Translations under genes and position numbers: made by a program
Shown here: piece after piece, positions 1-64,000 of the stretch
Layout: every line of letters starts with the position of its first letter
Numbering within the stretch: position 1 is the stretch's first letter
Assembly: GCA_017609285.1 (NCBI GenBank)
Contig: JAFCEE010000003.1
Coordinates: 11,529 to 75,528 of the forward strand
DNA: 64,000 bases
From: Candidatus Pacearchaeota archaeon
GTDB lineage: Archaea > Nanobdellota > Nanobdellia > Pacearchaeales > GW2011-AR1
Reading direction: 5' to 3'
The notes under the pieces: model-generated
The model's database searches: none
What the model saw: the letters and a program-made list of their open reading frames with translations, nothing else
Told to the model about the DNA's origin: nothing

Positions 1-415
1 GTCCAGAAGCAACCCCGCCTGTATCGGCAACAATAGAACCTTCTGGTCTTAATCGGGAGAATGAAAAGCCTGTACCGCCACCTGATTTTTGGATTAAGGC
101 CATATTTTTTACAGCTTGAAAAATCCCAGCAAGGTCATCAGGGATAGGCAAGACAAAACAAGCAGCTAGTTGTTGTAATGGCCTGCCTGCATTAGCTAAA
201 GTAGGAATATTAGGCAAAAACTCTAAATTTGACATAACATCAAAAAACTCTTTCTCACTTTTATTTGAGTTTTCCCCATATTTTTTGTCAATAAAAGCAA
301 TATTTTTAGCTACTCTCCTAAACATCTGTTCAGGAGTTTCAATAATTTTACCTTTTTTGTTTTTAGCTAGAAACCTTTTCAGAACTATTTTTGCGTTTTT
401 AGTTAACTTTAACAT
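1..415 (-). CDS. nrdJ: Class II (B12-dependent) ribonucleotide reductase, N-terminal fragment running off the window edge
   Basis: Own minus-strand translation from the ATG at 415: MLKLTKNAKIVLKRFLAKNKKGKIIETPEQMFRRVAKNIA...LAACFVLPIPDDLAGIFQAVKNMALIQKSGGGTGFSFSRLRPEGS. The ACFVLP...GGGTGFxFSxLRP block is typical of NrdJ. It is absent from the ORF track because it is truncated. Confidence 0.8.
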   Translation of the reverse strand, partial: MLKLTKNAKIVLKRFLAKNKKGKIIETPEQMFRRVAKNIAFIDKKYGENSNKSEKEFFDVMSNLEFLPNIPTLANAGRPLQQLAACFVLPIPDDLAGIFQAVKNMALIQKSGGGTGFSFSRLRPEGSIVADTGGVASG

Positions 416-476
416 TTTCCTCTTTTTTATTTAAAAAGAGAAAAGTTTTTATAAATCTTACTTCTTTAGAGGAAAA

Positions 477-683
477 ATGGCAGAATGTAAGCAAAAAGAA
501 AATTTGAAAAAGTGTAATTGTAGTTGGCCAGGTTGCGAAAGGAAAGGAGTTTGTTGTGAGTGTATAGCTTATCATTTATCGAGGAGAGAATTGCCAGCCT
601 GTTGTTTTCCAGATAGCGAGGAGAAAAGCTATGACAGGAGTTTTGAGAACTTCGCGAGATTGGTGAGGGAGGCGAAGATATAG
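477..683 (+). CDS. Small Cys-rich protein (9 Cys in 68 aa), function unknown
   Basis: ORF track. Pattern [21 protein letters not shown]...LPACCF. A TATA-like aaaagtttttataaatc lies about 30 nt upstream. Confidence 0.5.
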
Positions 684-885
684 CCCATAATATATATTCT
701 AAAATATATACTAAAAAACATATAACTGAAAATAGATATTACGCTATATAATTCCTAATAACATTAAAAGACCAACAATAAACAAGATAAACCAGCTACA
801 ATATTTTTGTAAAAATTATCCCTTATCTAAAACAATTTGCTCGATTTTCCTTTCACTAACCTAACAGTTAGTATAATTACATAAT

Positions 886-2409
886 CTATACCCAACCCAA
901 AACCATTGCTATACCTAAAAAAAACATTATAATTCCTGCGACTAAATGTAAGTATTTAATGTTTTTTTCTTTCCATCCAGAAACATCTTCAACTTTTGCA
1001 AAACCAGCATATACAATTAAAGTTATTCCCAACATTGGCAAAACAAAAATTATATTGTAGAGGAGTAGAGGAGGTATTGTTTTAATTAATTCTAAAGATG
1101 ATAATATTCCAGAAGCAATGACATAAGGTCCTATAGTACAAGGCAAAAGAAAGACAGTTACAAAAATACCGACAAAAAAAGCTCCTCTCGGACTAGTAAC
1201 TCCAGAAATTAATTTTTTAACTTTTGGCCTCATGCTTAAAGGCATTTCTGTTGCAAATCCACCAGGTTTATATCTTACAAAATCCCTAATATTGAGAGAA
1301 CCTAAAATAATGGCAGCAAAACCTAGAATTTTATAAAGCCACAATCTTATAGAAGTTAAAGCTTGAACAAGCTGAAAAAATCTGATAATTACTAAACCAT
1401 AAATTAAATACATAATAAATACTGATGTTGTAAAAGCAAGTCCTGCTAATAAAATGTTTCTTTTCTTTTTTGGATTATACGTTAAAATTGCAATTAACAT
1501 TAAGGTTAAAACAGCAAGTGCACAAGGATTTACAGCATCTACAGCAGCCAAAGAAACAATTTTCGCAAGTGTGAGTGATTCTTTCATCCCAACTTGACAT
1601 TCTGCAATTTCAGTATAAGCAATACACTGGTAATTTGTTTCCTTACCACACTTATAATTTGTTCTTGTTTTTGTACCATTTATACACTCACTCCATTCAC
1701 TAGGATTTGGACAAGAAGGACATTTGCTAGTTTCAATTGATTTTCCATTCCACTGAAATAGCCAGCCTTTTAGTTGGATAGCGTTCTCAAAATAAATATT
1801 TTTTCCAGATAATGCTACTGGCGCTGGCTCTACAACTTTATAAGGAATTTCATCAATAGTATAGGAAAGATTAGTGGAAGTTAATAAATTTTTTAACAAC
1901 TCATTATTATTTCCGCCATTTGTTTTAATTAAAATCCTTTCATTTGACCATATCTTTGGTTTTCCGGGTAAGGTTGTAAGGTCAAGATTTTCAAATTTTT
2001 CAGAGGAATCAATTAACGGACAGGGATTTTTGTTTAGTTTAGTTATCTTATCTAAATTATTTAAAATCGGACGGTCGCCAATAATATAATTTTCTTTTCC
2101 TAAAATTACTAAGGGAATTCCAAAACCTGAGCCATATTTTTTATCATATTCTAAAAGCAAAGGTGCATTTTCTTGCTGCTGATAAATTTCATATTCTATT
2201 ATGACTAATTTAGGATTTTCTTTTAACAAATTTATTAATACGGGGTCTGTTTTTGCGCAATGAGGACAGCCAACTCCTGTAAAATAAACAATACAGGTTT
2301 TTTCTTCTGTAGTCTGGGCTGTTGAAAAAGACATGGAGAAAAATAAAAAAGTTACAACTGCTACTAAAATTAACATTCCCCTCAATAACACTCTTTTTTT
2401 ATTTTCCAT
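886..2409 (-). CDS. Membrane thiol:disulfide oxidoreductase: secreted thioredoxin-like domain plus Cys-rich linker plus CcdA/DsbD-type transmembrane domain
   Basis: N-terminal signal/TM, then FTGVGCPHCAKTDP (CxxC thioredoxin fold). The middle is Cys-rich (CPSCPNPSEWSECINGT...). The C-terminal multi-TM region contains AAVDAVNPCALAVL, typical of the CcdA/DsbD family. Confidence 0.7.
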   Translation of the reverse strand: MENKKRVLLRGMLILVAVVTFLFFSMSFSTAQTTEEKTCIVYFTGVGCPHCAKTDPVLINLLKENPKLVIIEYEIYQQQENAPLLLEYDKKYGSGFGIPLVILGKENYIIGDRPILNNLDKITKLNKNPCPLIDSSEKFENLDLTTLPGKPKIWSNERILIKTNGGNNNELLKNLLTSTNLSYTIDEIPYKVVEPAPVALSGKNIYFENAIQLKGWLFQWNGKSIETSKCPSCPNPSEWSECINGTKTRTNYKCGKETNYQCIAYTEIAECQVGMKESLTLAKIVSLAAVDAVNPCALAVLTLMLIAILTYNPKKKRNILLAGLAFTTSVFIMYLIYGLVIIRFFQLVQALTSIRLWLYKILGFAAIILGSLNIRDFVRYKPGGFATEMPLSMRPKVKKLISGVTSPRGAFFVGIFVTVFLLPCTIGPYVIASGILSSLELIKTIPPLLLYNIIFVLPMLGITLIVYAGFAKVEDVSGWKEKNIKYLHLVAGIIMFFLGIAMVLGWV

Positions 2410-2465
2410 ATTTTTATAGTGATGAAACCCTTTATAAATCTTAGTTTCAAAAAATGAAACCTTTC

Positions 2466-2942
2466 TTATTTTACAAAAAGATCTTTAATTTCCTCATTGA
2501 GAATAAGTTTATTTGTCATTCCGCTTTTTTCTTTTTTAATCAGTCCTTTTTCTTCCATCCTAGCAACTATTCTCGATATCTTTACTTTATTAGAACCAAG
2601 AATTTTTGTAAGTTTGCTTTGACTTAATTCTCCTTTATTTTCAATTAAACAAATTAGTACTTTTTTATCATCTTCATCTAAAATATCTAAAAATTTAAGC
2701 AAATTAGCTTCTATTTCTTTTTTTTCTTTTATAAAACTATTGCTTAGAATATAGTAAGTTGCTGAACCTACAAATAAGCCCAAAGAGGATATGGAGACAA
2801 TTATAACCCATAAAGGTAATTTGCATCCGCAAGTTGAAGAAAAATTTTCTGTCGTATAAAAGACAGTAAAAGATATTACAAAAATAAAAAAAGTTATGAT
2901 TCCAAAAATTAAGATGGCTGGTCTAAATTTGCTTTTTTCCAT
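2466..2942 (-). CDS. Membrane-anchored winged-helix (MarR/ArsR-like) regulator
   Basis: Two N-terminal hydrophobic helices, then a wHTH-like segment LSQSKLTKILGSNKVKISRIVARMEEKGLIKKEK. Confidence 0.5.
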   Translation of the reverse strand: MEKSKFRPAILIFGIITFFIFVISFTVFYTTENFSSTCGCKLPLWVIIVSISSLGLFVGSATYYILSNSFIKEKKEIEANLLKFLDILDEDDKKVLICLIENKGELSQSKLTKILGSNKVKISRIVARMEEKGLIKKEKSGMTNKLILNEEIKDLFVK

Positions 2943-2996
2943 TTTTCCTCTCTTTATAAAAATAGAGATTTGTTTAAAAATCTTGCTGAGAATTCT

Positions 2997-3899
2997 TTAC
3001 TTCATATTTTTTAGTTTTTCCAAACTTTTCTCTAAAATTTTTTCAAATAGAGGTTCAAATTTTTTATTATATTCTACAACTGGTTTTAAATTAACTAAAG
3101 CATTTACAAATTCTTTATTATAAGGAATTTTTCCGAGTAAAGGAATTTTATATTTTTTGGCAAAGATTTCAATTTTTTTACTGAACTCTTTATTAATATC
3201 ATATTTGTTTATAACAACCCCATATGGTATGCGGAAGTGCTCAACTGTTCTCAAAGCTCTTTTTAAATCTGAAAGGCCAGAAGGTGTTGGTTCTGTTATG
3301 GCAAGAATAAAATCAGAACCTTGTATAGAAGCAATAACAGGACAGCCGACTCCTGCTGCTGAATCAACTAAAATAATTTCAGCTTTTTGTTTTTTTCCTT
3401 CTTTCATAACTTTTTCTTTTATTAATGAAACTACCTTCCCACTTCCTGTTGCCCCTATTTTTAATTGTCCAGAAATTAAATTAAAATTATATTTTGTTTT
3501 GGCTGAACCAATTTTTCCGTTTTTAACTTTTATTAAGTTAACAGCTTTGGCAGGACAAACTAATTGACAAGAGCCACAACCTTCACATAACATTGAATTA
3601 AAAATAGGTTTATTCTTCTTTTTATCCCAAGATATAGCTGAGAAATTACAAACATCTAAACATTTTTTACATCCAATACATTTTTTTTCGTCAAGAACAG
3701 CTTTCTCGTTTGTTTCAACTTCTTTCCATGAAGAGAAATCTTTTTCTTTTAATCCTAAAGCCAAACCTAAATTTGGAGCATCGGCATCACAATCCGCTAC
3801 AATAATTTTTCTTTTCCTTGCTAACAAAACAGCTAAACTTGCTGTTAATGTAGTTTTTCCTGTACCTCCTTTTCCACTTAATATTGTTAAAGTTTTCAT
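2997..3899 (-). CDS. MinD/ParA-family P-loop ATPase with inserted 2x[4Fe-4S] ferredoxin domain (COG1149-type)
   Basis: Deviant Walker A SGKGGTGKTT. Cluster motifs CIGCKKCLDVC and CEGCGSCQLVCP. It overlaps the upstream paralog by 4 nt. Confidence 0.85.
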   Translation of the reverse strand: MKTLTILSGKGGTGKTTLTASLAVLLARKRKIIVADCDADAPNLGLALGLKEKDFSSWKEVETNEKAVLDEKKCIGCKKCLDVCNFSAISWDKKKNKPIFNSMLCEGCGSCQLVCPAKAVNLIKVKNGKIGSAKTKYNFNLISGQLKIGATGSGKVVSLIKEKVMKEGKKQKAEIILVDSAAGVGCPVIASIQGSDFILAITEPTPSGLSDLKRALRTVEHFRIPYGVVINKYDINKEFSKKIEIFAKKYKIPLLGKIPYNKEFVNALVNLKPVVEYNKKFEPLFEKILEKSLEKLKNMK

Positions 3900-4735
3900 T
3901 TTTCCAAATTTTCAGCTATTTTTTCTATGCTTTCATGTTTAATAGGCAAGCCTTTAGAATATGCTTTTAAAATTTTTTTAGAATAAGGAATTTCAGCTAT
4001 AATCTCAGCTTTGAATTTTTTAGCTATTTCCTGAATTAATTTTTTATCTCCTATATCTGCTCTATTCAAAATAATCTTACTAGGAATTTTTAATTTTTCT
4101 AAGAGCTGCAAAATTAATTTTAAGTCATGTTGCCCAAGAGGTGTTGGCTCTGTAATACAAAAAGCTGAATCAACTCCAGATAAAGCTGAAATAACATTAC
4201 AATGAGTTCCTGGAGAAGTGTCAATTAAAACAAAGTCATAATTTCGCTCTTTTTCTTTATTTTTTGCAAAATCTTTCAAAGCATTGACAACAGGTGATTC
4301 TTCTTCAACTCCAATTTCAGTTTCAGCTGAAAGAAAATCTAAATTTTTAATTTTTCCAGAATAAATTGTTCCTATCTTTTTTCTTGACTTTGAAATTGCT
4401 CCATAAGGACAAGAAATCATGCAAGCAGAACAACCAATGCATTGTTCAGGAATTAATATAGGATAATTTCCTTTAACAAAAACTATAGCATTTTCTCTGC
4501 ATACTTCTGAACATCTGCCGCATTTTTTACATTTTTTGAAATTAAATTTTGGAGTTGGTTGGTAAACATCTTTGATTTTTTCCCTTTTTATATTTAAAAT
4601 AAGATGGTCATTAGGACAGTCTACATCTGCATCTATAAGTGAGGTTTTTCCTTTTTTTGACAACTCTAAAGCAAGAGAAGTTGCAACTGTTGATTTACCT
4701 GTTCCTCCTTTCCCTCCTGTAATTGCTATTTTCAT
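3896..4735 (-). CDS. MinD/ParA-family P-loop ATPase with inserted 2x[4Fe-4S] ferredoxin domain (paralog)
   Basis: Walker A GGKGGTGKST. Cluster motifs CKKCGRCSEVC and CIGCSACMISCP. It overlaps the gdh-like gene by 4 nt. Confidence 0.85.
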   Translation of the reverse strand: MKIAITGGKGGTGKSTVATSLALELSKKGKTSLIDADVDCPNDHLILNIKREKIKDVYQPTPKFNFKKCKKCGRCSEVCRENAIVFVKGNYPILIPEQCIGCSACMISCPYGAISKSRKKIGTIYSGKIKNLDFLSAETEIGVEEESPVVNALKDFAKNKEKERNYDFVLIDTSPGTHCNVISALSGVDSAFCITEPTPLGQHDLKLILQLLEKLKIPSKIILNRADIGDKKLIQEIAKKFKAEIIAEIPYSKKILKAYSKGLPIKHESIEKIAENLEK

Positions 4736-5814
4736 TCTAATCTTTCTTTAGCTATTTTTAAAGCAGCTTGTCTTGGCGTTATATTTTCTTTTCCACTTTT
4801 CTCTAAAACTAATTTTGTATTTTCACTTATTTTTTTTCTTATTAACTCAAACACTTCTTTTTCAGTTCCTCCGATATACTCGACATAAGAAGAAATTACA
4901 CCTCCTGCATTACATAAAAAATCAGGAATTACTAAAATCTCTTTTTTGTATAATTTTTCTTCTAGTTCAGGGGTTGTTGGTATATTGGCTGCTTCAGCAA
5001 TTAGTTTAGCTTTTATTTTATCAACATTTTCTTTTGTAATAACATTTGGTCTTGCCCCAGGAATTAAAATATCAATATCTAATTCAAATAATTTCTCATT
5101 TGCTAAAAATTTTCCTGGTCTGTAATTAATTACACTTCCTGTTTTTCTCTTTATCTCTTGTAATTTTTCATAATCTAAACCACTTTCATTATAAATACAA
5201 CCCTTAGAATCTGAAATTGCTATTATCTTAACCCCCAATTCTAATAAAAATTTACAAACAGCCTTGCCTACCTCACCAAATCCCTCTATTGCTACTGTTG
5301 CATTTTTTAAATCTAAATTAATATAATCAGCAGCAACTTTAATTGACTCAACAACCCCAAAACCAGTGCTTCCAAGTTCATGAGGAATTCCTCCTTTTTC
5401 TTTTGACTTGCCAGTACATGCTTTTTTATTGCCTATTTCGTCAGCAAAATTATCCATATCTTTACTGTCAGTATACATATCAGGAGCAGAAATATATTCA
5501 GTTGGGACAAGTGATTTCAAGGCTCGAGCATATGCCCTTACGATTTCTTCTTTTTTTTCAGGAGAAAGCAATTTTGCATCTGCTATTATTCCGCCTTTTG
5601 CTCCTCCAAAAGGCAAATCTATAAGAGCTGTTTTATAAGTCATTGCTCTTGCTAATCTTGAAACTTCTTCTATACTTACATCAGGAGTCATTCTTATGCC
5701 GCCTTTTCCAGGCCCTCTTTTAGTATTGTCAATAACTAAAATTCCTTTCATTCCTGTTTTAGGGTCATAAACTTGTATGATTTTTTCAGGACCTATCTCA
5801 TCATATTTTACCAT
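4732..5814 (-). CDS. gdh: Glu/Leu/Phe/Val dehydrogenase family enzyme (short glutamate dehydrogenase-like)
   Basis: GPGKGGIRMTPDVSIEEVSRLARAMTYKTALIDLPFGGAKGGIIAD, the catalytic K-region of the GDH family. C-terminal Rossmann segment VAIEGFGEVGK. Confidence 0.8.
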   Translation of the reverse strand: MVKYDEIGPEKIIQVYDPKTGMKGILVIDNTKRGPGKGGIRMTPDVSIEEVSRLARAMTYKTALIDLPFGGAKGGIIADAKLLSPEKKEEIVRAYARALKSLVPTEYISAPDMYTDSKDMDNFADEIGNKKACTGKSKEKGGIPHELGSTGFGVVESIKVAADYINLDLKNATVAIEGFGEVGKAVCKFLLELGVKIIAISDSKGCIYNESGLDYEKLQEIKRKTGSVINYRPGKFLANEKLFELDIDILIPGARPNVITKENVDKIKAKLIAEAANIPTTPELEEKLYKKEILVIPDFLCNAGGVISSYVEYIGGTEKEVFELIRKKISENTKLVLEKSGKENITPRQAALKIAKERLE

Positions 5815-6087
5815 TTTTTATTTTTACTTATTGATTTTATTGTGCTTCTAATAATTTTTCTAAATAATTTCTATGAAAATAAACTGTTTCCCAATGTCAA
5901 TCTTTTTCATAAGTTAATAATATTGGATTTACAGTAGGTTCGCCATAGTTTGGGTCTTCACCTAAACACTTTAAACAAGGCAAACCAATATCTTCTTTAT
6001 AGTGGGGTTCAATTTCTCCTGCCTTTATTTTTTCAATTAAACCAGCAATTTTCTAGCATTTTCCTTTAATTTATTATTTTCTGGTCT

Positions 6088-6465
6088 TTACTGCTTGCCC
6101 ATAAACATTGGGCCAGTTGCTTGCTCTATTTTTTTTAATTTTCCCTGCATAAATTTTTCTATCACACCCCTCACTTTACCTTGCCCTTGATAAATTTCTA
6201 TTCCAAGCTGATTTAAAACTTGAAAAGCTCTTGGTCCTAAATTGGTTGTTATAACTACATTAACTTTTTCATTTGCAACTAATTGCGAGGCTGTAATGCC
6301 AGCGCCCCCAAATTGCCCAGCTGCTGTATTCTCTATTGCTTTTACACTTTTTATCTTCTTCTCTTTTTCATCTATTTCTACAATTAAAAAATATCTGCAT
6401 CTTCCAAATCTCGCGTCTATCTCATCATTTATAGTTTTTCCTGTCGAGCTTATAGCTATTTTCAT
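6088..6465 (-). CDS. NifB/NifX-like 'dinitrogenase FeMo-cofactor biosynthesis' family protein (COG1433-type)
   Basis: MKIAISS...DARFGRCRYFLIVEID...AGQFGGAGITASQLVANEKVNVVITTNLGPRAFQVLNQLGIEIY matches the family pattern FGxaxxFxi...GxGxxaaxxL...vxxvixxxxGxxaxxxLxxxGI. Confidence 0.8.
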   Translation of the reverse strand: MKIAISSTGKTINDEIDARFGRCRYFLIVEIDEKEKKIKSVKAIENTAAGQFGGAGITASQLVANEKVNVVITTNLGPRAFQVLNQLGIEIYQGQGKVRGVIEKFMQGKLKKIEQATGPMFMGKQ

Positions 6466-6482
6466 TTTTCTTTTTTACCTCC

Positions 6483-6851
6483 TTACAATTTTTTACTTTT
6501 CCTATTTCTACTCCTATCTGGCCAAATCGAGCCATCTGAACCATAAAAATGTTCAATTAGCCATTGATCATAACTTTTTCCTAAAACCTCGACTGGCTGA
6601 CCTAAAAATTCTTCAACTAGTCTGTTATTTTCCAACAAATGGGTTTCATTTGCTTTCTTAAATTTTAAGTAATTATAAGCTTGCAAAATCAACTGGAATT
6701 TTTCGGGATTCTCTTTGCTCACATCAGGATGATATTTTTTAACCCTTTGTCTAAATACGTATTTTATTTTTTCTGGCTCTATTTCTGCTTTCTCAACTAA
6801 ACCTAAGATAAGTTTTGCTCTTTCTTCTAAGCCTTCCTCTTTAGTTTTCAT
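6483..6851 (-). CDS. J-domain (DnaJ-like) protein
   Basis: KKYHPDVSKENPEKFQLILQAYNYL contains the HPD motif. The probable start is the internal ATG at 6851, 2 nt after the upstream stop codon; the ORF track extends to 6884. Confidence 0.7.
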   Translation of the reverse strand: MKTKEEGLEERAKLILGLVEKAEIEPEKIKYVFRQRVKKYHPDVSKENPEKFQLILQAYNYLKFKKANETHLLENNRLVEEFLGQPVEVLGKSYDQWLIEHFYGSDGSIWPDRSRNRKSKKL

Positions 6852-6853
6852 CT

Positions 6854-7363
6854 TTATCTCTCTCTTATCATAGGAGAGCCACATTTAGGACATTTTTGTT
6901 GGTAGCAAGGTACACCCACTATGTGCTCTTCCCTATAACCGCATTTCGGGCATACACAATAACCGCCAGGTCCAGCAGCAAAACCACCCATTCTCCCTCT
7001 TCCGCCGCCTCTGCCCATTCCTCTACCAACTCCTCTCCCTTGACCTCTTCCAAAACCTCTTCCTACAGGTTGCGCCATTTGAAATACACCTCCTTGTATT
7101 CTTATTGCTTGACCATTAATTAAAGCTAAAGCAATTTTTTTTCTTGCTGAATTCAATAAACGAGATAATGTTGGCTGGCTTATCTTCATTTGTTTAGCTG
7201 CTTTTTTTTGTTCTATCTCTTCTAAATCAATTAATCTTATAGCTTCTAATTCTTCAAATGTTAATATTGTTTCATTTAAAGCTGTTGCTGATACTCCTCT
7301 TGGTTTGAAGAATGTAATTGAGGGTTGAAAAAATATTCTTCTTATTTTTCTATGTCGAGGCAT
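6854..7363 (-). CDS. DUF134-type DNA-binding protein fused to a Gly/Arg-rich linker and a C-terminal 4-Cys zinc ribbon
   Basis: N-terminus MPRHRKIRRIFFQPSITFFKPRGV...LTFEELEAIRLIDLEEIEQKKAAKQMKISQPTLSRLLNSARKKIA (DUF134/sigma-70-region-4-like HTH). Linker GRGFGRGQGRGVGRGMGRGGGRGR. Tail GPGGYCVCPKCGYREEHIVGVPCYQQKCPKCG. Confidence 0.8.
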   Translation of the reverse strand: MPRHRKIRRIFFQPSITFFKPRGVSATALNETILTFEELEAIRLIDLEEIEQKKAAKQMKISQPTLSRLLNSARKKIALALINGQAIRIQGGVFQMAQPVGRGFGRGQGRGVGRGMGRGGGRGRMGGFAAGPGGYCVCPKCGYREEHIVGVPCYQQKCPKCGSPMIRER

Positions 7364-7369
7364 TTTAAT

Positions 7370-8443
7370 TTAAAATTCTCTTTTCAAAAGCAAACCACAT
7401 TTAGGACATTTTAAAGTCGAGCAAGGAATGCCCCTTTTATGCATAATTTTGTAGCCGCACTTTGGACAGACACAATAACCACCAGGTCCTAATCCTCTTG
7501 CCCCCTTTACTTTATTCTTAAATCTGCCTTTTCTCTGCCATCCAAATCCTCTTCCTAACCTTAAACCAGTAGCAGATTCTAAAGGTTTAAAGTAGCCAGA
7601 AGTTAAGTCATGGCTTTCAATTTGTATTGCTACATATTCTAATCTTTCTATCTTCTCGATTAACTTTTCTTTTAATTTATTTGAGATCGATGTAGCTTTT
7701 TCCACACTCAAGTTGCTTGGCAATTTTATTTTCAGATTGGCTGTTATAGCAGAACCTTTTTTCTGTGTTTTTAATTCTTCTAATTCTATGTTCTGCTCTT
7801 TAACAAGTTGTTTAATCTTATTCTCAATTTCTTCCCCTGCTGAAACATCAAGTAAAGAGTCGGTTGCTTCTTTTCCAAGAGAAAAGCTCTCTTTAATTAT
7901 ATAAAGGCCAATTAATAAAGTCAATAAAGGATCAGTATAAATCCAGTATCGAGTTAAAATTAAACCAATAAATACTACGAGAGAAGCATAAACATCCACT
8001 CTGCTATGAACACCATCAGACAACAATGCAACAGAATTTTCTTTTTTTCCATAATATATTTTTAACCTTGCCATTACCTCATTAATTAAAGCTGAAAAAA
8101 GCATAATTCCTAAAGCAAAATAGCTTAATTTTAGGATTTTAGGACTTAAAAAGTTTTGATAAGCTTCGTAAATAATCCATAATCCAGTTGCAAATAAAAT
8201 TATAGTTATAATTAATCCCGCAAGAACTTCAAACTTGTAATGTCCGTAAGGATGTTTTTTGTCTACAGGTTTTTTTGAAATCTTTATGCCTATAAAACTT
8301 ATTGCTGAAGACAATATATCCACACTTGAATGAATACCCTCTGCTAAAACAACTAAGTAGCCAGACATAATTCCAATTACAACTTTACCTATTGCTAAAA
8401 TTAAATTAGCTATCACTCCAAAAAAAGCTATTTTTTCTTTCAT
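7370..8443 (-). CDS. Cation diffusion facilitator (CDF) metal efflux transporter with an appended C-terminal zinc ribbon
   Basis: Six-TM CDF core with HSSVDILSS and HPYGHYKFEVLAG, then a cytoplasmic domain. This is followed by GRGFGWQRKGR...GPGGYCVCPKCGYKIMHKRGIPCSTLKCPKCG, homologous to the tail of the neighbouring DUF134 protein. Confidence 0.85.
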   Translation of the reverse strand: MKEKIAFFGVIANLILAIGKVVIGIMSGYLVVLAEGIHSSVDILSSAISFIGIKISKKPVDKKHPYGHYKFEVLAGLIITIILFATGLWIIYEAYQNFLSPKILKLSYFALGIMLFSALINEVMARLKIYYGKKENSVALLSDGVHSRVDVYASLVVFIGLILTRYWIYTDPLLTLLIGLYIIKESFSLGKEATDSLLDVSAGEEIENKIKQLVKEQNIELEELKTQKKGSAITANLKIKLPSNLSVEKATSISNKLKEKLIEKIERLEYVAIQIESHDLTSGYFKPLESATGLRLGRGFGWQRKGRFKNKVKGARGLGPGGYCVCPKCGYKIMHKRGIPCSTLKCPKCGLLLKREF

Positions 8444-8511
8444 TTGTCCCTTTTCATATAATATTAATTTTCTACTTTTAATCTTTTTGGTTTAATTGCT
8501 ACTATTTTTTG

Positions 8512-8646
8512 TCATGCCTTACTGCTTTTTGATACTTTTGTCCATATTAATTTCACTTTTCCGTCTTTCATAGTTATAGCTCCAGCTTAACAATTCCTAA
8601 CACAAATTCCACAACCTATACATCTTTCTTTATCTATCCACGGCAT
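8512..8646 (-). pseudogene. Degraded small 4Fe-4S ferredoxin-type gene with an in-frame TAA
   Basis: Own translation: MPWIDKERCIGCGICVRNC*AGAITMKDGKVKLIWTKVSKSSKA*. The first CxxCxxCxxxC motif is intact up to the position where CP is expected. The stop lies at 8587-8589 and the second cluster motif is absent. The ATG at 8646 is 2 nt after the DUF5320 stop codon. Confidence 0.5.
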
Positions 8647-8648
8647 TT

Positions 8649-9050
8649 TTACTTTAACTCTTTCAATCTTTTTTCTATTTCTTCTAATTCCTGTTTCAAA
8701 ATTTCCATTTCTTGCTTTATTGCTTCTTTGTCTTGCTTGAGTAAAGTTTTTTCGTCTTTTGCTGTTAATTGTTGAACTGGTTGTATTTGTGCTGTTGGTT
8801 GCGCATATGGATTAATTACTGGAACTACTTGTTGGGGCATAACTGCTGATTGAGGCATTATAGGAATTCTAGCTCTCCATCTAAAACCTCTTCCAAAACC
8901 TCTTCCCATGCCTCTTCTCCAAGCCATTCCTAAGCCATAACCAAACCCAGGATTCATAAATCCAGGCACATTAAAACCTGCACAATACCCCATCGCTCTT
9001 CCAGTCATTGGTCCCTGTCCTGAAGGACCTGTTCCATCTCCTCTTGGCAT
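8649..9050 (-). CDS. DUF5320-family protein (Gly/Arg-rich N-terminus, C-terminal coiled coil)
   Basis: N-terminus MPRGDGTGPSGQGPMTGRAMGYCAG is the hallmark of DUF5320. GRGFGRGFRW repeat. C-terminal heptad-like KQEMEILKQELEEIEKRLKELK. Confidence 0.75.
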   Translation of the reverse strand: MPRGDGTGPSGQGPMTGRAMGYCAGFNVPGFMNPGFGYGLGMAWRRGMGRGFGRGFRWRARIPIMPQSAVMPQQVVPVINPYAQPTAQIQPVQQLTAKDEKTLLKQDKEAIKQEMEILKQELEEIEKRLKELK

Positions 9051-9092
9051 TTTAACCCCCCGCCTTAAAAGGCATTTTATTTTAATAATTTT

Positions 9093-9129
9093 GAATATGT
9101 ATTCTTTATAGAATTATGAATAGATATTC
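9093..9129. promoter_or_regulatory. Two copies of the palindrome GAATA-N2-TATTC (candidate operator pair) upstream of the DUF5320...CDF operon
   Basis: gaatatgtattc at 9093-9104 and gaatagatattc at 9118-9129, 25 bp centre to centre. They are flanked by the TATA-like elements tttatagaatta and atttataaatc. Confidence 0.35.
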
Positions 9130-9174
9130 ATTTATAAATCTTTTGGTTTTGATTTTTTAAAAAAGCAAGAAAAA

Positions 9175-9456
9175 TTAAAGAGTTTCTTGTTCCTTATCTG
9201 GTTCTCCTGCCGATTCTGATGTTCCTTCTATCTCGCTAACTAAATCTTCTTCATTTATAGAGTTGATAAGTTCTTTAAACTTTCCAAACTCAGAAGCTGG
9301 AATCCTTGTCCCTGATTTTGTAAATCCAGAATAGCCTCCATCTGCTCCTGTCACAAACTCTCTAATTGTCACTCCAACATTTCCACCAAAATCATCTACT
9401 CTAACTACAATATCAGTTTTTTCGTTTTTTGAAATTTTACCTATATCTTTTTCCAT
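9175..9456 (-). CDS. PC4/YdbC-like ssDNA-binding transcriptional coactivator homolog
   Basis: IVVRVDDFGGNVGVTIREFV...GFTKSGTRIPASEFGKFKELINSI aligns by eye with the PC4 C-terminal domain (VSVRDFKGKVLIDIREYW...[21 protein letters not shown]). The ORF track starts at 9474; the internal ATG at 9456 is more likely. Confidence 0.55.
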   Translation of the reverse strand: MEKDIGKISKNEKTDIVVRVDDFGGNVGVTIREFVTGADGGYSGFTKSGTRIPASEFGKFKELINSINEEDLVSEIEGTSESAGEPDKEQETL

Positions 9457-9500
9457 TTCAAGTATAAATAACAATCTCTTTTAAATCTTTTCTTTTTACA

Positions 9501-9581
9501 CGCCCGCGGCAGGAGTCGAACCTGCGCGCCCCGAAGGGCCCAGATCTCCAATCTGGTGCAATACCGTTATGCGACGCGGGC
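9501..9581 (-). tRNA. tRNA-Ser(GGA): tRNA-Ser (anticodon GGA), type II with long variable arm
   Basis: Reverse complement: GCCCGCG-TC-GCA..TGC-A-CCAGA-TTGGAGA-TCTGG-GCCCTTCGGGGCGC-GCAGG-TTCGACT-CCTGC-CGCGGGC. The 7-bp acceptor stem is perfect, the T-loop is TTCGACT, and the variable arm is a hairpin. Confidence 0.9.
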
Positions 9582-9614
9582 TTACAAAAAGATAAAGAAA
9601 GAGATTTTTAAACT

Positions 9615-10223
9615 TTATTTAAAATATTTGTCTAAAATTTTTCTTGCTTCTTCACTAACTTCCCCCACTGTTTTTGTCCCATCTATTACCACAATATTTT
9701 CTTCAGGAAAAATTTCTGGAAGTTTAAGATAACTCTCTCTTAATTTTTTTTGAAATTCTAAGCTAGATTCAAATTTATGCTCTTTTCTCTTATCTTTAGA
9801 CATTCTTTCTATAGCTACTTCAACAGGAACATCAAAAATTAAAACTAAATCTGGAGTAGGCATATCTTTATGCTTATCTATTAGTTCTTGTAGTGGCAAA
9901 CCTTGGGCAGATTGATAAACTGTTGTTGAATATTTGTATCTATCAGAAACAACATGTACTCCTTTATTTAATGCTGGCTCAATCAATTCAATGATATGCT
10001 CTTTTCTGTCACTAATAAACAATTCAGCTAAATTTTCAGCTTGAGTGTAAGGGTTATCATCAGTTCTCAGAATTTTTCTAATATCTCTCTCTTTATACGG
10101 TTCTCTTGTAACAAGAACATGATTATACTTGCTTTTTTTTAAAAAATATCTGATAATAGAAAGTACCTGAGTAGATTTTCCACAACCATCTATCCCCTCC
10201 AAAACTATAAATTTTCCTTTCAT
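9615..10223 (-). CDS. tmk: Thymidylate kinase
   Basis: P-loop FIVLEGIDGCGKSTQ. The DRY-like motif SDRYKYST and the overall length (202 aa) fit Tmk. Confidence 0.85.
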   Translation of the reverse strand: MKGKFIVLEGIDGCGKSTQVLSIIRYFLKKSKYNHVLVTREPYKERDIRKILRTDDNPYTQAENLAELFISDRKEHIIELIEPALNKGVHVVSDRYKYSTTVYQSAQGLPLQELIDKHKDMPTPDLVLIFDVPVEVAIERMSKDKRKEHKFESSLEFQKKLRESYLKLPEIFPEENIVVIDGTKTVGEVSEEARKILDKYFK

Positions 10224-10256
10224 TTCCTCTTTTTTGTATTTTTATTTTATAGAAAT

Positions 10257-11237
10257 TTAAGGTAAATATCCTGACCTAAATTTTTCAATTAACCACTCTA
10301 GTGTTTCTCTTCTTTTACCTTCTATTTTCCACATTTCACTTTCTTCCAATAATTTTTCTAATTCTGGAATAATTAGCATATCTCTTACTTCTTCACTCCT
10401 CATCGATTTTCTAACAAATTCTTCCTCATTATGTCTTTCAAAAAAACTTTTTATCCCCCTTTCTTCATCTCCTTTTATATCTGTGAAATCTTGACCATAA
10501 ATATGCAAAGACATAGAAAAATCAGCATAACTTCCTGCTCTAACTTCTCTTTCCATTTTCTCACTTAATTCCTCTGCCCATAATTTTTGCCAAAATGTTA
10601 CTCCAACAACATTATCTGCCCATGCCTTAAACAAATCTCTAGAACGCCAAGAGGTTGTTATATTCAAATAAAGTATTCCATCATTTCCTTCTATGCCCCT
10701 TAATTGAATTTCTCTTAGACAAGGTAAATCTGCTTTCATATGGGTGTCAATTTCTGGCAAAGATGTAGAAGCTACAGCTCTTCTTGTATAAGGAATTTTA
10801 GCTACCCTGTTCAAAGCAAGAGCTATTTGGTCTATTGTCTTGCTATCCCCTAAGGGATATTCTCTTAACCTTTGACTATAATGATAGGGCCATTCAGTAG
10901 CTTCAAATTCTTCTCCTTTTTCTATCTTCTTCCGCAATACATCTAAACTTAAGATTAAGTTATTTTTCACCCCCATCATTTCAGCTAAATATTTTCCTCT
11001 TTCTGAAAAACTTATAGCTGGAAATCTCGGTTCTTCTAAAGGATTTGTAACTTCAATTAAAACTCTCGCATCTCTACTTTCTGGGTCAATATAATTTCCT
11101 TTTGAATCTTTCCTGTCATATTCTGTCCTTATCCTTAACCCCTTTTCCCAAACAGCTTTCATTGCCCTATAAAAAGCTCTTGGAATAGAATCAGCTACCA
11201 CATGTAAGGTTGGAATTCTTTTTTCAGTTATTCCCAT
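10257..11237 (-). CDS. thyA: Thymidylate synthase, archaeal ThyA-like
   Basis: Catalytic-Cys context DLPCLREIQL (compare LPPCH) and TSWRSRDLFKAWADNV (compare QRSxDxxLGxPFN). It is adjacent to tmk. Confidence 0.7.
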   Translation of the reverse strand: MGITEKRIPTLHVVADSIPRAFYRAMKAVWEKGLRIRTEYDRKDSKGNYIDPESRDARVLIEVTNPLEEPRFPAISFSERGKYLAEMMGVKNNLILSLDVLRKKIEKGEEFEATEWPYHYSQRLREYPLGDSKTIDQIALALNRVAKIPYTRRAVASTSLPEIDTHMKADLPCLREIQLRGIEGNDGILYLNITTSWRSRDLFKAWADNVVGVTFWQKLWAEELSEKMEREVRAGSYADFSMSLHIYGQDFTDIKGDEERGIKSFFERHNEEEFVRKSMRSEEVRDMLIIPELEKLLEESEMWKIEGKRRETLEWLIEKFRSGYLP

Positions 11238-11291
11238 ATCTCTTTCAAAACTATCTTCTTTATAAATACTATTATAAAGAAAAATATATTT

Positions 11292-11600
11292 TTAACCTTT
11301 CATTTCTATTTTTATATTGACAGAACGAGGAATAGGAGTTCTCATTATAGCATGTAAAACTCTATCGTTGGCAGGCAAATCAATAACTCTTTTATGTATC
11401 CTCATCTCAAATCTATCAAAAGTAGCTGTGCCATCACCACAAGGACTTTTCCTTGTTGTAACTTTTAGTTTTTTTGTTGGCAAAGGTATTGGACCCGAGA
11501 TAACAATCCCTGCTTTGCTAGCTATGTCTTTAATTACATTACATATTTCATTCAAAGCGTTTATATCCACGCTACTCAACTTTATCCTTACTTTTGCCAT
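11292..11600 (-). CDS. rps10: 30S ribosomal protein S10 (uS10)
   Basis: MAKVRIKLSS...GPIPLPTKKLKVTTRKSPCGDGTATFDRFEMRIHKRVIDL is the canonical archaeal S10 sequence pattern. Confidence 0.95.
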   Translation of the reverse strand: MAKVRIKLSSVDINALNEICNVIKDIASKAGIVISGPIPLPTKKLKVTTRKSPCGDGTATFDRFEMRIHKRVIDLPANDRVLHAIMRTPIPRSVNIKIEMKG

Positions 11601-11656
11601 TTTACTTCTTCTGAAAAGAGAAAAATTTATTTAAAAACCTTGCTGTTCTTTAAAGT

Positions 11657-12385
11657 ATGAGAACTTTGAAGATATTGCTCTATTTTCTTTTAATAATCAA
11701 TTTTCTTTTAATTGGCTTTTTAATCTCAGAAACAGGGAAAGTTGTTTATGAAGTTGAGAGGGTTAATATAACAAGAGTAATAGACGGAGATACTTTTGAA
11801 ACTGATATTGGAAATGTCCGCCTTTTGGGAATAAATGCTCCAGAAAAACCAATGAAAGATTATGAAGAGGCAAAATCTTTTCTTTTACAGTTTGAAGGTA
11901 AAGAGGTTGAATTAGTAAAGTTAAGAGAAAATAAAGATAGATATGGTAGATTTTTGAGATATGTTTTTTATCAAGGCAAAAATATTAATGAAGAAATTTT
12001 AAAGCAAGGTTTAGCTCATCTTTATTATTATCAAGAGGATAGGTATGAAAGAAAATTAAGAAAAGCAGAAGAAAAAGCAAGGCAAGAGGAAAGAGGAATA
12101 TGGCAGGAAAGTGAGGATGAATGCGCTAGGTGTATAATTTTAGTTGAGTTAAATAGTATAGACCCTGGCGAGTATGTCTTATTTAAAAATATCTGTAGCT
12201 TTAATTGCAGTTTAGATGGATGGACAATTAAAGATTCAGCGACTCACATTAAAAAATTAAATTTTTCTTTGTCAAGAGGAGAAGAAAAGAAAATAGAGTA
12301 TAAAGGTAGGGTATGGAACGATGCTGGAGATACCCTATATTTAAGGGATGAAAAAGGTTTGCTGGTGTTGTGGTATAGATATTAA
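11657..12385 (+). CDS. Secreted/membrane-anchored staphylococcal-type thermonuclease fused to a lamin-tail domain (LTD)
   Basis: N-terminal TM. SNase motif VTRVIDGDTFETDIGNVRLLGINAPE. C-terminus EYVLFKNICSFNCSLDGWTIKDSA...WNDAGDTLYLRDEKGLLV matches the LTD pattern (EyVEl.N...l.GW.l.D...WNN.GDt..L.D..G). Confidence 0.8.
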   Translation: MRTLKILLYFLLIINFLLIGFLISETGKVVYEVERVNITRVIDGDTFETDIGNVRLLGINAPEKPMKDYEEAKSFLLQFEGKEVELVKLRENKDRYGRFLRYVFYQGKNINEEILKQGLAHLYYYQEDRYERKLRKAEEKARQEERGIWQESEDECARCIILVELNSIDPGEYVLFKNICSFNCSLDGWTIKDSATHIKKLNFSLSRGEEKKIEYKGRVWNDAGDTLYLRDEKGLLVLWYRY

Positions 12386-12456
12386 GTCCTAATACTTTGT
12401 TTTGGTCAACAAAGCCTTTCTTTATATCACTAACACTTTACCTTACGCCCTCTGAA

Positions 12457-12584
12457 CGCCCTGACCGGGAGTCGAACCCGGAGCTGGACCGTTCTGCGAT
12501 AAAACTCCTATGGTTGCGGGATAAAAACCCTCCGGAGGTTTTCATCGCGACAGGGTCCTATGTTAGCCGCTACACCACCAGGGC
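12457..12584 (-). tRNA. tRNA-Asp(GUC): tRNA-Asp (anticodon GTC) with an intron of about 56 nt in the anticodon loop
   Basis: Reverse complement: GCCCTGG-TG-GTGT-AGCGGCTA-ACAT-A-GGACC-CTGTCG[intron CGATGAAAACCTCCGGAGGGTTTTTATCCCGCAACCATAGGAGTTTTATCGCAGAA]C-GGTCC-AGCT-CCGGG-TTCGACT-CCCGG-TCAGGGC. The exact splice junction (36/37 versus 37/38) is not resolvable by eye. Confidence 0.85.
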
Positions 12585-12680
12585 ACAGATTTTTGAAAAT
12601 ATGTAGATTTTTAAATTTATTGATGATACTTTTAAAAAACCTTTTTACTTTTAGTAAACAGAAAAAAGAGAAAAGAGAAG

Positions 12681-13631
12681 ATGAGAATTAGTGTTATAAT
12701 AACTGTTATGTTAATTGCTCTTTTAGCTGGCTTGAGCTATTTTCTCTACTTTGCTATTTCAAATTTTGTGGCAGAACCAATACCCTTTATACAAAACTTT
12801 TCCCCAGAATTACAAGTAAAAAATCAGACAAGTTATAAAGGAGAACTACAATTTTATCCAAACATGAGATTTGCTAAAAAAACTCTTATATACAATATTG
12901 AGCCTTCTTGTAATGAGAAAAAGCAGACAAGGATGAGAAGAGCTTTTTTAAAACTAGAAAATGAAACAGGACTTTTGAAATTTTACAGAAACATATATAA
13001 AGAAAAAGCTGATATATTAGTGAGTTGCCAGGAATCAGAGTTAGCAGAGAAAATTCCTGGGGAGTATTATATAGCAGGGGAGGGAGGTCCGACAGCAATA
13101 ATAAATACTTCTCTTTTTTATGTAATTGAAAAAGGAAAAGTCCTTCTTTTGTATAAGGAATCTGCTTGTAATAATTACAATGTTGAGTTGCACGAACTTT
13201 TACATGTTTTTGGATTTAAGCATTCTGAAAATAAAAAAAGTGTTATGTATAATACTACTTTTTGCAATCAAGTATTGACTCAAGACATAATAGAAGAGTT
13301 GAAAAGATTGTATAGTATTGAGGAACTTCCAGATTTGTATATAGAAAATGTTTCCGCTATTAAAGAAGGAATCTACTTGAGCTTTGATGTTCAGGTTAGG
13401 AATCAAGGTTTAAGTGACGCTGAAAATGTAACTCTTGAATTATATTCTAACGGTAAGAAGATAGATGAATTTGATTTGGGAAAAATAAATTATGGTGAGG
13501 GAAAGATTTTGGAAGTAAAGGACAAGAGGTTACATTCAAGAAAAGATGATAGTATTAAGTTTGTTTTAGTTAGTGGTAAAGAGCTGGATAAAGAAAATAA
13601 TATTATTGAGCTTTTCTTAGCTTCTAGTTAA
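12681..13631 (+). CDS. Membrane-anchored metzincin-type zinc metalloprotease with a C-terminal beta-sandwich (CARDB-like) domain
   Basis: N-terminal TM. HELLHVFGFKHSENKKSVMY gives HExxHxxGxxH plus a Met-turn. The C-terminal ~90 aa (LYIENVSAIKEGIYLSFDVQVRNQGLSDAENVTLELY) resembles CARDB. Confidence 0.75.
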   Translation: MRISVIITVMLIALLAGLSYFLYFAISNFVAEPIPFIQNFSPELQVKNQTSYKGELQFYPNMRFAKKTLIYNIEPSCNEKKQTRMRRAFLKLENETGLLKFYRNIYKEKADILVSCQESELAEKIPGEYYIAGEGGPTAIINTSLFYVIEKGKVLLLYKESACNNYNVELHELLHVFGFKHSENKKSVMYNTTFCNQVLTQDIIEELKRLYSIEELPDLYIENVSAIKEGIYLSFDVQVRNQGLSDAENVTLELYSNGKKIDEFDLGKINYGEGKILEVKDKRLHSRKDDSIKFVLVSGKELDKENNIIELFLASS

Positions 13632-13671
13632 TATAGTCAAGATTTTTAAACTTTCTAGCCTTCTAAATTAT

Positions 13672-14685
13672 ATGGCAAAAAAGAGGGAAAGAGAGGGGAA
13701 AAGAAAAAGGAGTAAAGAAATTAATGAGGAAATAGCAGGAATTTTTTATGAGATTGCAGATATTTTAGAAATAAAAAAGGTGAGGTGGAAACCCCAGGCT
13801 TACAGGATGGCTGCCCAAACTCTAGAATCTTGTGGAAATGTAGGAGAAATTTATAAAAAAGAAGGAAGGCAAGGTTTAGACAAACTTCCTGGCATTGGTT
13901 CTGGATTAGCTAAAAAGATAGTTGAGTATATTGAGACAGGAAAAATTAAAGAATACGAGAGGCAAAAGAAGAGTATTCCTAAAGGTTTGTATGATATGAT
14001 GAATATCCCCGGTATTGGTCCGAAGAAAGCTGTAATGTTTTATGAAAAACTCAGAATTAAAAATATCAAGGAATTAGAAAGAGCAGCAAAAAAACATAAA
14101 ATAAGAGGTTTGCCTTTATTTAAAGAGAGAGCTGAAAAAAAAGTTTTAGAAGGTATAAACATATTTAAAAAACAAAGAGGAAGAATTCCTTTAAAAGATG
14201 CAGAAAAAATAGCAAATAATATAGTAGAGGAATTGAAAAAATTAAAAGAAGTGAAGAGGGCAGAGGTTGCTGGTTCTTTAAGAAGAAAAAAGCCGACAAT
14301 AGGAGATTTAGATATAGTCATAGAGACTAATAAACCTAAAAAAGTGGCTGATAAATTTGTAAAAATGTCTTTTGTTAAAGAGGTTTTAGGAAAAGGAAAA
14401 GAAAAAGCTATTATTATAATAAAAGAAGGCATACAAGTAGATATAAGATTTTTTACAAAAGAAAACTTTGGTTCTGGCTTACTTTATTTTACAGGTGATA
14501 AACAACATAACATCTGGTTAAGGAAAATAGCTATCAAGAAAGGTTACAAGTTAAATGAATACGGTTTATTTGACAAAAAGACAGGGAAAAAAGTAGCAGG
14601 AAGAACTGAGAAAGAAATTTACAAAAAATTAGGAGTAAAAATGATAAGGCCAGAAAAAAGAATAGGAGAGATCTTAGAGAAGTAA
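13672..14685 (+). CDS. polX: Family X DNA polymerase (Pol beta-like core, no PHP domain)
   Basis: HhH motifs LPGIGSGLAKKIVEYIETGKI and IPGIGPKKA. Nucleotidyltransferase motif AGSLRRKKPTIGDLDIVI. C-terminus YFTGDKQHNIWLRKIAIKKGYKLNEYGLF. Confidence 0.9.
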   Translation: MAKKREREGKRKRSKEINEEIAGIFYEIADILEIKKVRWKPQAYRMAAQTLESCGNVGEIYKKEGRQGLDKLPGIGSGLAKKIVEYIETGKIKEYERQKKSIPKGLYDMMNIPGIGPKKAVMFYEKLRIKNIKELERAAKKHKIRGLPLFKERAEKKVLEGINIFKKQRGRIPLKDAEKIANNIVEELKKLKEVKRAEVAGSLRRKKPTIGDLDIVIETNKPKKVADKFVKMSFVKEVLGKGKEKAIIIIKEGIQVDIRFFTKENFGSGLLYFTGDKQHNIWLRKIAIKKGYKLNEYGLFDKKTGKKVAGRTEKEIYKKLGVKMIRPEKRIGEILEK

Positions 14686-14736
14686 AAATGGCAAAGGCTC
14701 TTTACAAGTAAATTTTTTGTTCTAAAAAAAGAAAAA

Positions 14737-14878
14737 TCCCCGCGCCCAGACTCGAACTGGGGATCTTCCGGTTTCTTTCCAGCTGCTCAGATTTCATTTT
14801 TAGTCTTTTTATTTTGACCTTAAATCCATCCTAGTCAAAAGACTACAGCCGGACGCTCTACCACTGAGCTACGCGGGG
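14737..14878 (-). tRNA. tRNA-Tyr(GUA): tRNA-Tyr (anticodon GTA) with a 70-nt intron at the canonical 37/38 position
   Basis: Reverse complement: CCCCGCG-TA-GCTC-AGTGGTA-GAGC-G-TCCGG-CTGTAG[70-nt intron]A-CCGGA-AGATC-CCCAG-TTCGAGT-CTGGG-CGCGGGG. All stems are perfectly paired. Confidence 0.9.
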
Positions 14879-14910
14879 TTAAGTTAGAAATAAGAAAGCA
14901 TATTTAAAGA

Positions 14911-15111
14911 TTATGCCTCTACTTCTTCTAGCTCGCTTTTTTTCTCTATTCTGTCAAGTTTCTTAATTATATCCTTTAAGGAACAATTCTCTGTAAACTT
15001 CTCTCTATACTCATTTGACATTGTAGATGGCCAACACTTTTCAAAAACCGCAAATCTCCTGTTTAAATACAAACACATTCCTTCATGATAGTATTGGCAA
15101 TTAATAGACAT
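14911..15111 (-). CDS. Hypothetical small protein (4 Cys), first gene beside tRNA-Tyr
   Basis: ORF track only; no recognisable motif. Confidence 0.35.
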   Translation of the reverse strand: MSINCQYYHEGMCLYLNRRFAVFEKCWPSTMSNEYREKFTENCSLKDIIKKLDRIEKKSELEEVEA

Positions 15112-15294
15112 TTTGGCCCAGAAAATTTAGTAGAGATTTAGAGCCTCAACTAATAAAAAAAGTAAAAATAATTAAATAATAGTTGAGACATAATTAGTAT
15201 AGAAGTTTAAAGTATATAAATTTTTCTCTAATCTTTCTCTGGTGCATGAGCGGTTGGTAGAAAAGGTTAAAAGCATAAAAATCTTGTTATTTTT

Positions 15295-15921
15295 ATGGCT
15301 TTAATTAAGGACACACAGGGTAGAAAAGAAAATGAAACTCCTTCTGCCTATGAAAGATTATTTGGAAATAGACAATTAGGCATGCTTCTTAGTAAAGTTC
15401 ATGCTACAGCTATACGAGAGGGTAATGAATTAGAAAGAATTTTAGCAAGTAGATTAAAGAAAACTGAAGGAATATCAATAGACCAAATTAATAAAGAAAA
15501 AAGAATATTTAAGAATGTTAAAAGAGGGCATACTATAAAAATTGATTGTGTTGTGGAGAAAGATAATAAGATACATCTTATTGAAATAAAAGATGGCGAT
15601 ACTTTTGATACTAAAAAAGTAGCTGGAGAAGTAGAAAGTTTAATCATGGTGAAAGATTTTCTTAAAAAGAAAGAACCAAATAAAGAAATAATTTTACATT
15701 TCTGTTCTTTTAACGCGACCTCTCATGAACAAATAGAGAGAGGAGCTAAAGGATTATTAGGAGAGTGCAAAGCTATGACTGGGAAAGAATTATGCGAATT
15801 ATTAGATTTAAATTTTGATGAGATTGTTGAACAAAGAAAAGAACATCAAAAAGAAAATTTAGAGTATTTTGTTAATGAATTAAGAAAGATTGAAGATGTT
15901 AAAGAAAAATTAAAGAGATAA
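15295..15921 (+). CDS. PD-(D/E)XK nuclease-like protein (candidate restriction endonuclease)
   Basis: IKIDCVVEKDNKIHLIEIKDGDTFD fits the D...(D/E)xK core (D in IDCVV, then E-I-K). It lies in the same island as a CcrM-type methyltransferase. No closer family was recognised. Confidence 0.45.
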   Translation: MALIKDTQGRKENETPSAYERLFGNRQLGMLLSKVHATAIREGNELERILASRLKKTEGISIDQINKEKRIFKNVKRGHTIKIDCVVEKDNKIHLIEIKDGDTFDTKKVAGEVESLIMVKDFLKKKEPNKEIILHFCSFNATSHEQIERGAKGLLGECKAMTGKELCELLDLNFDEIVEQRKEHQKENLEYFVNELRKIEDVKEKLKR

Positions 15922-16077
15922 TTATTCTTTTGGTTTTTCTTTTTCTTTATCTCTCAAAGCAGATTTTATATTTTGAATTACTTCGTGGTAGAATTTATCC
16001 ATCTCTTCCTGATCTCTTTTAAAATCTTCAATTATTTTCCTTTTTTCAGAGTTTTTTAACATTATTAATTCATTCAT
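15922..16077 (-). CDS. Small helical protein (51 aa) translationally coupled to the protease gene
   Basis: An internal ATG at 16077 gives MNELIMLKNSEKRKIIEDFKRDQEEMDKFYHEVIQNIKSALRDKEKEKPKE. Its start overlaps the protease stop within ATGAATGA. The ORF-track version (to 16146) would overlap the protease by 77 nt. Confidence 0.45.
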   Translation of the reverse strand: MNELIMLKNSEKRKIIEDFKRDQEEMDKFYHEVIQNIKSALRDKEKEKPKE

Positions 16078-17005
16078 TTTCGTCTCCCTTTTTTTGTGGA
16101 AAAAAAATTTCAAAAAATGGTTTTCTAGATTTTCCTGAAAAAACATGTTGACAGATTATTCCCCTTCTCTTTAAATTGCCACATATAGTTAATAAATCTC
16201 TTGCTAGTTTATATATTTTTCTATCCATAGGTTTTACTTTTAAGCCTATTCCTCTGGCCATATGATAATCAATTTCAAAATCATGACTTGGTGTATCTTT
16301 TGTCAATTTGTTAGTTATATATTCCACAATTTCCCCCCTATTAGGTTCATTTTTAAACATATAATTAGCCAACAAAATTCTAGAATGATATTCTGATAAT
16401 CCCCTCATTCTAAATAATTCCCCAAGTTTTGTTGGATTTATCTCTTTAACCAGTTCCATCATCAGAGGAGTAATATAATCTGTTTTATTCCTCTCATCTA
16501 CAAATTGAAATTTTTTACATGTATCCATAACAAATTCTACATATTTTTCAATATTCATTAATGGAAAACTTGGAATCTCTTCATCCTCTCCATTTGTGAA
16601 ACCTAGTTGTAAATCAATAGGAGATAATCTTGCAGTTTTACCTAGATTAATTAAATTAGATGCTAAGCATATAAGAGTTCCACCACTATAGGAATAATTT
16701 GGTATTAAAGTTTCCATGTAATCACAATAATCCCTTATTAATTGAGCTAAAAGATAAGAACAATCAGCTTCTCCACCCAATGTTTGAAGAAGGACATCAA
16801 GTTCTTTAACTTTTTTTCCTAACTTCTCCTCCAATTTTTTTTCGAGAAAGTATAGGTCTTCTTCCTTTATTCCAGCTATTTGTTCACGACTATAAAACAT
16901 AACTAATAAAGGCCTATTTCTTATGCTTGCAATAGTTTGCCCGACTCTATATAAATTTATAATTAAGTCGTCTTCAGATATTTCTTTTTGTTCTTCCCCT
17001 ACCAT
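16070..17005 (-). CDS. ClpP/SppA-fold serine protease of the 'serine dehydrogenase proteinase' (SDH) type
   Basis: LDVLLQTLGGEADCSYLLAQLIRDY...NYSYSGGTLICLASNLINLGKTARLSPIDLQ matches the family pattern (T.GG...aa..ia..l...A.SAGTlIAL.a..i.m...a.LGPiDPQ). Confidence 0.6.
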   Translation of the reverse strand: MVGEEQKEISEDDLIINLYRVGQTIASIRNRPLLVMFYSREQIAGIKEEDLYFLEKKLEEKLGKKVKELDVLLQTLGGEADCSYLLAQLIRDYCDYMETLIPNYSYSGGTLICLASNLINLGKTARLSPIDLQLGFTNGEDEEIPSFPLMNIEKYVEFVMDTCKKFQFVDERNKTDYITPLMMELVKEINPTKLGELFRMRGLSEYHSRILLANYMFKNEPNRGEIVEYITNKLTKDTPSHDFEIDYHMARGIGLKVKPMDRKIYKLARDLLTICGNLKRRGIICQHVFSGKSRKPFFEIFFPQKKGDENE

Positions 17006-17115
17006 CTCATTAATTAATAGACATATTTTTTTAATTATTTTGTATAATTCAAAATAATTATTAAAAAATATATTTTAAATGATTATTAAAGAACCAAAAG
17101 ATTTAAATACTACCT

Positions 17116-17133
17116 ATACTTACTAATAAGTAT
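17116..17133. promoter_or_regulatory. Perfect palindrome ATACTTA-CTAA-TAAGTAT overlapping the RHH start codon (candidate auto-operator)
   Basis: Read directly: atacttactaataagtat. The ATG of the RHH ORF starts at 17132, inside the right arm. Confidence 0.4.
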
Positions 17134-17287
17134 GGATAGAAAATATGAAAGAATAAATATAACATTGCCAGCAGAATTATTAAAGAAATTTAAAAAATTT
17201 TGTGAAGATAATGGAATTAATTTAAGCAGTAGAATTGCTATTCTAATCAAAGAGGATTTAGAGAAGAAGAATCCTCTAAAGAAATAA
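17132..17287 (+). CDS. Ribbon-helix-helix (CopG/Arc-like) small DNA-binding protein, 51 aa
   Basis: Own translation: MDRKYERINITLPAELLKKFKKFCEDNGINLSSRIAILIKEDLEKKNPLKK. The pattern RINItLPxELLkkfkxxxxxxGxnxSxxIaxLI is classic RHH. It is below the ORF-track size cutoff. Confidence 0.65.
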   Translation: MDRKYERINITLPAELLKKFKKFCEDNGINLSSRIAILIKEDLEKKNPLKK

Positions 17288-17294
17288 ATAAAAA

Positions 17295-17312
17295 CGAACC
17301 CCGAAGGGTTCG
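17295..17312. other. GC-rich hairpin CGAACCC-CGAA-GGGTTCG between the RHH stop and the transposase start
   Basis: 7-bp perfect stem with a tetraloop, read directly. It stands out in AT-rich surroundings. Function unknown (RNA structure, recombination site or IS end). Confidence 0.5.
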
Positions 17313-17321
17313 GGAGCTAAA

Positions 17322-19284
<1,963 letters not shown>

Positions 19285-19366
19285 AGGATTAGTATAATTC
19301 TTGACTTTTTATATTTTATTGTGATTTACCAACCTCTAACGCACCAGAGAACTCTAATCTTAATGT

Positions 19367-20758
19367 TCAGCTTTTTTTTCTTGGTTCAGTTAAAAAGAAA
19401 ACTTTGTTACTTTTTGTTTCGTGAATCTTTCCTTCTCGCTCATATACTGCTGTTGCTGTAGGCAATTCAAATTTTCCTATAGGAGAAACTTTACTATAAA
19501 TTACATAGCTAAATACTCTTTCTTCATCTGGCTGTAAGCTTTCTACATGCCATTCTAATCTCCTGTTTTTCTCGTCAATCTTATCTGGCTCTACTATACC
19601 AAATCTTTCATGCACCTTAACCAGGCCAGGTATTTTATCAATAACATTTATTTTTTCTACAAATTTTTTAGCCTTAACCATAAGGGTTATTTTCAAAGCA
19701 AATTCTCCTCCTTTAGTCTTAACAAAAGTTGCTTTCTTTTTCAAGATTAGGAATGTAGAAGTGTAAGCTCTAACTAAGAATCCAATAATTATTATAGCTA
19801 CTAATAAAAAAAGAGGGTAAAGCCAGTTGGTTGTAACTTTAATTGTATAAGTTTCTGCAGGTCTTATTTCTTTTTGAAAGGTATATTCAACAACAAAACC
19901 CCTTCTTTGTACTGCTGCAGGGTCTTCATTGAAAATTGTAAATAGTCTAGAAATGATGTTTTTCTTTACCTTAGTCTGAACTAAGGTAGGGAGGTTTCCT
20001 TCATTAATCTTCTTAACTGTTAATTTAGAAATTAAAATACCTGTTTTAATTTTCTCAGTTGAAATATCTGCTTTTTCAGTGAATTTAAATGAGTTTTCTA
20101 TTGTCTCTTCTGTATTGTAAGTTTCAATTTCAGTTGTTATAGAATAAGTTCCTGCTGTTAATTTTTTAATACCCTCTTTATTTAATGTTATTTCAAATTC
20201 CTTTTTTTCATAAGGTTCTAAAGAAAAAGTTTCAGAAAAATCAAAAAAACTCGAATGAAAACGAGCTCTAACTTCTGGAAATGGCAAACTTACTTTATTC
20301 CTAACATACACAACTGCTTTATCTGATTCGAGGTTTATGTTGTAAGAGTTTATTTCTAAAGCATCTTTTAATGGGACTATTTTAATTAACATTACATCAT
20401 CCTGTATACTCTCACTAGATTTAATTTTATAAACAAAATTGAAAGTTCCAGGAGTTTTAAGAATAGCTTGCCCAGGCCATAACTCTATTTCTAATTCTTT
20501 GGTTTCACCCTGTCTAATGCTAAAAGCTTCAGATGGTTTTATTTCTACCCCAACTAAACTATAAACTTTAAAATTATCTGTGGGTCCGAGATTTTTTATT
20601 CTCAGTTTATAAATAGCAGGTTCATTAACTTCTGGAATAACAACATCTACAACAGGTTCTTTTTTGATTTCCAAACCTGCAAAAACTAGTGTTGTCGAAA
20701 TTATTGAAAATAACAAAAATGATGCTATCAATAAAATTAACACTTTCTTTTTCATCAT
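19367..20758 (-). CDS. Surface/membrane protein with repeated beta-sandwich domains, an internal TM helix and a DUF11-like C-terminal domain
   Basis: N-terminal signal MMKKKVLILLIASFLLFSIISTTLVFA. TM helix WLYPLFLLVAIIIIGFLV near aa 320. C-terminus VIDKIPGLVKV...RRLEWHVESLQPDEERVFSYVIY resembles the 'conserved repeat domain'. Confidence 0.45.
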   Translation of the reverse strand: MMKKKVLILLIASFLLFSIISTTLVFAGLEIKKEPVVDVVIPEVNEPAIYKLRIKNLGPTDNFKVYSLVGVEIKPSEAFSIRQGETKELEIELWPGQAILKTPGTFNFVYKIKSSESIQDDVMLIKIVPLKDALEINSYNINLESDKAVVYVRNKVSLPFPEVRARFHSSFFDFSETFSLEPYEKKEFEITLNKEGIKKLTAGTYSITTEIETYNTEETIENSFKFTEKADISTEKIKTGILISKLTVKKINEGNLPTLVQTKVKKNIISRLFTIFNEDPAAVQRRGFVVEYTFQKEIRPAETYTIKVTTNWLYPLFLLVAIIIIGFLVRAYTSTFLILKKKATFVKTKGGEFALKITLMVKAKKFVEKINVIDKIPGLVKVHERFGIVEPDKIDEKNRRLEWHVESLQPDEERVFSYVIYSKVSPIGKFELPTATAVYEREGKIHETKSNKVFFLTEPRKKS

Positions 20759-20807
20759 CTATTTTTAAAATTTAAAAGCTATATAAATATTTCTCTACTT
20801 TAGAACA

Positions 20808-21308
20808 TTAATGTTTTCCTTCTAAGGCAAGGAAAGCTTTAACTTGAGCTAAAAATTCATCTGCTTCAGAATAAATTTTTTCTTCATATTTTTCAATTCT
20901 GCCTCTTATTATGTATCTATCGTAAAGCCCTCTTAAAAATTTAAGAAAGGCACTGCCTTCCCACCTATGTTCATAATCTTTTTCCAATACTGCCGAAACA
21001 CTAATTTCTGGCTGTCCTTTATTTAAAGTTAGTTTTGTTCCATCTTTCTCTACTTCCACATCTTTCATTCCAAGAATTCTCCAATTAACTTTTAAATTAA
21101 ACCTAAAATAATCAGAAATCTTTCTTTTTGCATCCCATTCTATTTCTACTTCTTTTCCATTAGGATTTACTTTTTCACTATATGATTTTTCTACTACCCA
21201 ATACTCTTTATCAACAAGCCATGTAAAACAAAACCTGTATAACTCTTTAAAATCAAAGATTCCCTTGTGTTTTATTTTTCCTTTGAAAACAATATCCTTC
21301 TCTACCAT
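20808..21308 (-). CDS. Hypothetical protein, 166 aa, upstream of and co-directional with the surface protein gene
   Basis: ORF track; no recognisable motif. Confidence 0.4.
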   Translation of the reverse strand: MVEKDIVFKGKIKHKGIFDFKELYRFCFTWLVDKEYWVVEKSYSEKVNPNGKEVEIEWDAKRKISDYFRFNLKVNWRILGMKDVEVEKDGTKLTLNKGQPEISVSAVLEKDYEHRWEGSAFLKFLRGLYDRYIIRGRIEKYEEKIYSEADEFLAQVKAFLALEGKH

Positions 21309-21370
21309 CTTCTCTCTTTTACTTAAATATAAAGAAAAAGTGTATTTAAATATTTTTGTTATTAAAGATT

Positions 21371-21949
21371 TTATGATTCTATCATGTTATTTCTACAACC
21401 TTCGCATATTAACTTTCCATCTTGCTCATAGAGAAAATCAAAATTTCCACATTCTTCACAAACACCTTCTTTTAGAGTTTCTTTTCTTCTAAACTCTTTT
21501 CTTCTTAATTTTTCTTCCTCTTCTCTAATCTGAAAAACTCCTTGCGAATGTGCTATTTCAAATAGACTTGGCTCTATTCTTAATATATCCTTTAAAGTTA
21601 AAAAACCAACAACATTTTTCTTCACAATTACAGGAAGCCACCTATACTTACTTTTTTTCATTTTTGTTAAGGCTTCATACAAATCTGCAGATGGTTTTAT
21701 AGTAGTAATCTTTTTCTTTGCTAAGTCCTTAGCTTTTATATTTTTTAACTCATCTATTGATTTTTTAGTTATCGCCCAAATTATATCTCTTTCTGTTATT
21801 AACCCTTTTAACCTATTGTTTTCTTGTAAAACCAAACTGCCAACTCTTTTTTTAATCATCATTTTTGCACAATCCTTAATACTTGTATCTGGTTTCACAG
21901 AAATAAAGTCTCGAGTCATGATATCGCCCACTTTTATTCCAATTTTCAT
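21371..21949 (-). CDS. CBS-domain pair protein with a C-terminal zinc ribbon
   Basis: Two CBS-like repeats (VGDIMTRDFISVKPDTSI...; KKKITTIKPSADLYEALTKM...WLPVIVKKNVVGFLTLKDIL). Tail CEECGNFDFLYEQDGKLICEGC. Confidence 0.75.
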   Translation of the reverse strand: MKIGIKVGDIMTRDFISVKPDTSIKDCAKMMIKKRVGSLVLQENNRLKGLITERDIIWAITKKSIDELKNIKAKDLAKKKITTIKPSADLYEALTKMKKSKYRWLPVIVKKNVVGFLTLKDILRIEPSLFEIAHSQGVFQIREEEEKLRRKEFRRKETLKEGVCEECGNFDFLYEQDGKLICEGCRNNMIES

Positions 21950-22038
21950 ATTCTATTATCGAAAATAAATTATTTAAATAATTATGTTAAATTAATATAT
22001 ATTTTGTAGGATATATTTATCTTGTTGATTAAAAAAGG

Positions 22039-22449
22039 CTACATTTCCTTAATCATCTCTTTTTCTAATTTATCAAACAATAGCTGGTTCATCTCAGCTA
22101 CTTCTTTCTTTGTTATCAAACCAATAAAATTTTTATCCTTTACTATTACAAAATCGATTTTTTCATTAGTCATTAACTTAATTATTACAAAAATATCTGT
22201 GTCTGGTTTTACTACAGCAAAATTTTTATCTGATTTCGTATCTTTAAGTTTAAAATTCTTCCTTGTCTTTTTGAAAATAGCTTTCAATAAATCATTATAG
22301 CTTAATATCGAATAGAAAAATCCGTTATGCAAAACAACACAAGCTTCTTGCTTATTCATATCTCTAATACATGATTCTAAATCTAGAGAAGAATCAAAAA
22401 TAGGAAAGTTTTCATTCATAATCTCTCTTGCCTTGATTCCTAATTCCAT
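22039..22449 (-). CDS. CBS-domain pair protein
   Basis: AREIMNENFPIFDSSLDL... and KNFAVVKPDTDIFVIIKLM...IDFVIVKDKNFIGLITKKEV are CBS-like repeats. Confidence 0.6.
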   Translation of the reverse strand: MELGIKAREIMNENFPIFDSSLDLESCIRDMNKQEACVVLHNGFFYSILSYNDLLKAIFKKTRKNFKLKDTKSDKNFAVVKPDTDIFVIIKLMTNEKIDFVIVKDKNFIGLITKKEVAEMNQLLFDKLEKEMIKEM

Positions 22450-22533
22450 TTTTTTTACATTATTAATTTTAGCTACTTATCTCGTAAGATAAATCAATTC
22501 TAAATATCCCCTAATCTTACTGGATGAAAAAAG

Positions 22534-22567
22534 AAACAGCGAGGGATCCAGCCAAGCCTCGCTGTTT
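22534..22567. other. Isolated GC-rich hairpin (11-bp stem, 12-nt loop) in a 320-bp divergent intergenic region
   Basis: AAACAGCGAGG-gatccagccaag-CCTCGCTGTTT, read directly. On the minus strand it is followed by TTCTTTTTTC (terminator-like). Confidence 0.4.
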
Positions 22568-22772
22568 GGAATTAAGGATAAATAGATATATATCTTTGAT
22601 GCAAATACAGTATATAAGATATATACTCTTAAAATTTTTGAGATTTTAAAATATATACTAATATATATATTTAAACATATATTTTAAGCTATAATATATG
22701 TTTAAAAGCAAATCAACCTCTTTTTCCTGTGGAAAAAAGATTAAAGATAAGAAGGAAAAGACATGACTTAAA

Positions 22773-23750
22773 ATGGAACAAAGAAAACTAATTAAATTAG
22801 GAAACTCAAGTTTTGCTATAGCTCTTCCAAAAAACTGGATCATTAAATCTGGTTTAAAAAAGGGAGATAAGGTTTTCATTTTCCCAAATTCTAATGGCGA
22901 GATTATAATAAGTCCGGAGTTTAAGAAAAAGGGAAATAAAGAAATCATTCTTGACTTAAAAGATAAAGAGGAAATTCCATTGCAAATAGAAATTTTAGCG
23001 TCTTATCTAAATGATTACAATCTTTTTACAATAAAAAATAATCTTGAGAAGAAGAAAAAACAACATGTTAAAGAACTTATTAAAAATCTTATGAGTTTTG
23101 AAATTATAGAAGAAAATAAAGAAGAAATTAAGTTAAAAGATGTATTTAGTTTAGAAGAAAGTGATGTTGAAACATTTATAAGGAGGATGGATAATATTAT
23201 CAGAAGTTTTTTTGAGGATTTGGGATCTTCATTAAAATCGGGTAAAATAGGGAAAAGTATTCATGATGAAATGTACTTGTCTGACAAAGAAATTACAAAA
23301 CTTTATTTTTTACTTGGAAGAATATTTATGAAATCCTTAAATGACCCTTCTCTTCTTAATTTATTGAAAATTAATTCTTTAGATTTATTTAATATTTGGT
23401 GGTTTGCTTTTAATTTGGAAAAAATAGGTGATGGACTAAAAAACATAGCAACAATTATTGAAAAAAAACCGCTTAAATCATTAGATAAATCATTATCAGA
23501 TATTTTTGAAAAACTTATAGATAATTATGTAAAATGCATGAATGCTTTTTACAAAAGTGATGGGGAACTTGCTATGAGTATTATAGAAGATAATCAAAAA
23601 TTTAGTAAAATGTGTGAGAATGTAAATCAAAAAGAGATTTCTGTGGCAAGGATCGTTGAAAGGTTAAGGTTAGTACAAAACAATATATTCCAAAATGCCA
23701 AAATGATAATTTATACAAATAACCAAAATGAAATCGGAATTAATAAATAA
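22773..23750 (+). CDS. AbrB/SpoVT-domain plus PhoU-like regulator (archaeal phosphate-uptake-regulator type)
   Basis: N-terminus KLIKLGNSSFAIALPKNWIIKSGLKKGDKVFI (SpoVT/AbrB swapped-hairpin). The C-terminal helical region has PhoU-like repeats (FLLGRIFMKSLND...; NLEKIGDGLKNIA). Confidence 0.65.
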   Translation: MEQRKLIKLGNSSFAIALPKNWIIKSGLKKGDKVFIFPNSNGEIIISPEFKKKGNKEIILDLKDKEEIPLQIEILASYLNDYNLFTIKNNLEKKKKQHVKELIKNLMSFEIIEENKEEIKLKDVFSLEESDVETFIRRMDNIIRSFFEDLGSSLKSGKIGKSIHDEMYLSDKEITKLYFLLGRIFMKSLNDPSLLNLLKINSLDLFNIWWFAFNLEKIGDGLKNIATIIEKKPLKSLDKSLSDIFEKLIDNYVKCMNAFYKSDGELAMSIIEDNQKFSKMCENVNQKEISVARIVERLRLVQNNIFQNAKMIIYTNNQNEIGINK

Positions 23751-24918
23751 TTTAGATTTTCAAAAAGAAGATTTAGAATTGCCTGAAGGCCTAGGGGATT
23801 TTATAGGAGTTATATCAACTGGAGAAAATGGCTCCGGAAGAATACATGTAGATAGCGCTCCTTTTAAGTTTCCGAGTATAGGAACAATATTTTCAAGAGT
23901 AACCTATATTTCAGACAAGGAGGAAAAAACTTATTTTGTAAAAAGATTTAGTGAAGATTCTTTTTCTGAATCAGGAAAACCATTAGCTTATAAAAGAGAA
24001 AGACAGAAAAGCCCTCCTGCAAAAATAGAACATAAGTATCTCGAAGCTTTTAGAAAGTTGGGATGTAGTGTGCCTGCCTCTCGCTCTATTAATGGACACA
24101 CCCTTATTATGGAAGATTGCGGCTCATTAACATTAGAAGAAAAAATTAGGAATAAGTCTCCTGAAAGTCAGGAGGAATTATTAGAAATACTCCTACATCA
24201 TCAAGCAAGATTAAGTTTTGCTGGAAGAAAGTTGTATAATGAGAAAAGTATTCCAAGATGGGCATATAGTGGGATACCAAAAAGAAGTGATTTGGACAAT
24301 GCTCTTGCTTATATATTCAATTATTGGAGACCTGGAGCCTCTAAGGAGGAGAAATCAGAATTTATAGCTCAATTTTCATTTATAAGCGACATTTTGAAGC
24401 GTAACCGCAGGCAATTAATATGGGGGGATAGTACAACTTACCACGTTCTTTTCGTAGATGAAAGATCTCCAAGATTTATAGATTTTGAGAGAATAAAAGA
24501 GGGGCATAAAGCTCAGGATTTGGCAGGCATATACTTCTCCCCCGAAGTTAGGCTTGGTTTTGAGGCTGTGGAAAGACTGCTGTATAATTCTTACCAAAAA
24601 GAATATGAATTATGTAACATAGAACATACAAAATCAAACATGGAAAATTGGGAAGATCATTTAAGAATTTTTTATTGTGCCTCTCTTTTTGAGTGTTTAA
24701 GGAGAGGGACTAAAATAAGAGAATTGGCAGCATATTACCCTGATGTATATAGTAGATTTATTGATAGACATTCTGGTTTCAGAAAAGCATTTATGAAATA
24801 TAGAAGGAGAATAACAGAAATTAAAGACAGAGTTTCGGGATCTGACTTTTTTTCAAAAAAAGAGCAAGAAAAATTTGAGGTTGCTGCAGATGCTGCCCTA
24901 AATTTAGTTAGTAAATAA
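23728..24918 (+). CDS. Protein-kinase-like fold / aminoglycoside-phosphotransferase-like enzyme
   Basis: LIWGDSTTYHVLFVDERSPRFIDFERIKEGHKAQDLAGIY resembles the APH/choline-kinase catalytic loop plus the DFx motif (hGD...N......iDfe......DLa). It overlaps the PhoU-like gene by 23 nt. Confidence 0.5.
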   Translation: MKSELINNLDFQKEDLELPEGLGDFIGVISTGENGSGRIHVDSAPFKFPSIGTIFSRVTYISDKEEKTYFVKRFSEDSFSESGKPLAYKRERQKSPPAKIEHKYLEAFRKLGCSVPASRSINGHTLIMEDCGSLTLEEKIRNKSPESQEELLEILLHHQARLSFAGRKLYNEKSIPRWAYSGIPKRSDLDNALAYIFNYWRPGASKEEKSEFIAQFSFISDILKRNRRQLIWGDSTTYHVLFVDERSPRFIDFERIKEGHKAQDLAGIYFSPEVRLGFEAVERLLYNSYQKEYELCNIEHTKSNMENWEDHLRIFYCASLFECLRRGTKIRELAAYYPDVYSRFIDRHSGFRKAFMKYRRRITEIKDRVSGSDFFSKKEQEKFEVAADAALNLVSK

Positions 24919-24969
24919 CAATAAAATTTTTAAATCTTAAATAAAATAAAATTAAGGAGAATAAATTTA

Positions 24970-26479
24970 ATGAGAAAAATGACAGACAAACAACCAATAG
25001 TTATTTTGCCGGAAAATGCAAGTAGAATGATAGGCAAAGATGCACAAAGAAATAATATTATGGCAGCAAGGATCGTAGCTGATACTATAAAAACAACTTT
25101 AGGACCAAAAGGCATGGACAAAATGTTAGTTAATAGCATGGGCGATATTATAGTTACTAATGATGGTGTAACTATTCTTGATGAGATGGAAATTGAGCAC
25201 CCTGCTGCAAAAATGATGGTAGAAATAGCCAAGACACAAGAAGATGAAGTAGGAGACGGAACCACTACAGCAGTAATGTTGGCTGGTAAATTATTAGAAA
25301 ATGCTGAATCTCTTCTAGATAAAAAAATACATCCTACTATTATAACAAAAGGTTACAGGTTAGCTAGCGAGAAAGCTCAGGAATTGTTGAAGGAATTAAG
25401 TATAGATATAAATCCAGATAATGAACAACTTTTGAAACAAATTGTTATGACAGCAATGACTGGTAAAGGGGCTGAGACAGTTAAAGAAAAATTTGCCGAT
25501 TTAATTGTTAAAGCAGTTAAGCAAATTGCCGAGGGAGGAAATGTAGACCTAACAAATATTAAAATAGAAAAAGTTAAGGGGAATGGAATAGAACATACAG
25601 AATTAGTTTCCGGTATTGTTTTAGATAAAGAAAGAGTGAGTATAGATATGCCCCAAAAAATTGAACAGGCTAAAATCGCTTTGTTAGATGTTGCTTTAGA
25701 AATTAAGAGTCCTGAAACTGATACTAGGATTTCTGTTTCAAGTCCTGAGCAGTTACAGAATTTTGTAGAGCAGGAGGAGAAAATTTTGAAAGACATGGTT
25801 CTAAAAATAAAAGATTCTGGTGCTAATGTTATTTTTTGTCAAAAGGGAATTGATGATTTAGCCCAATATTATTTGGCAAAAGAAGGAATTTATGCTTGTA
25901 GAAGAGTAGCTAAGAAAAGGAGAAGATGCTTTTACGTATGTCAGAGGTTGTAAGAATCCTAAAGCTTTAACAATCTTATTGCATGGAGGAACAGAGCATG
26001 TTATTGACGAGATGGAAAGAGCAATAAAAGATGGTTTAGGAGATGTTGCTTCAGCTCTTGAAGACGGCAAAATAGTGGCTGGCGGTGGAGCTATAGAAAT
26101 AGAATTAGCTAAGGAATTAAGAAAATTCTCTCAAAGTTTAGGTGGAAGAGAACAGTTAGCTGTAGAACAATTTGCTTCTGCTTTAGAAAGTATTCCAATA
26201 ACTTTAGCAGAGAACGCAGGATTAGACCCTATTGATATTCTCACTGAATTAAAGTCAAGGCACGACAATGGTAATAAAAATGATGGTTTGAATCTATTTG
26301 TTGGGGGCATAGAGGATACTATCCAAAGCGGAATTGTTGAACCATTAAGAATAAAAGCACAAGCCATAAATTCAGCTTCTGAAGTGAGTATGATGATTTT
26401 AAGAATAGATGATGTTATTGCTTCTAAGTCAGATACAGGTTCTACTCCATCAGGATATCCTGCTTCTGGAATGGAGTAA
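24970..26479 (+). pseudogene. ths: Thermosome (group II chaperonin) subunit disrupted by an internal deletion of about 35 codons plus a +1 frameshift
   Basis: Frame 1 (24970-25953): ...[13 protein letters not shown]...GDGTTT...[15 protein letters not shown], then nonsense and a stop. Frame 2 is open from 25910: [43 protein letters not shown]...GGGAIE... to 26479. The expected block (SDMxKLAKATGA...VEERKV) between RRVKK and GED is missing. Confidence 0.8.
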
Positions 26480-26635
26480 ATTTAGACTTTTATCTAATTT
26501 TTTATTCTATAAAAATAACTTATATAAACTCTTTTATCTGTTTAGAGGACATCCTCTGCTGTTAAATTTGTCTCATAAATGCGCCCCCGACGTATTTGAT
26601 TTCTCTTTATGTTTAAAAAAGAAACTAAAATTAAA

Positions 26636-26706
26636 TGCGCCGGCCGGGATTCGAACCCGGGTTACAACCTTGGCAAGGTTGCGTCTTACCACTGGACCAC
26701 CAGCGC
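26636..26706 (-). tRNA. tRNA-Gly(GCC): tRNA-Gly (anticodon GCC)
   Basis: Reverse complement: GCGCTGG...CAACC-TTGCCAA-GGTTG-TAAC-CCGGG-TTCGAAT-CCCGG-CCGGCGC-A. The acceptor stem has one G-U pair and the T arm is perfect. Confidence 0.9.
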
Positions 26707-26743
26707 ATAAATCTGTTTTAATTATTTTAATTAATGAGGTAAA

Positions 26744-26817
26744 TGGGCCTGGGAGGAATCGAACCTCCGACCTCCGCCGTGTAAAGGCGACGTCATAAAC
26801 CACTAGACCACAGGCCC
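26744..26817 (-). tRNA. tRNA-Val(UAC): tRNA-Val (anticodon TAC)
   Basis: Reverse complement: GGGCCTG-TG-GTCTAGTGGTTTATGAC-G-TCGCC-TTTACAC-GGCGG-AGGTC-GGAGG-TTCGATT-CCTCC-CAGGCCC-A. Confidence 0.9.
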
Positions 26818-26892
26818 TTACAAAAATCAAGAGATGAAGTTTTTTAATCTTTTTGTTTTTATAACAAGATTTAAATATACTATAAATCTCGT

Positions 26893-28716
26893 TTGGACAT
26901 GACTGAAGAAACTAATAAAAAGAAAGAAAATTTGATTGGGGAAATTAAAGATATTAGTTTGGATTATCAACAAAAAAAGAAGTTTCCTACAGAAATTTCA
27001 GAGAAAGCAAAACAAGAGATGGAGAAGACAAGGAAAGAACTGGAGAGCTTTAAGAAAAAAATTCTGAAGAAGTATCCTTTTATTTTTTCTATAGGAATAT
27101 TGCCCCCACAAGCTTGTGAAAAAATAGAAGAGGAAGAAAATGTTCCTCCTGAAGAAGCGAAGAAAAAACCTATTCATCTAATTGTTTTAATACCTGAAGA
27201 ACAATTTAAGAATTTTAACAAGATTAAACTTGGTTTAATCAAGGAAACTGAAAATATAAAACCAAAAATTTGGATACATTTGAAAACTCCTGTGGATATA
27301 TGGAATTATTGTTTAGATGGGAAATATGGTATTATGTCTGCCATAGGAATGTCTTTTCCTTTATATGATAAAGGTTTTCTTGGAAGTTTGAGAGTTGCTG
27401 AAATTCATAAATCTTTAGTATTAAGAAAATTTGAGAGATATGTAGTTAGTTATGTTATAGCTGGTTCTTTGGTTAGAGGCGATGCTACAAAAACAAGTGA
27501 TGTAGATGTTTATTGTATTATAGATGATACTGATGTTAAAAGAATGCCACGTCTTGAGTTAAAAGAGAAGTTAAGAAGTATTATCTATAGTTATATTATT
27601 GAGGCGGGTGAGTTAGCAGGAGTAAAAAATAAGTTGAATGTTCAGGTATATATTTTGACAGAATTTTGGGAAAGTGTGAAAGATGCGCATCCTGTTATTT
27701 TCACTTTTATCAGAGATGGCGTTCCTTTATATGATAAGGGAACTTTTATGCCTTGGAAATTACTTCTAAAGATGGGTAAATTAAAGCCGAGTCCTGAAGC
27801 AATAGACATGTTTATGTCTATGGGAGATAAAGTAAGTAAAAGAGTTAAAAGGACTTTAACTGATTTAGTAATAGGAGATATTTATTGGGGTATTATTACA
27901 CCAAGCCAGGCTTTATTAATGTTGTATGGTCTGCCTCCCCCTACTGCAAAAGAAACACCAAAAATATTTAGAGAAACTTTTGTTGAAAAGGAAAAATTGT
28001 TAGAGAAAAAATATGCTGATATTTTAGAGAAAACAGTTAAAACTTACAAAGATTTTGAGCATGAGAAAATTAAAGATGGCGATATTAAAGGAGAAAATGT
28101 AGATAAGTTTTTGGAACAGGCAGAAGATTTTCTAAAGAGGCTAAAAGAGTTGAGAAAGCAAATTGAAAAACATAGTCAGGAAAAGACTATAGAAGATATT
28201 TACAAAAATGTTTTCGATTTACTAAAAGCTATTTTCGGAAAAAAATCTGAACAACAATTATTAGAAGAATTTGAAAAAAAATTTATTAAAAAAGGTTTTT
28301 TTCCTTTCCCTTTTTTAAGGATTTTGAAAAATATAGTTAAGACTAAAAAAGATTTTAAGAAGGGTAAGATAAAAAGAGAAGACATAGAAAATGTAAGGAA
28401 AAATGCAAATGCACTGATTAATCATTTAATAGAGTATAATCAGAGATGTGAATTAATCAGTTTACAAAAAGGCAAATTAAGATTGAAAACAAAAACTAAA
28501 ACTTATGAGTTAGTTTTAACTGATAATGTTGCTTTTTTAATTGATAAAGGTAAAGTTAGTAAGATTAATGTTAAAAGCAAGAAGTTAGAAGATAGTAGCG
28601 TTGAGGAATTAACAGAAGCTTTAGATAAGCAGAAAAAAAAGCAAGAAGTGAAAGTAGATGAGGATTTGTTTGTTATGCTAAAGAAAAAAATAGGAAAGTT
28701 TGATATTTTACTCTGA
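26893..28716 (+). CDS. Large Pol-beta-superfamily nucleotidyltransferase with HEPN-like helical domain and long Lys/Glu-rich C-terminal region
   Basis: NTase motif IAGSLVRGDATKTSDVDVYCIIDD. The following segment PWKLLLKMGKLKPSPEAI...ALLMLYGLPPPTAKE is homologous to the 285-aa protein at 34633-35490. Confidence 0.65.
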   Translation: MDMTEETNKKKENLIGEIKDISLDYQQKKKFPTEISEKAKQEMEKTRKELESFKKKILKKYPFIFSIGILPPQACEKIEEEENVPPEEAKKKPIHLIVLIPEEQFKNFNKIKLGLIKETENIKPKIWIHLKTPVDIWNYCLDGKYGIMSAIGMSFPLYDKGFLGSLRVAEIHKSLVLRKFERYVVSYVIAGSLVRGDATKTSDVDVYCIIDDTDVKRMPRLELKEKLRSIIYSYIIEAGELAGVKNKLNVQVYILTEFWESVKDAHPVIFTFIRDGVPLYDKGTFMPWKLLLKMGKLKPSPEAIDMFMSMGDKVSKRVKRTLTDLVIGDIYWGIITPSQALLMLYGLPPPTAKETPKIFRETFVEKEKLLEKKYADILEKTVKTYKDFEHEKIKDGDIKGENVDKFLEQAEDFLKRLKELRKQIEKHSQEKTIEDIYKNVFDLLKAIFGKKSEQQLLEEFEKKFIKKGFFPFPFLRILKNIVKTKKDFKKGKIKREDIENVRKNANALINHLIEYNQRCELISLQKGKLRLKTKTKTYELVLTDNVAFLIDKGKVSKINVKSKKLEDSSVEELTEALDKQKKKQEVKVDEDLFVMLKKKIGKFDILL

Positions 28717-28927
28717 TAATCTTCTATAAATAAATTCAATTAGTTTTCCTTTTCTGTCTCTAATTTCGCTTTCCTTTATCATCTCATAATATGCGCCATC
28801 TATATACATTCTTTTATCCTTGGCCAGAAATATCCTTTTTTATCTCAGTTGAGTCAAGTTTATATTTATTTAAATTTAAAAAACTTTAAAAACCATTCTT
28901 ACAACATTTTTAGAGAAAGGATAAAAA

Positions 28928-29194
28928 ATGAAAGGTAGAATAGTCCAATTTAGAAGGGGAAGACATAGAATTAAGGAAAGACATTATTTAATAGATGTTT
29001 CTATGAAAACGAAAGAAGAAGCTGAGAAGTTTGTAGGAAAAGAAGTTGTATGGAAATCCCCGGGAGGAAAAAAAATTAAAGGTAAAATTTCTTCTACTCA
29101 TGGAAATAAAGGTTTAGTTAGAGCAATATTTGAAAAAGGTTTGCCAGGGCAGGCTATAACTGATGAAATTGAGGTGATGGAGGGGGAGAAATAA
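28928..29194 (+). CDS. rpl35ae: 50S ribosomal protein L35Ae (eL33)
   Basis: MKGRIVQFRRGRHRIKERHYLIDV...FVGKEVVWKSPGGKKIKGKISSTHGNKGLVRAIFEKGLPGQA is the canonical L35Ae pattern. Confidence 0.9.
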   Translation: MKGRIVQFRRGRHRIKERHYLIDVSMKTKEEAEKFVGKEVVWKSPGGKKIKGKISSTHGNKGLVRAIFEKGLPGQAITDEIEVMEGEK

Positions 29195-29195
29195 A

Positions 29196-29732
29196 ATGGC
29201 ATTAAGAAAAGCTTTAGCTTATTCAAAGAAGAAAGTCAGGCCTTATACTCGGAAGAGCAATGTAAGGAAAAAAAGTTATATTAAGACAATACCACAGCAG
29301 AAAATTGTAAAATTTAGGATGGGTGATGTGAAAGGCTATGAAAAAGGCAAGCTGAAGAATATAGTTAAGTTAGTTTCTGGAGAAAAAGTTCTTATTAGAG
29401 ATAATGCTTTAGAAGCTTCAAGACAATATATAAATAAGATTCTAGAAAAAGAGTTGGCTGGACAATATTACTTTGAGGTTAAGATTTTTCCTCATCATAT
29501 TTTAAGAGAAAACAAAGTTTTGACAGGGGCTGGAGCTGACAGAATGCAGACAGGAATGCAAAAATCTTTTGGAAAAACAATAGGCAGGGCAGCTATAGTG
29601 TATCCAAATCAAACTCTTTTTTTGGTTGCCTTTTTTCATGAAAATCAGAGGAAAATAGTGAATAAAGTTTTAGGTAAGATAAAAGCAAAACTTCCTTGTC
29701 ATAGCAGATTAGTTTTTGAGAAAAGAGCATAG
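29196..29732 (+). CDS. rpl10e: 50S ribosomal protein L10e (uL16)
   Basis: RPYTRKSNVRKKSYIKTIPQQKIVKFRMGD...ALEASRQYINKIL...RENKVLTGAGADRMQTGM is the L10e pattern. Its start is 1 nt after the rpl35ae stop. Confidence 0.9.
   Translation: MALRKALAYSKKKVRPYTRKSNVRKKSYIKTIPQQKIVKFRMGDVKGYEKGKLKNIVKLVSGEKVLIRDNALEASRQYINKILEKELAGQYYFEVKIFPHHILRENKVLTGAGADRMQTGMQKSFGKTIGRAAIVYPNQTLFLVAFFHENQRKIVNKVLGKIKAKLPCHSRLVFEKRA
29692..29730. repeat. Direct repeat copy 1 (39 bp, exact), equal to the last 39 nt of rpl10e before its TAG stop
   Basis: ttccttgtcatagcagattagtttttgagaaaagagcat, compared base by base with 30760-30798. Confidence 0.95.
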
Positions 29733-29771
29733 AGATAAAAATTTAAAAATCTCTTTCTCCTCTTTTTCCTT

Positions 29772-30386
29772 ATGGGTAAAAGAATGTTTAGGATATTAGG
29801 AATTATTTCTTTAGTTATTGGCGCTCTCTTTTTACTTAATTCTTTTTCTGGCATTACCGGATTTGTTATCGTCGAAGAAGTTGGTAGAAATGTAAGTGGA
29901 GTTTTGGGTTTGATTTTTGTGTTAGTTGGCATGGTATTGATGTTAGCTGACAGGGAAGGGGAGAGTGAATTGGAGATAAGTATAAAAGAAGCTGTTAAAC
30001 AAGGAGTTCCAAGAGAAGAGGCTAAAAACTTATTTGATGATGCAAAAAGAAAAATTGAATCTGGAAAATGGGTTGAGTTAAAAGTATTTAGAGTTAGAGC
30101 TACTGCTAATCAAGAAACTTATCCTTATGGAACTTCTTTATGTAGATACTGGGGTCCAGAAGAATATAAAGGATTGTCACAAACTAAATTAGATAATTTA
30201 TACAAAGAAGGAAAGATAGGAAAAACTCATGAAATATTGATAGGAAGCAATAAGTATAAGATAGGCGGTCGTTTAAGTGAAGGTACAGTTAGCGTGCCTC
30301 CTAAAGCCTCACGAGTTCAACATAGGCACTGGGAGATAGCACAAATGTATAAATATAGGAAGAGAAAAGAACAAAAATCGGTTTAA
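29772..30386 (+). CDS. Hypothetical membrane protein (2 N-terminal TM helices plus a soluble domain), inside the repeat-flanked insert
   Basis: ORF track. Hydrophobic N-terminus FRILGIISLVIGALFLL...GVLGLIFVLVGMVLML. No motif recognised. Confidence 0.5.
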   Translation: MGKRMFRILGIISLVIGALFLLNSFSGITGFVIVEEVGRNVSGVLGLIFVLVGMVLMLADREGESELEISIKEAVKQGVPREEAKNLFDDAKRKIESGKWVELKVFRVRATANQETYPYGTSLCRYWGPEEYKGLSQTKLDNLYKEGKIGKTHEILIGSNKYKIGGRLSEGTVSVPPKASRVQHRHWEIAQMYKYRKRKEQKSV

Positions 30387-30388
30387 TC

Positions 30389-30703
30389 TTAATCTGAAAG
30401 CTGTCTCATATGATAATATATTTGTTCCCTATTCTTTGAGTGATAGTGTTTTGTGGTGGAATCGTGCAGTTCATCTATGAATTCGAAAGCATCCTTAAGT
30501 TCAGAAAAACCTTTATCATCCCAAAAGTTAGGATATATATGAGTTGTTTCTTCTTCTAACTCCATCCCTTTTTCATACAATTTTTGCATAGACAACCTTC
30601 CTTTATAAGCCATGCTAAAGAGAACTCGTGCTTTATGTTTTATTCTTCTCATAAATTCTTCAGTTTCTATCGCTACTTCTTCTAAAGTTTTCCCTTTAGC
30701 CAT
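30389..30703 (-). CDS. Hypothetical protein, 104 aa, inside the repeat-flanked insert
   Basis: ORF track. It is convergent with the previous gene with a 2-nt gap. No motif recognised. Confidence 0.45.
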   Translation of the reverse strand: MAKGKTLEEVAIETEEFMRRIKHKARVLFSMAYKGRLSMQKLYEKGMELEEETTHIYPNFWDDKGFSELKDAFEFIDELHDSTTKHYHSKNREQIYYHMRQLSD

Positions 30704-30759
30704 TTTGATTATAAGAAGGAAAAGATTATAAATCTTTGGTTTTTAAATTTTTCTAAAAA

Positions 30760-30798
30760 TTCCTTGTCATAGCAGATTAGTTTTTGAGAAAAGAGCAT
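30760..30798. repeat. Direct repeat copy 2 (39 bp, exact), followed by TGA
   Basis: Identical to 29692-29730. Confidence 0.95.
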
Positions 30799-30858
30799 GA
30801 GTTTAAGATTTCTGACAAGAGGCAATAAATTTATTAATTATCTTTTTCTAAATTAACT

Positions 30859-33800
30859 ATGCAAAAAAAAGAGGAAAGGATTAAAGAGGTAGAAATCAAG
30901 GTAGAGGATAAATATATTAGATGGTTTTCTGAGATTGGTAAAGAAAATGTTAAAGAAGTTGGGGGAAAGGCAGCTAATTTAGGAGAGATGTTAAAAATAG
31001 GAATGCCTGTACCGCAGGGATTTGTTATTAATGCTCCTGGCTACTTATATTTTCTTGAAAAAACAGGACTTAAAGAAAAAATTTATGAAAAACTTAAAGA
31101 TTTGAATGTTGAGGATACTGCATTATTAGAAAAAAAAGCAAAAGAAATTAGAGATATATTTGTTGAGGCTGAAATGCCCTCTGACTTAAAAGAAGAAATT
31201 TTAGAAGCTTATAATATTTTAAGTTCCCCAAAAGATCTGAAAAATATTTCTGAGTCTGCTCTTTCAATTTTAAAAATGTCTGAGCCTGCTTTTGTTGCAG
31301 TAAGGAGTTCAGCTACAGCTGAAGATTCTTCTATAGCTTCATTCGCCGGACAGCAAGAGACTTTTTTGAATATTAAGGGAAATGATGCAGTTATTGAATC
31401 AGTAAAAAAATGTTTCGCTTCTTTATTTACAGCAAGGAGCATATATTACAGAATTAAAAAAGGTTTTAAGCATGAAGATGTCTTAAATGCAGTTATTATC
31501 CAGATAATGATTAACTCAGACAAATCCGGAGTTATATTTTCTCGCGACCCAGTAACAAAAGACAAAAATGTTATAATTGAGGCTGTATTTGGTTTGGGTG
31601 AAGGTATTGTTAGTGGCAAGATAAAACCAGATTATTATGTTGTTTCTATAGATTTAGAAATTTTAAAGAAAAAAGTAGCTAATAAGAAAATAGCTATAGT
31701 AAGAACCTCTTCTGGAGAAGAAAAAGAAGTAAAGTTAACTGAAGAAAAAAGTAGGGAGCAAGTGTTAAGTAATTATGAAATTAAAAGATTAGCTGATTAT
31801 GCTTTAAGATTAGAGCAACATTATAAAGCTCCTCAGGATATTGAATTTGCCTTGGAATCTGGAGAAATTTATATCGTACAGACCAGGCCAATTACTACTT
31901 TAGAAAAAGAAGTTGGTGGGAAAGGAGTTGAAGGTAAAGAGATTTTATCTGGACAACCAGCTTCTTCAGGAATAGGAAGTGGGGAGGTAAAGATAGTTAG
32001 TACATTAGAAGATTTAAGCAAAATAAAGGAAGGTGATATTCTTGTAACAAAAATGACAAATCCTGATATGGTTGTTACCATGCAAAAAAGTTCTGCTATA
32101 ATTACAGATGAGGGAGGGATGACAGCCCATGCAGCTATTGTAAGCAGAGAAATGGGAATTCCTTGTGTTGTCGGAACTGAAAAAGCTACACAAATTTTGA
32201 AAGATGGCATGATTGTAACTGTAGATGGGTTTAGAGGTAAAGTTTATGAAGGTAAAACCGAAGGGTTGAAAGTAGAAAAAGTTGAGATTAAGCCAATAGT
32301 AGAGACAAAAACAAAAATCAAGGTTATGGTTGACTTACCTAATTTTGCAGAGAGAGCCTCAAAAACAGGATGTAAAGAGGTGGGTTTAACAAGAATAGAA
32401 GGTATAATAGCTGAATCAGGGAAGCATCCATTAGCGTTTTTAAATGAAGGAAAGATACATGAATATGAAGAAATTATTTTTTCTGGTTTAAGTAAGATAG
32501 CTAAGTATTTCGATAATTTATGGGTAAGGACAAGTGACATAAGAACCGATGAATTTAGAAATCTAGAAGGCTCTCCTAAAAAAATAGAGGCAAATCCAAT
32601 GTTAGGCATGCATGGTATTAGAGCTGGTTTAAAATATAAAGAAATATTAAAAGCTGAGTTAAAAGCTATATCAAGATTAAAGGAAGAAGGAAAAGAGGTT
32701 GGTATTTTATTACCGCAAGTAATTTCTGTTTCAGAAGTTAAGAAGGTTAAAGAAATTTTAAAAGAAATTAATGCTGAAAATTTAGAATTGGGAGTTATGA
32801 TTGAAACTCCCGCTTCAATACAGATTATAGAGGATTTATGTAAAGAAGGAATTAGCTTCATAAGTTTTGGAACTAATGATTTAACCCAGTATACATTGGC
32901 TATAGACCGGGGCAATGCAGACGTTCAAAATTTATATGATGAAATGCATTCTGCTGTTCTCTCCCAACTTGAATTTGTTATAAGAGAATGTAAAAAGTAT
33001 GGAGTAGAAACAAGTATTTGTGGACAAGCTGGAAGTAAAAAAGAAATGGCAGAGTTTTTAGTTAAATTAGGAATTGATAGCATAAGTGTTAATGCAGACA
33101 AAGCTTTTGAAATCTCCTCTTTTGTAAAAGAATTAGAAGATAGAGGTTTGAGAGGTGTAGAGTTAGATAGGATAAGTTTAGGTGAAGGGAAAGCTGTAGA
33201 GGGGAATGAGGAAAAATTAGAGGAAGAAATAGAAAAAGTTAATTCTCTTTCTTTAGAGGAGCAAGATAAGAAAGAGGGAGATAGAGATGAAGAGAATGGA
33301 GAAGAAAGAGAGGAAAAAGAGGAGAGAGATGAATTTGGGAGAAAATTATATGGTATTAGGTGTGATAAGTGTGGCAAAAATGCTAAGGTTCCTTTTGAGC
33401 CAGAAGAAGGAAGGGAGATCTATTGTAAAAGTTGCTATAATGAGATAAAAAAAGAAAGAAAGGAAATGAAAAAAGAAAAAGATTTTAAAGATGAAAATAT
33501 AAATACTGAAATGGAAGAAAATTCTGAGGATAGTAGAGAAGAAGGAAGAGAAGAAATTGAACAGAGAGGAGAAGAAGAGAAAAGATTGGAAGAATGGCAG
33601 GATGTGGAGTTTGGCATAGATGTTTTTTCAGACCAGCAGCAAAAAGGAAAAGAGAAGGAAAAATTAAAGGAAGAAAGTAAAGATAATAAAGAAACAGGAA
33701 AAAAAGAGGAAGGAAAGGAAGAGGGAGGGCAAGATAGAAAAGAGGAAAAAGCTAAAAAAGAAACAGAAAAACAAGATGAAAGAGAAGAATCTGAAGAAGA

Positions 33801-33927
33801 AAAGGAAGAACAAGTTAAAGATGATAAAGAAGAGAATCCAGGAAATGGAGAGACTGAGGCTAAAGAAGGAGCAGAAAAAGAAGAAGAAAAAGAAAATGGT
33901 GGAGAAGAAGTTTTAGATATTTTCTAA
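30859..33927 (+). CDS. ppsA: Phosphoenolpyruvate synthase with an atypical ~260-aa acidic C-terminal extension containing a 4-Cys zinc ribbon
   Basis: VGGKAANLGEM, GFVINAPGY, the phospho-His region GGMTAHAAIVSREMGIPCVVGT and the PEP-utilising TIM motif FGTNDLTQYTLAIDRGN. After about aa 760 come the E/K/D/G-rich tail and YGIRCDKCGKNAKVPFEPEEGREIYCKSC. Confidence 0.9.
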   Translation: MQKKEERIKEVEIKVEDKYIRWFSEIGKENVKEVGGKAANLGEMLKIGMPVPQGFVINAPGYLYFLEKTGLKEKIYEKLKDLNVEDTALLEKKAKEIRDIFVEAEMPSDLKEEILEAYNILSSPKDLKNISESALSILKMSEPAFVAVRSSATAEDSSIASFAGQQETFLNIKGNDAVIESVKKCFASLFTARSIYYRIKKGFKHEDVLNAVIIQIMINSDKSGVIFSRDPVTKDKNVIIEAVFGLGEGIVSGKIKPDYYVVSIDLEILKKKVANKKIAIVRTSSGEEKEVKLTEEKSREQVLSNYEIKRLADYALRLEQHYKAPQDIEFALESGEIYIVQTRPITTLEKEVGGKGVEGKEILSGQPASSGIGSGEVKIVSTLEDLSKIKEGDILVTKMTNPDMVVTMQKSSAIITDEGGMTAHAAIVSREMGIPCVVGTEKATQILKDGMIVTVDGFRGKVYEGKTEGLKVEKVEIKPIVETKTKIKVMVDLPNFAERASKTGCKEVGLTRIEGIIAESGKHPLAFLNEGKIHEYEEIIFSGLSKIAKYFDNLWVRTSDIRTDEFRNLEGSPKKIEANPMLGMHGIRAGLKYKEILKAELKAISRLKEEGKEVGILLPQVISVSEVKKVKEILKEINAENLELGVMIETPASIQIIEDLCKEGISFISFGTNDLTQYTLAIDRGNADVQNLYDEMHSAVLSQLEFVIRECKKYGVETSICGQAGSKKEMAEFLVKLGIDSISVNADKAFEISSFVKELEDRGLRGVELDRISLGEGKAVEGNEEKLEEEIEKVNSLSLEEQDKKEGDRDEENGEEREEKEERDEFGRKLYGIRCDKCGKNAKVPFEPEEGREIYCKSCYNEIKKERKEMKKEKDFKDENINTEMEENSEDSREEGREEIEQRGEEEKRLEEWQDVEFGIDVFSDQQQKGKEKEKLKEESKDNKETGKKEEGKEEGGQDRKEEKAKKETEKQDEREESEEEKEEQVKDDKEENPGNGETEAKEGAEKEEEKENGGEEVLDIF

Positions 33928-33998
33928 ATATATTCTTTAAAGTAACTAATTAAAAAGATATGTTAGAATATATATTTTGGAGTATATATTAACTTCTG

Positions 33999-34025
33999 TT
34001 TATAAAAACGAAAGCTTTATAAATA
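33999..34025 (+). promoter_or_regulatory. BRE/TATA-like promoter element, copy A of a 27-bp exact repeat
   Basis: tttataaaaacgaaagctttataaata. The TATA-like part lies about 40 nt upstream of the ATG at 34065. It is identical to 62642-62668, and similarity continues for about 25 nt (..tagtaac). Confidence 0.55.
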
Positions 34026-34064
34026 GTATTCACTTAGTGATAGTAACTAAATATATGAATAAAA

Positions 34065-34628
34065 ATGAGACAAGAAGAAAGACCACAATATGAAGAAATA
34101 GTAGAAAGAATGAGGGGTAATTTAGAAGATAATGAAGCTTTTTATTACTCTGCTTTGATAAAGGGTGGAGAATATGGTAAAGAAGGCCAAAGAGATGGTT
34201 TGTATGCATCATTATGGGGATTAAGAGAAAAAGTAGGTTTAGAAGGAATCTTATCAACTCTAGAAGCACAAGGAGAAGCAAGTATAAGCGGAGGTAATGG
34301 TTTAAATGCAGAATACAGTTTAGCTCGTGTGATTGAGAATAATGCTGCTAATTTTTTGGAAAGTTTAAATGAATTAAAACCAAGAGATATAATTCAATAT
34401 ATAAAGAATAGAATAAATGTCGAGATTGAAGAAAGATATATTGACAAACAATTAAAAGAGTTGACTGAAAGTAATGAAGAAGGAGAAAAAACTTATGGAA
34501 GATATTTGATTAGACAAGTAGCTAATGCTGTAATGGCAAAAGTGACACCCCTTGCATATGAAGAAAGAGCAAGGAGAGAAAATAGGGCATATAATATGTA
34601 TTTAGAGAGAAATACAGAAAAACCTTAA
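34065..34628 (+). CDS. Hypothetical cytoplasmic protein, 187 aa
   Basis: ORF track; no motif recognised. It shares its promoter element with the lytic transglycosylase gene at 62703. Confidence 0.5.
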   Translation: MRQEERPQYEEIVERMRGNLEDNEAFYYSALIKGGEYGKEGQRDGLYASLWGLREKVGLEGILSTLEAQGEASISGGNGLNAEYSLARVIENNAANFLESLNELKPRDIIQYIKNRINVEIEERYIDKQLKELTESNEEGEKTYGRYLIRQVANAVMAKVTPLAYEERARRENRAYNMYLERNTEKP

Positions 34629-34632
34629 TTTT

Positions 34633-35490
34633 TTATTTTTCTATTAAAATTTTAACTAATCTTGTCATTTCCTGAACAAATTTTTCTGTTTTAGCTTGCC
34701 AGTCATCTATTTCCACGCCCTTTAAATCTGTAATTTCTCCATGAACAATTTTTCTATGCAAAACATACAAGTCGCGATAAAAGATAACATATTTCATCTT
34801 TAAGTTGCGTGTATCTACAAAAATTTCTTTTAGCAAGACAGGGACATGTTCTGGACTTGGGGGGGATTGTTTAGCAGCCATTAAAGCTGCGTGGGCTGCA
34901 TCAACCATTGCCCAGTATAAACCTTCAATAGCATTCAATTCAGAAGCTTTACTTCTTGCTATATGGGTGGGTGTCCGTTGTAATGCCGCATATATTGCTT
35001 CTGGTGTACTTTTTATTCTACCCTGCTGTAATAAAATTTTTAATGGCGAGAAAAAACCGCCAAAATCAATTAAAGGCTCGCCAAATCTTACTATGTTTAT
35101 TACTACTGGGTCGCCCCGCAACAAATCTTGCCACCATGTAGTTAGTTTGACTGAATTGATGTGTAAGTCTTTTTTATAAGGATTTTTTCTTATTAATTTT
35201 CCTAATTCTTCCCTATACCATGCTATTAATTCTTGGTCCCATTGTATTGATGCGTCATCTATAATAATGATTATGTCTATATCTGATCCGGCAATAGCAG
35301 AACCCTTTGTTTGACTTCCAAATAGAACTATACTCTTTATCATTTTATCAAATTTTTGATAAACTTTTGTAGCAAAGTCTAAAGCAATATCTTTTTCATT
35401 TGCTAGTTTTAAGGTTGGTGTATCTTTAATAGAAACTTTTTTTCTTTTAGTTTTCTTTTTGATTTTCCTTTTCACACTTTTCTTTTTCAT
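34633..35490 (-). CDS. Pol-beta-superfamily nucleotidyltransferase fused to a HEPN-like helical domain
   Basis: FGSQTKGSAIAGSDIDIIIIIDD (G-S...DxD). C-terminus LKILLQQGRIKSTPEAI...AHAALMAAKQSPPSPEH is homologous to 26893-28716. Confidence 0.7.
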   Translation of the reverse strand: MKKKSVKRKIKKKTKRKKVSIKDTPTLKLANEKDIALDFATKVYQKFDKMIKSIVLFGSQTKGSAIAGSDIDIIIIIDDASIQWDQELIAWYREELGKLIRKNPYKKDLHINSVKLTTWWQDLLRGDPVVINIVRFGEPLIDFGGFFSPLKILLQQGRIKSTPEAIYAALQRTPTHIARSKASELNAIEGLYWAMVDAAHAALMAAKQSPPSPEHVPVLLKEIFVDTRNLKMKYVIFYRDLYVLHRKIVHGEITDLKGVEIDDWQAKTEKFVQEMTRLVKILIEK

Positions 35491-35538
35491 TTTACCTCTT
35501 TTTTTTCATAAGGAAATTTAGGTTTTTAAATATTAACT

Positions 35539-37368
35539 TTATGCTGTTGGTGTTCCTCCAAATCTTGTTTGTTTTCCTGGAACTTGACCGCCTAATTCAG
35601 CAGGTAAAGTAGAAAAGCCAGCCCCATACATTGAAAAGTGTTGTTCTGGCAACATTGTTCCATAACCAGCGAAGTAGGAGCCATAACTAGAAACTATCTG
35701 ATTCCAGTAGGGTTGCATCATAGCAGAATATAATGGGGATCCCATTGCTTCTAAAATATACTGTGTTGGAGAAACTTTAAAATGCTGCACAAAACCTCCA
35801 GCTTCAACAATTTTCTTTCCTTTAAAACCAGCTTTTTCTAATTCTTTTAAAATATCTTTAATAGGAACATTTCCCATTCCTGGTGGAAGATGTGTATCTG
35901 CATAACCAAAATTATCAGTCAAATGGACATGTTTTACAAGTTTAGCTATTTTCTCTGTTTCTTTTTTTATTTCTTCTGGTTTATAACCCGCTTTCCTTAA
36001 CATATTGATATGTCCTACATCCCATGTAACTCCTATTAATTTGTTAGCTGCATCTTTTGCCTCACTTCTAGACATACCTTCTTTGACAGCTTTTTCTTCA
36101 AATTTTTTTCTTGCTCTTTCAACAAGCTCTTTTAATTCATCACTTCTTGAAAAAGCCATACCAGGATATAAATTTTCTATGCTTATTATTGGTGCTTTAT
36201 CTTTATATTTCTTATAAGCATTAAATGCTGTGTTTGCAAGAGTTTTTGAAGCTTCTCTTACTGCGAAATCTTCTACTTTTACATATATATTTGGTTTCAC
36301 ACTTTGCATTTCTCTTATAAGGTCCTGCAATGCTTCTGAAGTTATAGCGAGGTTTTTTTTTCTAATTTTCTCTTCAAAACTTTTAGCTACTTCAGAAAGA
36401 TGTGCTCTTTCTTTTTCATTTCCATATTTGTATGCTTTATTGAATAGATTATTCAATACAAGACGAGAATTTTCTAAGTATTCATGAGCATTATATACTT
36501 GATTTAATGCTGCTTTCTCTGCATTTGTTAATTGGTTCATTTTTATCTTTCCTGTAACAACTTTGTCCCATATTTTTTTGACTGCAGGATAGTATTTTTC
36601 AAGTATCTCATCACCCCTATTCTTATAAAATAATACCTGCGTTAAATTATTATGCCATTCACTCTGATTCATAATTTTCAACTCTTCTTCAGGTGTCCTA
36701 AATTCTGGTATTATTTTTTTCCCTGCTTTTGTTTTCACGCCAACTTCTACTGGATAAAATCTCTCTTCTCTTTTTATAGGAATCAGCTGGCCTGTTTCTT
36801 GATTGATTGCTATTATTTTATTTTCTTCTAATTGTTTTAATTCTTCTTTAGTTGGTTCTCTTCCATATTCTTCTATGAATTGTTTTTTATATCTCTCAAC
36901 CAACTTTTTTGATGGCTTACTATACTCTGTTCCAGGAATGCTAGAAGCATGTATTGTTATAGGCATATTTCCCTTAGGGTTTAACTCATGACTCCTTTCT
37001 ACAATACTTTGTATTTGTTTCTCTGCCGCTTCTCTATTTGCTTCACTCCAACCTTCTCTTGTAAATCCTGCAGGATCTATTAGTGGGGCGTGTACAGTAG
37101 TTTCAGTGCCAGTTAATTTTGTTAACCTTTCAATTTCTTTAAAATGTTGTTTTGGTATGGTATCAAAAACTTCAGGGGATAAGGGCTGTAATTCAACGAC
37201 TTTTCCTCCTTGGCTCAATAAATTAGTGACTTCTTGAAGTTGATTTGCTGTTTGTATTGATGTTGGAGCACCTATCTCGCCAGCAGAAATTCTATAACCA
37301 GTAAAGAGTTCGCCATATTCTGGTTCTAATGGATAAGGAGTACCAGAATAAAAAAATTCATAAGCCAT
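35539..37368 (-). CDS. Xylose-isomerase-like (AP endonuclease 2 / sugar-phosphate isomerase) TIM-barrel protein with a ~250-aa helical insertion and an aromatic/Gly-rich tail
   Basis: Barrel landmarks TTVHAPLIDPAG, MPITIHASS, IISIENLYPG, VTWDVGHINM, VKHVHLTDNFGYADTHLPPGMGNVPIKDILKELEKAGFKGKKIVEAG. Insertion at about aa 150-400. Tail YGSYFAGYGTMLPEQHFSMYGAGFSTLP. Confidence 0.6.
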   Translation of the reverse strand: MAYEFFYSGTPYPLEPEYGELFTGYRISAGEIGAPTSIQTANQLQEVTNLLSQGGKVVELQPLSPEVFDTIPKQHFKEIERLTKLTGTETTVHAPLIDPAGFTREGWSEANREAAEKQIQSIVERSHELNPKGNMPITIHASSIPGTEYSKPSKKLVERYKKQFIEEYGREPTKEELKQLEENKIIAINQETGQLIPIKREERFYPVEVGVKTKAGKKIIPEFRTPEEELKIMNQSEWHNNLTQVLFYKNRGDEILEKYYPAVKKIWDKVVTGKIKMNQLTNAEKAALNQVYNAHEYLENSRLVLNNLFNKAYKYGNEKERAHLSEVAKSFEEKIRKKNLAITSEALQDLIREMQSVKPNIYVKVEDFAVREASKTLANTAFNAYKKYKDKAPIISIENLYPGMAFSRSDELKELVERARKKFEEKAVKEGMSRSEAKDAANKLIGVTWDVGHINMLRKAGYKPEEIKKETEKIAKLVKHVHLTDNFGYADTHLPPGMGNVPIKDILKELEKAGFKGKKIVEAGGFVQHFKVSPTQYILEAMGSPLYSAMMQPYWNQIVSSYGSYFAGYGTMLPEQHFSMYGAGFSTLPAELGGQVPGKQTRFGGTPTA

Positions 37369-37423
37369 TTTGTTTACCTCTTTTTATGTAAGAATATGGG
37401 GGTTTTTAAGTTTAAAATTCTTT

Positions 37424-38008
37424 CTACTTTACTCCTCTTCTTTTCTCTTTATATTCCCAAGGGAGTTTCAACTCTCTGTTAATCTCTTCTGTCCCAACGA
37501 CTGTATCAGATACTCTCCTTTCTTGTGTCTCTCTGGCTTGCCTTAATTCAGGCCATTCTTCTATTGCTGTTACAGGTCTTTTCATTTCATTTATATCTTC
37601 TCCCCTAACTATAATTTTTCTTTCTTCCATTTCCCTTCTTACTGGAAAGGCCTCTTTTTCATAACTGTATTCTGGCATATTGTAAACAGAAGATTCATAT
37701 AATTCTCTTGTTTCAGTTTCACCTAAGGGAGTTGTAGGTGTATTTTCTAATGTTTCTTCTATTGTTTCTTCTGTTCCTGTTTCCACAGTAGGTTGCAAAA
37801 CAGGAGCAGTTGATGTAGGACTTGAAACAGAAGCAGAAAAATTATTGAATCCTTCTCGAACTTCTTCCACAAATTCAACCTCTCCTTCTAAACTTTTTTC
37901 TTCGCTTTCAGTTTTTCCTCCTTCTTCTTTTTCTGTTTCTTCTTCATCCTCTTTAACTTCCTTAAAAGGAACATTTACTCTCTCACCAATAATTTTTTCT
38001 TCTGACAT
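37424..38008 (-). CDS. Acidic, probably disordered protein, 194 aa, function unknown
   Basis: ORF track. E/T/S-rich with no motif recognised. It sits between the 508-aa and 609-aa genes with short gaps (30 and 55 nt). Confidence 0.5.
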   Translation of the reverse strand: MSEEKIIGERVNVPFKEVKEDEEETEKEEGGKTESEEKSLEGEVEFVEEVREGFNNFSASVSSPTSTAPVLQPTVETGTEETIEETLENTPTTPLGETETRELYESSVYNMPEYSYEKEAFPVRREMEERKIIVRGEDINEMKRPVTAIEEWPELRQARETQERRVSDTVVGTEEINRELKLPWEYKEKRRGVK

Positions 38009-38038
38009 ACTCAGTTATAGGGAAAGAGATATTTAAAC

Positions 38039-39565
38039 TTATTCAATAGGCGGGTGAGAAGCCATGCCATGGGCTTTTTTGTATATATCAAACAAGGTAA
38101 AGCAAGTGCTTATTGCAGAATTTTCTGCTGCTTTTCTAACTAATTTTTCTACATAATTATCTGGCTTTATTTCAGTTATCTTTTCCTTATCTTCTCCCTC
38201 TTTCTTCTTTTCTTCGCTTTTTTCTTTTTTTTCTGTCAATCCAATTAAAGCAGCAAAAGGATTTACATCTTCCCCACTTTTTTTCTTTTCTTCAGCTTCT
38301 TCTTTTTCTCTTTCCTCCTCTTCTTTTAAAAAATAGTTTATATCTTCTTGCAACTCATCGAGTGATTCTTCTGTTGTGCCAGAAACAAGTTTTAAAGCGT
38401 CAGCTAAATCACTTTCATCCAGCTTTTGCTCTAACATTTTTAGTTCATCGTCATTTAAAGCATAAGCTTTAAATGTTACTTCAGCTCTACCACCAAAAAC
38501 ATAATGCTGCCCTACTTTTTGAGGTATTCCTCTAAAAAAGAAATCAACTAACACACAAGAATAATAATCTCTTTTTAATTTAACTTTTTTAAAAGATTCT
38601 GGTAATTCTTTATCTACAATTGCTTGTTCAAAATTCACCTGCTTTTTGCCCAGGAGAGTCAATTCAAGAAGAATAGTATTAAAAGCAGTAACCAAAGAAG
38701 GCTCTCTTCCTACTTCTTTTTGTTCTAATTGTGTGGCTGCTTTTAAATAAGGTTTTGCCCATCTGGAGTAAAGTTTTAAAGCATTTACCTGGCTTTTTAG
38801 ATAAGTTTTTTCAATTTCATATCTCTTTTTTAACTCTCTTTCACTTCTCTTTTTCCATTCAAAAAATTCAGCAAGTCTCGGCTTAAGAATTCTCTTTACT
38901 CTATCATTTAAATCCATCTTATCAACTTCTTCCACTGACTTAGCAACCATAAAAGCATCTCTTATGGTTACAAAATTTAAATCTTGAGCTAACATGTTAA
39001 TACTTCCCCTGCCTCTTTTTATATCAACATTATCCATCCAAATTTGTTTTAAAGCAAGCAAAGCAGATTCAGCTTTCTTTTTATCTTCAGAATGAGAATC
39101 TTTATAATGTTGCAACCTAATCTCGAATTCTTTTAAGTCATAAATTAGATTGATTATGCTTTTTATAACTGTATTTGCATTACCTAAAATTTTCATCGCT
39201 TCTTCTTGCATTCTTGTTGCTTTTCCCATTAGTTCTGAGAAATGTCCTGAGCCAGGAGAGGATGTAAAGTTATCAACTATTTTTTCTACTTTTCCACTAA
39301 ATAAGTCGTTCATTAAGTCAAGAATCCAAAAGTATACTGGCTCAAGAGTTTCAGAAGTTGATTGATAAATTAGTTTATGCTCTTGTGCTGAAGTGGGCTT
39401 TAAATTATACTTTTTCCCCATGTCTTTTAATGCCTGCCAGAAATCTTGTTTTAAAGCTTTTTTAAACCCTGATTTATCTGCAGGTTGATAGTCTTCCTTT
39501 TTTGTGGTATATTTACCTGGATTTATACCTGCAATTACCTTGCTTACATCATCTATAGTTGGCAT
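38039..39565 (-). CDS. Large alpha-helical protein, 508 aa, function unknown (first gene of a three-gene operon)
   Basis: ORF track. Long heptad-like helical stretches, an acidic EEEEREKEEAEEKKK linker, no signal peptide, no P-loop. I cannot place it in any family. Confidence 0.55.
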   Translation of the reverse strand: MPTIDDVSKVIAGINPGKYTTKKEDYQPADKSGFKKALKQDFWQALKDMGKKYNLKPTSAQEHKLIYQSTSETLEPVYFWILDLMNDLFSGKVEKIVDNFTSSPGSGHFSELMGKATRMQEEAMKILGNANTVIKSIINLIYDLKEFEIRLQHYKDSHSEDKKKAESALLALKQIWMDNVDIKRGRGSINMLAQDLNFVTIRDAFMVAKSVEEVDKMDLNDRVKRILKPRLAEFFEWKKRSERELKKRYEIEKTYLKSQVNALKLYSRWAKPYLKAATQLEQKEVGREPSLVTAFNTILLELTLLGKKQVNFEQAIVDKELPESFKKVKLKRDYYSCVLVDFFFRGIPQKVGQHYVFGGRAEVTFKAYALNDDELKMLEQKLDESDLADALKLVSGTTEESLDELQEDINYFLKEEEEREKEEAEEKKKSGEDVNPFAALIGLTEKKEKSEEKKKEGEDKEKITEIKPDNYVEKLVRKAAENSAISTCFTLFDIYKKAHGMASHPPIE

Positions 39566-39651
39566 TTTTCCTCTTTTGCTTTTATAATTATAATCAGTTT
39601 ATATTTAAAAATCTTCGCAAGATTTAAATATTCTTCCTTCTTGAGAGAAAT

Positions 39652-39993
39652 ATGTGGCCATTTAAGAAAAAGAAAGTTTTGGATTTAACTGCGAAGGAAG
39701 TAAAAGTGCCAAAACCTAGTTTAAGTAATGGAGGAGAATATAAAGATTTAACTTCTCCTGTTTCTTCTTCTGCTAATTCAGAATCGGCTTTAGGTTTTCT
39801 TGGTAATTTGGCAAATTCTGTTCAGCCACCAGAAACTTCAACATTGCCCACAGATGAGATGTCTTTAAAACACTTAAAAGTGAGGATAGAAGATATTGAG
39901 TACAAAATAGATAGTTTGAGAAGCAGAATTGATAAGATTTTAGATAGACTTGATCTTGCTGAGAAAAAAATTGATAGAGCAAATAGGATTTAA
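39652..39993 (+). CDS. Small protein with disordered N-terminal half and C-terminal coiled coil, divergent from the 508-aa gene
   Basis: LKHLKVRIEDIEYKIDSLRSRIDKILDRLDLAEKKIDRANRI. The divergent intergenic region contains the palindrome AATCTT-CGC-AAGATT. Confidence 0.45.
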   Translation: MWPFKKKKVLDLTAKEVKVPKPSLSNGGEYKDLTSPVSSSANSESALGFLGNLANSVQPPETSTLPTDEMSLKHLKVRIEDIEYKIDSLRSRIDKILDRLDLAEKKIDRANRI

Positions 39994-40294
39994 TAAAGGG
40001 CAATTAAAGAAAAGTATAACTAATAATAAAATTGTTTTTAAAGTAAGGATATAAATAAGAAAGGTGTAAAATAAAGGTTAAAATGAACGTCCTCCAAACC
40101 CTTTAGGGCTTGGTTTCCTGAGACAAAGGGGGAATTATAAAAAAATCACTCCTCAAGATTCTCGTTTTCTTCAAAGGAATCGTCTTCCTGCTGTATTTTT
40201 GAAGAGAGTTTGGGAAAAATTGTCTCTGGGCTAGACATAAACTATAAAAGTGCAGGAGATATATAAATCTTGTTATAAGTTAGAAAAATGAAAA

Positions 40295-42097
40295 ATGGCA
40301 ATAGTAAAGAAAAGAAAAAAGAAAGGGAAAAGCAAGATAGACTACAAGTATAATCTTAGCGTATACCTTAGCTTTTTGAAAAGGTACAAATGGCTTTTTA
40401 TTTTCCTTTTGTTAATTGGGCTTATAGTAGAAGTAAGTAATGCAGTAGATAAGTTCTTATTTAAGATTATAGTCGATAAAGGGACCGAGTTTGCAGCAGG
40501 AAGCTTACTGAAAGAAAGTTTTGTTAGTATTTTGATTATTGTGGGAATAATTTTTTTGTTACTAGTTTTTTTCAGATTCTTTATTCGTTGGGTTTACATA
40601 CATCTCGTAAACAAACTTGAAGCAGATATTGTTTTAGATATAAAAAGAAAATATTTTGACCATATTTTAACATTATCACATTCTTTTCATATTTCTCATA
40701 AAACAGGAAGCATAATATCTAGGTTGACGAGAAGTGGAGGAGCAGTAGAAAGAATGACTGATGTTTTGATTTTTAGTTTAAGTCCATTAATTTTTAATTT
40801 GATTATTGTCGGGGGGAGCATAATTTATTTTAGTTTAGCTCCAGCGATAGTGATTTTAATAACATCTGTAGTTTTTATTTCCTATAGCTTTTTTATACAG
40901 CAGAAACAAAAGAAGTATTCTGTAAGGGCGAACATAGCAGAAGACAGAGAAAAAGGAAATGTAGCTGATATTTTTACCAATATTGATAGTATAAAGTATT
41001 TTGGCAAGGAGAGATTTGTAAAGAAAAAGTTTAGAAGATTATCTGCAATAACGAGGATGGCTTTTTTAAGAAACTGGAACTTTTATAGGTGGCTTGATTC
41101 TGGTCATGCTCTAATTTTAGGAGTAGGAACTTTTTTCCTCATTTACTTTCCATTGATTCAGTTTTTAAATAAAGAAATTACATTGGGAACTTTGGTATTT
41201 ATTTATACTATTTATGGAAATATATTCTGGCCGTTGTTTAGTTTTGTTCATGGTATAAGAAATTATTATCGAGCAATGGCTGATTTTGATGCTTTATTCA
41301 AATATGGTAAGATAGAGAATGAGGTTAAAGAAAAGCCAAATGCAAAAAAATTGAAAATAAAAAGAGGAGAAATTGAATTTAAGAATATTAGTTTTTATTA
41401 TGGGAGAAGAAATGTTTTTCAGGGTTTTAATCTAAAGATTCCAGCTGGTAAAAAAGTTGCTTTAGTTGGTCATTCGGGGTGTGGTAAGACTACTTTAGTT
41501 AAACTACTTTATAGATTTTATGACCCTCAGTTGGGGGGAATTTTAATTGATGGAAAAAATATCAAAGAGTTTACAAGAGAATCTTTAAGAAGCGAGATGA
41601 GTATAGTTCCTCAAGAGCCTGTTTTGTTTGACGATACCATATATAACAATATTAAATTTTCCAAACCTGATGCTAACAGAAAAGAGGTAATGAGAGCTAT
41701 AAAATTTGCCCAACTTGACAAAATTATACAGAACTTTCCTAAAAAAGAGAGTACAATTGTAGGTGAGAGGGGAGTTAAGTTATCAGCCGGAGAAAAGCAG
41801 AGAGTTTCTATTGCTCGTGCCTTGCTTGCTAATAAGAAAATTTTAGTTTTAGATGAAGCTACTTCAGCTTTAGATTCAAAAACAGAATATGAGATACAGA
41901 AAGCTTTGGAAAAGCTTATGGAAGGAAGGACAAGTATTATAATAGCTCACCGTTTGTCAACTATAATGAAAGCTGACAAGATTGTTGTAATGAAAAAAGG
42001 TAGGATAGTACAACAAGGAAAACATTATCAACTTATTAGGCGGGAAGGAGAGTATAAGAAATTGTGGAATTTGCAAAAAGGAGGTTATATAAAGTAA
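40295..42097 (+). CDS. ABC transporter, fused permease/ATPase (MsbA/multidrug-exporter type)
   Basis: Six-TM N-terminal half. Walker A GHSGCGKTT, signature LSAGEKQRVSIAR, Walker B ILVLDEATSALD, H-loop IIAHRLST. Confidence 0.9.
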   Translation: MAIVKKRKKKGKSKIDYKYNLSVYLSFLKRYKWLFIFLLLIGLIVEVSNAVDKFLFKIIVDKGTEFAAGSLLKESFVSILIIVGIIFLLLVFFRFFIRWVYIHLVNKLEADIVLDIKRKYFDHILTLSHSFHISHKTGSIISRLTRSGGAVERMTDVLIFSLSPLIFNLIIVGGSIIYFSLAPAIVILITSVVFISYSFFIQQKQKKYSVRANIAEDREKGNVADIFTNIDSIKYFGKERFVKKKFRRLSAITRMAFLRNWNFYRWLDSGHALILGVGTFFLIYFPLIQFLNKEITLGTLVFIYTIYGNIFWPLFSFVHGIRNYYRAMADFDALFKYGKIENEVKEKPNAKKLKIKRGEIEFKNISFYYGRRNVFQGFNLKIPAGKKVALVGHSGCGKTTLVKLLYRFYDPQLGGILIDGKNIKEFTRESLRSEMSIVPQEPVLFDDTIYNNIKFSKPDANRKEVMRAIKFAQLDKIIQNFPKKESTIVGERGVKLSAGEKQRVSIARALLANKKILVLDEATSALDSKTEYEIQKALEKLMEGRTSIIIAHRLSTIMKADKIVVMKKGRIVQQGKHYQLIRREGEYKKLWNLQKGGYIK

Positions 42098-42104
42098 AAT
42101 TAAG

Positions 42105-42572
42105 ATGAAACTGAAAATAAGAAAAGCAACTTTAAAAGACGCAAGAAAAATTTCTTATCTTATCAGAGGAACGATTAATAAAATTAATGCTAAGGGTTAT
42201 CCTAAAAAACAATTAGAATATGAATTAAACTGTTATACTACTCTTAAGATAAAAGAATATATCAAAAATAATCTAGTTTTTTGTGCAGTTGATAAGGAAA
42301 AGATAATTGGAGCAATTGTATTCAATTGTAAGGAAAAAACATTAAATTCTTTATATCTTAAACCAACTTATATCGGAAAAGGTTTTGGAAAAGAATTGAT
42401 GAGATTTATAGAAGAGCAAGCAAAAAAGAAAAAAATTAAAGAAATTAAACTATATCCAACAAAATTTGCCCAAAAATTCTATAATAAGCTAGGATATAAA
42501 ATAACAAGAAGATTTATTGGAACCGAGAATGGCGGGTTTCCAGTGATTGAAATGAGGAAGAAGTTAAGATGA
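42105..42572 (+). CDS. GNAT-family N-acetyltransferase
   Basis: LYLKPTYIGKGFGKELMRFIEEQAKKKKIKEIKLY (acetyl-CoA-binding Q/RxxGxG/A-like motif). 155 aa. Confidence 0.75.
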   Translation: MKLKIRKATLKDARKISYLIRGTINKINAKGYPKKQLEYELNCYTTLKIKEYIKNNLVFCAVDKEKIIGAIVFNCKEKTLNSLYLKPTYIGKGFGKELMRFIEEQAKKKKIKEIKLYPTKFAQKFYNKLGYKITRRFIGTENGGFPVIEMRKKLR

Positions 42573-42679
42573 AAAAATGGTAAAATTAGAAAATAACTTC
42601 TTATCAAAATTTTTATTAACTCTATCTTCTATAACGTGCTGACCAAAAGGTTTATATATCAATTGATATATAAATAAAC

Positions 42680-42955
42680 ATGGAAACAAAATTAAAAGAC
42701 AAGAGCATATTTGCAAGATCCCCTACACTTGATACTGTTCTAATGGTAGAAAGGACCATAGAGAAATACTCTGGAGAGTTTAATAGAACAGAATTGTGGA
42801 AAAAACTTCCTAAAAAAGTAATGTGGCAAACATATCTAATAATTCTAGATTATCTTCAGAGTATAAATAAGATTGCTATAAGCAACAACGGTATCCTTGT
42901 ATATATCTGGAGTCCTGAAATAGCAAAAAAATTTGTAAGTAGAAAGAAATATTAG
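42680..42955 (+). CDS. Candidate antitoxin / small wHTH-like protein upstream of a RelE-like gene
   Basis: 91 aa. Its stop lies 1 nt before the downstream start. No strong motif; the assignment is by position only. Confidence 0.35.
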   Translation: METKLKDKSIFARSPTLDTVLMVERTIEKYSGEFNRTELWKKLPKKVMWQTYLIILDYLQSINKIAISNNGILVYIWSPEIAKKFVSRKKY

Positions 42956-42956
42956 A

Positions 42957-43289
42957 ATGAGAATAATAAGGCCCTCAAAAGTTGTATTTGCTGATGGTAA
43001 ACTAGAAGAAGAATTTAAAAATTTAGACGATGACGATGATATAAAAAAATTTATAAAAAGAGCTATTGATGATATTAAGAAAAATGCTTTCTGTGGTATT
43101 CCAATACCTAAAAAACTAATCCCAAAAGAGTATGTAAAGAAATATGGGATTCAAAATTTATGGAAATATGATTTACCAGATGGTTGGAGACTTATTTATA
43201 CAATAACAACACCAAATAAAATTGAGATTATTTCTGTTATACTTGAGTGGTTTAATCATAAATCTTATGAAAGAAGATTTAAATATTAA
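42957..43289 (+). CDS. RelE/ParE-superfamily toxin-like protein
   Basis: C-terminus NLWKYDLPDGWRLIYTITTPNKIEIISVILEWFNHKSYERRF matches the RelE/ParE pattern (lwk.rl..g.RliY.i....i.il.i..H..Y). Confidence 0.55.
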   Translation: MRIIRPSKVVFADGKLEEEFKNLDDDDDIKKFIKRAIDDIKKNAFCGIPIPKKLIPKEYVKKYGIQNLWKYDLPDGWRLIYTITTPNKIEIISVILEWFNHKSYERRFKY

Positions 43290-43299
43290 TTTAAATTAG

Positions 43300-44565
43300 T
43301 TGGATTTGATAGTTAAAATGAAGAAAAAGTGGTTAGCTAAAATAAGAGCTTATGCAATTAAAAATGCTATAGAGCATAATGGTAAGGCAAGAGTCGAGTC
43401 TGTTATATCAGCTTTGTTCCATGAAGGTTTAAAAAAAGAGGAGGTTGGAAAGATTATTAATGAGGTAAAAGAAGAAGTAGAAAAAGTTAATTCTCTCTCT
43501 TTAGAGGAGCAAGAAAAGGAGTTTAGTATAGCGAGGAAATTGATAAGTAAAAGAAAAGAAAGGAAGGGCTTGCCTCCTTTACCTAATGCGAGAAAAGAAA
43601 AAGTAATAATGCGTTTTAGCCCCTCGCCTTCAGGACCCTTGCATATAGGACACGCCGCCACAGCCTGTATTTCTTTTTTATATGTGAAAAAGTATGGTGG
43701 TAAATTTTATGTAAGAATAGAAGACACGAATCCTGAAAATATTTACAAACCAGCATACAAGATGATTGAACAGGATTCAGATTGGTTATTCAATGGAAAA
43801 GCAAAAATAGTGATTCAATCGAAAAGAATGAAACTTTATTACAAATATGCTGAAACACTCATAAAAAAAGGAAAAGCTTATGTTTGTGATTGTAGCGAAA
43901 AAGAAATAAAAGAAAATAGGAAATTAGGAAGAGAGTGTAGCTGCAGACAATTTCCCATAAGTGAACAGAAAAAAAGATGGAAAAAAATGTTGATGTCAGG
44001 CAAAGGAGCATATGGAGAAGGAAAAGCTGTTTTAAGATTCAAATCTGGGATGCAACTCAAAAATCCAGCATTTCGTGACTTTCTGCTTGCAAGAATAAAC
44101 TTAACAAAACATCCTTTACAAGGAAAAAAATTTAGAGTGTGGCCTTTAATGAATTTCGCTGTTGCAGTAGATGATATTGAGCAGAAAATGACTCATATCA
44201 TTAGAGCAAAAGAACATAGAGACAATGCTGAAAAGCAAAAAATGATTTTTAAAGCATTAGGAAAAGAATATCCTTGGACAGCTTTTCTCGGAAGATGGCA
44301 TTTTAAAGATCTTGAACTTTCAACAACAAAAATGAGGAAAGCAATTGAACAGGGAAAATACAAAGACTGGTCTGACCCGAAATTACCCACTCTCCTTTCA
44401 CTAAGAAAACAAGGTTTCAAACCAGAAGCTTTTTGGAAGTTGGCAGAGCAGGTTGGTTTAAGCGAGGCAGATAAAGTAATAAATAAGAAAGAATATTTTC
44501 AATTACTTAGACAATTTAATATCGAAGCAATAAATTTATATAGTAATCTTCTTATAGATGAATAA
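43300..44565 (+). CDS. gltX: Archaeal-type glutamyl-tRNA synthetase lacking the C-terminal anticodon-binding domain (421 aa)
   Basis: N-terminal archaeal GluRS leader (AIKNAIEHNGKARVESV...EKVNSLSLEEQEKEF). HIGH motif FSPSPSGPLHIGHA. IEDTNPE. KMSKS-like LSTTKMRK. WSDPKLPTLLSLRKQGF. It ends about 75 aa after KMSKS, whereas typical archaeal GluRS is about 550 aa. The probable ATG is at 43318. Confidence 0.8.
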   Translation: MDLIVKMKKKWLAKIRAYAIKNAIEHNGKARVESVISALFHEGLKKEEVGKIINEVKEEVEKVNSLSLEEQEKEFSIARKLISKRKERKGLPPLPNARKEKVIMRFSPSPSGPLHIGHAATACISFLYVKKYGGKFYVRIEDTNPENIYKPAYKMIEQDSDWLFNGKAKIVIQSKRMKLYYKYAETLIKKGKAYVCDCSEKEIKENRKLGRECSCRQFPISEQKKRWKKMLMSGKGAYGEGKAVLRFKSGMQLKNPAFRDFLLARINLTKHPLQGKKFRVWPLMNFAVAVDDIEQKMTHIIRAKEHRDNAEKQKMIFKALGKEYPWTAFLGRWHFKDLELSTTKMRKAIEQGKYKDWSDPKLPTLLSLRKQGFKPEAFWKLAEQVGLSEADKVINKKEYFQLLRQFNIEAINLYSNLLIDE

Positions 44566-44583
44566 AGAAAAAAAGGAGGTAAA

Positions 44584-45003
44584 ATGAATAAAAAAGGAAT
44601 ATCAGCTGTTGTCGCAACAATACTCATTGTTTTGCTTTCAGTTGTTGCTGTAACGATTGTGTGGGCTGTTTTAAAACCTGCTATAACAAAAACTGCGTCA
44701 AGGGTTTCTACTAGTTGTATTGAAGTAGATTTGAGCATTGATGAAGCAGATTGCAGTGCAGGAACTGTAAAGGTAACTTTGAATGCAGGGGAAATAAATA
44801 ACTTAAAATTTATTTTTATAAATGACACCGACTCAAATGTTATTACTAAAGAGCCTCTCGGAGAGTTAGAGACAAAAACATATAAATTTACAGCAAAAGA
44901 AGTTGGAAGCGCAGCTTTTGTAAATGTCGCAGCTGTGATTTTATCAGAAGCTAAAGAAGAGATTACCTGTTCGCCTGTTTTATCAGACCCTTTGCCTTGT
45001 TAA
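44584..45003 (+). CDS. Archaeal type IV pilin-like protein (class III signal peptide), ending in a C-terminal Cys
   Basis: MNKKGISAVVATILIVLLSVVAVTIVWAVL (KKG/ISAVVATIL pre-pilin-type N-terminus). Strong GGAGGT 6 nt upstream. It is paralogous to aa 1-140 of the 848-aa protein (shared ...ELETKTY/F...). It ends ...DPLPC. Confidence 0.7.
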   Translation: MNKKGISAVVATILIVLLSVVAVTIVWAVLKPAITKTASRVSTSCIEVDLSIDEADCSAGTVKVTLNAGEINNLKFIFINDTDSNVITKEPLGELETKTYKFTAKEVGSAAFVNVAAVILSEAKEEITCSPVLSDPLPC

Positions 45004-46418
45004 CTTTTTATTTTTTTTATCATATAATTTTTTCCTAGCCGGTAGTTTAACTTTCTATAATACTCTCTAACCCCTATACCAGAAATAACTGCTATCTTCT
45101 TTATATTGTATTTCTCTGCTTCTTTCTCAACAATTTTCTCTGCTTCTTTCATTAATCTTTTTCCTAAACCTTTATGTTGTATTCCTTTCCTTCCTTTTTT
45201 ACCTATTTTTTCTGCCTTACCATAAACATGCAACTCACGAATTAAAGCGGAATTTTTTAGTTCTGGCAAAAATTGTTCTTTTGTTAATCTTAATCTTAAC
45301 AAGCCAAACAGAATATTATTTTTATTCACTGCTTGTAAAAAAATTTCTTTGCCATTTGAAGCTTGATACTCTATTTTCTTTATTTTTATTTTTGTATCTA
45401 TTTCTTCTTTTTTTCTTTTATCTCTCAAAGCAAATCCAATTTCTCTGAATCTTATTTCTTTTAGCTTTATTTTCTTTTTTTTCAATTCTGCTTCAATATC
45501 AGCCCTTAAGTCAATTCTTTCTGTGCCCGCTGTTAAGTATGCTGGTGGAATTTCTCTCATTATACGCATAACTCTACAATATTCAGGAACTATTTTTAAC
45601 ATTTTTATGAGAAGAGATTCTATTTGTTTTTTTGTGTAGGGTTTGTACTTGCCTTTTTTATATTTTTGTTCTAATTGCGAACCTTTCAAAACTTGGCAGG
45701 GGTATATTTTTAGCTGATCTGGTTTATAATTTTGATTTTTGAATAATTCAGAAAACATCTCTAAATCTTTTTTTAAATTACTTCCTGGCAAGCCAGGCAT
45801 AATGTGATAGCCTACTTTGAATCCTGAATTTTTCAGTAGTTTAGTTGCTTTAATCACATCTTCCACAGTATGTCCTCTATTTACTTTCTTGTAAATTTTG
45901 TCGTCAATTGCCTGAACTCCTAGCTCAACTCTTGTTGCTCCAAATTTTAGCATCCTTGAAATTTCTTTTTTTCCGCAAACATCAGGTCTTGTTTCTATAG
46001 CTAAAGCCACACATCTATGTTCTGCTTTTTCATTTAATTTTTTTCCTTCCTGGAGATTCTTAGCTGTTTTATTATTGAGGGCGTCATAACATTTTTTAAT
46101 AAAATTATACTGATATTTTAAAGGATAAGATAAAAAAGTCCCTCCCATAATTATCAACTCGATTTTGTCAGTTGGATGATGCATTAACTTGAAAGCTTTT
46201 AGTCTTGCTTTTACTTGTTTCTCTGGATTATAATCTAACATTTTTGCTCTAATAACTGGAGGAGAAAGAGGAGTATAAGATTGAGGTACGTCAAGAGAAG
46301 GACAATATAAACAAGTTCCATGTTTACATTTTTTAGGCTTACACATTACAGCGATAGGGGTAACCCCTGCTAAAGTCTTGCTTGGTTTTCTCACTTCTCC
46401 TTTTTCTGGAAGTTTCAT
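45000..46418 (-). CDS. elp3: ELP3-like radical-SAM/GNAT tRNA uridine-34 modification enzyme
   Basis: Radical SAM cluster CKHGTCLYCPS. ELP3-type core (ELIIMGGTFLS, VALAIETRPD, TRVELGVQAIDD, GYHIMPGLPGS). C-terminal GNAT IQHKGLGKRLMKEAEKI. Confidence 0.9.
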   Translation of the reverse strand: MKLPEKGEVRKPSKTLAGVTPIAVMCKPKKCKHGTCLYCPSLDVPQSYTPLSPPVIRAKMLDYNPEKQVKARLKAFKLMHHPTDKIELIIMGGTFLSYPLKYQYNFIKKCYDALNNKTAKNLQEGKKLNEKAEHRCVALAIETRPDVCGKKEISRMLKFGATRVELGVQAIDDKIYKKVNRGHTVEDVIKATKLLKNSGFKVGYHIMPGLPGSNLKKDLEMFSELFKNQNYKPDQLKIYPCQVLKGSQLEQKYKKGKYKPYTKKQIESLLIKMLKIVPEYCRVMRIMREIPPAYLTAGTERIDLRADIEAELKKKKIKLKEIRFREIGFALRDKRKKEEIDTKIKIKKIEYQASNGKEIFLQAVNKNNILFGLLRLRLTKEQFLPELKNSALIRELHVYGKAEKIGKKGRKGIQHKGLGKRLMKEAEKIVEKEAEKYNIKKIAVISGIGVREYYRKLNYRLGKNYMIKKIKS

Positions 46419-46623
46419 TTATAAAAAATTCTTTTTTAATTTAAAAATCCTTTCTAATCAGAAAAATTTGTTTTATAAGTTTTCTTTACACAATTTTTCT
46501 AATCTCTTCTTACCTATCTTATTATATAAACAGTAATTAACTGTTCCTTTTTGTTTAGTGTTTCTGCGTCTATTCAAGATTGACAACATCTAAATTAGAT
46601 TTTCTTTAATTCTGATAAGAAAA

Positions 46624-47268
46624 TTAGCCTTTTCTCTTATTTTTCCCTTTTTTCTTCACTTTTCCTTCCGATTCTTTAGAATTTTCTTTTAAAGACTTTA
46701 TCATATTCTGTATCTTTTTTAAATCTTCAGCCCTAATTTTCTTTCTTTTTTCTTCAACAGGCTGTGTTGTTTCTAAACTCGGAACTGCTCTTATGAGTTC
46801 CATTAAAGAATGCTTTTCAAATTTCAAGATACTTTGGTCTGAATCATCTATATGTATTAATAAGATTTCTAAGCCACTTAAAATACATTGTAAGTTCCAT
46901 ATTAGCTTATTGTCCATTATATGCAAAATAGCAATTATCTTTCTTATTTTTTCTGTTACAGTCCTATTTTTCATCTCGTCCTCTACTATACCTTTTAGAG
47001 CTTCTAAATCAGTTTTTGTTTTCACTTTTATTTCAGGAAGTTTTTTCTTTATAGCTTGCCCTGAAATTTTCAGTTTTATTCCCCTATCAATAAAAAAAGT
47101 AGCGATTTTTTTGTTTGGTAAAGCATAATCTATTTGATGTAAATTTTTGTCAGTTTCTAAATCTATAATAAAAAAACCTGCTGCTAAGTATGCTTTGGGA
47201 TTTTTTTGTTTAAACTCCTTAAATTCATCACTTTCATGCAATTTTTCTAGATAGTGTTCGAATTTCAT
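46624..47268 (-). CDS. Hypothetical protein, 214 aa, with a Lys-rich tail
   Basis: ORF track; no motif recognised. Confidence 0.45.
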   Translation of the reverse strand: MKFEHYLEKLHESDEFKEFKQKNPKAYLAAGFFIIDLETDKNLHQIDYALPNKKIATFFIDRGIKLKISGQAIKKKLPEIKVKTKTDLEALKGIVEDEMKNRTVTEKIRKIIAILHIMDNKLIWNLQCILSGLEILLIHIDDSDQSILKFEKHSLMELIRAVPSLETTQPVEEKRKKIRAEDLKKIQNMIKSLKENSKESEGKVKKKGKNKRKG

Positions 47269-47339
47269 TTTTTTAGGCTGCTCCTCTTTTTTCTACTACT
47301 TCTCATTAAGTAAAATGTTTGGTTTTTAATTGTTTTGGT

Positions 47340-49040
47340 TTATTTTCTTTCCTTAATTTCCTTTTTAATTTCAGAGATAAAATCTTCTGGTTTAACACCT
47401 AATCTCAATTTCTCCCCCCTATGCCTTATTGCGATGGTTTTTTCTTTTATTTCCCTATCTCCTATCACAATAATATAAGGAATTTTCATTAATTCAGCTT
47501 CTCTAACCTTGTTGTTTATTGTTTTGTCTTCTATATCTAAGTCAGCTCTTATTCCTTCTGATTTTAATTTTTCATAAAATTCTTTTGCTGCTTTTATGTT
47601 TCTGTCTGTAAATGATAAAACTCTAACTTGTATAGGGGAGAGCCAAATTGGTAAGTTGCCTTTGGTATGCTCTAACAAAATTCCAATAAACCTTTCTAAA
47701 CTTCCATAAAGAGTTCTGTGTATCATTACAGGCCTTTTTTTCTTGTTGTTTTTATCAGTATAAGTTAAATCAAATCTTTCGGGCATTGCAAAATCCACCT
47801 GTATTGTGGCAAGTTGCCATGTCCTACCTAATGAATCTTTAATATGAAAATCTATTTTTGGGCCGTAAAAGGCTCCCTCACCCTTGTTGATTTTATATTT
47901 CATTTTCTTTTTTTTCAAAACGTTTTCAAGAATTTTTTCTGCCTTATTCCACTGCTCGTCTGTTCCTATTCTTTTTGCTGGTCTAGTAGAAAGTTCAACA
48001 TAGTAATCTAAATTAAATTTTTTGTAAATCTTATCTGCTAATTCCATAATATTGCTTATTTCTTGCTCTAGTTGTTTTTCTTCGCAATAAATGTGAGCAT
48101 CATCTTGTGTAAATTGAATAACTCTAAATAATCCTCCTAAAACTCCTGAAAGCTCCTGCCTATGAACAACTCCTAATTCTCCAACTCTCAACGGCAAATC
48201 TTTATAACTCTTGGGCTTGTTCTTAAAAACCAACATTCCTCCTGGACAATTCATAGGTTTAATTGCAAAAATTCTTTTTTCATACTCAGTTAAAAAAATA
48301 TTTTCTTTATATTTTTCCCAATGTCCTGAAATCTGCCACAATCTTTTATCTAAAATTTGAGGAGTTTTGATTTCCTTATAACCTGCCTTTGTATGAATTT
48401 CTCTCCAAAATTTAATCAACTCATTATAAATTATCAATCCGTTGTTGTGCCAAAAAACCATTCCGGGAGCAGTTTCATTAAAACTAAACAAGTCCATTTG
48501 CTGCCCTAAAATTCTGTGATCATTTTTTTTAAGTTTAGAAATATCTAATTTTGTTTTTGAAATTTCTTTTAAAAGTTTTTTATAATCATATACTTCTTTT
48601 TCTTCCTCACCTTCCTTTCCACTCATAATTTCTCTACTTAATTCAGCTAAAGGATGTCCCTTACATTTTAATTCAAACTTTTTATAGTAACCGAAAGGAG
48701 CCCTTATAACAGAAAATTTTTTATCTTTTTTAAGTTGAGATTCTGTTTCTTTAAGCAGTTTAATTGCTGTTTCTGGGTTAGCAAGATTAGAAGAAAGATG
48801 AGCATAAGGATAAAGAACTATTGTTTTTGCTTTTACTTGTTTTGCTATATCCTTAATTTCTTTTACTAACTTTTCAGCAGCCAAGTTTGAGTCGGATTTC
48901 TCTACAGCTACAAAAATAACTAAAGCTTCTCTAACCTCTTTTTCCTTTTTTTCTTCTTCAGTTAGCTTTTCAGGCTCTTTCAAAGCTTTTTTTAAAGCTC
49001 TGAACTTAATATAATCTACATGCAGGGATAAAATTTTCAT
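47340..49040 (-). CDS. thrS: Threonyl-tRNA synthetase, archaeal type with N-terminal archaea-specific editing domain
   Basis: N-terminus MKILSLHVDYIKFRALKKALKEPE...VLYPYAHLSSNLA...APFGYYKKFELKCKGHPLAELSREI (archaeal ThrRS editing domain). Class II core FRVIQFTQDDAHIY, GEGAFYGPKID and HRTLYGSLERF. Anticodon-binding C-terminus. Confidence 0.95.
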   Translation of the reverse strand: MKILSLHVDYIKFRALKKALKEPEKLTEEEKKEKEVREALVIFVAVEKSDSNLAAEKLVKEIKDIAKQVKAKTIVLYPYAHLSSNLANPETAIKLLKETESQLKKDKKFSVIRAPFGYYKKFELKCKGHPLAELSREIMSGKEGEEEKEVYDYKKLLKEISKTKLDISKLKKNDHRILGQQMDLFSFNETAPGMVFWHNNGLIIYNELIKFWREIHTKAGYKEIKTPQILDKRLWQISGHWEKYKENIFLTEYEKRIFAIKPMNCPGGMLVFKNKPKSYKDLPLRVGELGVVHRQELSGVLGGLFRVIQFTQDDAHIYCEEKQLEQEISNIMELADKIYKKFNLDYYVELSTRPAKRIGTDEQWNKAEKILENVLKKKKMKYKINKGEGAFYGPKIDFHIKDSLGRTWQLATIQVDFAMPERFDLTYTDKNNKKKRPVMIHRTLYGSLERFIGILLEHTKGNLPIWLSPIQVRVLSFTDRNIKAAKEFYEKLKSEGIRADLDIEDKTINNKVREAELMKIPYIIVIGDREIKEKTIAIRHRGEKLRLGVKPEDFISEIKKEIKERK

Positions 49041-49114
49041 GTCAAAAAAAGAGAAAAGAGATTTATAAAACTAACTAAAAATAAAATAAAAAAATATAAA
49101 TAAAAAATAAAAAT

Positions 49115-49540
49115 TTAAACAACTGTTCCTCTTATAGATCCTGTTGATGTTTGATTTAAAACACCGCCGGATTTCATGAAAGTTACTGTTACATCTCCTT
49201 TGAATCTGTCTCCAGAATTTAAAGTACAGGATACTGGAATTGTTGCTGTAGAACCATCAGAGATGTCTGTTGGTGTTGTGTAAGAGCCGCAATTTTCTAC
49301 CTCAACATTATTTATTGTTATATCATCTCCTAAACCGTTCCTTATAACCAGAGTTACTCCTGTAGTAGTTATGGTATACTCATCGCAGCCAAGTGGTGCA
49401 TTTAACATACAGGCGCTTGGAACATACCTACTAGGGCTAAAAACGCCGAAGTAAGCTAAAACACCTATAACTATAATTGCCGCTAAAATAGCCCATCCAT
49501 AAGTCATTAAGAACTCCATTGCTGCTTGTCCTTTTTTCAT
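49115..49540 (-). CDS. Archaeal type IV pilin (class III signal peptide, DUF361-like), candidate major pilin
   Basis: MKKGQAAMEFLMTYGWAILAAIIVIGVLAYF (KG/QAAMEFL...). Strong GGAGGT Shine-Dalgarno 7 nt upstream. 141 aa. Confidence 0.75.
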   Translation of the reverse strand: MKKGQAAMEFLMTYGWAILAAIIVIGVLAYFGVFSPSRYVPSACMLNAPLGCDEYTITTTGVTLVIRNGLGDDITINNVEVENCGSYTTPTDISDGSTATIPVSCTLNSGDRFKGDVTVTFMKSGGVLNQTSTGSIRGTVV

Positions 49541-49718
49541 TTTTACCTCCTTTTTTTACTTAAATTAGTATTATATTGTAAGGAGTATATTTAAATCTAT
49601 CGATAGAACATTTAAGATAAACGAGAAATAAAAAATCCATCAAACAGTTCATAAATCGGAAAGGTTTATATATCTTAAAGTTCTTCAAAATATATTATTC
49701 CGGCGGATAGCCATAAAA

Positions 49719-52265
49719 ATGAGAAAAAATAAAAAAGGGTTGAGCCAAATAATTGTAACAATTCTCTTGATTTTGCTTATAATTTTAGCAACAGGAATTT
49801 TTTGGACTACAACAAAAAAAGTTTTCTATAAAAAACCTTTAGAGATTGAGTCACTCATGACTAATTTAAGAATAACAGGTTATAATATTTCAGAAAATCT
49901 TGCTATAATAAGTTTAACCAGAGACCCTGGCGGAGGCGAACTTTTAGGTGTTGCTTTTGTTTTTTATAATGAAACTTCTAATTATATTCATAAAGATTAT
50001 AGACCCATAGCAGAATTAGAAACAAAAACATTTGTTATAGAATTCAAAGATAAAATTTCAGATATCATTAAAATAGAAATCCGTCCAATATTTAAAACAG
50101 AAGAAAAAAAGGAGGATATAGGAAAGCCACAATCTGCTTTAACAAAAACAGAATCTGGATGGATAGTTACTTCTGGGGGTGGAGGAGGTGGAGGCAGGAC
50201 CCCCACTCCACAACCAACACCCTCGCCACCAACACCAACAGTTTATTGGGCTAATTTAGAAGGTGAAGAAATAACTACTGCTACATTAGGAGATACTGTT
50301 TATTTATATTTTATAAATTCAGGATTGCCTCAGGATACAGAAATTTATTTTGAAATTTACGAAAAAGACAGTTTGTTAGTTGGAGACATAGCCCAATTTG
50401 ACGATTTTATTAGAGTAGGAGAAAATAACATTACAGGAACAGTTGATTCAAGTGGAAAGGCAATTGCCACATGGACTATAACACAAGAAGATTATAATTT
50501 AGCGAGTGGAAAATATGAAGAAGGGAATTTAGAATTTTACTTTACTGCTAAAGGAAAGAACTCTGATTATTTATATGTATCTGAACAAGAATGTATTCCA
50601 GATTGCATTGATAAAGAATGTGGTGATGACGGTTGTGGAGGTAGTTGTGGTTCTTGCCCTGCAGGAGAAGAATGTAGTTTTGGAATCTGCATTAATCCTC
50701 TCGAATTAAAACCAGATATGAAAATTAAATTATGGGCTATTCAAGGAAATACTTTTACTGAAACAAGAACAATTTATCTCCCACTCTATGAACAATATGG
50801 AATTGATGTAATTCAAAATGGTTGGGCTGGAATTTTTGCAGGAGATAATTTCCCTTCAAGAGTGGGCTATTGGGCTGGAAACGCCTCATTATATAATATG
50901 GAACTTCATACATATATTAAAACTTATGGGAGTGATATAACCCCTGTAGATTCTGTTTCAAGTTTAGAAATTTGGCCTGATAATTTTAAAGCAATTATGA
51001 TGGATAGTGAAAATAAAGACAGTATTGAAATTCAAGACGCGAGATTTAGTCCTTACAAGGATGTTATTCCTTCAGATGTAAAATTAATTGCTCCTGAAGG
51101 TCCTCACATAAGTTCAAGTATCGAAAGACAATATACTGAAATAGGACAAGTTTGGGGAAGAGTATTTGGATGGGACTGGAAAGTAGTTGATGAAGATGGA
51201 ACAACAAACACAATACAGGATTGTAGGAGGGTTACAGATCTACCAGCTATTATGTATATAGCAGAAAGACAGGGTTTTGGAAATTCTAAATATGGGAATA
51301 AAGAAATTTATATAGGGGCCCAATTACTTAATACATATAAAGAAAAGTTCAATAGTTCTGAAAAAACTAATCCAACTTCTAAAGACTGGTATGAATCTTC
51401 TAAAGAATTTCCAGAAAATGTTAGGTCCTCAATTTATCTTATTGCTCAAGCAAGTTTAAAATCAGCTCACGGTGTTCATTGGGGGCTTCACAAATATAGT
51501 CTTGAAGATTCAATAGATATTTTAGAAAACTTAAAATTAGCTTATGATACTGTAAATTCTCAAAAAATAACTTATGATGCTCATGCGATTAACCCTGTTG
51601 TTGGTGTTTTGATAGACGAAAAAACTAATGTTAACTCGGGGGGGATGAGAGTTATGTGGGAGATGGTCATAAGAGGAAACATCCCTTTTGAAGTTATTTA
51701 TGAAGAAGATTTAACATCAGAGAATCTTGCAAATTATGAGGTATTATTAATACCTCATTTAGATAATGAGAATATTCTAGAATTCGCATCTGATCAACAA
51801 CTAAATTTAAAAAATTTTGGAGAGAATAAATTAATTTTAACAGAGCATAGGGATGCGGCATATACTCCAAAACCTTCATGGGTTACTCCTTTATTATCTG
51901 GCTCACACCATATTTTAAGGTTAGATATAGTTCCTGAAAATTATAACAATTATTGTAATGGATATGAACCTTGTAGAGAGCCAAAACCAACTTTCAGTGG
52001 GTTCAGTGGTTTTATGTATGTAAATGCGAGTTGGAGAAATCCTGGAGAGAATTATTTTCATTATAATGAAACTCAATATCATTATGATGAGAGAATGGAG
52101 TGGTTAATTAGAGATTATCAAAGTAAAATTTATGAAAAAACAGGAGTAAGTCCTTGCAATGAAAATTACAATATCATATGTAAAGAATTTATAATGAATG
52201 GAAAAAGGTATGTCTGGAATGTTAATACAACAGATGGAACAATGGAAATAAAAGCTCTTGATTAA
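49719..52265 (+). CDS. 848-aa pilin-fusion protein: class-III-signal pilin module, poly-Gly/Pro-Thr linker, beta-sandwich, Cys-knot-like module and a ~520-aa unassigned domain
   Basis: MRKNKKGLSQIIVTILLILLIILATG. Linker SGGGGGGGRTPTPQPTPSPPTPT (nt 50171-50240). CIPDCIDKECGDDGCGGSCGSCPAGEECSFGICI. The C-terminal domain contains IPFEVIYEEDLTSENLANYEVLLIPHL, reminiscent of GH42-type trimerisation/GATase-like folds (weak). Confidence 0.65.
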   Translation: MRKNKKGLSQIIVTILLILLIILATGIFWTTTKKVFYKKPLEIESLMTNLRITGYNISENLAIISLTRDPGGGELLGVAFVFYNETSNYIHKDYRPIAELETKTFVIEFKDKISDIIKIEIRPIFKTEEKKEDIGKPQSALTKTESGWIVTSGGGGGGGRTPTPQPTPSPPTPTVYWANLEGEEITTATLGDTVYLYFINSGLPQDTEIYFEIYEKDSLLVGDIAQFDDFIRVGENNITGTVDSSGKAIATWTITQEDYNLASGKYEEGNLEFYFTAKGKNSDYLYVSEQECIPDCIDKECGDDGCGGSCGSCPAGEECSFGICINPLELKPDMKIKLWAIQGNTFTETRTIYLPLYEQYGIDVIQNGWAGIFAGDNFPSRVGYWAGNASLYNMELHTYIKTYGSDITPVDSVSSLEIWPDNFKAIMMDSENKDSIEIQDARFSPYKDVIPSDVKLIAPEGPHISSSIERQYTEIGQVWGRVFGWDWKVVDEDGTTNTIQDCRRVTDLPAIMYIAERQGFGNSKYGNKEIYIGAQLLNTYKEKFNSSEKTNPTSKDWYESSKEFPENVRSSIYLIAQASLKSAHGVHWGLHKYSLEDSIDILENLKLAYDTVNSQKITYDAHAINPVVGVLIDEKTNVNSGGMRVMWEMVIRGNIPFEVIYEEDLTSENLANYEVLLIPHLDNENILEFASDQQLNLKNFGENKLILTEHRDAAYTPKPSWVTPLLSGSHHILRLDIVPENYNNYCNGYEPCREPKPTFSGFSGFMYVNASWRNPGENYFHYNETQYHYDERMEWLIRDYQSKIYEKTGVSPCNENYNIICKEFIMNGKRYVWNVNTTDGTMEIKALD

Positions 52266-52280
52266 TAAAACCTTATTTAT

Positions 52281-53204
52281 CTAACAACTTAATTGATATT
52301 TTGAACAATGAGAAGAATCAATTTTAAACCAAGAGGGCATTCCTTCTATAGAATAACTTTCAGGATTATTTGAGGAAAAATAAATATAATCAACAACACT
52401 TTTGCTTTGGACAAACAAGCCTTGAGCTGAAAGTTCAGGCAAATAAACAAAGCTTTCGATACCATATTCACTTGCTTCCTTTTTTCCTTCTAATCTATTA
52501 ATAAAACTAGGAGCTAATGGATTAGAAGCATAATACTTATTCTCTAAATGTAAAGAAAGGTTCGTTGTGTCTGAGCCGGAAACATAATTTCCTTCATAAA
52601 GAGTTTTATTAATTTTTCTTGAAACTTTTCCTAAGGTTTCCACAATATATATAGGATCTTCAAATCCTTCTACACCTATATATGCTTTTATGTTTTCTTT
52701 TTTATACCATCTTGCTAATCCAGACTTATCTTTAAGTTCTAAAGTTGCGTTAAAATAAACCACGACATTCCAAGGATCTTCTTGACTAACACCGACTTTA
52801 ATGTCAGAAAGATTAATTATTAGATTCATTTTGTCTGCTTTTTCTTGTATCTTTTCTTGTATTTCTGTTATTGTAGTGTCTTGTAAAATTTCTGAAGCAT
52901 CTCCATATATTGTTCCATTTAAAATTGCTTCATTAAATAATTCTGAGAAATTTGATATATAATTACCTGTTTTAGTTATGTAGTCTTCAGCTGAAAAGAT
53001 AATTCTGAAACCAGAAGTGTAAAGTTGTCTTTCAAGGTCTTTTTCTGTAGATAAAAGAAAGGATTCCATTGTTTTTATTCTTGTTTTTATTGTTTGCCTT
53101 TCATACAATACACTATAGATTTCAGAAGATACAAAGAACAATAAAAGCAAAGAAATAGCTATTAAAGTGAATATCTGGCCTTTTTTGTTTCTCACTAAAT
53201 CCAT
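52281..53204 (-). CDS. Pilin-like protein, 307 aa (class III signal peptide), ending in a C-terminal Cys
   Basis: MDLVRNKKGQIFTLIAISLLLLFFV (KKG/QIFTL). The C-terminus is ...SHCSKYQLSC. It overlaps the ICMT-like gene by 10 nt. Confidence 0.6.
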   Translation of the reverse strand: MDLVRNKKGQIFTLIAISLLLLFFVSSEIYSVLYERQTIKTRIKTMESFLLSTEKDLERQLYTSGFRIIFSAEDYITKTGNYISNFSELFNEAILNGTIYGDASEILQDTTITEIQEKIQEKADKMNLIINLSDIKVGVSQEDPWNVVVYFNATLELKDKSGLARWYKKENIKAYIGVEGFEDPIYIVETLGKVSRKINKTLYEGNYVSGSDTTNLSLHLENKYYASNPLAPSFINRLEGKKEASEYGIESFVYLPELSAQGLFVQSKSVVDYIYFSSNNPESYSIEGMPSWFKIDSSHCSKYQLSC

Positions 53205-53659
53205 TTTCTTACCTTTCTTTTATAATCTAAATATTTTCTCCCAAATTTTTTCTCTAAATTTTTCTCCTCAAGAGGAATAGTCCAAATGTTTGTCATAATA
53301 ATAAACAGCAGAGGAAATAAAAAAGTTATTATTGAGCCAAGTAAAATTGCTTCCCCAAACAAAATCAAAGCCATGCCGAGATATATAGGATTTCTGCTTA
53401 TTTTAAAAACTCCTGATGTGATGAGCACTTGCGGAACTTCATTTGGTTTCATTGTGTTTTTTTCCTTTTTATAAACAAAATATACATGTAAATTAAAATA
53501 TATTCCTAAGACAATTAATAATATTCCTAGGTAGTTATATGGGAGGCTTACTACTTTTTTAATTGGAAAAACATAATGCAAAATTATATTTAATACAACC
53601 ATTATCATAAAATAATTGGGCGGCATTATTTTCAATTTCTTTCCCATTTTTATCTCCAT
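53195..53659 (-). CDS. Isoprenylcysteine carboxyl methyltransferase (ICMT)/PEMT-family membrane methyltransferase
   Basis: LITSGVFKISRNPIYLGMALILFGEAILLGS...IPLEEKNLEKKFGRKYLDYKRKVRKWI matches the ICMT-family pattern (G.y...RhPmY.g..l...g......EE..L...FG..Y..Y...v....P). Four to five TM helices. Confidence 0.75.
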   Translation of the reverse strand: MEIKMGKKLKIMPPNYFMIMVVLNIILHYVFPIKKVVSLPYNYLGILLIVLGIYFNLHVYFVYKKEKNTMKPNEVPQVLITSGVFKISRNPIYLGMALILFGEAILLGSIITFLFPLLFIIMTNIWTIPLEEKNLEKKFGRKYLDYKRKVRKWI

Positions 53660-56283
53660 ACTCTAACCTGGACTTCATTACTATAAGTATAAGGGATTCC
53701 TGTAATTTCACTTGAACTTATTTGTAAATCTTGTTCTGAAAATTTGCTATCGACTCTACCATCGGAATTCAAATCTAAATTTGTTAATAAATCATAAACG
53801 GCATTCGAGATTGCATCATTTTCATTGTAAACTATTTTTTCACTAGTAAAATAACAAGCGTTATCTCCAGAGTAATTTTGGGGTACATTTATTGTAATAT
53901 TTGTAAAGTCATAAAACTCTATGTTCCAGGTACAGCCTTGAGAGGAAGCCACAATAGGTGAGTAACCTAAAGCCTGCTTTATTATTGTGTATATTATTTT
54001 GTTGGAATGGGAGCCTCCAGATGAGTTTGCTGGTGAAACTCCAGTAGTTATCTTTACTTCATTTTCACCTTTTTTTATTTTTTCTTTTGGTATATAAATA
54101 AAATAAGGGTCTCCTAACTCTAAATAATCCCCGCCATAAGAAGAAAGATCAAATATTTCTTGCCATGTTTCATTTAGTATACTAACCCTGTCTGTCCATC
54201 TCGGTCCTGAATATGAGACAGCTATAGCCTCTATAACTTCAGAATCTTGAGGGACAGAAAAGTTTCCTATTGAGATATCATTCCCAAACTCTTCTGATTC
54301 TGTAGTTATAATTAAACCATAAGGAGTTTCAGTTTCATAATCGAAATGCATATAAGAATCAGGATACAAAATAGTTTCATTAAATATGCCGCTTATGTTT
54401 GCTACCTGTTCTATAAATCCTAATTCAAGAATTTCTTGGGCTATGTTTGTATAAATATCTTGTAAAATATTTGGATTCTGGCTTGCATAATATTTGCCTT
54501 TACCACAATTAGCTATATTCTGTAAAGTTTTATTTGCCATATCACAATCAGAAACAGGGCCGAAACCTATTGCATAAACTTTAGCATTCATTTCATTCCT
54601 CAATCTACAGGAAGACCAATTTGCATTTTGGCTCGCACACCAACAATCGTTTACATCACAATCATCCACCCCACCATAACATCCAACCCCCCATCCCAAC
54701 CATAAACCCTCATTTCCCGGTGTGCCATCTCTTGTTCCTTCGCAACCAGAAGCTGCCTGGCATGTATGTGTAGGGATGCCGTCAGACATAACTATCACGA
54801 ATTTTTGCCTACTATCATTACTTTGCTCATTTAGAATATTGTAAGCATTGTTTTCAGAACAGCAAATACAAGTTCCTCCTCTTGGTGTATATTCATCTAT
54901 TTTTTGTTTTAGATAAGCTGAATTATTTGTTAAACCTTCTTGATAAACTCTTCCTTTGTAAGGGTTTGTTGTGTCTCCATAAAAAGCAGATAAAGCTACT
55001 CTATTCCCCGAGATATTTAGAATCATATCTACCACCATCTTATCTAAACATTTAGCTAAAGAAATTCTTTTTGTATCTGAGTTATATAACCTAGGATCAT
55101 CACATTCCCTACTTACACCTGAACGATCAGAATCCATTCTTGAATCCATGCTTCCACTTAAATCAGTAATTAAAACAACATCTGCATTTCCTTGTTTTAT
55201 TTTCTCCTGAATTTCATATAGGCCTAACCTTATTGGTATTGTCTTTTTACTTATCTCTTGATAATTAAGTAAAGATGAAAGTTGTGTGTTTGTTATTGTC
55301 TCTTGTTTGTCTCCAGAGCCCTCATAAACTGTTGTGTTTCCTATAGTTAGAAAAAGTTTATATGGACTGTAATAGTGTAAAAAGATTTCCATTCCTGTTA
55401 TATCAAAAGGAGAATAAAAAGAATCATAGATGTTTATTATTCCTTCTATACCTGGAAAAAATTTTTTCTTTTCTTGGGCAGGCGTAGTATCATCAAAATT
55501 TATTTTTATATAGCCTCCAGCTATGTATAAGTTTTCTCCTCTTAACTCGAGGATATTCTCACCGGAATGAAAGTTAGTTATAGGTATGGTGCACTTTTGA
55601 GGCGAGTAAAGGGGGGTTATCTTTTCATAATGTGCTTCAAAATTTTCATTCACATATAAATCAAAATCTTTATTGATTGCTATTTCCATTAAAGCAGATT
55701 TTATGTTGCCCTCATAATCTATTCTAACAGAAAGATTTCCATCACCAACATAACCGCCAAAATAAAAGTATTTAACATTACTTGCCCTTTCCAAGAAAGC
55801 GCGGGCTGAAAACCCCCTCACATTTTCGCCTTTTTCTATCCCACTTATGATTTGTCTTGAGATCCATATTTGTTCTGCTTGTTCTATTGGCGTTGTATTA
55901 TAAGAAGCTATTAGTTCATCATCAAACCATATTCCTATGTTATTTTCTGGTGAAAGTTCTGAAAGTATATTTTCAGTTAATGTTTCAGCTTCAGGCATAC
56001 CTTTTGCATAAAACTCTATTATCTGCTCCAAAATTGTTAAATTTCCAGACGCCTTATTTTCTGCGAGAAGTTGGGAAACATAAGAATTATTAATCTCATT
56101 TGTTTTTAATGTTGACAGAATAGACAACAAATCATTTTGTATTTCTACTTGTATAGTTTCTTGTTTAGTTACTGGCTTGATAACTAAAATAACTGCAAGA
56201 ATCACAACTAAAGCTATAAATGCATCTAAGGTATAATAATAAGCCTTTTTTCCTTTTATTTTTAACATTTTAATTCCACACAT
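53650..56283 (-). CDS. 877-aa pilin-like-anchored von Willebrand factor A (vWA) domain protein, Cys-rich
   Basis: N-terminus KGKKAYYYTLDAFIALVVILAVILVI. MIDAS ADVVLITDLSGSMDS (nt ~55150-55185) with downstream FVIVMSDGIPT. A Cys-rich insert CQAASGCEG...GCYGGVDDCDVNDCWC. The alternative ATG at 56268 gives a 1-nt gap after the upstream stop. Confidence 0.8.
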   Translation of the reverse strand: MCGIKMLKIKGKKAYYYTLDAFIALVVILAVILVIKPVTKQETIQVEIQNDLLSILSTLKTNEINNSYVSQLLAENKASGNLTILEQIIEFYAKGMPEAETLTENILSELSPENNIGIWFDDELIASYNTTPIEQAEQIWISRQIISGIEKGENVRGFSARAFLERASNVKYFYFGGYVGDGNLSVRIDYEGNIKSALMEIAINKDFDLYVNENFEAHYEKITPLYSPQKCTIPITNFHSGENILELRGENLYIAGGYIKINFDDTTPAQEKKKFFPGIEGIINIYDSFYSPFDITGMEIFLHYYSPYKLFLTIGNTTVYEGSGDKQETITNTQLSSLLNYQEISKKTIPIRLGLYEIQEKIKQGNADVVLITDLSGSMDSRMDSDRSGVSRECDDPRLYNSDTKRISLAKCLDKMVVDMILNISGNRVALSAFYGDTTNPYKGRVYQEGLTNNSAYLKQKIDEYTPRGGTCICCSENNAYNILNEQSNDSRQKFVIVMSDGIPTHTCQAASGCEGTRDGTPGNEGLWLGWGVGCYGGVDDCDVNDCWCASQNANWSSCRLRNEMNAKVYAIGFGPVSDCDMANKTLQNIANCGKGKYYASQNPNILQDIYTNIAQEILELGFIEQVANISGIFNETILYPDSYMHFDYETETPYGLIITTESEEFGNDISIGNFSVPQDSEVIEAIAVSYSGPRWTDRVSILNETWQEIFDLSSYGGDYLELGDPYFIYIPKEKIKKGENEVKITTGVSPANSSGGSHSNKIIYTIIKQALGYSPIVASSQGCTWNIEFYDFTNITINVPQNYSGDNACYFTSEKIVYNENDAISNAVYDLLTNLDLNSDGRVDSKFSEQDLQISSSEITGIPYTYSNEVQVRVWR

Positions 56284-56785
56284 ATAGTGTTAGTTTGACA
56301 GGTTTATTTTCATAAATCATAAACCTTTCAATCCTGACAAGATTTTTTTGTTCTGCCGGGATTTTTCCTATACCATCTATATCCTCACCCATAACCCTAA
56401 TTCCTGGAAAATAAAAATAAAAATCGTATCTTATGCCTAATAATTTTTTTAATTTTTTATAATCTTCCTCACTATCTGTTAGGTTATAGAAAAAATCCAG
56501 TTTAGTTTGATTTATTTTTTTCTGACTTAAAATTCCTGGAATTTCTACGTTGTCATAAGAAGTCCAGTTTTTTGGGCTTCCTTCTGATAAAATTAAATTT
56601 GAGAGAAGATATCCATCATAAAACATAGATTCTAAAATATCTCCTGAAGTTGAAACAAAATTTATTACATACACGTAAATAGCCACTATCCCAATTAAGA
56701 ATATAATTACAGCTATTATAAGATCAAATCCCCAAATCTGTCCTTGTTTTTCTGTATGATTAGGAGTTAAGATAAACCTTGCCAT
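56270..56785 (-). CDS. Pilin-like protein, 171 aa (class III signal peptide)
   Basis: TEKQGQIWGFDLIIAVIIFLIGIVAIYVY. It overlaps both neighbours. Confidence 0.55.
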   Translation of the reverse strand: MARFILTPNHTEKQGQIWGFDLIIAVIIFLIGIVAIYVYVINFVSTSGDILESMFYDGYLLSNLILSEGSPKNWTSYDNVEIPGILSQKKINQTKLDFFYNLTDSEEDYKKLKKLLGIRYDFYFYFPGIRVMGEDIDGIGKIPAEQKNLVRIERFMIYENKPVKLTLYVWN

Positions 56786-57149
56786 CTTGTTTTTTTATAA
56801 TATTCCTTCCTTTTTGTATTTGTCCATCTACCTCTTTTATTTTTAAAGAGAGCGCGTTCCTTGTTGTCTTGATATAAATGCTACCATCTACAATTTCTAT
56901 ACTATAATCTCTTCCTAAAATCAGTTCTGGAACTGAAAATTCTCTGATATAGCCATCAGAAGCTTCTGTAGCAATATTAATTTCATCTTGTATGCCTAAT
57001 GCTAAATTTTTAATAAGCAAATTTTCTTTTTCCTTACCTTTTTCCTCTGTTTGAGTCCCAATTGCAATAAAGAATACTGTGAAGGAGAATAATACTAATC
57101 CTAAAATAATTAAAAATTCTATGCCAGATTGACTTCTTCTCTTTTTCAT
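56760..57149 (-). CDS. Pilin-like protein, 129 aa (class III signal peptide, DUF361-like)
   Basis: MKKRRSQSGIEFLIILGLVLFSFTVFFIAI (QSGIEFLI motif). Confidence 0.65.
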   Translation of the reverse strand: MKKRRSQSGIEFLIILGLVLFSFTVFFIAIGTQTEEKGKEKENLLIKNLALGIQDEINIATEASDGYIREFSVPELILGRDYSIEIVDGSIYIKTTRNALSLKIKEVDGQIQKGRNIIKKQDGKVYLNS

Positions 57150-57159
57150 TTTTATTTTC

Positions 57160-57588
57160 TTAGCTTATAATAACTTTATCAGGCTGAGCTTTAATTAGTA
57201 ATTTTCTTGAACCTTCTCCAACCTGAATACTGCCTTCTAATGTAACTCTTGAAGAGAAAGCTCTTTTCATTGTTCCTGTAGATGTAGAAAAAGTTATTAT
57301 CAAATTTTTTTCATTAAATTCTATATTTTTAATTCCTTGAGGCATATATATTGTTATTGTAGTTTGAGAAGGTTCTCCTGCAAAAAAAACAGACTCTGCT
57401 GAACTAATAATTTTTGTGGCGATGGTTTCTATTTGATTTATTCTTATTCTGTCTCTTGAAATACCAATGTAAAAATATGCTGCTATTAAAATCGTGGTAA
57501 CAGCAAGAGTAACAAATCCTGTTATGATTAAATACTCAATTCCAGACTGCCCTTTATATTTAGATCGTAAATGTGTTTTGAGTTTCAC
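57160..57588 (-). CDS. Pilin-like protein, 142 aa (class III signal peptide, DUF361-like)
   Basis: RSKYKGQSGIEYLIITGFVTLAVTTILIAAYF (QSGIEYLI motif). Confidence 0.65.
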   Translation of the reverse strand: MKLKTHLRSKYKGQSGIEYLIITGFVTLAVTTILIAAYFYIGISRDRIRINQIETIATKIISSAESVFFAGEPSQTTITIYMPQGIKNIEFNEKNLIITFSTSTGTMKRAFSSRVTLEGSIQVGEGSRKLLIKAQPDKVIIS

Positions 57589-57706
57589 TTTTCTTTACCT
57601 CTTTTCTTTATTGTATTTTTAGTAAGATTTATAATACCAAAATTCTTTAATTTATAATTAAAGTGAATGATAATTTATAAAGATTTGGAAAACATCGCAA
57701 AGAAAA

Positions 57707-58183
57707 ATGGGAAAAAAGAGGGATTTTTTTATCGTATTATTAATACTAATGTTTTTAGCAGCCTCAAATACTCTTGTTTATTCTGATAAAACCAATATAA
57801 AGGTTTCTGGTTTTTCTATAAAAAATGTTTACGATAAGTTGATGAAGTTAGATATGTCTACAATAATTTTCGTGATTCAATGGTTTTTGGTTTTAGTTGT
57901 TGTTATTATTTTTTATATTAATTTTTTGAAAAAGAGGAGAAAAGAAAAAGCTAAACCTGTTAATATGAATGTAAAGAAGAAAACTGGGACGGATGTGGAC
58001 ACAGATTTAGATATTCTTTACAACTTATTGAAACAAAAAAAGCGTTTAAAAATTTCTGTGATTGCTAAAACTTTTAAGGTGAATAATGAAAAAGCATTGG
58101 AGTGGTCTAGGATTTTAGAAAATAATGATTTAGTAAAAATAGAACATTTCGCATTTTCTGAACCAGAAGTTGAAATAAAATGA
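57707..58183 (+). CDS. Membrane protein with a C-terminal winged-helix-like domain, first gene of the ATPase operon
   Basis: Signal/TM at the N-terminus, a second TM (IIFVIQWFLVLVVVIIFYINFL), then LDILYNLLKQKKRLKISVIAKTFKVNNEKALEWSRILENNDLVKIE. Its stop overlaps the ATPase start (ATGA). Confidence 0.45.
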   Translation: MGKKRDFFIVLLILMFLAASNTLVYSDKTNIKVSGFSIKNVYDKLMKLDMSTIIFVIQWFLVLVVVIIFYINFLKKRRKEKAKPVNMNVKKKTGTDVDTDLDILYNLLKQKKRLKISVIAKTFKVNNEKALEWSRILENNDLVKIEHFAFSEPEVEIK

Positions 58184-59928
58184 GGAAAAAGAAAAGGGGA
58201 TTGGAAAGGGAGAAGAAAAAAGTTGGGAAAATTAGAAGAAAACATAGAGAAAAGAAAGCTATACAAACAAAAATTGGAAAATCTCTTAAATTTAAGTATA
58301 AGGAGGGGGAGCAAAAACAAGGGAAGACAGCTAACAATACCGATAGAAAAATAAGATTAGTAGAATTGAAGAGTGAAAAAAGAGAAATTGAAAAAAAACA
58401 AAAAAGAAAACTGAAAAAGAAAAAGAAGAAAGAGAAAGATGTTAAAAGTAAGGTTATAGAGCGATACGAGTTAAATGTTGACAATGCTATAGTAAATATT
58501 AAGATAGAACAGGGGGGAGAAGGCTTAGCATATAATTTATACATGCCAAAGATTGGCATAGGAACTCTTGCTTTACTTGAAGAGGTAAGAAAAGAGCTGA
58601 TTTCTGTTACAACGATTGGTGTTGGTGAAATGACAGATATAAAATCAATAGCGAGAATAAAGAGGCAGTTTATGAAGCAGATTTCAAAATTATTGAGGGA
58701 GAAAGTTCCTAACATTAGCTTAAAGGCAGAGAGATTTTTGGTAGGAATTTTAATGCAAGAAATGCTAGGTTTGGGTAAGCTGGAGTTTTTAATAAACGAT
58801 CCACACTTAGAAGAAATAGTTGTCATTAGCAGTAAAGAACCTGTAAGGGTATATCATAAAAAATATGGATGGCTTCCTACTAATATAAGAATAGATAAAG
58901 AAGAGGACATAAATAATTATGCAAATATAATTGCAAGAAGAGTAGGAAGGCAAATAAATATTTTAACTCCTTTATTAGATGCTCATGTAGTTACTGGAGA
59001 TAGAGCAAATGCTGTTTTATATCCTATTGCCACTAAAGGTAGCACTATAACTATAAGAAAATTTGCTAGGGACCCTTGGACTATAATCGATTTAATTAAT
59101 AATAAAACAGTTAATTTAGAAATAGCTGCTTTATTATGGCTTGCTATAGAATATGAGATGAATATTCTAATTTCTGGAGGTACAGCCTCAGGAAAAACAG
59201 TTTTTTTAAATGCATGTATGCCCTTTATCCCTCCAAATCAGAGAGTTATTAGTATAGAAGACACAAGAGAATTAATGTTGCCTAAATTTTTGTATTGGTG
59301 CCCTCTTGTTACAAGAATACCAAATCCAGAAGGGAAGGGCGAGGTTTCTATGTTGGACTTATTAGTAAATAGCTTAAGAATGAGGCCTGATAGAATTGTC
59401 TTAGGAGAAATGAGAAGACAGAGAGAGGCTGAAGTATTGTTTGAGGCAATGCATACTGGCCATTCTGTTTATGCTACTGTTCATGCAGATACTGCATCTG
59501 AAACAATATCAAGATTAACAAATCCCCCACTAAATGTTCCTCCTAACCTTTTGAAAGCAGTGAACTTGAATGTGGTAATGTTCAGAGATAGGAGAAGAGG
59601 AATAAGAAGAGTTTATCAGGTTGCTGAATATATAGCTAGTAGAGATGGAGTTACTCCGAATATTCTTTATAGGTGGGCTCCTGATAGAGACGAAATAGTA
59701 AAACATAATAATAGTATAATTTTTATGGAAGAGCTGGGTAGAAATACAGCAATGTCACAAAAAGAGATAAATGAAAGTCTTGAAGAGAAAAAAAAGATTC
59801 TTTCATGGATGTTAAGGCATAATCTCAGAAGCTTTGAGCAGATAGGAAAAGTGATGAGTCTTTACTATACAAATCCAAAACTACTTTCTGAAATTATAAA
59901 AAAAGATGATTTGAGCAAAATAAAATAA
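58180..59928 (+). CDS. Type II/IV secretion-family ATPase (FlaI/PilB/TadA-like) with a ~100-aa polybasic N-terminal extension
   Basis: Walker A ISGGTASGKTVFLNA, Asp box VISIEDTRELMLP, Walker B RMRPDRIVLGEMR, His box HTGHSVYATVHA. The N-terminus MRKKKRGLEREKKKVGKIRRKHREKK...KKKKKKEKD is unusual. Confidence 0.9.
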   Translation: MRKKKRGLEREKKKVGKIRRKHREKKAIQTKIGKSLKFKYKEGEQKQGKTANNTDRKIRLVELKSEKREIEKKQKRKLKKKKKKEKDVKSKVIERYELNVDNAIVNIKIEQGGEGLAYNLYMPKIGIGTLALLEEVRKELISVTTIGVGEMTDIKSIARIKRQFMKQISKLLREKVPNISLKAERFLVGILMQEMLGLGKLEFLINDPHLEEIVVISSKEPVRVYHKKYGWLPTNIRIDKEEDINNYANIIARRVGRQINILTPLLDAHVVTGDRANAVLYPIATKGSTITIRKFARDPWTIIDLINNKTVNLEIAALLWLAIEYEMNILISGGTASGKTVFLNACMPFIPPNQRVISIEDTRELMLPKFLYWCPLVTRIPNPEGKGEVSMLDLLVNSLRMRPDRIVLGEMRRQREAEVLFEAMHTGHSVYATVHADTASETISRLTNPPLNVPPNLLKAVNLNVVMFRDRRRGIRRVYQVAEYIASRDGVTPNILYRWAPDRDEIVKHNNSIIFMEELGRNTAMSQKEINESLEEKKKILSWMLRHNLRSFEQIGKVMSLYYTNPKLLSEIIKKDDLSKIK

Positions 59929-59938
59929 GTTTCATAAA

Positions 59939-60820
59939 ATGAAATTCAAGATACCTTTTACATTTTCAAGTATAGATATTTTAAAGAAAAGAGGCAAGAG
60001 ATTTTCCCGCATTTTTCGAGTTAAAAAAAAATCAAAGCTTTCTACATATTTGAAAGATTCAGACGTAAACCTGTCTAAAGAAGAGTATCTTGGTATATGT
60101 TTGAGAACATTTTTCTTTGTTTTTATTCTTTTACTAGTCATTTTTACTTCTCTCCTCGGAATTCTAAAAGTCAGTTATTTTTACTTTTATGGTTTATTTG
60201 CCTCACTTATTTTTTCTTTTTTTATTTTTTTTATGCAAATAAATTATCCGAGGGTTTACAGTTTCAGAAAGACGAGAGATATTGAGAAAAATTTGATTCC
60301 GTCTTTACAGGATATGTTAGTCCAATTGGAATCCGGTGTTCCAATATTTCAGATTTTAGCAAATATATCTTCCTCTGGTTATGGATTTGTTAGTTATGAA
60401 TTTAGGAGGGCAGTAAAAGAAATAAATTCAGGAGTTCCTCAGATAGAAGCCTTAGAAGACTTAATCAAAAGAACATCATCTACATATTTTAAGAGAGTCT
60501 TATGGCAGATAAGCAATGGTTTGAGGAGCGGGAGTGATATGTCTGTTGTCATAAAAGATAGTATTGATAGTTTAAATAAAGAACAAGCTATTCAAATTCA
60601 GACTTATGGGAGCAAATTAAATCCCTTAGTTATGTTTTATATGCTGATAACTGTAATTATACCCTCTCTTGGAATAACTTTTCTAACTATTTTGTCATCT
60701 ATGTTGGGTTTGTCTGGCAGTTTAGTAAAGTTAATGTTTATTGCTACATTTATTTTTGTTTTATTAATACAAATAATGTTTTTAGGTTTAATTAAAACAA
60801 GGAGGCCTAGTTTATTATGA
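59939..60820 (+). CDS. Type IV filament platform protein with a single T2SSF domain (TadB/FlaJ-half-like)
   Basis: LIPSLQDMLVQLESGVPIFQILANIS...FRRAVKEINSGVPQIEALEDLIKR...VLWQISNGLRSGSDMSVVIKD, with TM helices at both ends. Confidence 0.75.
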   Translation: MKFKIPFTFSSIDILKKRGKRFSRIFRVKKKSKLSTYLKDSDVNLSKEEYLGICLRTFFFVFILLLVIFTSLLGILKVSYFYFYGLFASLIFSFFIFFMQINYPRVYSFRKTRDIEKNLIPSLQDMLVQLESGVPIFQILANISSSGYGFVSYEFRRAVKEINSGVPQIEALEDLIKRTSSTYFKRVLWQISNGLRSGSDMSVVIKDSIDSLNKEQAIQIQTYGSKLNPLVMFYMLITVIIPSLGITFLTILSSMLGLSGSLVKLMFIATFIFVLLIQIMFLGLIKTRRPSLL

Positions 60821-61785
60821 ATACCCTAAAACTTATTCCAAAAAAATTAAGAAAAAGTTATGAAAAGAATATTTCAAATGCTGGCATAAAGATAAGTCCT
60901 GAAAAATATGTTTCCAGGTTGTTTTTTACAGGGATTATATCTGCAACATTATTAAGTCTAATATTATTTTTTTTTAAAGTTAATCCTATTCTTACTTTTG
61001 TCTTAACTTTTTTTATCTTGCAAATAATATTTTACTTTAGATTATCTCTACTTGCTACTGCAAGAATCAAGAAGATGGAATCTGTGTTTCCTGATTTTAT
61101 ACAATTAATGTCAAGTAATCTAAGAGCAGGGCTTACTGTTGATAAAGCTTTTTTATCCTCGGCAAGACCGGAACTAGCCCCTCTTGACGAAGAAATTTTG
61201 AAAACAGGAAGAGAGATAGCTACTGGACAAGATATTATTTTAGCTTTTAGGAATATGGGAAAAAGGGTAGATTCAGAAAAAATAGAGAAAATTATTTCCC
61301 TTATTATCTCTGGTTTGAAAGCAGGAGGCAATATTTCTACTTTGCTTGAAACAACCGCCTCAAACATGAGAGAAAAAGAGTTTTTAGAAAAAAGGGCAGC
61401 CTCTAATGTTTTAATGTATGTTATTTTTATTTTTGTTGCTGTTGGATTTGGTGCTCCACTGTTGTTTGGACTTTCCTCTATTCTTGTTGAGATCATAATC
61501 AATTTGACAGCGCAACTTCCTAGTGCTCAGGCTACTCAAATAAATCTCCCTTTTACTCTTTCATATTTAGGCTTATCACCAAAATTCATACTTTATTTTT
61601 CTTTACTTTTCTTAATTGCAATTGATATTGTTTCGAGTTTAGTCATTGGTTTGGTTAATAAAGGAGATGAGAAATATGGGTTAAAATATATTTTTCCTTT
61701 AATTGCATTATCTATAGGAATTTTTTTTGGCGTTAGGTTTTTTCTTTACCGAGTTTTAGTCGAGAGCTTTTCTATTGTTTCTTAA
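60817..61785 (+). CDS. Type IV filament platform protein with a single T2SSF domain (TadC/FlaJ-half-like)
   Basis: VFPDFIQLMSSNLRAGLTVDKAFLSSA...LDEEILKTGREIATGQDIILAFRNMGKRV...IISLIISGLKAGGNISTLLE. It overlaps the upstream gene by 4 nt. Confidence 0.75.
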   Translation: MNTLKLIPKKLRKSYEKNISNAGIKISPEKYVSRLFFTGIISATLLSLILFFFKVNPILTFVLTFFILQIIFYFRLSLLATARIKKMESVFPDFIQLMSSNLRAGLTVDKAFLSSARPELAPLDEEILKTGREIATGQDIILAFRNMGKRVDSEKIEKIISLIISGLKAGGNISTLLETTASNMREKEFLEKRAASNVLMYVIFIFVAVGFGAPLLFGLSSILVEIIINLTAQLPSAQATQINLPFTLSYLGLSPKFILYFSLLFLIAIDIVSSLVIGLVNKGDEKYGLKYIFPLIALSIGIFFGVRFFLYRVLVESFSIVS

Positions 61786-61840
61786 AGTTTTTATAAACTT
61801 AAAGAAAAAGCTTTATAAGTTTAAATTCTCTAAAGAAAAT

Positions 61841-62566
61841 ATGAAAAAGAGAAAAATTAAAAGGAAAAAAGAGGTTAGGATTAATAGTGGAATAAAAGGT
61901 TTTGATGATTTAGTAGAAGGTGGTTTTGATGAAGGTTCTGTAAATATGATTGTTGGTAGCTCTGGTTCAGGAAAAACGATATTTGCCTTACAGTTCTTAA
62001 TGGCTGGTTTGAAAAAAGGGGAGTCTTGCTTGTATGTTACATTTGAGGAGAAGAAAGAAGAGTTTTATGATAATATGAAAAATTTTGGATGGGATCTTAG
62101 TAAATATGAAAAAAAAGGAAAATTTTTCTTTCTTGAGTACAGCCCTGAAAAAGTTAAAGTTATGATTGAAGAAGGGGGAGGGGAAATGGAGAGTATAGTT
62201 ACTAGACATAAGATAACTAGATTAGTTATAGATTCTGTAACTTCTTTTGCTTTATTATTTGAAGATGAACTTGAAAAGAGAGAGGCAGCTTTAGCTTTAT
62301 TTGATATTATAAGGAAATGGAAATGTACTAGTTTATTAACTTTAGAAGAAGATCCAAAAGAAAGGAAGGGTGGATCTTCTTCTTTGGAATTTGAGGTTGA
62401 TAGTATTATACTTCTTTATTTTATAAGACAGAAAAGGAAAAGAAAGAGGTTTGTTGAGGTACTCAAAATGAGAGGAACCAAACATTCTAATGAAATTCAT
62501 GCTCTTGAGATAGGAGAATCTGGGATAGAAGTTTCTAAGGAAATTTATGTTAATGGTATAGATTAA
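61841..62566 (+). CDS. KaiC/RecA-superfamily ATPase (FlaH-like)
   Basis: INSGIKGFDDLVEGGFDEGSVNMIVGSSGSGKTIFALQFL...CLYVTFEE...LVIDSVTS...EVLKMRGTKHS (COG0467 pattern). The ORF track starts at 61775, but the ATG at 61841 follows aaagctttataag, a TATA-like box. Confidence 0.8.
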   Translation: MKKRKIKRKKEVRINSGIKGFDDLVEGGFDEGSVNMIVGSSGSGKTIFALQFLMAGLKKGESCLYVTFEEKKEEFYDNMKNFGWDLSKYEKKGKFFFLEYSPEKVKVMIEEGGGEMESIVTRHKITRLVIDSVTSFALLFEDELEKREAALALFDIIRKWKCTSLLTLEEDPKERKGGSSSLEFEVDSIILLYFIRQKRKRKRFVEVLKMRGTKHSNEIHALEIGESGIEVSKEIYVNGID

Positions 62567-62641
62567 TTAAAGGAAGTTAAATATGCACACCTCATTTTGA
62601 ACTACTTGTTCTAAAGTTTCTGGTTTTCTTAATAAACATCA

Positions 62642-62668
62642 TTTATAAAAACGAAAGCTTTATAAATA
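62642..62668 (+). promoter_or_regulatory. BRE/TATA-like promoter element, copy B of the 27-bp exact repeat
   Basis: tttataaaaacgaaagctttataaata, about 35 nt upstream of the ATG at 62703. Identical to 33999-34025. Confidence 0.55.
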
Positions 62669-62702
62669 ATACTTACTGCTTAATAGTAACAAATAAGGGA
62701 AA

Positions 62703-63812
62703 ATGAAATGGGAAAAAGGAGCTAAAGAAACTTTAATAGGTTATGGTTTGGCAGCCGGAGTTTTATTAATTGGAAGTCTATATATTATGAATAAAAGTGA
62801 GGTAAGAGAAGGTGAAAGAAGTTTAAGACAGGAGTCCGGTTTGGTTAAAGTTGTGAAAGAAGAAAGTTCAACAATCAGCAACGGAGGAATTGAGAGAAAT
62901 TCAATTCGTAAAAAGCCAGAGATAAGAAAGGGGTTACAAAAAACAGCAACATATGATTTTGATAATTATATTTCAGCTATTTTTGATATTGAAAGTTCTG
63001 ATAATCCAAATGCTCAAAGATATGAACCGGGGATAAATGACACAAGTTATGGGTTAGGCCAAATTTTAACAAATGTTGCTTTAACATTAGAAAGAAGAAA
63101 TCCAAATTTACCGAGAATTTCAGATTATTCTGGATTAGATGAAAAATTAGAAAGTGATGAAAGAAAATTAGCAGAAGAAAGTTTAGTTAGATTATATGGA
63201 AAGAGAGCAAGAGTAAAAACAAAAAGAGGAGGGTGGGAAATTCAAGAAATAAAAATTGATGGTAACTTCGAGGGGGATTTAGTTGCTCAGGAATTTTTAA
63301 GGAGAATACAAAGAAAACATAATCTAAGAGTAAAAGGAGAATTAGATGACGCAACATATCAAGCAATACAAAAAGAAAGGCATTTGCAAGATATGTTAAC
63401 TAATCCTAAAATAAATGAGGCTTACACAAGGGCATTGTTTAGAGAGGAATTAGAGTATTTTAATGATGCAGAATTAGCTGTTGCTGCATATAATGCAGGA
63501 AGGCCTGCTGTTATTAATGCTGCTTATCAAACAATGTTAAATGAATTTTTAGGAACATCATTAAAACCAGATGGAGTTATTGGTAATAAAAGTAGGGAAG
63601 TTATAAGAAAATTTCAAGAAAGGTATGGATTAAGAGTTGATGGAATTCTTGGACCAAATACAAAAGCAAGGATACGGGAGGTTTATGAAACACTAATAGG
63701 AAAATCCCCTTTAAAAGGAGCTATGCCCCAAAATAGATATACTCCAAATCATGTTAGAAAATTTAATGCTGCTCTAGAAACAATTGAAAAACATAAGAAA
63801 ACAAGAAATTAA
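62703..63812 (+). CDS. Membrane-anchored lytic transglycosylase (SLT family 1 motifs) with peptidoglycan-binding (PG_binding_1) repeats
   Basis: TM LIGYGLAAGVLLIGSLYIM. SLT motifs FDIES (catalytic E-S), YGLGQI, LTNPKINEAYTRALF and AVAAYNAG. PGB repeat PDGVIGNKSREVIRKFQERYGLRVDGILGPNTKARI, plus a degenerate one (LRRIQRKHNLRVKGELDDATYQAIQ) inserted within the SLT domain. Confidence 0.8.
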   Translation: MKWEKGAKETLIGYGLAAGVLLIGSLYIMNKSEVREGERSLRQESGLVKVVKEESSTISNGGIERNSIRKKPEIRKGLQKTATYDFDNYISAIFDIESSDNPNAQRYEPGINDTSYGLGQILTNVALTLERRNPNLPRISDYSGLDEKLESDERKLAEESLVRLYGKRARVKTKRGGWEIQEIKIDGNFEGDLVAQEFLRRIQRKHNLRVKGELDDATYQAIQKERHLQDMLTNPKINEAYTRALFREELEYFNDAELAVAAYNAGRPAVINAAYQTMLNEFLGTSLKPDGVIGNKSREVIRKFQERYGLRVDGILGPNTKARIREVYETLIGKSPLKGAMPQNRYTPNHVRKFNAALETIEKHKKTRN

Positions 63813-63823
63813 AAAAGCATATT

Positions 63824-64000
63824 CTAATCCTTGAAAATGAACTTATCAATTTTGTTTTTTGCTTTTTCTCTTTCCTGCTGATGTTTTTTCAAGAAAGTAT
63901 TGATTTTTTCAATTAATATCTCTTTTAATTCTGAAGTTAAAAGCTCTCCTGAACGATATTTTCTTTCAATTTTCTCAAGTTTTTTATTATCTGGCTCAAA
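63824..64000 (-). CDS. trpS: Tryptophanyl-tRNA synthetase (archaeal/eukaryotic type), C-terminal fragment running off the window
   Basis: Own translation: FEPDNKKLEKIERKYRSGELLTSELKEILIEKINTFLKKHQQEREKAKNKIDKFIFKD*. It aligns with human TrpRS [51 protein letters not shown]. Confidence 0.85.
   Translation of the reverse strand, partial: FEPDNKKLEKIERKYRSGELLTSELKEILIEKINTFLKKHQQEREKAKNKIDKFIFKD

Follow-up and report, generated by a model that had tools for sequence, protein, structure and literature searches.

A two-gene insert between exact copies of the rpl10e end in a Pacearchaeota archaeon, a possible scar of recombination between forms of one locus

The ribosomal protein gene rpl10e of a Candidatus Pacearchaeota archaeon (DPANN; GCA_017609285.1, contig JAFCEE010000003.1) is followed by two small genes that lie between exact copies of its own 3' end. 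This insert, studied in a 64,000-nt stretch of the 0.59-Mb genome that is called the window here, is an accessory two-gene module of the Pacearchaeota rpl10e-ppsA neighbourhood and bears no sign of a self-mobile element. Its origin can be stated only tentatively: the account preferred here, to which somewhat less than an even chance is given, is that a form of the locus with the cassette recombined with an empty one, by homology inside rpl10e on one side and at a microhomology on the other, and that the end of the gene was duplicated in the process. The features of the locus are as follows.

28928..29194, + strand: rpl35Ae (ribosomal protein L35Ae), the upstream neighbour (Pfam PF01247, E 4.5e-17)
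29196..29732, + strand: rpl10e (uL16/L10e), 178 aa, ending in ...LVFEKRA and then TAG (Pfam PF00252 Ribosomal_L16, E 3.4e-23)
29687..29730, + strand: left repeat copy, with the exact 39-nt part at 29692-29730 and AAAAC before it; the last 13 codons of rpl10e and the T of its stop
29731..29745, + strand: nucleotides after the left repeat, AGAGATAAAAATTT, matching the sequence after the right repeat at 10 of 13 positions with a 1-nt indel (p about 0.009 against shuffles)
29737..29771, + strand: A/T-rich TATA-like box ATAAAAATTTAAAAA, about 20-25 nt upstream of the ORF204 ATG, read from the sequence
29772..30386, + strand: ORF204, 204 aa, two N-terminal transmembrane helices and a rare conserved alpha/beta C-terminal domain
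30389..30703, - strand: ORF104, 104 aa, a small five-helix bundle and the convergent partner of ORF204 (AF2 pLDDT 92.7)
30726..30737, - strand: putative promoter-like box AAAGATTTATAA, 22 nt upstream of the ORF104 ATG, matching the generic promoter word of the genome at 11 of 12 positions
30755..30798, + strand: right repeat copy, with the exact 39-nt part at 30760-30798 and AAAAA before it; non-coding, followed by TGA and the native ppsA leader
30799..30858, + strand: native rpl10e-ppsA spacer GAGTTTAAGATTTCTGACAAG..., joined straight to rpl10e in the empty site of relative X1
30859..33927, + strand: ppsA (PEP synthase-like, 1022 aa), which follows rpl10e in the ancestral gene order

Just two copies of the repeat TTCCTTGTCATAGCAGATTAGTTTTTGAGAAAAGAGCAT are present in the window, one at 29692-29730 and the other at 30760-30798, with 0 mismatches between them, as a preliminary description of this DNA had stated, and when stretched 5 nt leftwards they still match at 43 of 44 positions (AAAAC against AAAAA). 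Repeats of 39 nt were produced by 0 of 100 shuffles, the chance expectation being none; elsewhere in the genome no further copy of the core was found, and over the whole 0.59 Mb no other repeat of this kind duplicates a gene end. The left copy is followed by TAG and the right copy by TGA, and either yields the L10e end ...LVFEKRA plus a stop, which bears out the same description's reading of an identical C-terminus. Between the copies lie 1029 nt, which together with one repeat make up a unit of 1,068 bp; the insert has the GC content of its surroundings. Open reading frame and profile searches agree with the earlier reading of a 204-aa gene and a convergent 104-aa gene unaccompanied by an integrase: the insert holds only two supported ORFs of at least 40 aa, neither of them matching a recombinase family. 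The locus itself is conserved, the gene order NTase-L35Ae-L10e being kept across the family and rpl10e orthologues being present in 40 of 41 relatives.

Empty sites, which the preliminary description had proposed to look for, are present in two public metagenomes from relatives that are about 93-95% identical, where rpl10e runs straight into DNA other than the cassette. One of them, X1, reads rpl10e, repeat and then the ppsA leader, while the other, X5, reads rpl10e, repeat and then another leader; in the closest genus (G013) and in a genome from a different family of the same order (G037), rpl10e likewise adjoins ppsA. With such close relatives lacking the cassette, the gain or loss must be real and recent, and the locus is a real, recent and strain-variable insertion/deletion polymorphism. 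In the repeat region the empty-site relatives differ at 3 of 39 positions, all synonymous, whereas the two copies in the window are identical, and the duplication is therefore younger than the divergence of the strains. A duplicated rpl10e end, exact or diverged, was found at none of the loci of about 60 relatives, and strain-level relatives sought in JGI metagenome contigs gave none above 77% L10e identity. The base to the left of the right copy (A) is the rpl10e allele of the X4 and X5 lineages, the window's own being C.

The two cargo genes are a rare, tightly co-occurring pair under purifying selection. ORF204 has 13 homologues, all of Pacearchaeota type, and matches 50 clusters among 1.84 billion representatives; its invariant residues include W100, T121-S122, Y126-W127-G128, G150-K151-x-H153-E154 and H184-R185-H186-W187-E188. 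Neither ORF204 nor ORF104 matches an entry in Pfam, PHROG, PADLOC or NCBIfam, and Foldseek searches with their models, that of ORF204 having a pLDDT of 86 in AF2, returned no fold match in PDB or BFVD. ORF104 and the C-terminal domain of ORF204 are found together in at least eight lineages, and between the window and relative X2, 9 nucleotide changes in ORF104 lead to only 1 amino acid change. A fusion to a MATCAP/DUF1704 domain in one distant cargo homologue gives no clue to function. The box ATAAAAATTTAAAAA is a putative promoter of ORF204's own, from which the mRNA would be leaderless. In the pair a membrane-anchored domain, invariant in its GKTHE and HRHWE motifs, is thus accompanied by a five-helix protein, and a toxin with its immunity protein or an enzyme with its regulator may serve as examples of candidate functions. 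As no known family or fold matches either protein, functional study of the pair would be reasonable. The two ORFs, which had been suggested as something to seek on plasmids or viruses, are absent from IMG/VR, from the INPHARED phages and from the PLSDB plasmids.

In other Pacearchaeota the pair sits in the same rpl10e-ppsA-AP-endonuclease neighbourhood, though its position there varies, and in six other lineages it is kept inside this conserved neighbourhood. Homologues of ORF204 lie between rpl10e and ppsA in G063 and L101, directly after rpl10e in L101, near rpl10e in G063 and L045, and inside the same conserved region of about 15 kb in L045, L046, L048 and L039. Small genes with two transmembrane helices that are homologous to the N-terminal domain of ORF204 occur downstream of rpl10e in many relatives. 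From these N-domain homologues, and from the retention of the pair in the same region, the cargo can be read as native to the neighbourhood and not foreign. The exact positions of the pair differ between the other lineages, one of which has it in inverted orientation, and none has the repeats; a 10-nt repeat in L101, GCTTAGTTCT, is weak (p about 0.03), and the short-repeat test in G063 was not significant. On the L10e tree the distribution of the pair is patchy, with at least three changes, though always near rpl10e or ppsA, and the ORF204 tree, set against that of L10e to tell vertical from horizontal descent, was itself too poorly resolved to decide. A conserved third gene was considered and rejected, the neighbours of 366, 409 and 439 aa not all being homologous: only those of L045 and L072 match each other, while that of L039 matches window positions 38057-39313.

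The other side of the insert is illuminated by relative X2, from a sediment metagenome, whose cassette is about 95% identical to that of the window. Its right flank is formed by the initial 14 nt of the window's right repeat, AAAAATTCCTTGTC, the match extending only to 30768 and then giving way to TTGTCTTGTCTGC..., in what is a single low-coverage Logan contig of 188 nt. In this flank AAAAATTCCTTGTC matches rpl10e at 13 of 14 positions. Because the flank shares only AAAAATTCCTTGTC before diverging, it speaks for a junction made at a microhomology and not at an att site, and a microhomology joint of the kind that marks a scar of homology-facilitated illegitimate recombination (HFIR) is seen on this single low-coverage contig. 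The X2 flank further suggests a gene co-directional with and upstream of ORF104, an arrangement seen in G063, L039 and L045. The X2 junction is absent from IMG/VR and from the GTDB representatives.

The preferred account would start from a donor locus in which rpl10e, its TAG stop and ORF204/ORF104 were followed by AAAAATTCCTTGTC and a further gene, the left side presumably being arranged in this way, as ORF204 homologues directly after rpl10e in L101 and near it in G063 and L045 indirectly suggest, and from a recipient with the 'empty' locus, rpl10e directly followed by ppsA. On the left, ordinary homologous recombination would have taken place in or upstream of rpl10e; on the right, the join would have been made at a 13/14-nt microhomology, AAAA(A/C)TTCCTTGTC, that codons 165-169 in the recipient rpl10e share with the cassette's right flank. 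With 30 nt left between this site and the end of the gene, both sides of the insert would come to carry the final 39-44 nt of rpl10e, and the product would be a scar of HFIR type. Its left copy would keep L10e intact with the TAG stop of the donor, while its right copy would be the displaced original end with its own TGA stop and the ppsA leader. The donor locus, of the X2/X4 type that comes from sediment and vent runs, would read rpl10e-TAG-ORF204/ORF104-AAAAATTCC(TTGTC)3-ORFx and would contain no second rpl10e fragment, and the divergence of the X2 flank after AAAAATTCCTTGTC is exactly what this model predicts for the donor form. The degraded similarity past both repeats (10/13), extending about 13 nt beyond the stop, would be expected for two alleles of one locus and suggests residual allelic homology of the rpl10e 3' flank. 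We infer the direction of the event, a gain rather than a loss, together with the left side of the donor and the enzymes involved. Once formed, the exact repeats would allow precise loss of the insert, or exchange of its downstream context, by homologous recombination. At 13/14 nt, however, the microhomology exceeds the 3-10 bp usual in HFIR, and it could instead be left over from an older repeat or mark where crossover takes place in an att site. A site-specific element would also fit the pair's patchy distribution and a repeat 39-44 nt long.

Two alternatives were rejected. The first reads the locus as an assembly artefact, an empty chromosome and a separate molecule having been threaded together via the common 39-mer; 39 is one default k value of a common assembler, and L038, a separate JGI contig about 99.7% identical to the window (11 SNPs over 3456 nt), ends 95 nt after its right repeat, which suggests a graph branch there. 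The contig ends of the genome, however, overlap by 114 nt, indicating an assembly k of about 115, too long for a 39-nt repeat to produce a misjoin on its own, and every 115-mer across the junctions must exist in the reads; moreover, L038 carries both the left and the right junction independently. An artefact was rejected on these grounds as very improbable. Downstream of its right repeat L038 carries another sequence than the window, one that gives MGKLKLEEA... and may be the ppsA start of a divergent allele or a further cassette; the repeat may thus be a recurrent exchange point, which tells against the preferred account. Still more improbable is an ancient duplication fixed in the lineage, which would suit the long residence of the pair in this neighbourhood in several genera; it was rejected because the repeats of the window are identical while relatives diverged by 5-7% have no insert and show differences at 3 of 39 positions, and because a diverged repeat copy occurs in none of the about 60 relatives.

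Site-specific integration, as proposed in the preliminary description, is a stronger contender, though we consider it rather unlikely. The 39-44-nt block would be the att core at the rpl10e 3' end, and the insert an integrase-less integrative cassette whose circle carries a replacement gene end and is moved in trans by a tyrosine recombinase of the host or of another element. What stands of that proposal are direct repeats of typical archaeal att length that overlap a gene 3' end with the stop codon preserved, the empty sites of X1 and X5 and an insert that holds no integrase, to which can be added three intact Xer-like recombinases, at C7:9040-9525, C3:86052-86531 and C7:81694-82167, and one pseudogene in the 0.59-Mb genome, the joining of the right repeat to two different downstream sequences in two near-identical strains, and a pair that is patchy yet always near rpl10e or ppsA. 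The X2 junction, of which the repeat shares only AAAAATTCCTTGTC, tells against an att site but could on this reading be an insertion at a secondary site that has only the overlap region in common. What found no support is site-specific recombination itself: circular or excised forms, which the earlier text had proposed to look for, and attP junctions were seen in none of six low-coverage runs, neither IMG/VR nor 185k species genomes (GTDB representatives) contain the core, which is not reused in this genome or in about 60 relatives, and the repeat is devoid of dyad symmetry and hairpins. The N-domain of the cargo is positionally native, and in other lineages the pair has other exact positions, once inverted, and no repeats. 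An extension of this idea, which we regard as improbable, is that Pacearchaeota possess a cassette system without an integrase, an archaeal counterpart of IMEX and pdif, which would have its true attachment site in the last 39-44 nt of rpl10e and be serviced by one of the three Xer-like recombinases; small promoter-bearing cassettes (the ORF204/ORF104 pair, possibly also the post-repeat sequence of L038) may be swapped at such a site, and this would explain why the pair is patchy yet always around rpl10e-ppsA. A Campbell-type insertion by host homologous recombination, in which the rpl10e 3' end and cassette of a related strain formed a chance circle and entered by a single crossover within the 39-nt identity, needs neither a microhomology join nor a dedicated recombinase and fits the exact, sharply bordered repeats, the native-like cargo and GC content, and the A to the left of the right copy, which is the X4/X5 allele and not the window's C, as if that copy came from another strain. 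This route nonetheless requires an unexplained circularisation and leaves the X2 flank, 14 nt of repeat followed by divergence, unaccounted for; we think it improbable.

To our knowledge, gene gain and loss are poorly documented in DPANN archaea, whose genomes are tiny, and we know of no description of HFIR in archaea. The locus presents one gain or loss event at base-pair resolution, since public data show the site filled, show it empty in two different forms and show a junction that is probably of donor type. If recombination at a microhomology is the true reading, genes would flow among related ultra-small archaea by homology-anchored recombination without mobile-element machinery, which would account for accessory genes that wander within a conserved neighbourhood; if the att-site reading is true, the insert would be a minimal trans-mobilised cassette in archaea.

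Several known systems resemble the locus in part. Casposons encode the integrase Cas1, have terminal inverted repeats and duplicate about 14-15 bp of their target site, and this class was rejected for the insert, which has no Cas1 and no terminal inverted repeats. A DNA transposon, insertion sequence or MITE was rejected as well, there being no terminal inverted repeats at 29731/30759, no transposase and a duplication of 39-44 nt. Integron cassettes are promoter-proximal units of one or two genes exchanged at a recombination site; unlike them, the insert is associated with no IntI, attI or attC hairpin, since the repeat with its flanks folds as a single strand no better than shuffles do (z-scores about 0.3-0.6), and an integron cassette was rejected for want of a hairpin and of an integrase in the cassette. 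IMEX elements (CTX-phi) and the pdif modules of Acinetobacter plasmids carry small cargo without a recombinase, have copies of the host site at their borders and are moved by Xer in trans, at 28-bp dif-like sites with two inverted 11-bp arms. The small cargo without a recombinase and the three Xer-like genes of the genome recall these modules, but the repeat lies inside a coding region and shows no dyad, that is, no inverted XerC/XerD arms of a 28-bp dif-like site.

Archaeal integrated elements that insert into the 3'-distal portion of protein-coding genes include cryptic integrated elements, proviruses and casposons, and crenarchaeal att sites measure 29-69 bp (PMC6563490). The locus agrees with them in the direct repeats over a gene end, the intact gene, the empty site (attB) in related genomes and a repeat length within this range. 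Those elements, however, are multigene, of kilobases to tens of kilobases, with an integrase or Cas1, whereas the insert is 1 kb long and holds two orphan genes and neighbourhood-native cargo, with no recombinase of its own and no recurrent use of the core. For HFIR (de Vries & Wackernagel 2002), the summary in PMC6382021 describes microhomologies of 3-10 bp in bacteria capable of natural transformation. Measured against that summary, the present case differs in its DPANN host, in its 13/14-nt microhomology and in a donor and recipient that are apparently variants of the same locus. It is alike in that one end is anchored in homologous sequence, here rpl10e, and the other joined at a short microhomology, extra DNA entering beside the anchor, with a duplication or deletion at the illegitimate joint and no need for an element-encoded enzyme.

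The repeat flanking the insert is confirmed: the 39-mer TTCCTTGTCATAGCAGATTAGTTTTTGAGAAAAGAGCAT occurs in exactly two copies, at 29692-29730 and 30760-30798, a result given by none of 100 shuffles, and the two copies enclose a pair of genes in the following layout.

29196-29732, plus strand: rpl10e (Pfam Ribosomal_L16, E 3e-23)
29692-29730, plus strand: left repeat copy, the last 13 codons of rpl10e, then TAG
29772-30386, plus strand: ORF204, between the repeat copies
30389-30703, minus strand: ORF104, between the repeat copies, convergent to ORF204
30760-30798, plus strand: right repeat copy, non-coding, then TGA, then the ppsA leader

Extended leftwards by five bases, the repeat is identical at 43 of 44 positions (AAAAC vs AAAAA), and the sequences that follow the two copies still agree at 10 of 13 positions, allowing one indel (p ~0.009), as alleles of a single 3' flank would. 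No recombinase-like gene lies between the copies, and GC content is unchanged across the insert. The genome holding the window, that of a DPANN (Pacearchaeota-type) archaeon, comprises 0.59 Mb in 8 contigs.

The preliminary description was right to read this arrangement as an insertion, and the empty site sought in relatives exists. In X1, a hydrothermal vent metagenome, a 151-nt contig has rpl10e (29605-29728, 8 differences) running into CTGAGTTTGAGGTTTCTGATAAGAGAC, which is the window's ppsA-leader sequence after the right repeat with 4 differences, and X1 reads give no depth over the cassette. A second metagenomic relative, X5, carries rpl10e 29591-29730 (95% identical) followed by GATTGTTACTA. 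Likewise, rpl10e directly precedes ppsA in G013, which represents the closest genus (L10e 70% identical), and in G037, a genome from another family of the same taxonomic order; the gene order NTase-L35Ae-L10e-ppsA is kept across the family, where 27 to 3,680 nt separate rpl10e from ppsA. By comparison of these loci, the insert is an insertion polymorphism. At window position 29603 (rpl10e codon 136), X5 and a further metagenomic relative, X4, read G for T, which alone would make TAT into TAG; neighbouring differences may rescue the codon.

That the arrangement reflects either an assembly artefact or an ancient duplication is, jointly, highly improbable. Contig ends of the window's genome overlap by 114 nt, implying an assembly k of ~115, so that a 39-nt repeat alone cannot cause a misjoin; this, together with a separate JGI contig (L038, sample 3300033149) that spans 27345-30800 with 11 SNPs and has both junctions as in the window, argues strongly against the artefact. 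X1 has three synonymous differences from the window in the repeat region, whereas the window's two copies are identical to each other, and the duplication is therefore younger than this 5-7% divergence; as ~60 relatives' loci contain no second copy of their own rpl10e end, an ancient fixed duplication is also rejected.

By its distribution among relatives, the cargo itself is native to the rpl10e-ppsA neighbourhood, nor is the insert a foreign mobile element. Genes of 48-75 aa with two transmembrane (TM) helices, homologous to the ORF204 N-terminus, directly follow rpl10e in many relatives (L055, L072, L064, L076, L078, L082-L084). G063 and L101:440-1160 (GCA_964427475.1) each have an ORF204 homologue between rpl10e and ppsA, in G063 alongside extra genes and in L101 with no ORF104; in L045 the homologue comes after both rpl10e and an ABC transporter gene, and in L046 and L048 it lies immediately past ppsA. 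In L039 (L039:6001-8169) the pair sits inside an AP-endonuclease operon, also present in the window at 35.5-39.3 kb, beside a 409-aa gene that is a 54% identical orthologue of the operon's helical protein (window 38057-39313, minus strand). None of these loci has flanking repeats except L101, where a weak direct repeat of 10 nt, GCTTAGTTCT, extends across the stop codon of rpl10e and that of the inserted gene (p ~0.03). On the L10e tree the pair-bearing lineages require at least three gains or losses; the ORF204 tree gives no resolved branching. Two further observations concern this neighbourhood: in L055:3888-6893 (L10e 68% identical) ppsA is matched in two pieces, residues 9-174 and 160-489, ~1.5 kb apart, suggesting that an intein or an element has been inserted into the gene, and in G063 (L037:1397-2633, upstream of rpl35Ae) an inserted AbiEi/AbiEii toxin-antitoxin pair separates the NTase gene from rpl35Ae, another sign of the ribosomal-protein neighbourhood collecting accessory genes.

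ORF204 combines two N-terminal transmembrane helices with a conserved C-terminal alpha/beta domain, its invariant residues including W100, TS121-122, YWG126-128, GK-HE150-154 and HRHWE184-188. Its homologues number 13 in a 5.8-billion-protein collection, all on Pacearchaeota-type contigs, and a profile of its C-domain picks up just 50 clusters from 1.84 billion representatives. ORF104, whose model predicts a five-helix bundle, has homologues convergently adjoining those of ORF204 in G063, L039, L045, L046, L048, L100 and L102, and its copy in the metagenomic relative X2, whose cassette is 95% identical, shows 9 nucleotide changes against a single amino-acid change. Neither protein matches a family in Pfam, PHROG, PADLOC or NCBIfam, and their confident AlphaFold models (pLDDT 86 for ORF204, 92.7 for ORF104) have no fold match in PDB or BFVD. 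The proposed search of plasmids and viruses for the two genes was negative in IMG/VR, phage and plasmid collections. One representative-library protein, P0043 (686 aa), fuses an ORF204-like part (two TM helices, C-domain at residues 67-199) to a MATCAP/DUF1704 metallopeptidase-like domain (E 4e-24).

How the insert arose is a question on which the preliminary description proposed site-specific integration; the insertion stands, while site-specificity is not demonstrated. A genuine att site acted on in trans is the main rival explanation, if a rather unlikely one. In length the repeat is in keeping with archaeal att sites, archaeal integration is known to target the 3'-ends of protein-coding genes (PMC6563490), and the genome encodes three intact Xer-like recombinases and one pseudogene. 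L038 also has the repeat joined to another downstream sequence: it has the window's sequence up to the end of the right repeat, and its final 95 nt, starting at 30801, are GATTGTTACTATTTCTAAG...ATGGGTAAATTAAAATTAGAAGAAGC, a sequence absent from the window's genome. The first 11 nt of this stretch are those of the X5 empty-site continuation. The stretch may be a divergent allele of the window's ppsA leader, which its first 14 nt resemble (p ~0.03); alternatives are other DNA or the chimeric end of a contig. Against an att site, neither an attP junction nor a circular or excised form was found in the low-coverage public runs examined, the core is not reused in the genome or in ~60 relatives' loci, and no dyad or hairpin was found in the repeat. 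Chance circularisation of a fragment, followed by its insertion through host homologous recombination, is improbable.

The intact Xer-like tyrosine recombinases (270-284 aa) lie at C7:9040-9525, C3:86052-86531 and C7:81694-82167, two of them being paralogues near contig ends, and the pseudogene at C1:7058-7558, ~4 kb before the window start. The same genome holds a multi-copy element of ~115-190 nt (TTTTCCCACCCTGAAAGAAAAATTAAAACTCAYGAGGGGCTTTTTTAGCCCAGCTCGTGCC...) at C7:83718-83900, C5:3149-3336, C2:7960-8074 and C2:200-310, all outside the window, with one copy 1.5 kb from an Xer-like recombinase gene and others near contig ends.

The favoured origin, to which we give a little under an even chance, is recombination between cassette-bearing and empty forms of the rpl10e locus. 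The left side would have formed by homologous recombination within or upstream of rpl10e, and the right side by a join at a 13/14-nt microhomology, AAAA(A/C)TTCCTTGTC; since the join falls 30 nt short of the rpl10e stop codon, the gene end would be duplicated. The cassette is present in X4 (93% identical), whose rpl10e allele has A at base 29691, as in the window's right copy. X2, from sediment, carries it at ~95% identity over 29834-30138, 30207-30564 and 30688-30768, matching the window only to 30768, through AAAAATTCCTTGTC, and continuing with TTGTCTTGTCTGCTTTTAATGTCCTCTCGA rather than the remainder of the repeat. In this X2 flank each of the three minus-strand reading frames meets a stop within a few codons, which would fit a gene upstream of ORF104 ending there, an arrangement that G063, L039 and L045 show. 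Recombination between the two forms would account for the junction seen in X2, the cargo being native, the homology left in the flanks and the pair's wandering within one neighbourhood, and would need no element-encoded enzyme. The locus offers a new, well-resolved example, carrying a rare, uncharacterised gene pair, of a known kind of event rarely documented in this lineage; as proposed, it would work like homology-facilitated illegitimate recombination (HFIR; PMC6382021).

What the first reader, a model, noticed from the sequence alone, without database searches (positions are those of the whole stretch)
35539..39993. Unrecognisable three-gene operon: 508-aa helical protein, 194-aa acidic protein and 609-aa TIM-barrel enzyme with a giant insertion
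Three co-directional genes with short gaps sit on the minus strand, with a divergent 113-aa coiled-coil gene across an 86-bp region. That region contains the palindrome AATCTT-CGC-AAGATT (39609-39623). Only the last gene has recognisable chemistry: a xylose-isomerase-like/AP-endonuclease-2 TIM barrel with metal-ligand landmarks (HAP, IHAS, ENL, DVGH, HLTDN...D.H..PG.G, E). It is interrupted by about 250 aa of helical insertion and ends in a Tyr/Gly/Phe-rich low-complexity tail. I cannot assign the 508-aa protein to any family; it has long helices, an acidic linker, and no signal peptide or P-loop. A dedicated enzyme combined with a large helical scaffold and a disordered acidic partner is a plausible novel cytoplasmic system (structural, remodelling or modification), but its function is open.
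Basis: partly seen in the sequence, partly recalled or inferred. Interest (0 to 1): 0.6.

Follow-up and report, generated by a model that had tools for sequence, protein, structure and literature searches.

The report
Core unknown enzyme module of Nanoarchaeota
Nearly every genome of a whole phylum of tiny symbiotic archaea keeps this five-gene block, which pairs two recognisable enzymes (a three-metal phosphoesterase-like barrel and a nucleotide-adding enzyme) with a 508-residue protein whose predicted fold matches nothing known; relatives of that orphan protein also sit in mobile DNA elements of bacteria.

Summary
It is one copy of a module kept across the phylum Nanoarchaeota/Nanobdellota. 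The module is larger than reported: a divergent 113-aa gene, then the 508-aa, 194-aa and 609-aa genes, then a fourth co-directional gene, a 285-aa nucleotidyltransferase.

- **508-aa protein.** No Pfam, NCBIfam, PHROG, PADLOC or PDB match. A confident AlphaFold model (pLDDT 83.8) has no Foldseek match. The family was found in 297 of 301 sampled genomes of the phylum, almost always as a single match.
- **609-aa protein.** A xylose-isomerase-like TIM barrel, closest to MJ1311 (PDB 3WQO). The nine positions I equate with the endonuclease IV metal ligands are conserved phylum-wide. It carries a roughly 250-aa insertion on the catalytic face. Its Tyr/Gly/Phe tail is strongly conserved, not junk.
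- **Nucleotidyltransferase.** It keeps its catalytic GS...DxD motif.
- **New here.** The 508-aa family has a bacterial branch nested inside the archaeal tree. It sits in integrative mobile elements beside SSB and primase genes, without the enzyme partners.

Function remains unknown. My best guess, about 0.35, is processing of phosphodiester or nucleic-acid ends. The palindrome is no more than chance gives; it is where two back-to-back promoters meet.

The parts
39652..39993 (+). A4: divergent 113-aa protein. Conserved basic N-terminus (MWPFKKKKVLDLT), a Ser-rich linker with SALGFLGNLA, and a C-terminal coiled-coil helix of about 45 residues.
   Evidence: ORF. Positional orthologues of 35-59% identity in L001-L003. 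My HMM finds it beside the 508-aa gene in L006-L009, L013 and L015. Only weak coiled-coil hits in Pfam and PHROGs. No TM segment.
39566..39651 (.). 86-bp divergent promoter region with two opposed TATA-like boxes (TTTAAAT and TTTTTAAA). They flank the 7-bp-arm palindrome AAATCTT-CGC-AAGATTT at 39609-39625. A GAGG Shine-Dalgarno-like motif precedes the 508-aa gene.
   Evidence: Sequence. Closest relative L001 has a longer palindrome, AAATCTAGCGATATCGCTAGATTT, at the same place. More distant relatives keep only the two TATA-like boxes. The frequency of such palindromes equals chance.
38039..39565 (-). A1: 508-aa protein of an uncharacterised family with a predicted alpha/beta fold that has no known match. 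Long beta-strands at 61-73, 93-102, 298-309, 334-351 and 354-371. Helices at 107-157 and 221-280 with a conserved helical tip at 162-216. Acidic disordered stretch at 430-470 and a conserved C-terminal helix at 471-498.
   Evidence: No Pfam, NCBIfam, PHROG, PADLOC or PDB hit. AlphaFold pLDDT 83.8. Foldseek against PDB and BFVD gives no hit at E<=1e-3. More than 2880 homologues and 618 representatives at 50% identity. Found in 297 of 301 genomes of the phylum. Bacterial mobile-element branch.
37424..38008 (-). A3: 194-aa acidic protein (pI 4.5), probably disordered, fast-evolving. Conserved motifs are YESSVYNMPEY and a C-terminal EEWxEL...LPxExKxK.
   Evidence: ORF. Only 2 hits in the word-based search. 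Positional orthologues align at 23-46% identity. A gene of 160-250 aa sits in the same slot in distant families. Charge figures.
35539..37368 (-). A2: 609-aa xylose-isomerase-like (AP_endonuc_2) TIM barrel of the MJ1311/endonuclease IV type. Candidate metal ligands are H93, H140, E398, D450, H453, H482, D491, H493 and E522. A beta/helical insertion of about 250 aa (about 146-392) follows strand 3. The N-terminal (1-30) and C-terminal (546-609) aromatic/Gly tails are conserved and were not modelled.
   Evidence: PF01261 at E 1.8e-14. 3WQO by sequence at E 1.7e-9 and 1.5e-11 and by fold at E 1.9e-6, TM 0.77. AlphaFold pLDDT 81.7. Alignment A2. Ligand columns conserved in 12 of 14 sequences, including distant orders and Nanopusillus.
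34633..35490 (-). A5: 285-aa Pol-beta-type nucleotidyltransferase with a helical C-terminal domain (kanamycin-NTase / MNT-HEPN-like layout). The catalytic motif G58-S59...D70-x-D72...D78-D79 is intact.
   Evidence: PF01909 at E 2.7e-8 and PF18765 at 3.8e-7. 65-83% identity to positional orthologues. Invariant motif across two paralogous subfamilies. Weak PDB profile hits to KNTase (E 0.0046) and the HEPN-like AF0298 (E 0.037). Adjacent to A2 in L001-L003, L025, L030, L032, L033 and L052; in L031 only a 113-aa A5-matching fragment lies about 0.7 kb downstream of A2.

Best explanation
The region is one copy of a five-gene module that is inherited vertically and kept, nearly always as a single copy, throughout the phylum Nanoarchaeota/Nanobdellota. 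The genes are A4 (divergent, 113 aa), then A1 (508 aa), A3 (194 aa), A2 (609 aa) and A5 (285 aa).

Shown:
- A2 is a metal-dependent TIM-barrel enzyme of the MJ1311/endonuclease IV type. The nine positions I equate with the endonuclease IV ligands are under purifying selection. A large cap-like insertion emerges from the catalytic face.
- A5 is a Pol-beta-fold nucleotidyltransferase with its catalytic motif intact.
- A1 is a soluble protein of an uncharacterised family whose confident predicted fold has no match among solved structures.
- All five products lack membrane segments.

Inferred:
- The products work together as a cytoplasmic enzyme assembly. The conserved but unmodelled aromatic/Gly tails of A2 and the short motifs of the disordered A3 would dock onto A1 and/or A5.
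- A2 hydrolyses a phosphoester or phosphodiester bond, and A5 adds a nucleotide.
- The most likely substrate class is nucleic-acid ends, with A2 cleaning 3' ends and A5 adding nucleotides.
- A1 is the substrate-handling subunit, possibly DNA-handling. It has been captured on its own by bacterial integrative elements, where it sits with SSB, DnaG-type primase and RadC genes.

Confidence that this is a conserved functional module is about 0.9. Confidence that it processes nucleic-acid ends or phosphodiesters is about 0.35.
For: **Conservation.** A1 has more than 2880 homologues and 618 representatives at 50% identity. It was found in 297 of 301 genomes and 222 of 225 genera of the phylum, almost always as one match. 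A2 was found in 207 of 301 genomes at E<=1e-20. That is an undercount: G024 counted as absent, but my own HMM finds A2 next to A1 there.

**Synteny.** The full order A4|A1-A3-A2-A5 holds in L001-L003, and L052 has the same order with an extra 66-aa gene (its 143-aa divergent gene was not tested for homology to A4). A1, a small gene, A2 and A5 are in order in distant families L025, L030, L032 and L033; L031 has A1, A2 and only a partial A5 hit about 0.7 kb downstream. A1-A2 are adjacent in cultured Nanopusillus acidilobi. The own genome holds one copy of each.

**Enzymes.**
- PF01261.
- Fold match to 3WQO, ketose 3-epimerases and endonuclease IV.
- Ligand positions conserved.
- MJ1311 aligns over HAP, H(P/A)G, D..GH, H.H..D, D.H..G.G and E.
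- The first two His align with those of the genome's own Nfo-like protein.
- MJ1311 was listed as the predicted Endo IV homologue of M. jannaschii (PMC2770678).
- The NTase motif is invariant.

**A1 acts without A2 and A5.** Bacterial homologues match at hhalign probability 100, E 2.7e-46, and at 1e-75 to 1e-81 with my HMM. They lie in integrative elements next to SSB, primase and RadC. No A2, A3, A4 or A5 homologue is nearby.

**Not defence, not viral.** No PADLOC hit apart from generic MNT matches to A5. No phage, plasmid or IMG/VR match.
Against: - No direct evidence for any substrate.
- The A2 insertion is not consistently basic. Its net charge ranges from -10 to +10 among homologues.
- From my recollection of the 3WQO paper (not retrievable here), MJ1311 lacks the DNA-binding groove of endonuclease IV.
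- The best Foldseek hits after MJ1311 are sugar 3-epimerases.
- The genome and its relatives already have a canonical-size Nfo-like protein. N. acidilobi has a separate 'Endonuclease IV', Nps_01285.
- KNTase/MNT-type transferases usually modify small molecules or proteins, not nucleic-acid ends.
- Physical interaction among the products is inferred only from synteny.
- Each gene has its own TATA-like box, so co-transcription is unproven.
- The SSB/primase neighbourhood of bacterial A1 homologues comes from essentially one element family. Two other bacterial contexts (L050, L053) lack it.
Confidence: 0.35

Rival explanations
1. Small-molecule metabolism. A2 is a sugar or sugar-phosphate isomerase/epimerase, or a phosphodiesterase on a small metabolite or lipid head group, as in CbiR. 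A5 nucleotidylylates that metabolite. A1 and A3 are lineage-specific regulatory or substrate-carrier subunits, for example for remodelling compounds scavenged from the host.
For: After MJ1311, the top Foldseek hits are D-psicose and D-allulose 3-epimerases. NCBIfam gives sub-threshold hits to fructoselysine 3-epimerase (9e-7) and the cobamide phosphodiesterase CbiR (1.8e-4). KNTase-like enzymes act on small molecules. The insertion carries no consistent positive charge.
Against: [quoted passage not shown] A universal sugar enzyme would therefore be odd. All five extra His/Asp ligand positions typical of endonuclease IV, beyond the E-D-H-E set that I recall as the epimerase metal site, are conserved. 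The bacterial A1 homologues sit among DNA-metabolism genes.
Confidence: 0.2
2. Structural or membrane-associated assembly. A1 polymerises into a cytoskeletal, cage or remodelling structure. A4 tethers it to the membrane through its basic N-terminus. A2 is recruited through its conserved tails.
For: A1 has very long helices and long beta-strands. A4 has a conserved basic or amphipathic N-terminus and a coiled coil. The A2 tails are conserved but unmodelled in the monomer. Conservation is extreme.
Against: Neither Nps_03000 (A1) nor Nps_03005 (A2) was detected in the N. acidilobi proteome, which listed about 200 proteins including FtsZ and histones. There is no fold match to ESCRT-III/PspA, SPFH, tubulin/actin or capsid folds. 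The enzyme active sites are strictly kept. Bacterial mobile elements keep A1 alone.
Confidence: 0.15
3. A protein-nucleotidylylation switch. A5 (MNT-like) AMPylates tyrosines in the conserved Tyr-rich tails of A2 and/or in A3. The A2 phosphodiesterase removes the mark. The cycle regulates A1.
For: A5 has an MNT/KNTase-like layout. From my own knowledge, MNT antitoxins adenylylate Tyr of HEPN toxins. A Y-E-x3-Y-x2-P-x-Y-like motif occurs in both the A2 N-tail (YEFFYSGTPY) and A3 (YESSVYNMPEY). The tails are conserved and Tyr-rich in distant orders too.
Against: Purely inferential. The motif similarity is short and untested. No HEPN R-x4-6-H motif is seen in A5.
Confidence: 0.08
4. An anti-virus defence system or a domesticated mobile-element cassette in the archaeon.
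For: A5 gives weak hits to PADLOC candidate MNT families. The A1 family occurs in bacterial mobile elements, and once beside a defence island (L050).
Against: The module is near-universal, single-copy and syntenic across the phylum. A1-A4 have no PADLOC hit. There is no phage, plasmid or IMG/VR match. In the tree the bacterial clade is nested within archaeal sequences, so the direction is archaeon to element.
Confidence: 0.03

Closest known systems
MJ1311 of Methanocaldococcus jannaschii (PDB 3WQO, 'D-tagatose 3-epimerase-like protein'; arCOG01895 'AP endonuclease family enzyme')
   Same: Best sequence hit (E 1.7e-9 and 1.5e-11) and best fold hit (E 1.9e-6, TM 0.77) of A2. The same motifs are shared: HAP, H(P/A)G, D..GH, H.H..D, D.H..G.G and E. 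The N. acidilobi orthologue of A2 is annotated arCOG01895.
   Different: MJ1311 is 293 aa with no insertion and no conserved aromatic tails. Its own function is unknown. Only the C-terminal third aligns significantly by sequence.
Endonuclease IV (Nfo/Apn1), a trinuclear-Zn AP endonuclease and 3'-phosphodiesterase
   Same: Same TIM-barrel clan (PF01261). Fold hits to 3AAL, 8EDD and 1XP3 at E about 2e-3. All nine positions I equate with the ligands are conserved. The equivalence to E. coli H69, H109, E145, D179, H182, H216, D229, H231 and E261 rests on motif order and my own knowledge.
   Different: No TIGR00587 (nfo) hit for A2. A 250-aa insertion is present. The same genome encodes a separate canonical-size Nfo-like protein. 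DNA-binding loops were not assessed.
Ketose 3-epimerases (D-psicose, D-tagatose and D-allulose 3-epimerase)
   Same: Fold matches at E 3e-5 to 1e-3 and target TM 0.63-0.70. The E-D-H-E metal set is shared (from my own knowledge of these enzymes).
   Different: A2 has five additional conserved His/Asp ligand positions, the insertion and the tails. Identity is 7-10%. A sugar pathway context is absent.
[quoted passage not shown]
   Same: A5 has the GS...DxD Pol-beta motif followed by a helical domain. Weak profile hits go to KNTase (E 0.0046), MNT antitoxins and the HEPN-like AF0298 (E 0.037).
   Different: Hits are weak and cover only the N-terminal 50 residues or so. No R-x4-6-H HEPN motif is present. 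A5 is a housekeeping-like gene at 65-83% identity, not a toxin-antitoxin pair.
Bacterial NHEJ end-processing (Ku with the LigD phosphoesterase and polymerase domains): a functional analogy only
   Same: The combination is similar: a non-enzymatic handling protein, a 3'-phosphoesterase and a nucleotide-adding enzyme. This is inference from my own knowledge, not a test.
   Different: No sequence or fold relation of A1 to Ku. A2 and A5 belong to different superfamilies from LigD-PE and LigD-Pol. There is no linked ligase.

Membership tests
Xylose isomerase-like TIM barrel (Pfam PF01261, AP_endonuc_2), for A2 | Score above the Pfam gathering threshold and a TIM-barrel fold | tested here: met
   54.5 bits against a cut-off of 31.1, E 1.8e-14. 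AlphaFold model with pTM 0.80. Foldseek probability 1.00 to many family members.
Endonuclease IV (Nfo), for A2 | Nine metal-ligand residues of the trinuclear site | tested here: met
   H93, H140, E398, D450, H453, H482, D491, H493 and E522 are invariant or nearly so in A2. They are kept in 12 of 14 sequences spanning distant orders. The equivalence to Nfo numbering rests on motif order, the MJ1311 alignments, not on a structural superposition.
Endonuclease IV (Nfo), for A2 | Match to the curated nfo model (TIGR00587) and a compact protein of about 280-300 aa | tested here: not met
   No TIGR00587 hit for A2 at E<=1. A2 is 609 aa with a 250-aa insertion. The genome's 260-aa paralogue does hit TIGR00587, at 4e-14, below the cut-off.
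Endonuclease IV (Nfo), for A2 | DNA-binding groove and nucleotide-flipping loops; AP-endonuclease activity | not testable with these tools
   Model coordinates could not be inspected. There is no biochemical assay.
Ketose 3-epimerase family, for A2 | Fold plus the E-D-H-E single-metal site | tested here: met
   Foldseek E 3.4e-5 to 6e-4 to 7X7W, 7ERN, 8XIV and 3VNI. E398, D450, H482 and E522 are conserved. Substrate-binding residues and activity were not tested, so membership stays open.
Pol-beta-type nucleotidyltransferase (PF01909/PF18765), for A5 | The hG[GS] motif, then x9-13, then Dh[DE]h, plus a further carboxylate | tested here: met
   PF01909 at 34.5 bits against a cut-off of 21. G58, D70, D72, D78 and D79 are invariant, and S59 is conserved in at least 90%, across 11 sequences of two paralogous groups.
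HEPN domain, for the C-terminal half of A5 | Four-helix HEPN fold with the R-x4-6-H motif | tested here: inconclusive
   Only a weak profile hit to AF0298/UPF0332 (E 0.037). No R-x4-6-H motif appears in the conserved columns.
Any characterised protein family or fold, for A1 | Significant sequence or structure match | tested here: not met
   Pfam on 48 members finds no recurrent hit. NCBIfam, PHROGs and PADLOC give none. PDB searches by sequence and by profile give none below E 0.008. Foldseek against PDB gives a best E of 0.027 and TM of 0.2 or less. Foldseek against BFVD gives a best E of 2e-3 and TM 0.10. AlphaFold DB and HHpred were not available.
Known anti-phage defence systems (PADLOC) | Match of the components to defence models, with patchy distribution | tested here: not met
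   No hit for A1-A4, and only generic MNT hits for A5. Found in 297 of 301 genomes.
Archaeal CCA-adding enzyme, considered for A5 | The lineage lacks the canonical enzyme, so that A5 could replace it | tested here: not met
   PF09249 is found in 17 of 21 relatives in frames of 410-453 aa.

The most novel reading that the evidence does not exclude
A1 founds a protein fold and family with no characterised relative. Together with A3, A4, a capped three-metal phosphoesterase (A2) and a nucleotidyltransferase (A5), it forms a phylum-defining, near-essential machine of Nanoarchaeota. The machine handles DNA or RNA ends, or another phosphodiester polymer, in a way not yet described. Its core subunit was exported from a Pacearchaeota-like archaeon into bacterial integrative elements, where it serves element replication or establishment beside SSB and primase.
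Probability: 0.25. Interest if true: 0.85.

Novelty: categorically new. Interest (0 to 1): 0.74.

Why it matters
Nanoarchaeota (Pace-, Woese- and Nanoarchaeales) have some of the smallest cellular genomes known. [quoted passage not shown] A single-copy gene found in about 99% of sampled genomes, with no detectable relative among characterised families or solved folds, is therefore probably part of essential biology that is still undescribed. It is fixed next to two enzymes with intact active sites.

The module can be tested directly. Cultured Nanopusillus acidilobi carries A1 (Nps_03000) and A2 (Nps_03005). The complete genome of Nanoarchaeota archaeon YN1 carries at least A1.

Relatives of A1 in bacterial integrative elements offer a second experimental route. 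They are also a rare case of an archaeal core gene moving into the bacterial mobile gene pool.

Tried and rejected
**Searches for a known relative of A1.**
- Pfam, NCBIfam, PHROG, PADLOC and PDB-sequence searches of A1, of 48 family members, of longer variants and of the bacterial homologues gave nothing recurrent.
- Foldseek of the A1 model against PDB and BFVD found only coiled-coil noise.

**Functional ideas tested and rejected.**
- A5 as a replacement for the CCA-adding enzyme. Rejected, because the canonical enzyme is present in 17 of 21 relatives.
- A2 as the lineage's only AP endonuclease. Rejected, because a separate Nfo-like 260-aa protein exists, and N. acidilobi has 'Endonuclease IV' Nps_01285.
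- A basic, nucleic-acid-binding character for the A2 insertion. Not found.
- A4 as SepF or an ESCRT-III/PspA-like protein because of its N-terminus. There is no family hit, and the C-terminal part is a single helix.
- Viral or plasmid origin of the window's A1. There is no match in phages, plasmids or IMG/VR.
- The palindrome as a special operator. Its frequency equals chance, and it coincides with two opposed BRE/TATA elements. Only the nearest relative keeps, and lengthens, it.

**Steps that gave nothing or failed.**
- Expression data: no public run holds the stretch.
- A motif scan of the own genome for Mre11/Rad50 was inconclusive.
- The search for related loci with alignments A6 and A1 failed for lack of conserved stretches.

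- The genome search closed and the fetch from genomes.
- Because of this I could not recount A2 and A5 at a laxer threshold.
- I could not look for A2 in the 0.5-Mb genome G059.
- I could not survey other archaeal phyla.

Full report
**1. What is in the window**

- 609 aa at 35539-37368(-)
- 194 aa at 37424-38008(-)
- 508 aa at 38039-39565(-)
- 113 aa at 39652-39993(+), across an 86-bp spacer

A fourth co-directional gene follows after 48 bp: 34633-35490(-), 285 aa. It carries a Pol-beta-type nucleotidyltransferase domain (PF01909, E 2.7e-8). The window is AT-rich, about 31% G+C. It is archaeal, since it holds an intron-bearing tRNA, and homologues are named Pacearchaeota or Nanoarchaeota. None of the five products has a membrane-spanning segment. 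I call the genes A4 (113 aa), A1 (508 aa), A3 (194 aa), A2 (609 aa) and A5 (285 aa).

**2. The module is conserved across a phylum**

- *Abundance of homologues.* A1 has more than 2880 homologues in the 90% clusters and 618 representatives at 50% identity. A2 has more than 1168.
- *Close relatives.* In three long metagenome contigs the order is identical: A4 divergent, then A1, a gene of about 180 aa, A2 and A5. The A5 orthologues are 65-83% identical. The A4 orthologues are 35-59% identical. The A3 orthologues are only 23-46% identical.
- *Phylum-wide sample.* In a sample of 301 genomes of the phylum, all of one class, A1 was found in 297. That is 222 of 225 genera, almost always as one match. 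A2 was found in 207 of 301 at E<=1e-20. This undercounts, because distant copies match only the C-terminal half of the barrel. One genome scored as 'absent', G024, has A2 next to A1 by my own HMM.
- *Distant families.* The order A1, small gene, A2, A5 recurs in L025, L030, L032 and L033. L031 has A1, the small gene and A2, with only a 113-aa A5-matching fragment about 0.7 kb downstream.
- *Own genome.* It has one copy of each gene, plus a 607-aa paralogue of A5.

**3. A1**

No library gives a hit:
- Pfam on the protein, on 48 members and on longer variants
- NCBIfam, PHROGs and PADLOC
- PDB by sequence or by profile

AlphaFold2 with a 48-sequence alignment gives a confident model, with mean pLDDT 83.8 and pTM 0.67. 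Its elements are:
- five long strands at 61-73, 93-102, 298-309, 334-351 and 354-371
- two very long helices at 107-157 and 221-280, bracketing a conserved helical tip at 162-216
- two further helices
- an acidic disordered stretch at 430-470
- a conserved C-terminal helix

Foldseek finds nothing at E<=1e-3 in the PDB (best 0.027, TM 0.2 or less) or in BFVD. AlphaFold DB was not available. The claim is therefore 'no match to solved or viral structures', not 'a proven new fold'.

**4. A2**

- *Family.* PF01261 at E 1.8e-14. The closest solved protein is MJ1311 (3WQO), by sequence and by fold (E 1.9e-6, target TM 0.77). Ketose 3-epimerases and endonuclease IV follow.
- *Candidate ligands.* H93, H140, E398, D450, H453, H482, D491, H493 and E522 are invariant or nearly so in 30 homologues. 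They are kept in 12 of 14 sequences that include distant orders and Nanopusillus. In order and motif context they correspond to the nine ligands of the endonuclease IV trinuclear site. That equivalence rests on my knowledge of the family. From my recollection of the 3WQO paper, which I could not retrieve, MJ1311 also keeps these nine residues but lacks a DNA groove. MJ1311 has been listed as the predicted Endo IV homologue of M. jannaschii (PMC2770678).
- *Insertion.* About 250 residues (about 146-392) start directly after the ligand H140 at the end of strand 3. The insertion must therefore sit on the catalytic face. It forms a small sheet plus a helical bundle and matches nothing. Its charge is not consistently positive.
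- *Tails.* The N-terminal 30 and C-terminal 64 residues or so are aromatic/Gly-rich. They are unmodelled (pLDDT below 50) yet strongly conserved. Order-specific versions exist in Woesearchaeota-type genomes, ending ...LWSxVPLE. Conserved but disordered tails suggest docking onto a partner. This is inference.
- *Not the only barrel.* A 260-aa Nfo-like protein lies elsewhere on the contig.

**5. A5, A3 and A4**

- A5 keeps G58-S59...D70-x-D72...D78-D79 across two paralogous subfamilies. It has the kanamycin-NTase/MNT-plus-helical-domain layout, supported only by weak PDB profile hits. It does not replace the CCA-adding enzyme, which 17 of 21 relatives possess.
- A3 is acidic and fast-evolving, with short conserved motifs.
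- A4 has a conserved basic N-terminus, a Ser-rich linker and one coiled-coil helix.
- In one distant family the gene divergent from A1 is an A5-like nucleotidyltransferase with an N-terminal coiled coil (L029). This is a possible but unproven link between A4-like helices and the transferase.

**6. Promoter region and palindrome**

- The palindrome has 7-bp arms at 39609-39625.
- It lies between two opposed TATA-like boxes. Each arm reads as the BRE-like stretch upstream of one box.
- The nearest relative has a longer palindrome at the same place. More distant relatives keep only the two boxes.
- Palindromes of this size are as frequent in the window (74) as in random sequence (about 78).
- Every intergenic gap in the block also has a TATA-like box and a GAGGT motif, so a single operon transcript is not established. 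No public RNA or DNA run holds the stretch.

**7. Link to cultured organisms and the literature**

- Genome G248 is Candidatus Nanopusillus acidilobi 7A (CP010514.1).
- By gene order (unknown, barrel, SecY, YidC, L34e), A1 is Nps_03000 ('Uncharacterized protein', no arCOG). [quoted passage not shown]
- Neither was detected in the published proteome, which listed about 200 proteins (PMC4935971, Supplementary Data 1-2). That argues weakly against an abundant structural role.
- The complete genome 'Nanoarchaeota archaeon YN1' also carries A1.
- A 0.5-Mb single-contig genome, G059, has a very divergent A1 next to a FEN-1-like gene.
[quoted passage not shown] I found no paper that describes this module.

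**8. New lead: a bacterial branch of the A1 family**

- *Homology.* Several representatives of 420-500 aa and 27-38% identity lack the helical tip but align over the rest. hhalign gives probability 100 and E 2.7e-46. My HMM gives 1e-75 to 1e-81. The residues that are invariant in the archaeal alignment A1, Y78, W237, W269 and P272, are kept in the hhalign alignment with P0376.
- *Hosts.* Three of these contigs (L047, L049, L050) have 53-58% G+C. One protein is named from a Planctomycetota genome.
- *Contexts.* Five contexts belong to one kind of integrative element (L047/L048, L049, L051, L054 and the P0326 contig). Across these contexts the element carries an integrase, a HerA/VirB4-like ATPase, a TraI-like helicase, DUF3150, DUF1257, DUF2997, a 500-aa AAA ATPase, SSB, a DnaG-type primase, RadC or SymE, and ThiF. 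The A1-like gene lies just before SSB-primase or just after the AAA ATPase, next to the integrase. Two other contexts differ. One is beside a defence island with an AlpA-like gene, L050. The other is L053.
- *No partners.* No A2, A3, A4 or A5 homologue is nearby.
- *Tree.* In an IQ-TREE (LG+C20 PMSF), these 13 sequences form one clade with support 100/99. They are the nine I labelled bacterial in the tree, P0349 and P0370 (shown bacterial by context only afterwards), and P0309 and P0335, whose origin I did not check. The clade is sister, at 100/100, to P0257 and P0265. It lies inside a 100/100 clade that also holds the window's protein.
- *Sister group.* P0257 sits in a canonical archaeal module beside ThrRS, GluRS, the barrel, the NTase and PEP synthase (L052).
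- *Direction of transfer.* Given vertical, single-copy inheritance in the archaea, the simplest reading is transfer from a Pacearchaeota-like archaeon into a bacterial mobile element.
- *Caveats.* Most tree tips have no taxon label, several branches are long, and the root is only a midpoint.

**9. Mechanism**

Shown:
- a conserved module
- an intact Endo IV/MJ1311-type metal site with a cap-like insertion
- an intact nucleotidyltransferase
- an orphan, soluble A1 that can function without the two enzymes

Inferred:
- a cytoplasmic assembly in which the A2 tails and the A3 motifs dock on partners
- A2 cleaves a phosphoester or phosphodiester bond, and A5 adds a nucleotide
- the substrate is most likely nucleic-acid ends, because of the Endo IV-type site, the pairing with a nucleotide-adding enzyme, and the DNA-metabolism company that A1 keeps in bacterial elements

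I put this specific reading at about 0.35. The rivals are small-molecule metabolism (0.2), a structural assembly (0.15), a Tyr-nucleotidylylation switch (0.08) and defence (0.03). The remainder is 'something else'.

**10. Relation to earlier notes of this scan**

Several earlier agents described the same module in other genomes and reached the same core conclusion: a conserved, unknown, MJ1311-like barrel plus an NTase. I re-derived these points independently. I add:
- the bacterial mobile-element branch
- the mapping to the Nanopusillus loci and proteome
- the promoter explanation of the palindrome

Their statement that A1 has 'no known relatives' holds for characterised families. It does not hold for distribution, because the family is not confined to Nanoarchaeota.

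**11. Limits**

- I therefore could not recount A2 and A5 at lax thresholds, look for A2 in G059, or survey other archaeal phyla.
- No multimer prediction, AlphaFold DB search or HHpred was available.

Noticed in passing
window 26893-28716 (+): A 607-aa ORF (TTG start) is a paralogue of the module's nucleotidyltransferase. My A5 HMM matches it at 2.3e-35, and NTP_transf_2 lies at residues 178-224. It has long extra N- and C-terminal regions. Similar longer paralogues lie next to rpl35ae in distant families (L029, L030).
   Followed up: partly
L037:591-1373 (own genome, contig C1 about 117.4-118.2 kb, outside the window): A canonical-size (260 aa) Nfo-like TIM barrel. It hits TIGR00587 at 4e-14, below the cut-off, and also CbiR at 3e-13. 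It is probably the lineage's ordinary AP endonuclease.
   Followed up: partly
L003 (JGI Ga0373630_0000048), 1289-3866 and 12586-13176: An otherwise archaeal module is flanked by bacterial-type genes (GGDEF, a full sigma-70 and an OMP beta-barrel) on a 257-kb contig. This is either a chimeric assembly or an unusual transfer.
   Followed up: no
L047-L049, L051, L054: A recurrent bacterial integrative element. It carries an integrase, a HerA/VirB4-like ATPase, a TraI-like helicase, SSB, a DnaG-type primase, RadC or SymE, DUF3150, DUF1257, DUF2997, a 500-aa AAA ATPase, ThiF (PRTRC-like) and the A1-like gene. Most of its genes have no known function.
   Followed up: partly
L029:8372-9460 (genome G018): Here the gene divergent from A1 is an A5-like nucleotidyltransferase of 362 aa. 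It has an N-terminal coiled coil that resembles the C-terminal helix of A4. This may be a fusion hint linking A4 and the transferase.
   Followed up: no
L021 (genome G059, 0.5 Mb, one contig): A very divergent A1 homologue of 497 aa (E 3.5e-16 to the profile) lies directly upstream of a FEN-1-like gene. By size and contig number the genome may be Nanoarchaeum equitans, but I could not confirm that, nor whether A2 exists there.
   Followed up: partly
window 34065-34628 (+): A 187-aa ORF convergent with the nucleotidyltransferase gene has no family hit (weak GlutR_dimer, E 0.0035). It is not part of the conserved block in L001-L003.
   Followed up: no
window 37369-37423, 35491-35538 and 38009-38038: Each short gap inside the block contains a TATA-like box (TTTAAA). 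Two of them also hold a GAGGT Shine-Dalgarno-like motif. The 194-aa gene has the geometry of a leaderless or near-leaderless transcript.
   Followed up: partly

Follow-up and report, generated by a model that had tools for sequence, protein, structure and literature searches.

What does an archaeon of the DPANN group build with a gene cluster that combines prepilin-like proteins, an assembly ATPase and membrane platform proteins? The question is raised by positions 49115-62566 of a 64,000-nucleotide stretch of a Candidatus Pacearchaeota genome (hereafter, the window), where the first-pass annotation had recognised a Tad/Epd-like type IV filament locus, its platform split between two genes, and proposed a role in host attachment. 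The first identification is borne out by a T2SSE gene and two T2SSF genes, and for the second, host or surface attachment is judged the most plausible role. With a probability of roughly 0.75, the region encodes the biogenesis machinery of an archaeal Epd/Tad-like ("System 1"-like) type IV pilus, which would act in adhesion and host attachment. The window contains an intron-containing tRNA, an archaeal feature, and homologues of its proteins are labelled Pace-, Woese- or Nanoarchaeota, in keeping with the DPANN setting assumed at the outset.

All 15 of 15 open reading frames were confirmed at the coordinates first given (Table 1), as was the 118-bp gap between the divergent operons. TTTATAA-like boxes lie on both strands of this gap, facing both operons, and judging from its sequence it is probably the promoter region of both. 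The left operon has six genes, as described, but one of them is a membrane methyltransferase rather than a pilin; its junctions had been described as overlaps of 10-26 nt, which is true of four (10, 10, 14 and 26 nt), whereas the fifth (57149/57160) is a 10-nt gap. In the right operon the junctions are, in order, a 4-nt overlap, a 10-nt gap, a 4-nt overlap and an 11-nt overlap.

Table 1. Features of the locus and a stand-alone pilin gene, in window coordinates; a slash marks the predicted prepilin cleavage site.
Feature	Position	Strand	Evidence
Pilin of PilA/Pilin_N type, 139 aa, stand-alone	44584..45003	+	site NKKG/ISAVVATILIV
Candidate major pilin, 141 aa	49115..49540	-	site MKKG/QAAMEFLMTYGWAIL, Glu at +5
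PilA-type modular pilin, 848 aa, accessory	49719..52265	+	site NKKG/LSQIIVTILL
Minor pilin-like protein, 307 aa	52281..53204	-	site NKKG/QIFTLIAI
PEMT/ICMT-family 4-TM methyltransferase	53195..53659	-	Pfam PEMT E 1e-14
Modular pilin with vWA/MIDAS domain, 877 aa, predicted adhesin	53650..56283	-	site KKA/YYYTLDAFIAL
Minor pilin-like protein, 171 aa	56270..56785	-	site EKQG/QIWGFDLIIA
Putative minor pilin, 129 aa	56760..57149	-	site RRS/QSGIEFLII, Glu at +5
Putative minor pilin, 142 aa, first in left operon	57160..57588	-	site YKG/QSGIEYLII, Glu at +5
Divergent intergenic region, 118 bp	57589..57706	.	AT-rich, TTTATAA-type boxes
2-TM protein, winged-helix-like cytoplasmic C-terminal domain	57707..58183	+	TM prediction, weak profile matches
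T2SSE/VirB11 secretion-superfamily assembly ATPase	58180..59928	+	Pfam T2SSE E 4.6e-34
Platform protein, first half, 293 aa, one T2SSF domain	59939..60820	+	Pfam T2SSF E 7e-17
Platform protein, second half, 322 aa, one T2SSF domain	60817..61785	+	Pfam T2SSF E 2e-15
Single-domain KaiC-family (RecA-superfamily) ATPase, accessory or regulatory	61775..62566	+	Pfam KaiC E 8.8e-61

Versions of the locus are real and widely conserved across DPANN archaea. Synteny was followed in loci of 80 DPANN species genomes, with ATPases 43-77% identical to the one studied here, 35 of these loci having full flanks. The split platform is present in 66 of the 80, and in 34 of the 35 whose flanks are complete. A five-gene minor-pilin set recurs in Woese-, Pace- and Aenigmatarchaeota; all five families occur together in 11 of the 35 full-flank loci, including one Aenigmatarchaeota genome.

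The assembly ATPase lies below the cut-offs of the NCBIfam models for FlaI (290 bits against 550), TadA (180 against 373) and BasE (145 against 1000). Its matches in the PDB are afGspE (244 bits), FlaI (197) and CpaF (166), at 35-36% identity to each, and homologues of 43-99% identity are found across DPANN. An N-terminal tail of ~95 aa consists to 46% of K+R, the corresponding tails of homologues ranging from 0 to 213 aa. In a crude neighbour-joining tree, built without EpdL (clade 1) or clade 4 sequences, the DPANN ATPases fall outside a group of afGspE, FlaI and a haloarchaeal ATPase, a group with 100% bootstrap support; at the sequence level the clade appears distinct, which is a less documented point. 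The two platform genes carry one T2SSF domain each, as first reported, and their products are mutually paralogous (E 2e-6). For the first, the closest counterpart is the N-terminal of the two T2SSF domains in a haloarchaeal platform protein (E 7e-5; the C-terminal one gives 0.11), and the match of the pair to the N- and then the C-half of a two-domain platform gene indicates gene fission.

The last gene of the right operon, originally called KaiC/FlaH-like, deserves only the first part of that name: KaiC_arch_3 scores 171 bits and CI-type KaiC structures in the PDB match down to E 2.6e-61, whereas ArlH/FlaH models reach 50-54 bits against cut-offs of 194-215. Its translation contains a Walker A motif (GSSGSGKT), a TFEE motif and a Walker B motif (LVIDS), and a gene of this family adjoins the platform genes in 29 of the 80 loci. 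An archaellum-like motility apparatus might be considered from the fact that FlaI is the best NCBIfam match of the ATPase and that some sources call its homologues "FlaI". However, the supposed archaellum-like parts, FlaH and FlaI, are not orthologues of the archaellum proteins, given the FlaI score above and an ArlH score of 50 bits against 215; the platform is split, unlike the two-domain ArlJ, archaellin and ArlF/G/X/CDE were undetected in domain searches, and the tree sets the ATPase apart from the strongly supported reference clade that includes FlaI. Such an apparatus has a next to negligible probability.

Upstream of the ATPase, the gene first read as a TM and winged-helix protein does encode two predicted TM segments, but the winged helix rests on weak profile matches (E 0.02-0.06) to archaeal wHTH regulators, namely 1SFX (E 0.019), 2D1H (0.04) and LrpA (0.054). 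Its C-terminal ~60 aa are conserved (TDxDxLY..LSxIAKxFxV...AxEWxKILE..L..I.YP.FGEPE). The gene stands immediately upstream of the ATPase gene in 36 of the 80 loci, and its stop codon here overlaps the ATPase start by 4 nt, coupling the translation of this conserved 2-TM protein to that of the ATPase.

The eight class-III N-termini originally listed are upheld by a motif kept within homologue families, by Pfam matches in relatives and by pilin folds. Within each of six protein families these N-termini are kept across phyla, and Pfam Class_IIIsignal (PF04021) matches 13 family members or relatives of the locus pilins. Seven had been described as KG/-type; five are strictly KG/x, but the 171-aa protein has KQG/Q and the 129-aa protein RS/Q. 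The 142-aa pilin, found in 35 of the 80 loci, belongs to a family with a conserved motif, and Class_IIIsignal is the best Pfam match of its own N-terminus (E 0.44); hhalign shows it to be homologous to the family of the 141-aa pilin (97.3%, E 2e-11), and the 129-aa pilin is its full-length paralogue (hhalign 97.8%, E 9e-13). The latter, whose family motif is [KR][GAS]/QxxIEF, matches DUF7266 (E 8e-4), as do 15 members of its family. The 171-aa protein occurs in 34 of the 80 loci with the motif K[GA]/QxWxxDL kept in homologues; the 307-aa protein, with a class-III N-terminus likewise kept but no family match in a Pfam search, occurs in 25, mostly adjoining the vWA gene. By analogy and copy number, these four proteins (142, 129, 171 and 307 aa) are putative minor pilins. 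None of the multi-TM ORFs checked within the window proved to be a prepilin peptidase.

Analogy and copy number also point to the 141-aa pilin as the probable major subunit. It has 1670 homologues, some named "UPF0333 family" by JGI, the N-terminal 20 residues of the family are almost invariant, and it is present in 39 of the 80 loci, seven of which hold 2-3 tandem copies. Its AF2 model (pLDDT 85) comprises a helix (residues 3-30) and a beta-sandwich, and its closest folds in the PDB are those of a Pyrobaculum type IV pilus (8FK7, E 4.6e-5) and of the Aap pilin from S. acidocaldarius (8Q30). This candidate for the major subunit is thus modelled as globular, unlike Flp/EpdE, again a less documented point; no short Flp/EpdE-type pilin was found within the window. 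A stand-alone pilin that is linked to the locus, highly conserved, often present in several copies and folded like archaeal T4P pilins argues against a short pseudopilus, similar to a T2SS or the Sulfolobus bindosome, that displays or releases the vWA and 848-aa surface proteins with no long pilus. This quite improbable reading draws on the presence of five minor-pilin-like genes in a single operon, comparable to GspG-K systems, on the prepilin N-termini of two giant proteins, and on a 2026 preprint arguing that many SPIII proteins "functionalise" TFF machineries. Nevertheless, the BasE score is far below its cut-off and the locus is without substrate-binding proteins.

The 877-aa protein, found in 20 of the 80 loci, had been interpreted as an analogue of TadG, and this is sustained by a vWA/MIDAS domain on a prepilin-type protein. 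Its N-terminus, however, had been misread as KG/KK, the conserved site being K-K-A/YYYTLDAF within the family pattern [KR][GA]/xxFTLDA. Pfam VWA covers residues 368-612 marginally (24.6 bits, cut-off 23.8) and is clear in relatives; the MIDAS residues D374, S378 and D501 do not vary among 51 homologues, and S376 and T471 hardly do. The AF2 model (pLDDT 85.5) shows an N-terminal helix (14-35), a helical region, a beta-sandwich, the vWA domain (348-622) and C-terminal beta domains. In Foldseek the top match is the vWA-bearing type IV pilin PilB of S. sanguinis (7BA2/7B7P, E 1.7e-11), followed by the pilus-tip adhesins PitA, Mfa5, SpaC and GBS104. By analogy with these proteins, an adhesive role and a location at the tip are suggested, and the 877-aa pilin is a good candidate for the host-gripping protein.

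These same matches, together with the conserved accessory vWA/MIDAS module, weigh against a pilus used mainly for DNA uptake or nucleotide scavenging, a competence-like device feeding the nucleoside salvage typical of Pacearchaeota. DNA-importing pili have been proposed for Undinarchaeota and Nanohaloarchaeota, and a secreted SNase+LTD nuclease is encoded at 11657-12385 of the window, but neither this locus nor its syntenic counterparts showed a DNA-binding pilin, ComEC or DprA, and the locus is without a retraction ATPase. As the main function DNA uptake is unlikely; it is compatible with an adhesin role, the two not being mutually exclusive.

Several neighbours are not conserved parts of the locus: the PEMT gene, the 848-aa protein, the 139-aa pilin and a neighbouring lytic transglycosylase. 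The PEMT gene occupies the same slot only in locus L086 (93% ATPase identity), is absent from L087, L001 and all 80 species loci, and in L004 its slot is held by an LMWPc phosphatase; it is a recent lineage-specific insertion in the pilin operon. The 848-aa protein combines a pilin module with a Gly/Pro linker, a Cys-rich module and a domain of ~500 aa without known function. A Pfam search gave no family match and 1.84 billion representative proteins contained no full-length relative, partial matches being confined to the Cys-rich repeat (291-326) and, rarely, residues 334-713. Over its first 137 aa it is a paralogue of the 139-aa pilin (30% identity, E 7e-9), which has a weak Pfam Pilin_N match (E 0.083) and a strong hydrophobic stretch after its class-III motif. 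Neither protein occurs in any of the 80 species loci, and it is proposed that the two PilA-type pilins (44584 and 49719) serve as additional substrates specific to this lineage.

In the proposed adhesion and host-attachment pilus, prepilins would enter the membrane and be cut after the [KR][GAS] site by a PibD/EppA-type A24 peptidase encoded elsewhere. The 142-, 129-, 171- and 307-aa minor pilins and the 877-aa vWA pilin would form a priming complex that comes to lie at the filament tip. The main body would be built from the globular 141-aa pilin, added by the hexameric ATPase docked on the two-protein platform, and the ATPase may itself be kept at the membrane by the 2-TM/winged-helix protein. 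The KaiC-like ATPase may modulate the motor or the expression of it, in the way that ArlH acts on ArlI or TadZ on Tad. The MIDAS site of the vWA domain would then bind a ligand on a partner cell or surface.

The first-pass annotation had considered this combination of parts not to be a described system. Two single-T2SSF genes next to the ATPase gene, with a FlaH/KaiC-type secondary ATPase, are, however, the published design of Epd-like/System 1 pili and of Tad: two platform genes and a secondary RecA/KaiC-type ATPase define these filaments (Makarova 2016; Denise 2019), KaiC ATPases are known in archaeal T4P operons (Makarova 2016), and Tad-like clusters with kaiC have been reported for Nanohaloarchaeota. 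A 2026 preprint places DPANN systems with two platform genes in System 1/4A and names DPANN among the carriers of System 1. A categorically new hybrid of archaellum, Tad and Epd parts is accordingly very improbable, as every "mixed" feature is already present in published descriptions of Epd-like/System 1 and related archaeal pili, the supposed archaellum parts are not ArlI/ArlH orthologues, and archaellins and stator genes are lacking. Its appeal lies in an apparently distinct ATPase clade, about equidistant from afGspE, FlaI and CpaF and under every NCBIfam cut-off, and in an accessory set (vWA pilin, TM-winged-helix protein, globular major pilin) unlike that of M. maripaludis Epd.

Among known systems, clade 2/System 2 (afGspE AF0659; Haloferax PilB3/PilB4 with PilA) provides the top PDB bit score, many of its loci have two tadC-like genes and KaiC neighbours, and two PilA/Pilin_N-type pilins also lie in the window. 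In contrast, the ATPase group of afGspE, FlaI and a haloarchaeal sequence excludes the DPANN clade, the haloarchaeal comparison locus has a single 701-aa two-domain platform gene, and the conserved pilins here are UPF0333-type, not PilA. S. sanguinis PilB shares with the 877-aa protein a prepilin N-terminus fused to a MIDAS-bearing vWA module, but it comes from a different domain of life, is 16-18% identical and half the size, and lacks the extra helical region, beta-sandwich and C-terminal beta domains; neither with PilB nor with PilY1/TadG-type pilus adhesins is there a sign of common descent beyond the vWA fold. Tad/Flp (type IVc) systems, derived from an Epd-like archaeal system (Denise 2019), resemble the locus in their split platform (TadB/TadC), a CpaF-like ATPase (35% identity; homologues often named CpaF by NCBI), pseudopilins with a vWA protein and an adhesive function, here predicted. 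They differ in that the ATPase misses the TadA cut-off, Flp pilin and TadE/Tad Pfam domains are absent, neither a secretin nor TadZ was noticed, the platform genes follow the N-half-then-C-half order of the archaeal gene, and the secondary ATPase is KaiC-type. Epd/System 1 (clade 1 of Makarova 2016; M. maripaludis EpdA-L) has in common with the locus an adjacent single-T2SSF pair and secondary RecA-type ATPase, pilins whose class-III motif is Q-x-x-x-E (PF04021/UPF0333 type), five or more minor pilins, and large proteins resembling adhesins. The core falls within a described pilus class, although the accessories differ from those of M. maripaludis: there is no short (~70 aa) globule-less major pilin, the candidate having a beta-sandwich, no EppA was found within the window, the adhesin is a vWA modular pilin instead of a DUF2341 protein, the gene order is ATPase-platform-platform-KaiC, and a conserved 2-TM winged-helix protein is added. 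The overall pilus design is already described and its accessory make-up less documented, the part worth following up being the conserved giant pilin with a von Willebrand A adhesion domain.

The locus is a complete, strongly conserved type IV pilus machinery whose pilin set earlier studies of DPANN archaea could not annotate; the first-pass annotation had correctly read it as a type IV filament, and its ORF map was reproduced exactly. The minus-strand run encodes six proteins of 307, 154, 877, 171, 129 and 142 aa, and four of its junctions are overlaps of 10–26 nt, while one, previously counted as an overlap as well, is a 10-nt gap. The plus-strand run encodes five proteins of 158, 582, 293, 322 and 263 aa, joined by 4–11-nt overlaps or a 10-nt gap, and between the two divergent runs lies an AT-rich spacer of 118 bp, in which TTTATAA-type boxes point in both directions. 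Pfam and NCBIfam searches confirmed the domain content expected: a T2SSE/VirB11 secretion-superfamily ATPase (PF00437, E 4.6e-34; PDB matches afGspE, FlaI and CpaF), two adjoining platform genes, each matching a single T2SSF domain (PF00482, E 7e-17 and 2e-15), a KaiC-family ATPase and a vWA domain. With class III signal subunits that have a pilin fold, the secretion-superfamily ATPase and the adjacent T2SSF proteins place the locus in the TFF superfamily. The host is an archaeon, as the window carries an intron-containing tRNA, and close homologues of every core gene are labelled Pacearchaeota, Woesearchaeota or Nanoarchaeota. The tRNA, a 142-nt match that implies the intron, was found by Rfam and missed by ARAGORN. 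Elsewhere in the window, two consecutive ORFs in different frames resemble, from their N-terminal sequences, pieces of one thermosome (Cpn60/TCP1-type) gene, which could be a pseudogene or have been split by a frameshift or an assembly error.

Features of the locus, its surroundings and related loci, with conserved prepilin sites and occurrence in the census of species loci
Feature	Position	Strand	Conserved site	Loci of 80
Left operon, six genes	52281-57588	-
Right operon, five genes	57707-62566	+
Pilin gene	49115-49540	-
Pilin gene	49719-52265	+
Pilin gene	44584-45003	+
141-aa pilin			[KR][GAS]|QAAMEFLMTYGWAIL	39 (2-3 copies in seven)
142-aa pilin			KG|Q(S/I)GIEY	35
129-aa pilin			[KR][GAS]|QxxIEF	26
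171-aa pilin			K[GA]|QxWxxDL	34
307-aa pilin			K[GS]|QIFTLIA	25
vWA protein, 877 aa			K[GA]|xxFTLDA	20
PEMT/ICMT methyltransferase	53195-53659	-		0
2-TM protein upstream of ATPase				36
ATPase Lys/Arg-rich tail	58180-58464	+
KaiC-family ATPase				29
SLT lytic transglycosylase	62703-63812	+		0
Second 158-aa 2-TM protein	2466-2942	-
Nuclease, lamin-tail domain	11657-12385	+
Matrixin, CARDB protease	12681-13631	+
tRNA with implied intron	14737-14878	-
Thermosome pieces	24970-25953, 25979-26479	+
Small gene pair	42680-43289	+
Peptidase_A24, Nanohaloarchaeota	L044:8197-9120	-
SPP, Micrarchaeota	L055:19124-19990
SPP, Micrarchaeota	L058:15536-16366
SPP, Micrarchaeota	L064:19065-19982
SPP, Micrarchaeota	L081:18606-19463

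The ATPase falls short of every curated NCBIfam cut-off tried, scoring 290 bits against 550 for the FlaI model, 180 against 373 for the TadA model (TIGR03819) and 145 against 1000 for the BasE model, and its identities to the references are 35.4% (afGspE), 35.3% (a haloarchaeal ATPase), 36.5% (FlaI) and 35.0% (CpaF). Placement in clade 2, to which the top PDB bit score of afGspE had pointed, was dropped in view of these equal pairwise identities and of a neighbor-joining tree, the high score being due to a longer C-terminal alignment. In this crude tree (462 columns, 100 bootstraps, few references), afGspE, FlaI, the haloarchaeal ATPase and a second Nanohaloarchaeota ATPase group at 100% to the exclusion of the DPANN clade, which argues, within the limits of such a tree, against both the clade 2 and the archaellum type. 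These comparisons, made with references such as afGspE (clade 2) and FlaI (clade 3), would be compatible with a place of the ATPase in System 1 (EpdL-type, clade 1). DPANN-type ATPases at 44–55% identity, falling inside the DPANN clade, were also seen on four contigs (L034, L035, L060 and L068) binned as Methanobacteriota, Methanosarcinales and Saccharibacteria, which suggests mis-binning or horizontal transfer. The N-terminus of the ATPase is a low-complexity Lys/Arg-rich tail of ~95 aa (46% K+R); in homologues such tails span 0–213 aa (median 61 aa, 32% K+R) and have no conserved sequence.

The split platform was verified directly as a product of gene fission, since, of the two T2SSF domains in a haloarchaeal platform protein of 701 aa, the first gene best matches the N-terminal one and the second the C-terminal one; the two genes are distant paralogues of each other. 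The gene of the KaiC-family ATPase (PF06745, E 8.8e-61; Walker A/B and catalytic EE motifs present in the translation) overlaps the end of a platform gene and supplies the secondary ATPase characteristic of an Epd-like/System 1 pilus. Canonical KaiC comprises two RecA-like KaiC domains; because the 263-aa protein has only one, it is a single-domain archaeal KaiC-like protein and not clock KaiC. Of the previous label, KaiC/FlaH-like, the first half stands and the second does not, the protein scoring 50 bits against 215 for ArlH. At the head of the operon, the 2-TM protein has C-terminal ~60 residues that resemble a winged helix and are matched weakly by archaeal wHTH regulators (E 0.02–0.06), and its stop codon overlaps the ATPase start. 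The protein may be a membrane-tethered regulator or a docking subunit for the ATPase; the tight translational coupling and fixed position lead us to favor, tentatively, a structural partner. Another 158-aa protein of the window, in which two TM segments are likewise followed by a wHTH at the C-terminus (DUF7343/MarR), is alike in architecture, but a pairwise comparison of the two detected no similarity.

Eight prepilin N-termini had been proposed; instead of trusting patterns in a single genome, the analysis compared N-termini family by family with homologues from 85 related loci, and the result supports them. Six families keep a class III N-terminus ([KR][GAS]| site and hydrophobic helix), and the remaining two proteins, of 139 and 848 aa, begin with an N-terminus of PilA/Pilin_N type and are paralogous over a pilin module of ~137 aa. 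In each of the six families the leader is basic, position -1 is occupied by a small residue, and a hydrophobic helix is kept. The family pattern also corrects the site of the vWA protein in the window, which is KKA|YYYTLD and not KG|KK. Thirteen relatives match Pfam Class_IIIsignal (PF04021, best E 6.7e-6), and the same family is the best, sub-threshold, Pfam match of the 141- and 142-aa N-termini. In profile–profile comparisons the 142-aa family is homologous to the 141-aa family (97.3%, E 2e-11), and the 129-aa family is paralogous to the 142-aa family over its full length (97.8%, E 9e-13). The confident, alignment-based AlphaFold model of the 141-aa protein, the candidate major pilin, consists of a long N-terminal helix and a beta-sandwich, its best PDB matches in Foldseek being the Pyrobaculum type IV pilus and the Sulfolobus Aap pilin. 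The 154-aa gene encodes no pilin but a 4-TM PEMT/ICMT-type membrane methyltransferase and lies between the vWA and 307-aa pilin genes with 10-nt overlaps on both sides. None of the eight pilin-like proteins matched the Flp, TadE or Tad Pfam domains, and no ~70-aa Flp/EpdE-like pilin ORF was present in the window or among the small genes of two related loci (L001 and L002), though the genome could encode one at another site.

The 877-aa protein has full-length homologues at 40–90% identity among hundreds of DPANN MAG proteins. Its vWA domain scores 24.6 bits against a PF00092 cut-off of 23.8, and of the MIDAS residues (D374-x-S376-x-S378, T471, D501) D374, S378 and D501 are invariant and S376 and T471 near-invariant. 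The predicted structure (pLDDT 85.5) runs from a prepilin-type N-terminal helix through a helical region and a beta-sandwich to the vWA domain (348–622), which matches many vWA structures, and on to C-terminal beta domains. Foldseek against the PDB ranks the PilB minor pilin of Streptococcus sanguinis, a type IV pilin onto which a vWA module is grafted, at the top, followed by tip adhesins of sortase and type V pili (PitA, Mfa5, SpaC and GBS104). These structural matches are the strongest functional clue for the locus, and they point to a modular pilin that would present a putatively metal- and ligand-binding adhesion domain on the filament. The protein is a testable adhesin candidate.

Relatives of the ATPase number in the thousands, the best 120 at 61–99% identity, and with one genome per GTDB species it occurs at 43–77% identity in Woese-/Pacearchaeota, Nanoarchaeota, Aenigmat-, Micr-, Iain-, Alti- and Nanohaloarchaeota. 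When the window proteins were searched with phmmer against six-frame ORFs from 80 species loci, 35 of them with full flanks, the locus proved to recur across DPANN. Two distinct single-domain T2SSF ORFs lie beside the ATPase in 66 of the 80 loci (34 of the 35 with full flanks). Of the 35 full loci, 11 have the complete set of five operon pilins, one Aenigmatarchaeota genome among them, and the gene calls on three long contigs repeat the divergent layout. Four genes do not belong to the core, since none of the 80 loci has them: those for PEMT, the 848-aa protein, the 139-aa pilin and the lytic transglycosylase downstream. The PEMT gene, which only a 93%-identical relative (L086) has in common with the window and which is missing at 80–83% identity, is a recent insertion. 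Its slot is occupied in another related locus (L004) by a low-molecular-weight phosphatase. Small gene pairs were noted as well, one in the window, whose second member weakly matches YoeB/ParE toxins, and a RelE/ParE-like one inserted between two minor pilin genes of L002.

No A24 prepilin peptidase or EppA was found with Pfam among the multi-TM ORFs checked in the 64-kb window, nor an A24 peptidase among 39 multi-TM ORFs of the 85 related loci, except in one Nanohaloarchaeota locus (L044), where Peptidase_A24 lies 1 kb upstream of the orthologous ATPase; the same locus also carries a second, afGspE-like ATPase. Four Micrarchaeota loci encode a presenilin-type signal-peptide peptidase (SPP; PF06550, a GxGD protease) ~8 kb downstream of the orthologous ATPase, and no A24 peptidase was seen in these stretches.

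What the analysis shows is which parts are present and how conserved they are, along with the prepilin N-termini and the folds of the pilins and the vWA protein; the mechanism built on them is putative. An A24 peptidase encoded elsewhere would cleave the prepilins, and the five operon pilins would prime the filament with the vWA protein at its tip; the ATPase, acting on the bipartite platform, would polymerize the 141-aa pilin, the KaiC-like ATPase may modulate the process, and the MIDAS site would provide adhesion. A DNA-uptake pilus, a role proposed for other DPANN, and a short display pseudopilus are less well supported alternatives. A more specific reading is put forward only tentatively, at a probability of roughly 0.3: the four minor pilins and the vWA/MIDAS pilin may form a host-recognition device of Woese-, Pace- and Aenigmatarchaeota, at the tip of a pilus built by a DPANN-specific ATPase clade between archaeal Epd and bacterial Tad, the partner being possibly bacterial.

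The last element of this host-recognition reading draws on the neighborhood. Directly after the KaiC gene lies an SLT lytic transglycosylase that is anchored in the membrane and has two PG_binding_1 domains, its ES...GLGQ...AYNAG motifs present in the translation. Murein hydrolases have been reported in Pace-/Woesearchaeota and read, in published proposals, as a sign of bacterial hosts, and the gene fits proposals that certain members of these groups attach to bacteria or attack them; since such an enzyme adjoins the locus in this lineage, the partner could be a bacterium. The adjacency is shared with L001 only, and the transglycosylase is therefore taken as suggestive context and not as a part of the pilus system. 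It was also considered as prepilin-type cargo and rejected, its loose KG|A match being unconserved and the L001 homologue having an ordinary signal/TM N-terminus. Farther away, the window encodes a secreted or anchored protein with staphylococcal-nuclease and lamin-tail domains and a matrixin–CARDB protease, both in keeping with extracellular scavenging as a lifestyle.

Of the archaea not yet in culture, Pacearchaeota and Woesearchaeota are among the most abundant. If true, the host-recognition reading would provide the first concrete molecular handle on how hosts are chosen and held in the largest uncultured DPANN groups. A widely read groundwater preprint (bioRxiv 10.1101/2020.05.14.094862) described type IV pilus components as 'missing in DPANN genomes' and used pili to call cells CPR bacteria, a premise that the conserved DPANN loci contradict.

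The mixture of archaellum, Tad and Epd parts, taken in the first-pass annotation for an undescribed combination, corresponds to an Epd-like/Tad architecture that had already been published (Denise 2019; Makarova 2016; Xie 2022). Epd-like archaeal pili and bacterial Tad systems both have two contiguous single-T2SSF genes derived from fission, after which come the ATPase and a secondary one (FlaH in Epd, TadZ in Tad), and the split-platform state is inferred to be ancestral to bacterial Tad pili (Denise et al. 2019); the present locus documents that state in a deep archaeal lineage. Clade 1 of Makarova et al. (2016) is characterized by a pair of TadC genes, five or more minor pilins and large adhesins, and the same work noted KaiC ATPases in T4P operons and TadG-type vWA proteins. 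Tad-like clusters with kaiC, in which 'no pilins were annotated', were reported from Nanohaloarchaeota (Xie et al. 2022), and two-platform 4A variants in DPANN were noted in a 2026 preprint.

Measured against these systems, an archaellum was rejected, the FlaI and ArlH shortfalls being joined by a score of 33 bits against 400 for the two-domain ArlJ, on one platform half only, and no locus protein matched the archaellin families. Euryarchaeal clade 2 (afGspE/PilB3, arCOG01817) differs in its ATPase, which groups elsewhere in the crude, sparsely referenced tree. Bacterial Tad differs in that its TadA/CpaF-family ATPase and its Flp and TadE/TadF/TadG pseudopilins have no counterpart recognized here by the corresponding models. 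With the Epd-like/System 1 pilus the locus shares the platform of two single-T2SSF genes and a secondary RecA/FlaH-type ATPase beside the core, here KaiC-like rather than ArlH-like. Whereas Epd uses a short ~70-aa major pilin without a globular domain (arCOG06620, EpdE-type), the candidate major pilin here has 141 aa and a beta-sandwich; Epd has a dedicated 9-TM EppA in or near the locus, of which no counterpart was found among the multi-TM ORFs checked in the window, and DUF2341 adhesins, in place of which the vWA modular pilin is found. Unlike the characterized Epd pilus, the locus also includes the conserved 2-TM winged-helix-like protein and an ATPase with a K/R-rich disordered tail of 95 aa. 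The locus is a variant, specific to its lineage, within a class of archaeal pili already described, and not a new kind of machine; of what it adds, the conserved vWA modular pilin and the four minor pilins that accompany it are the most useful.
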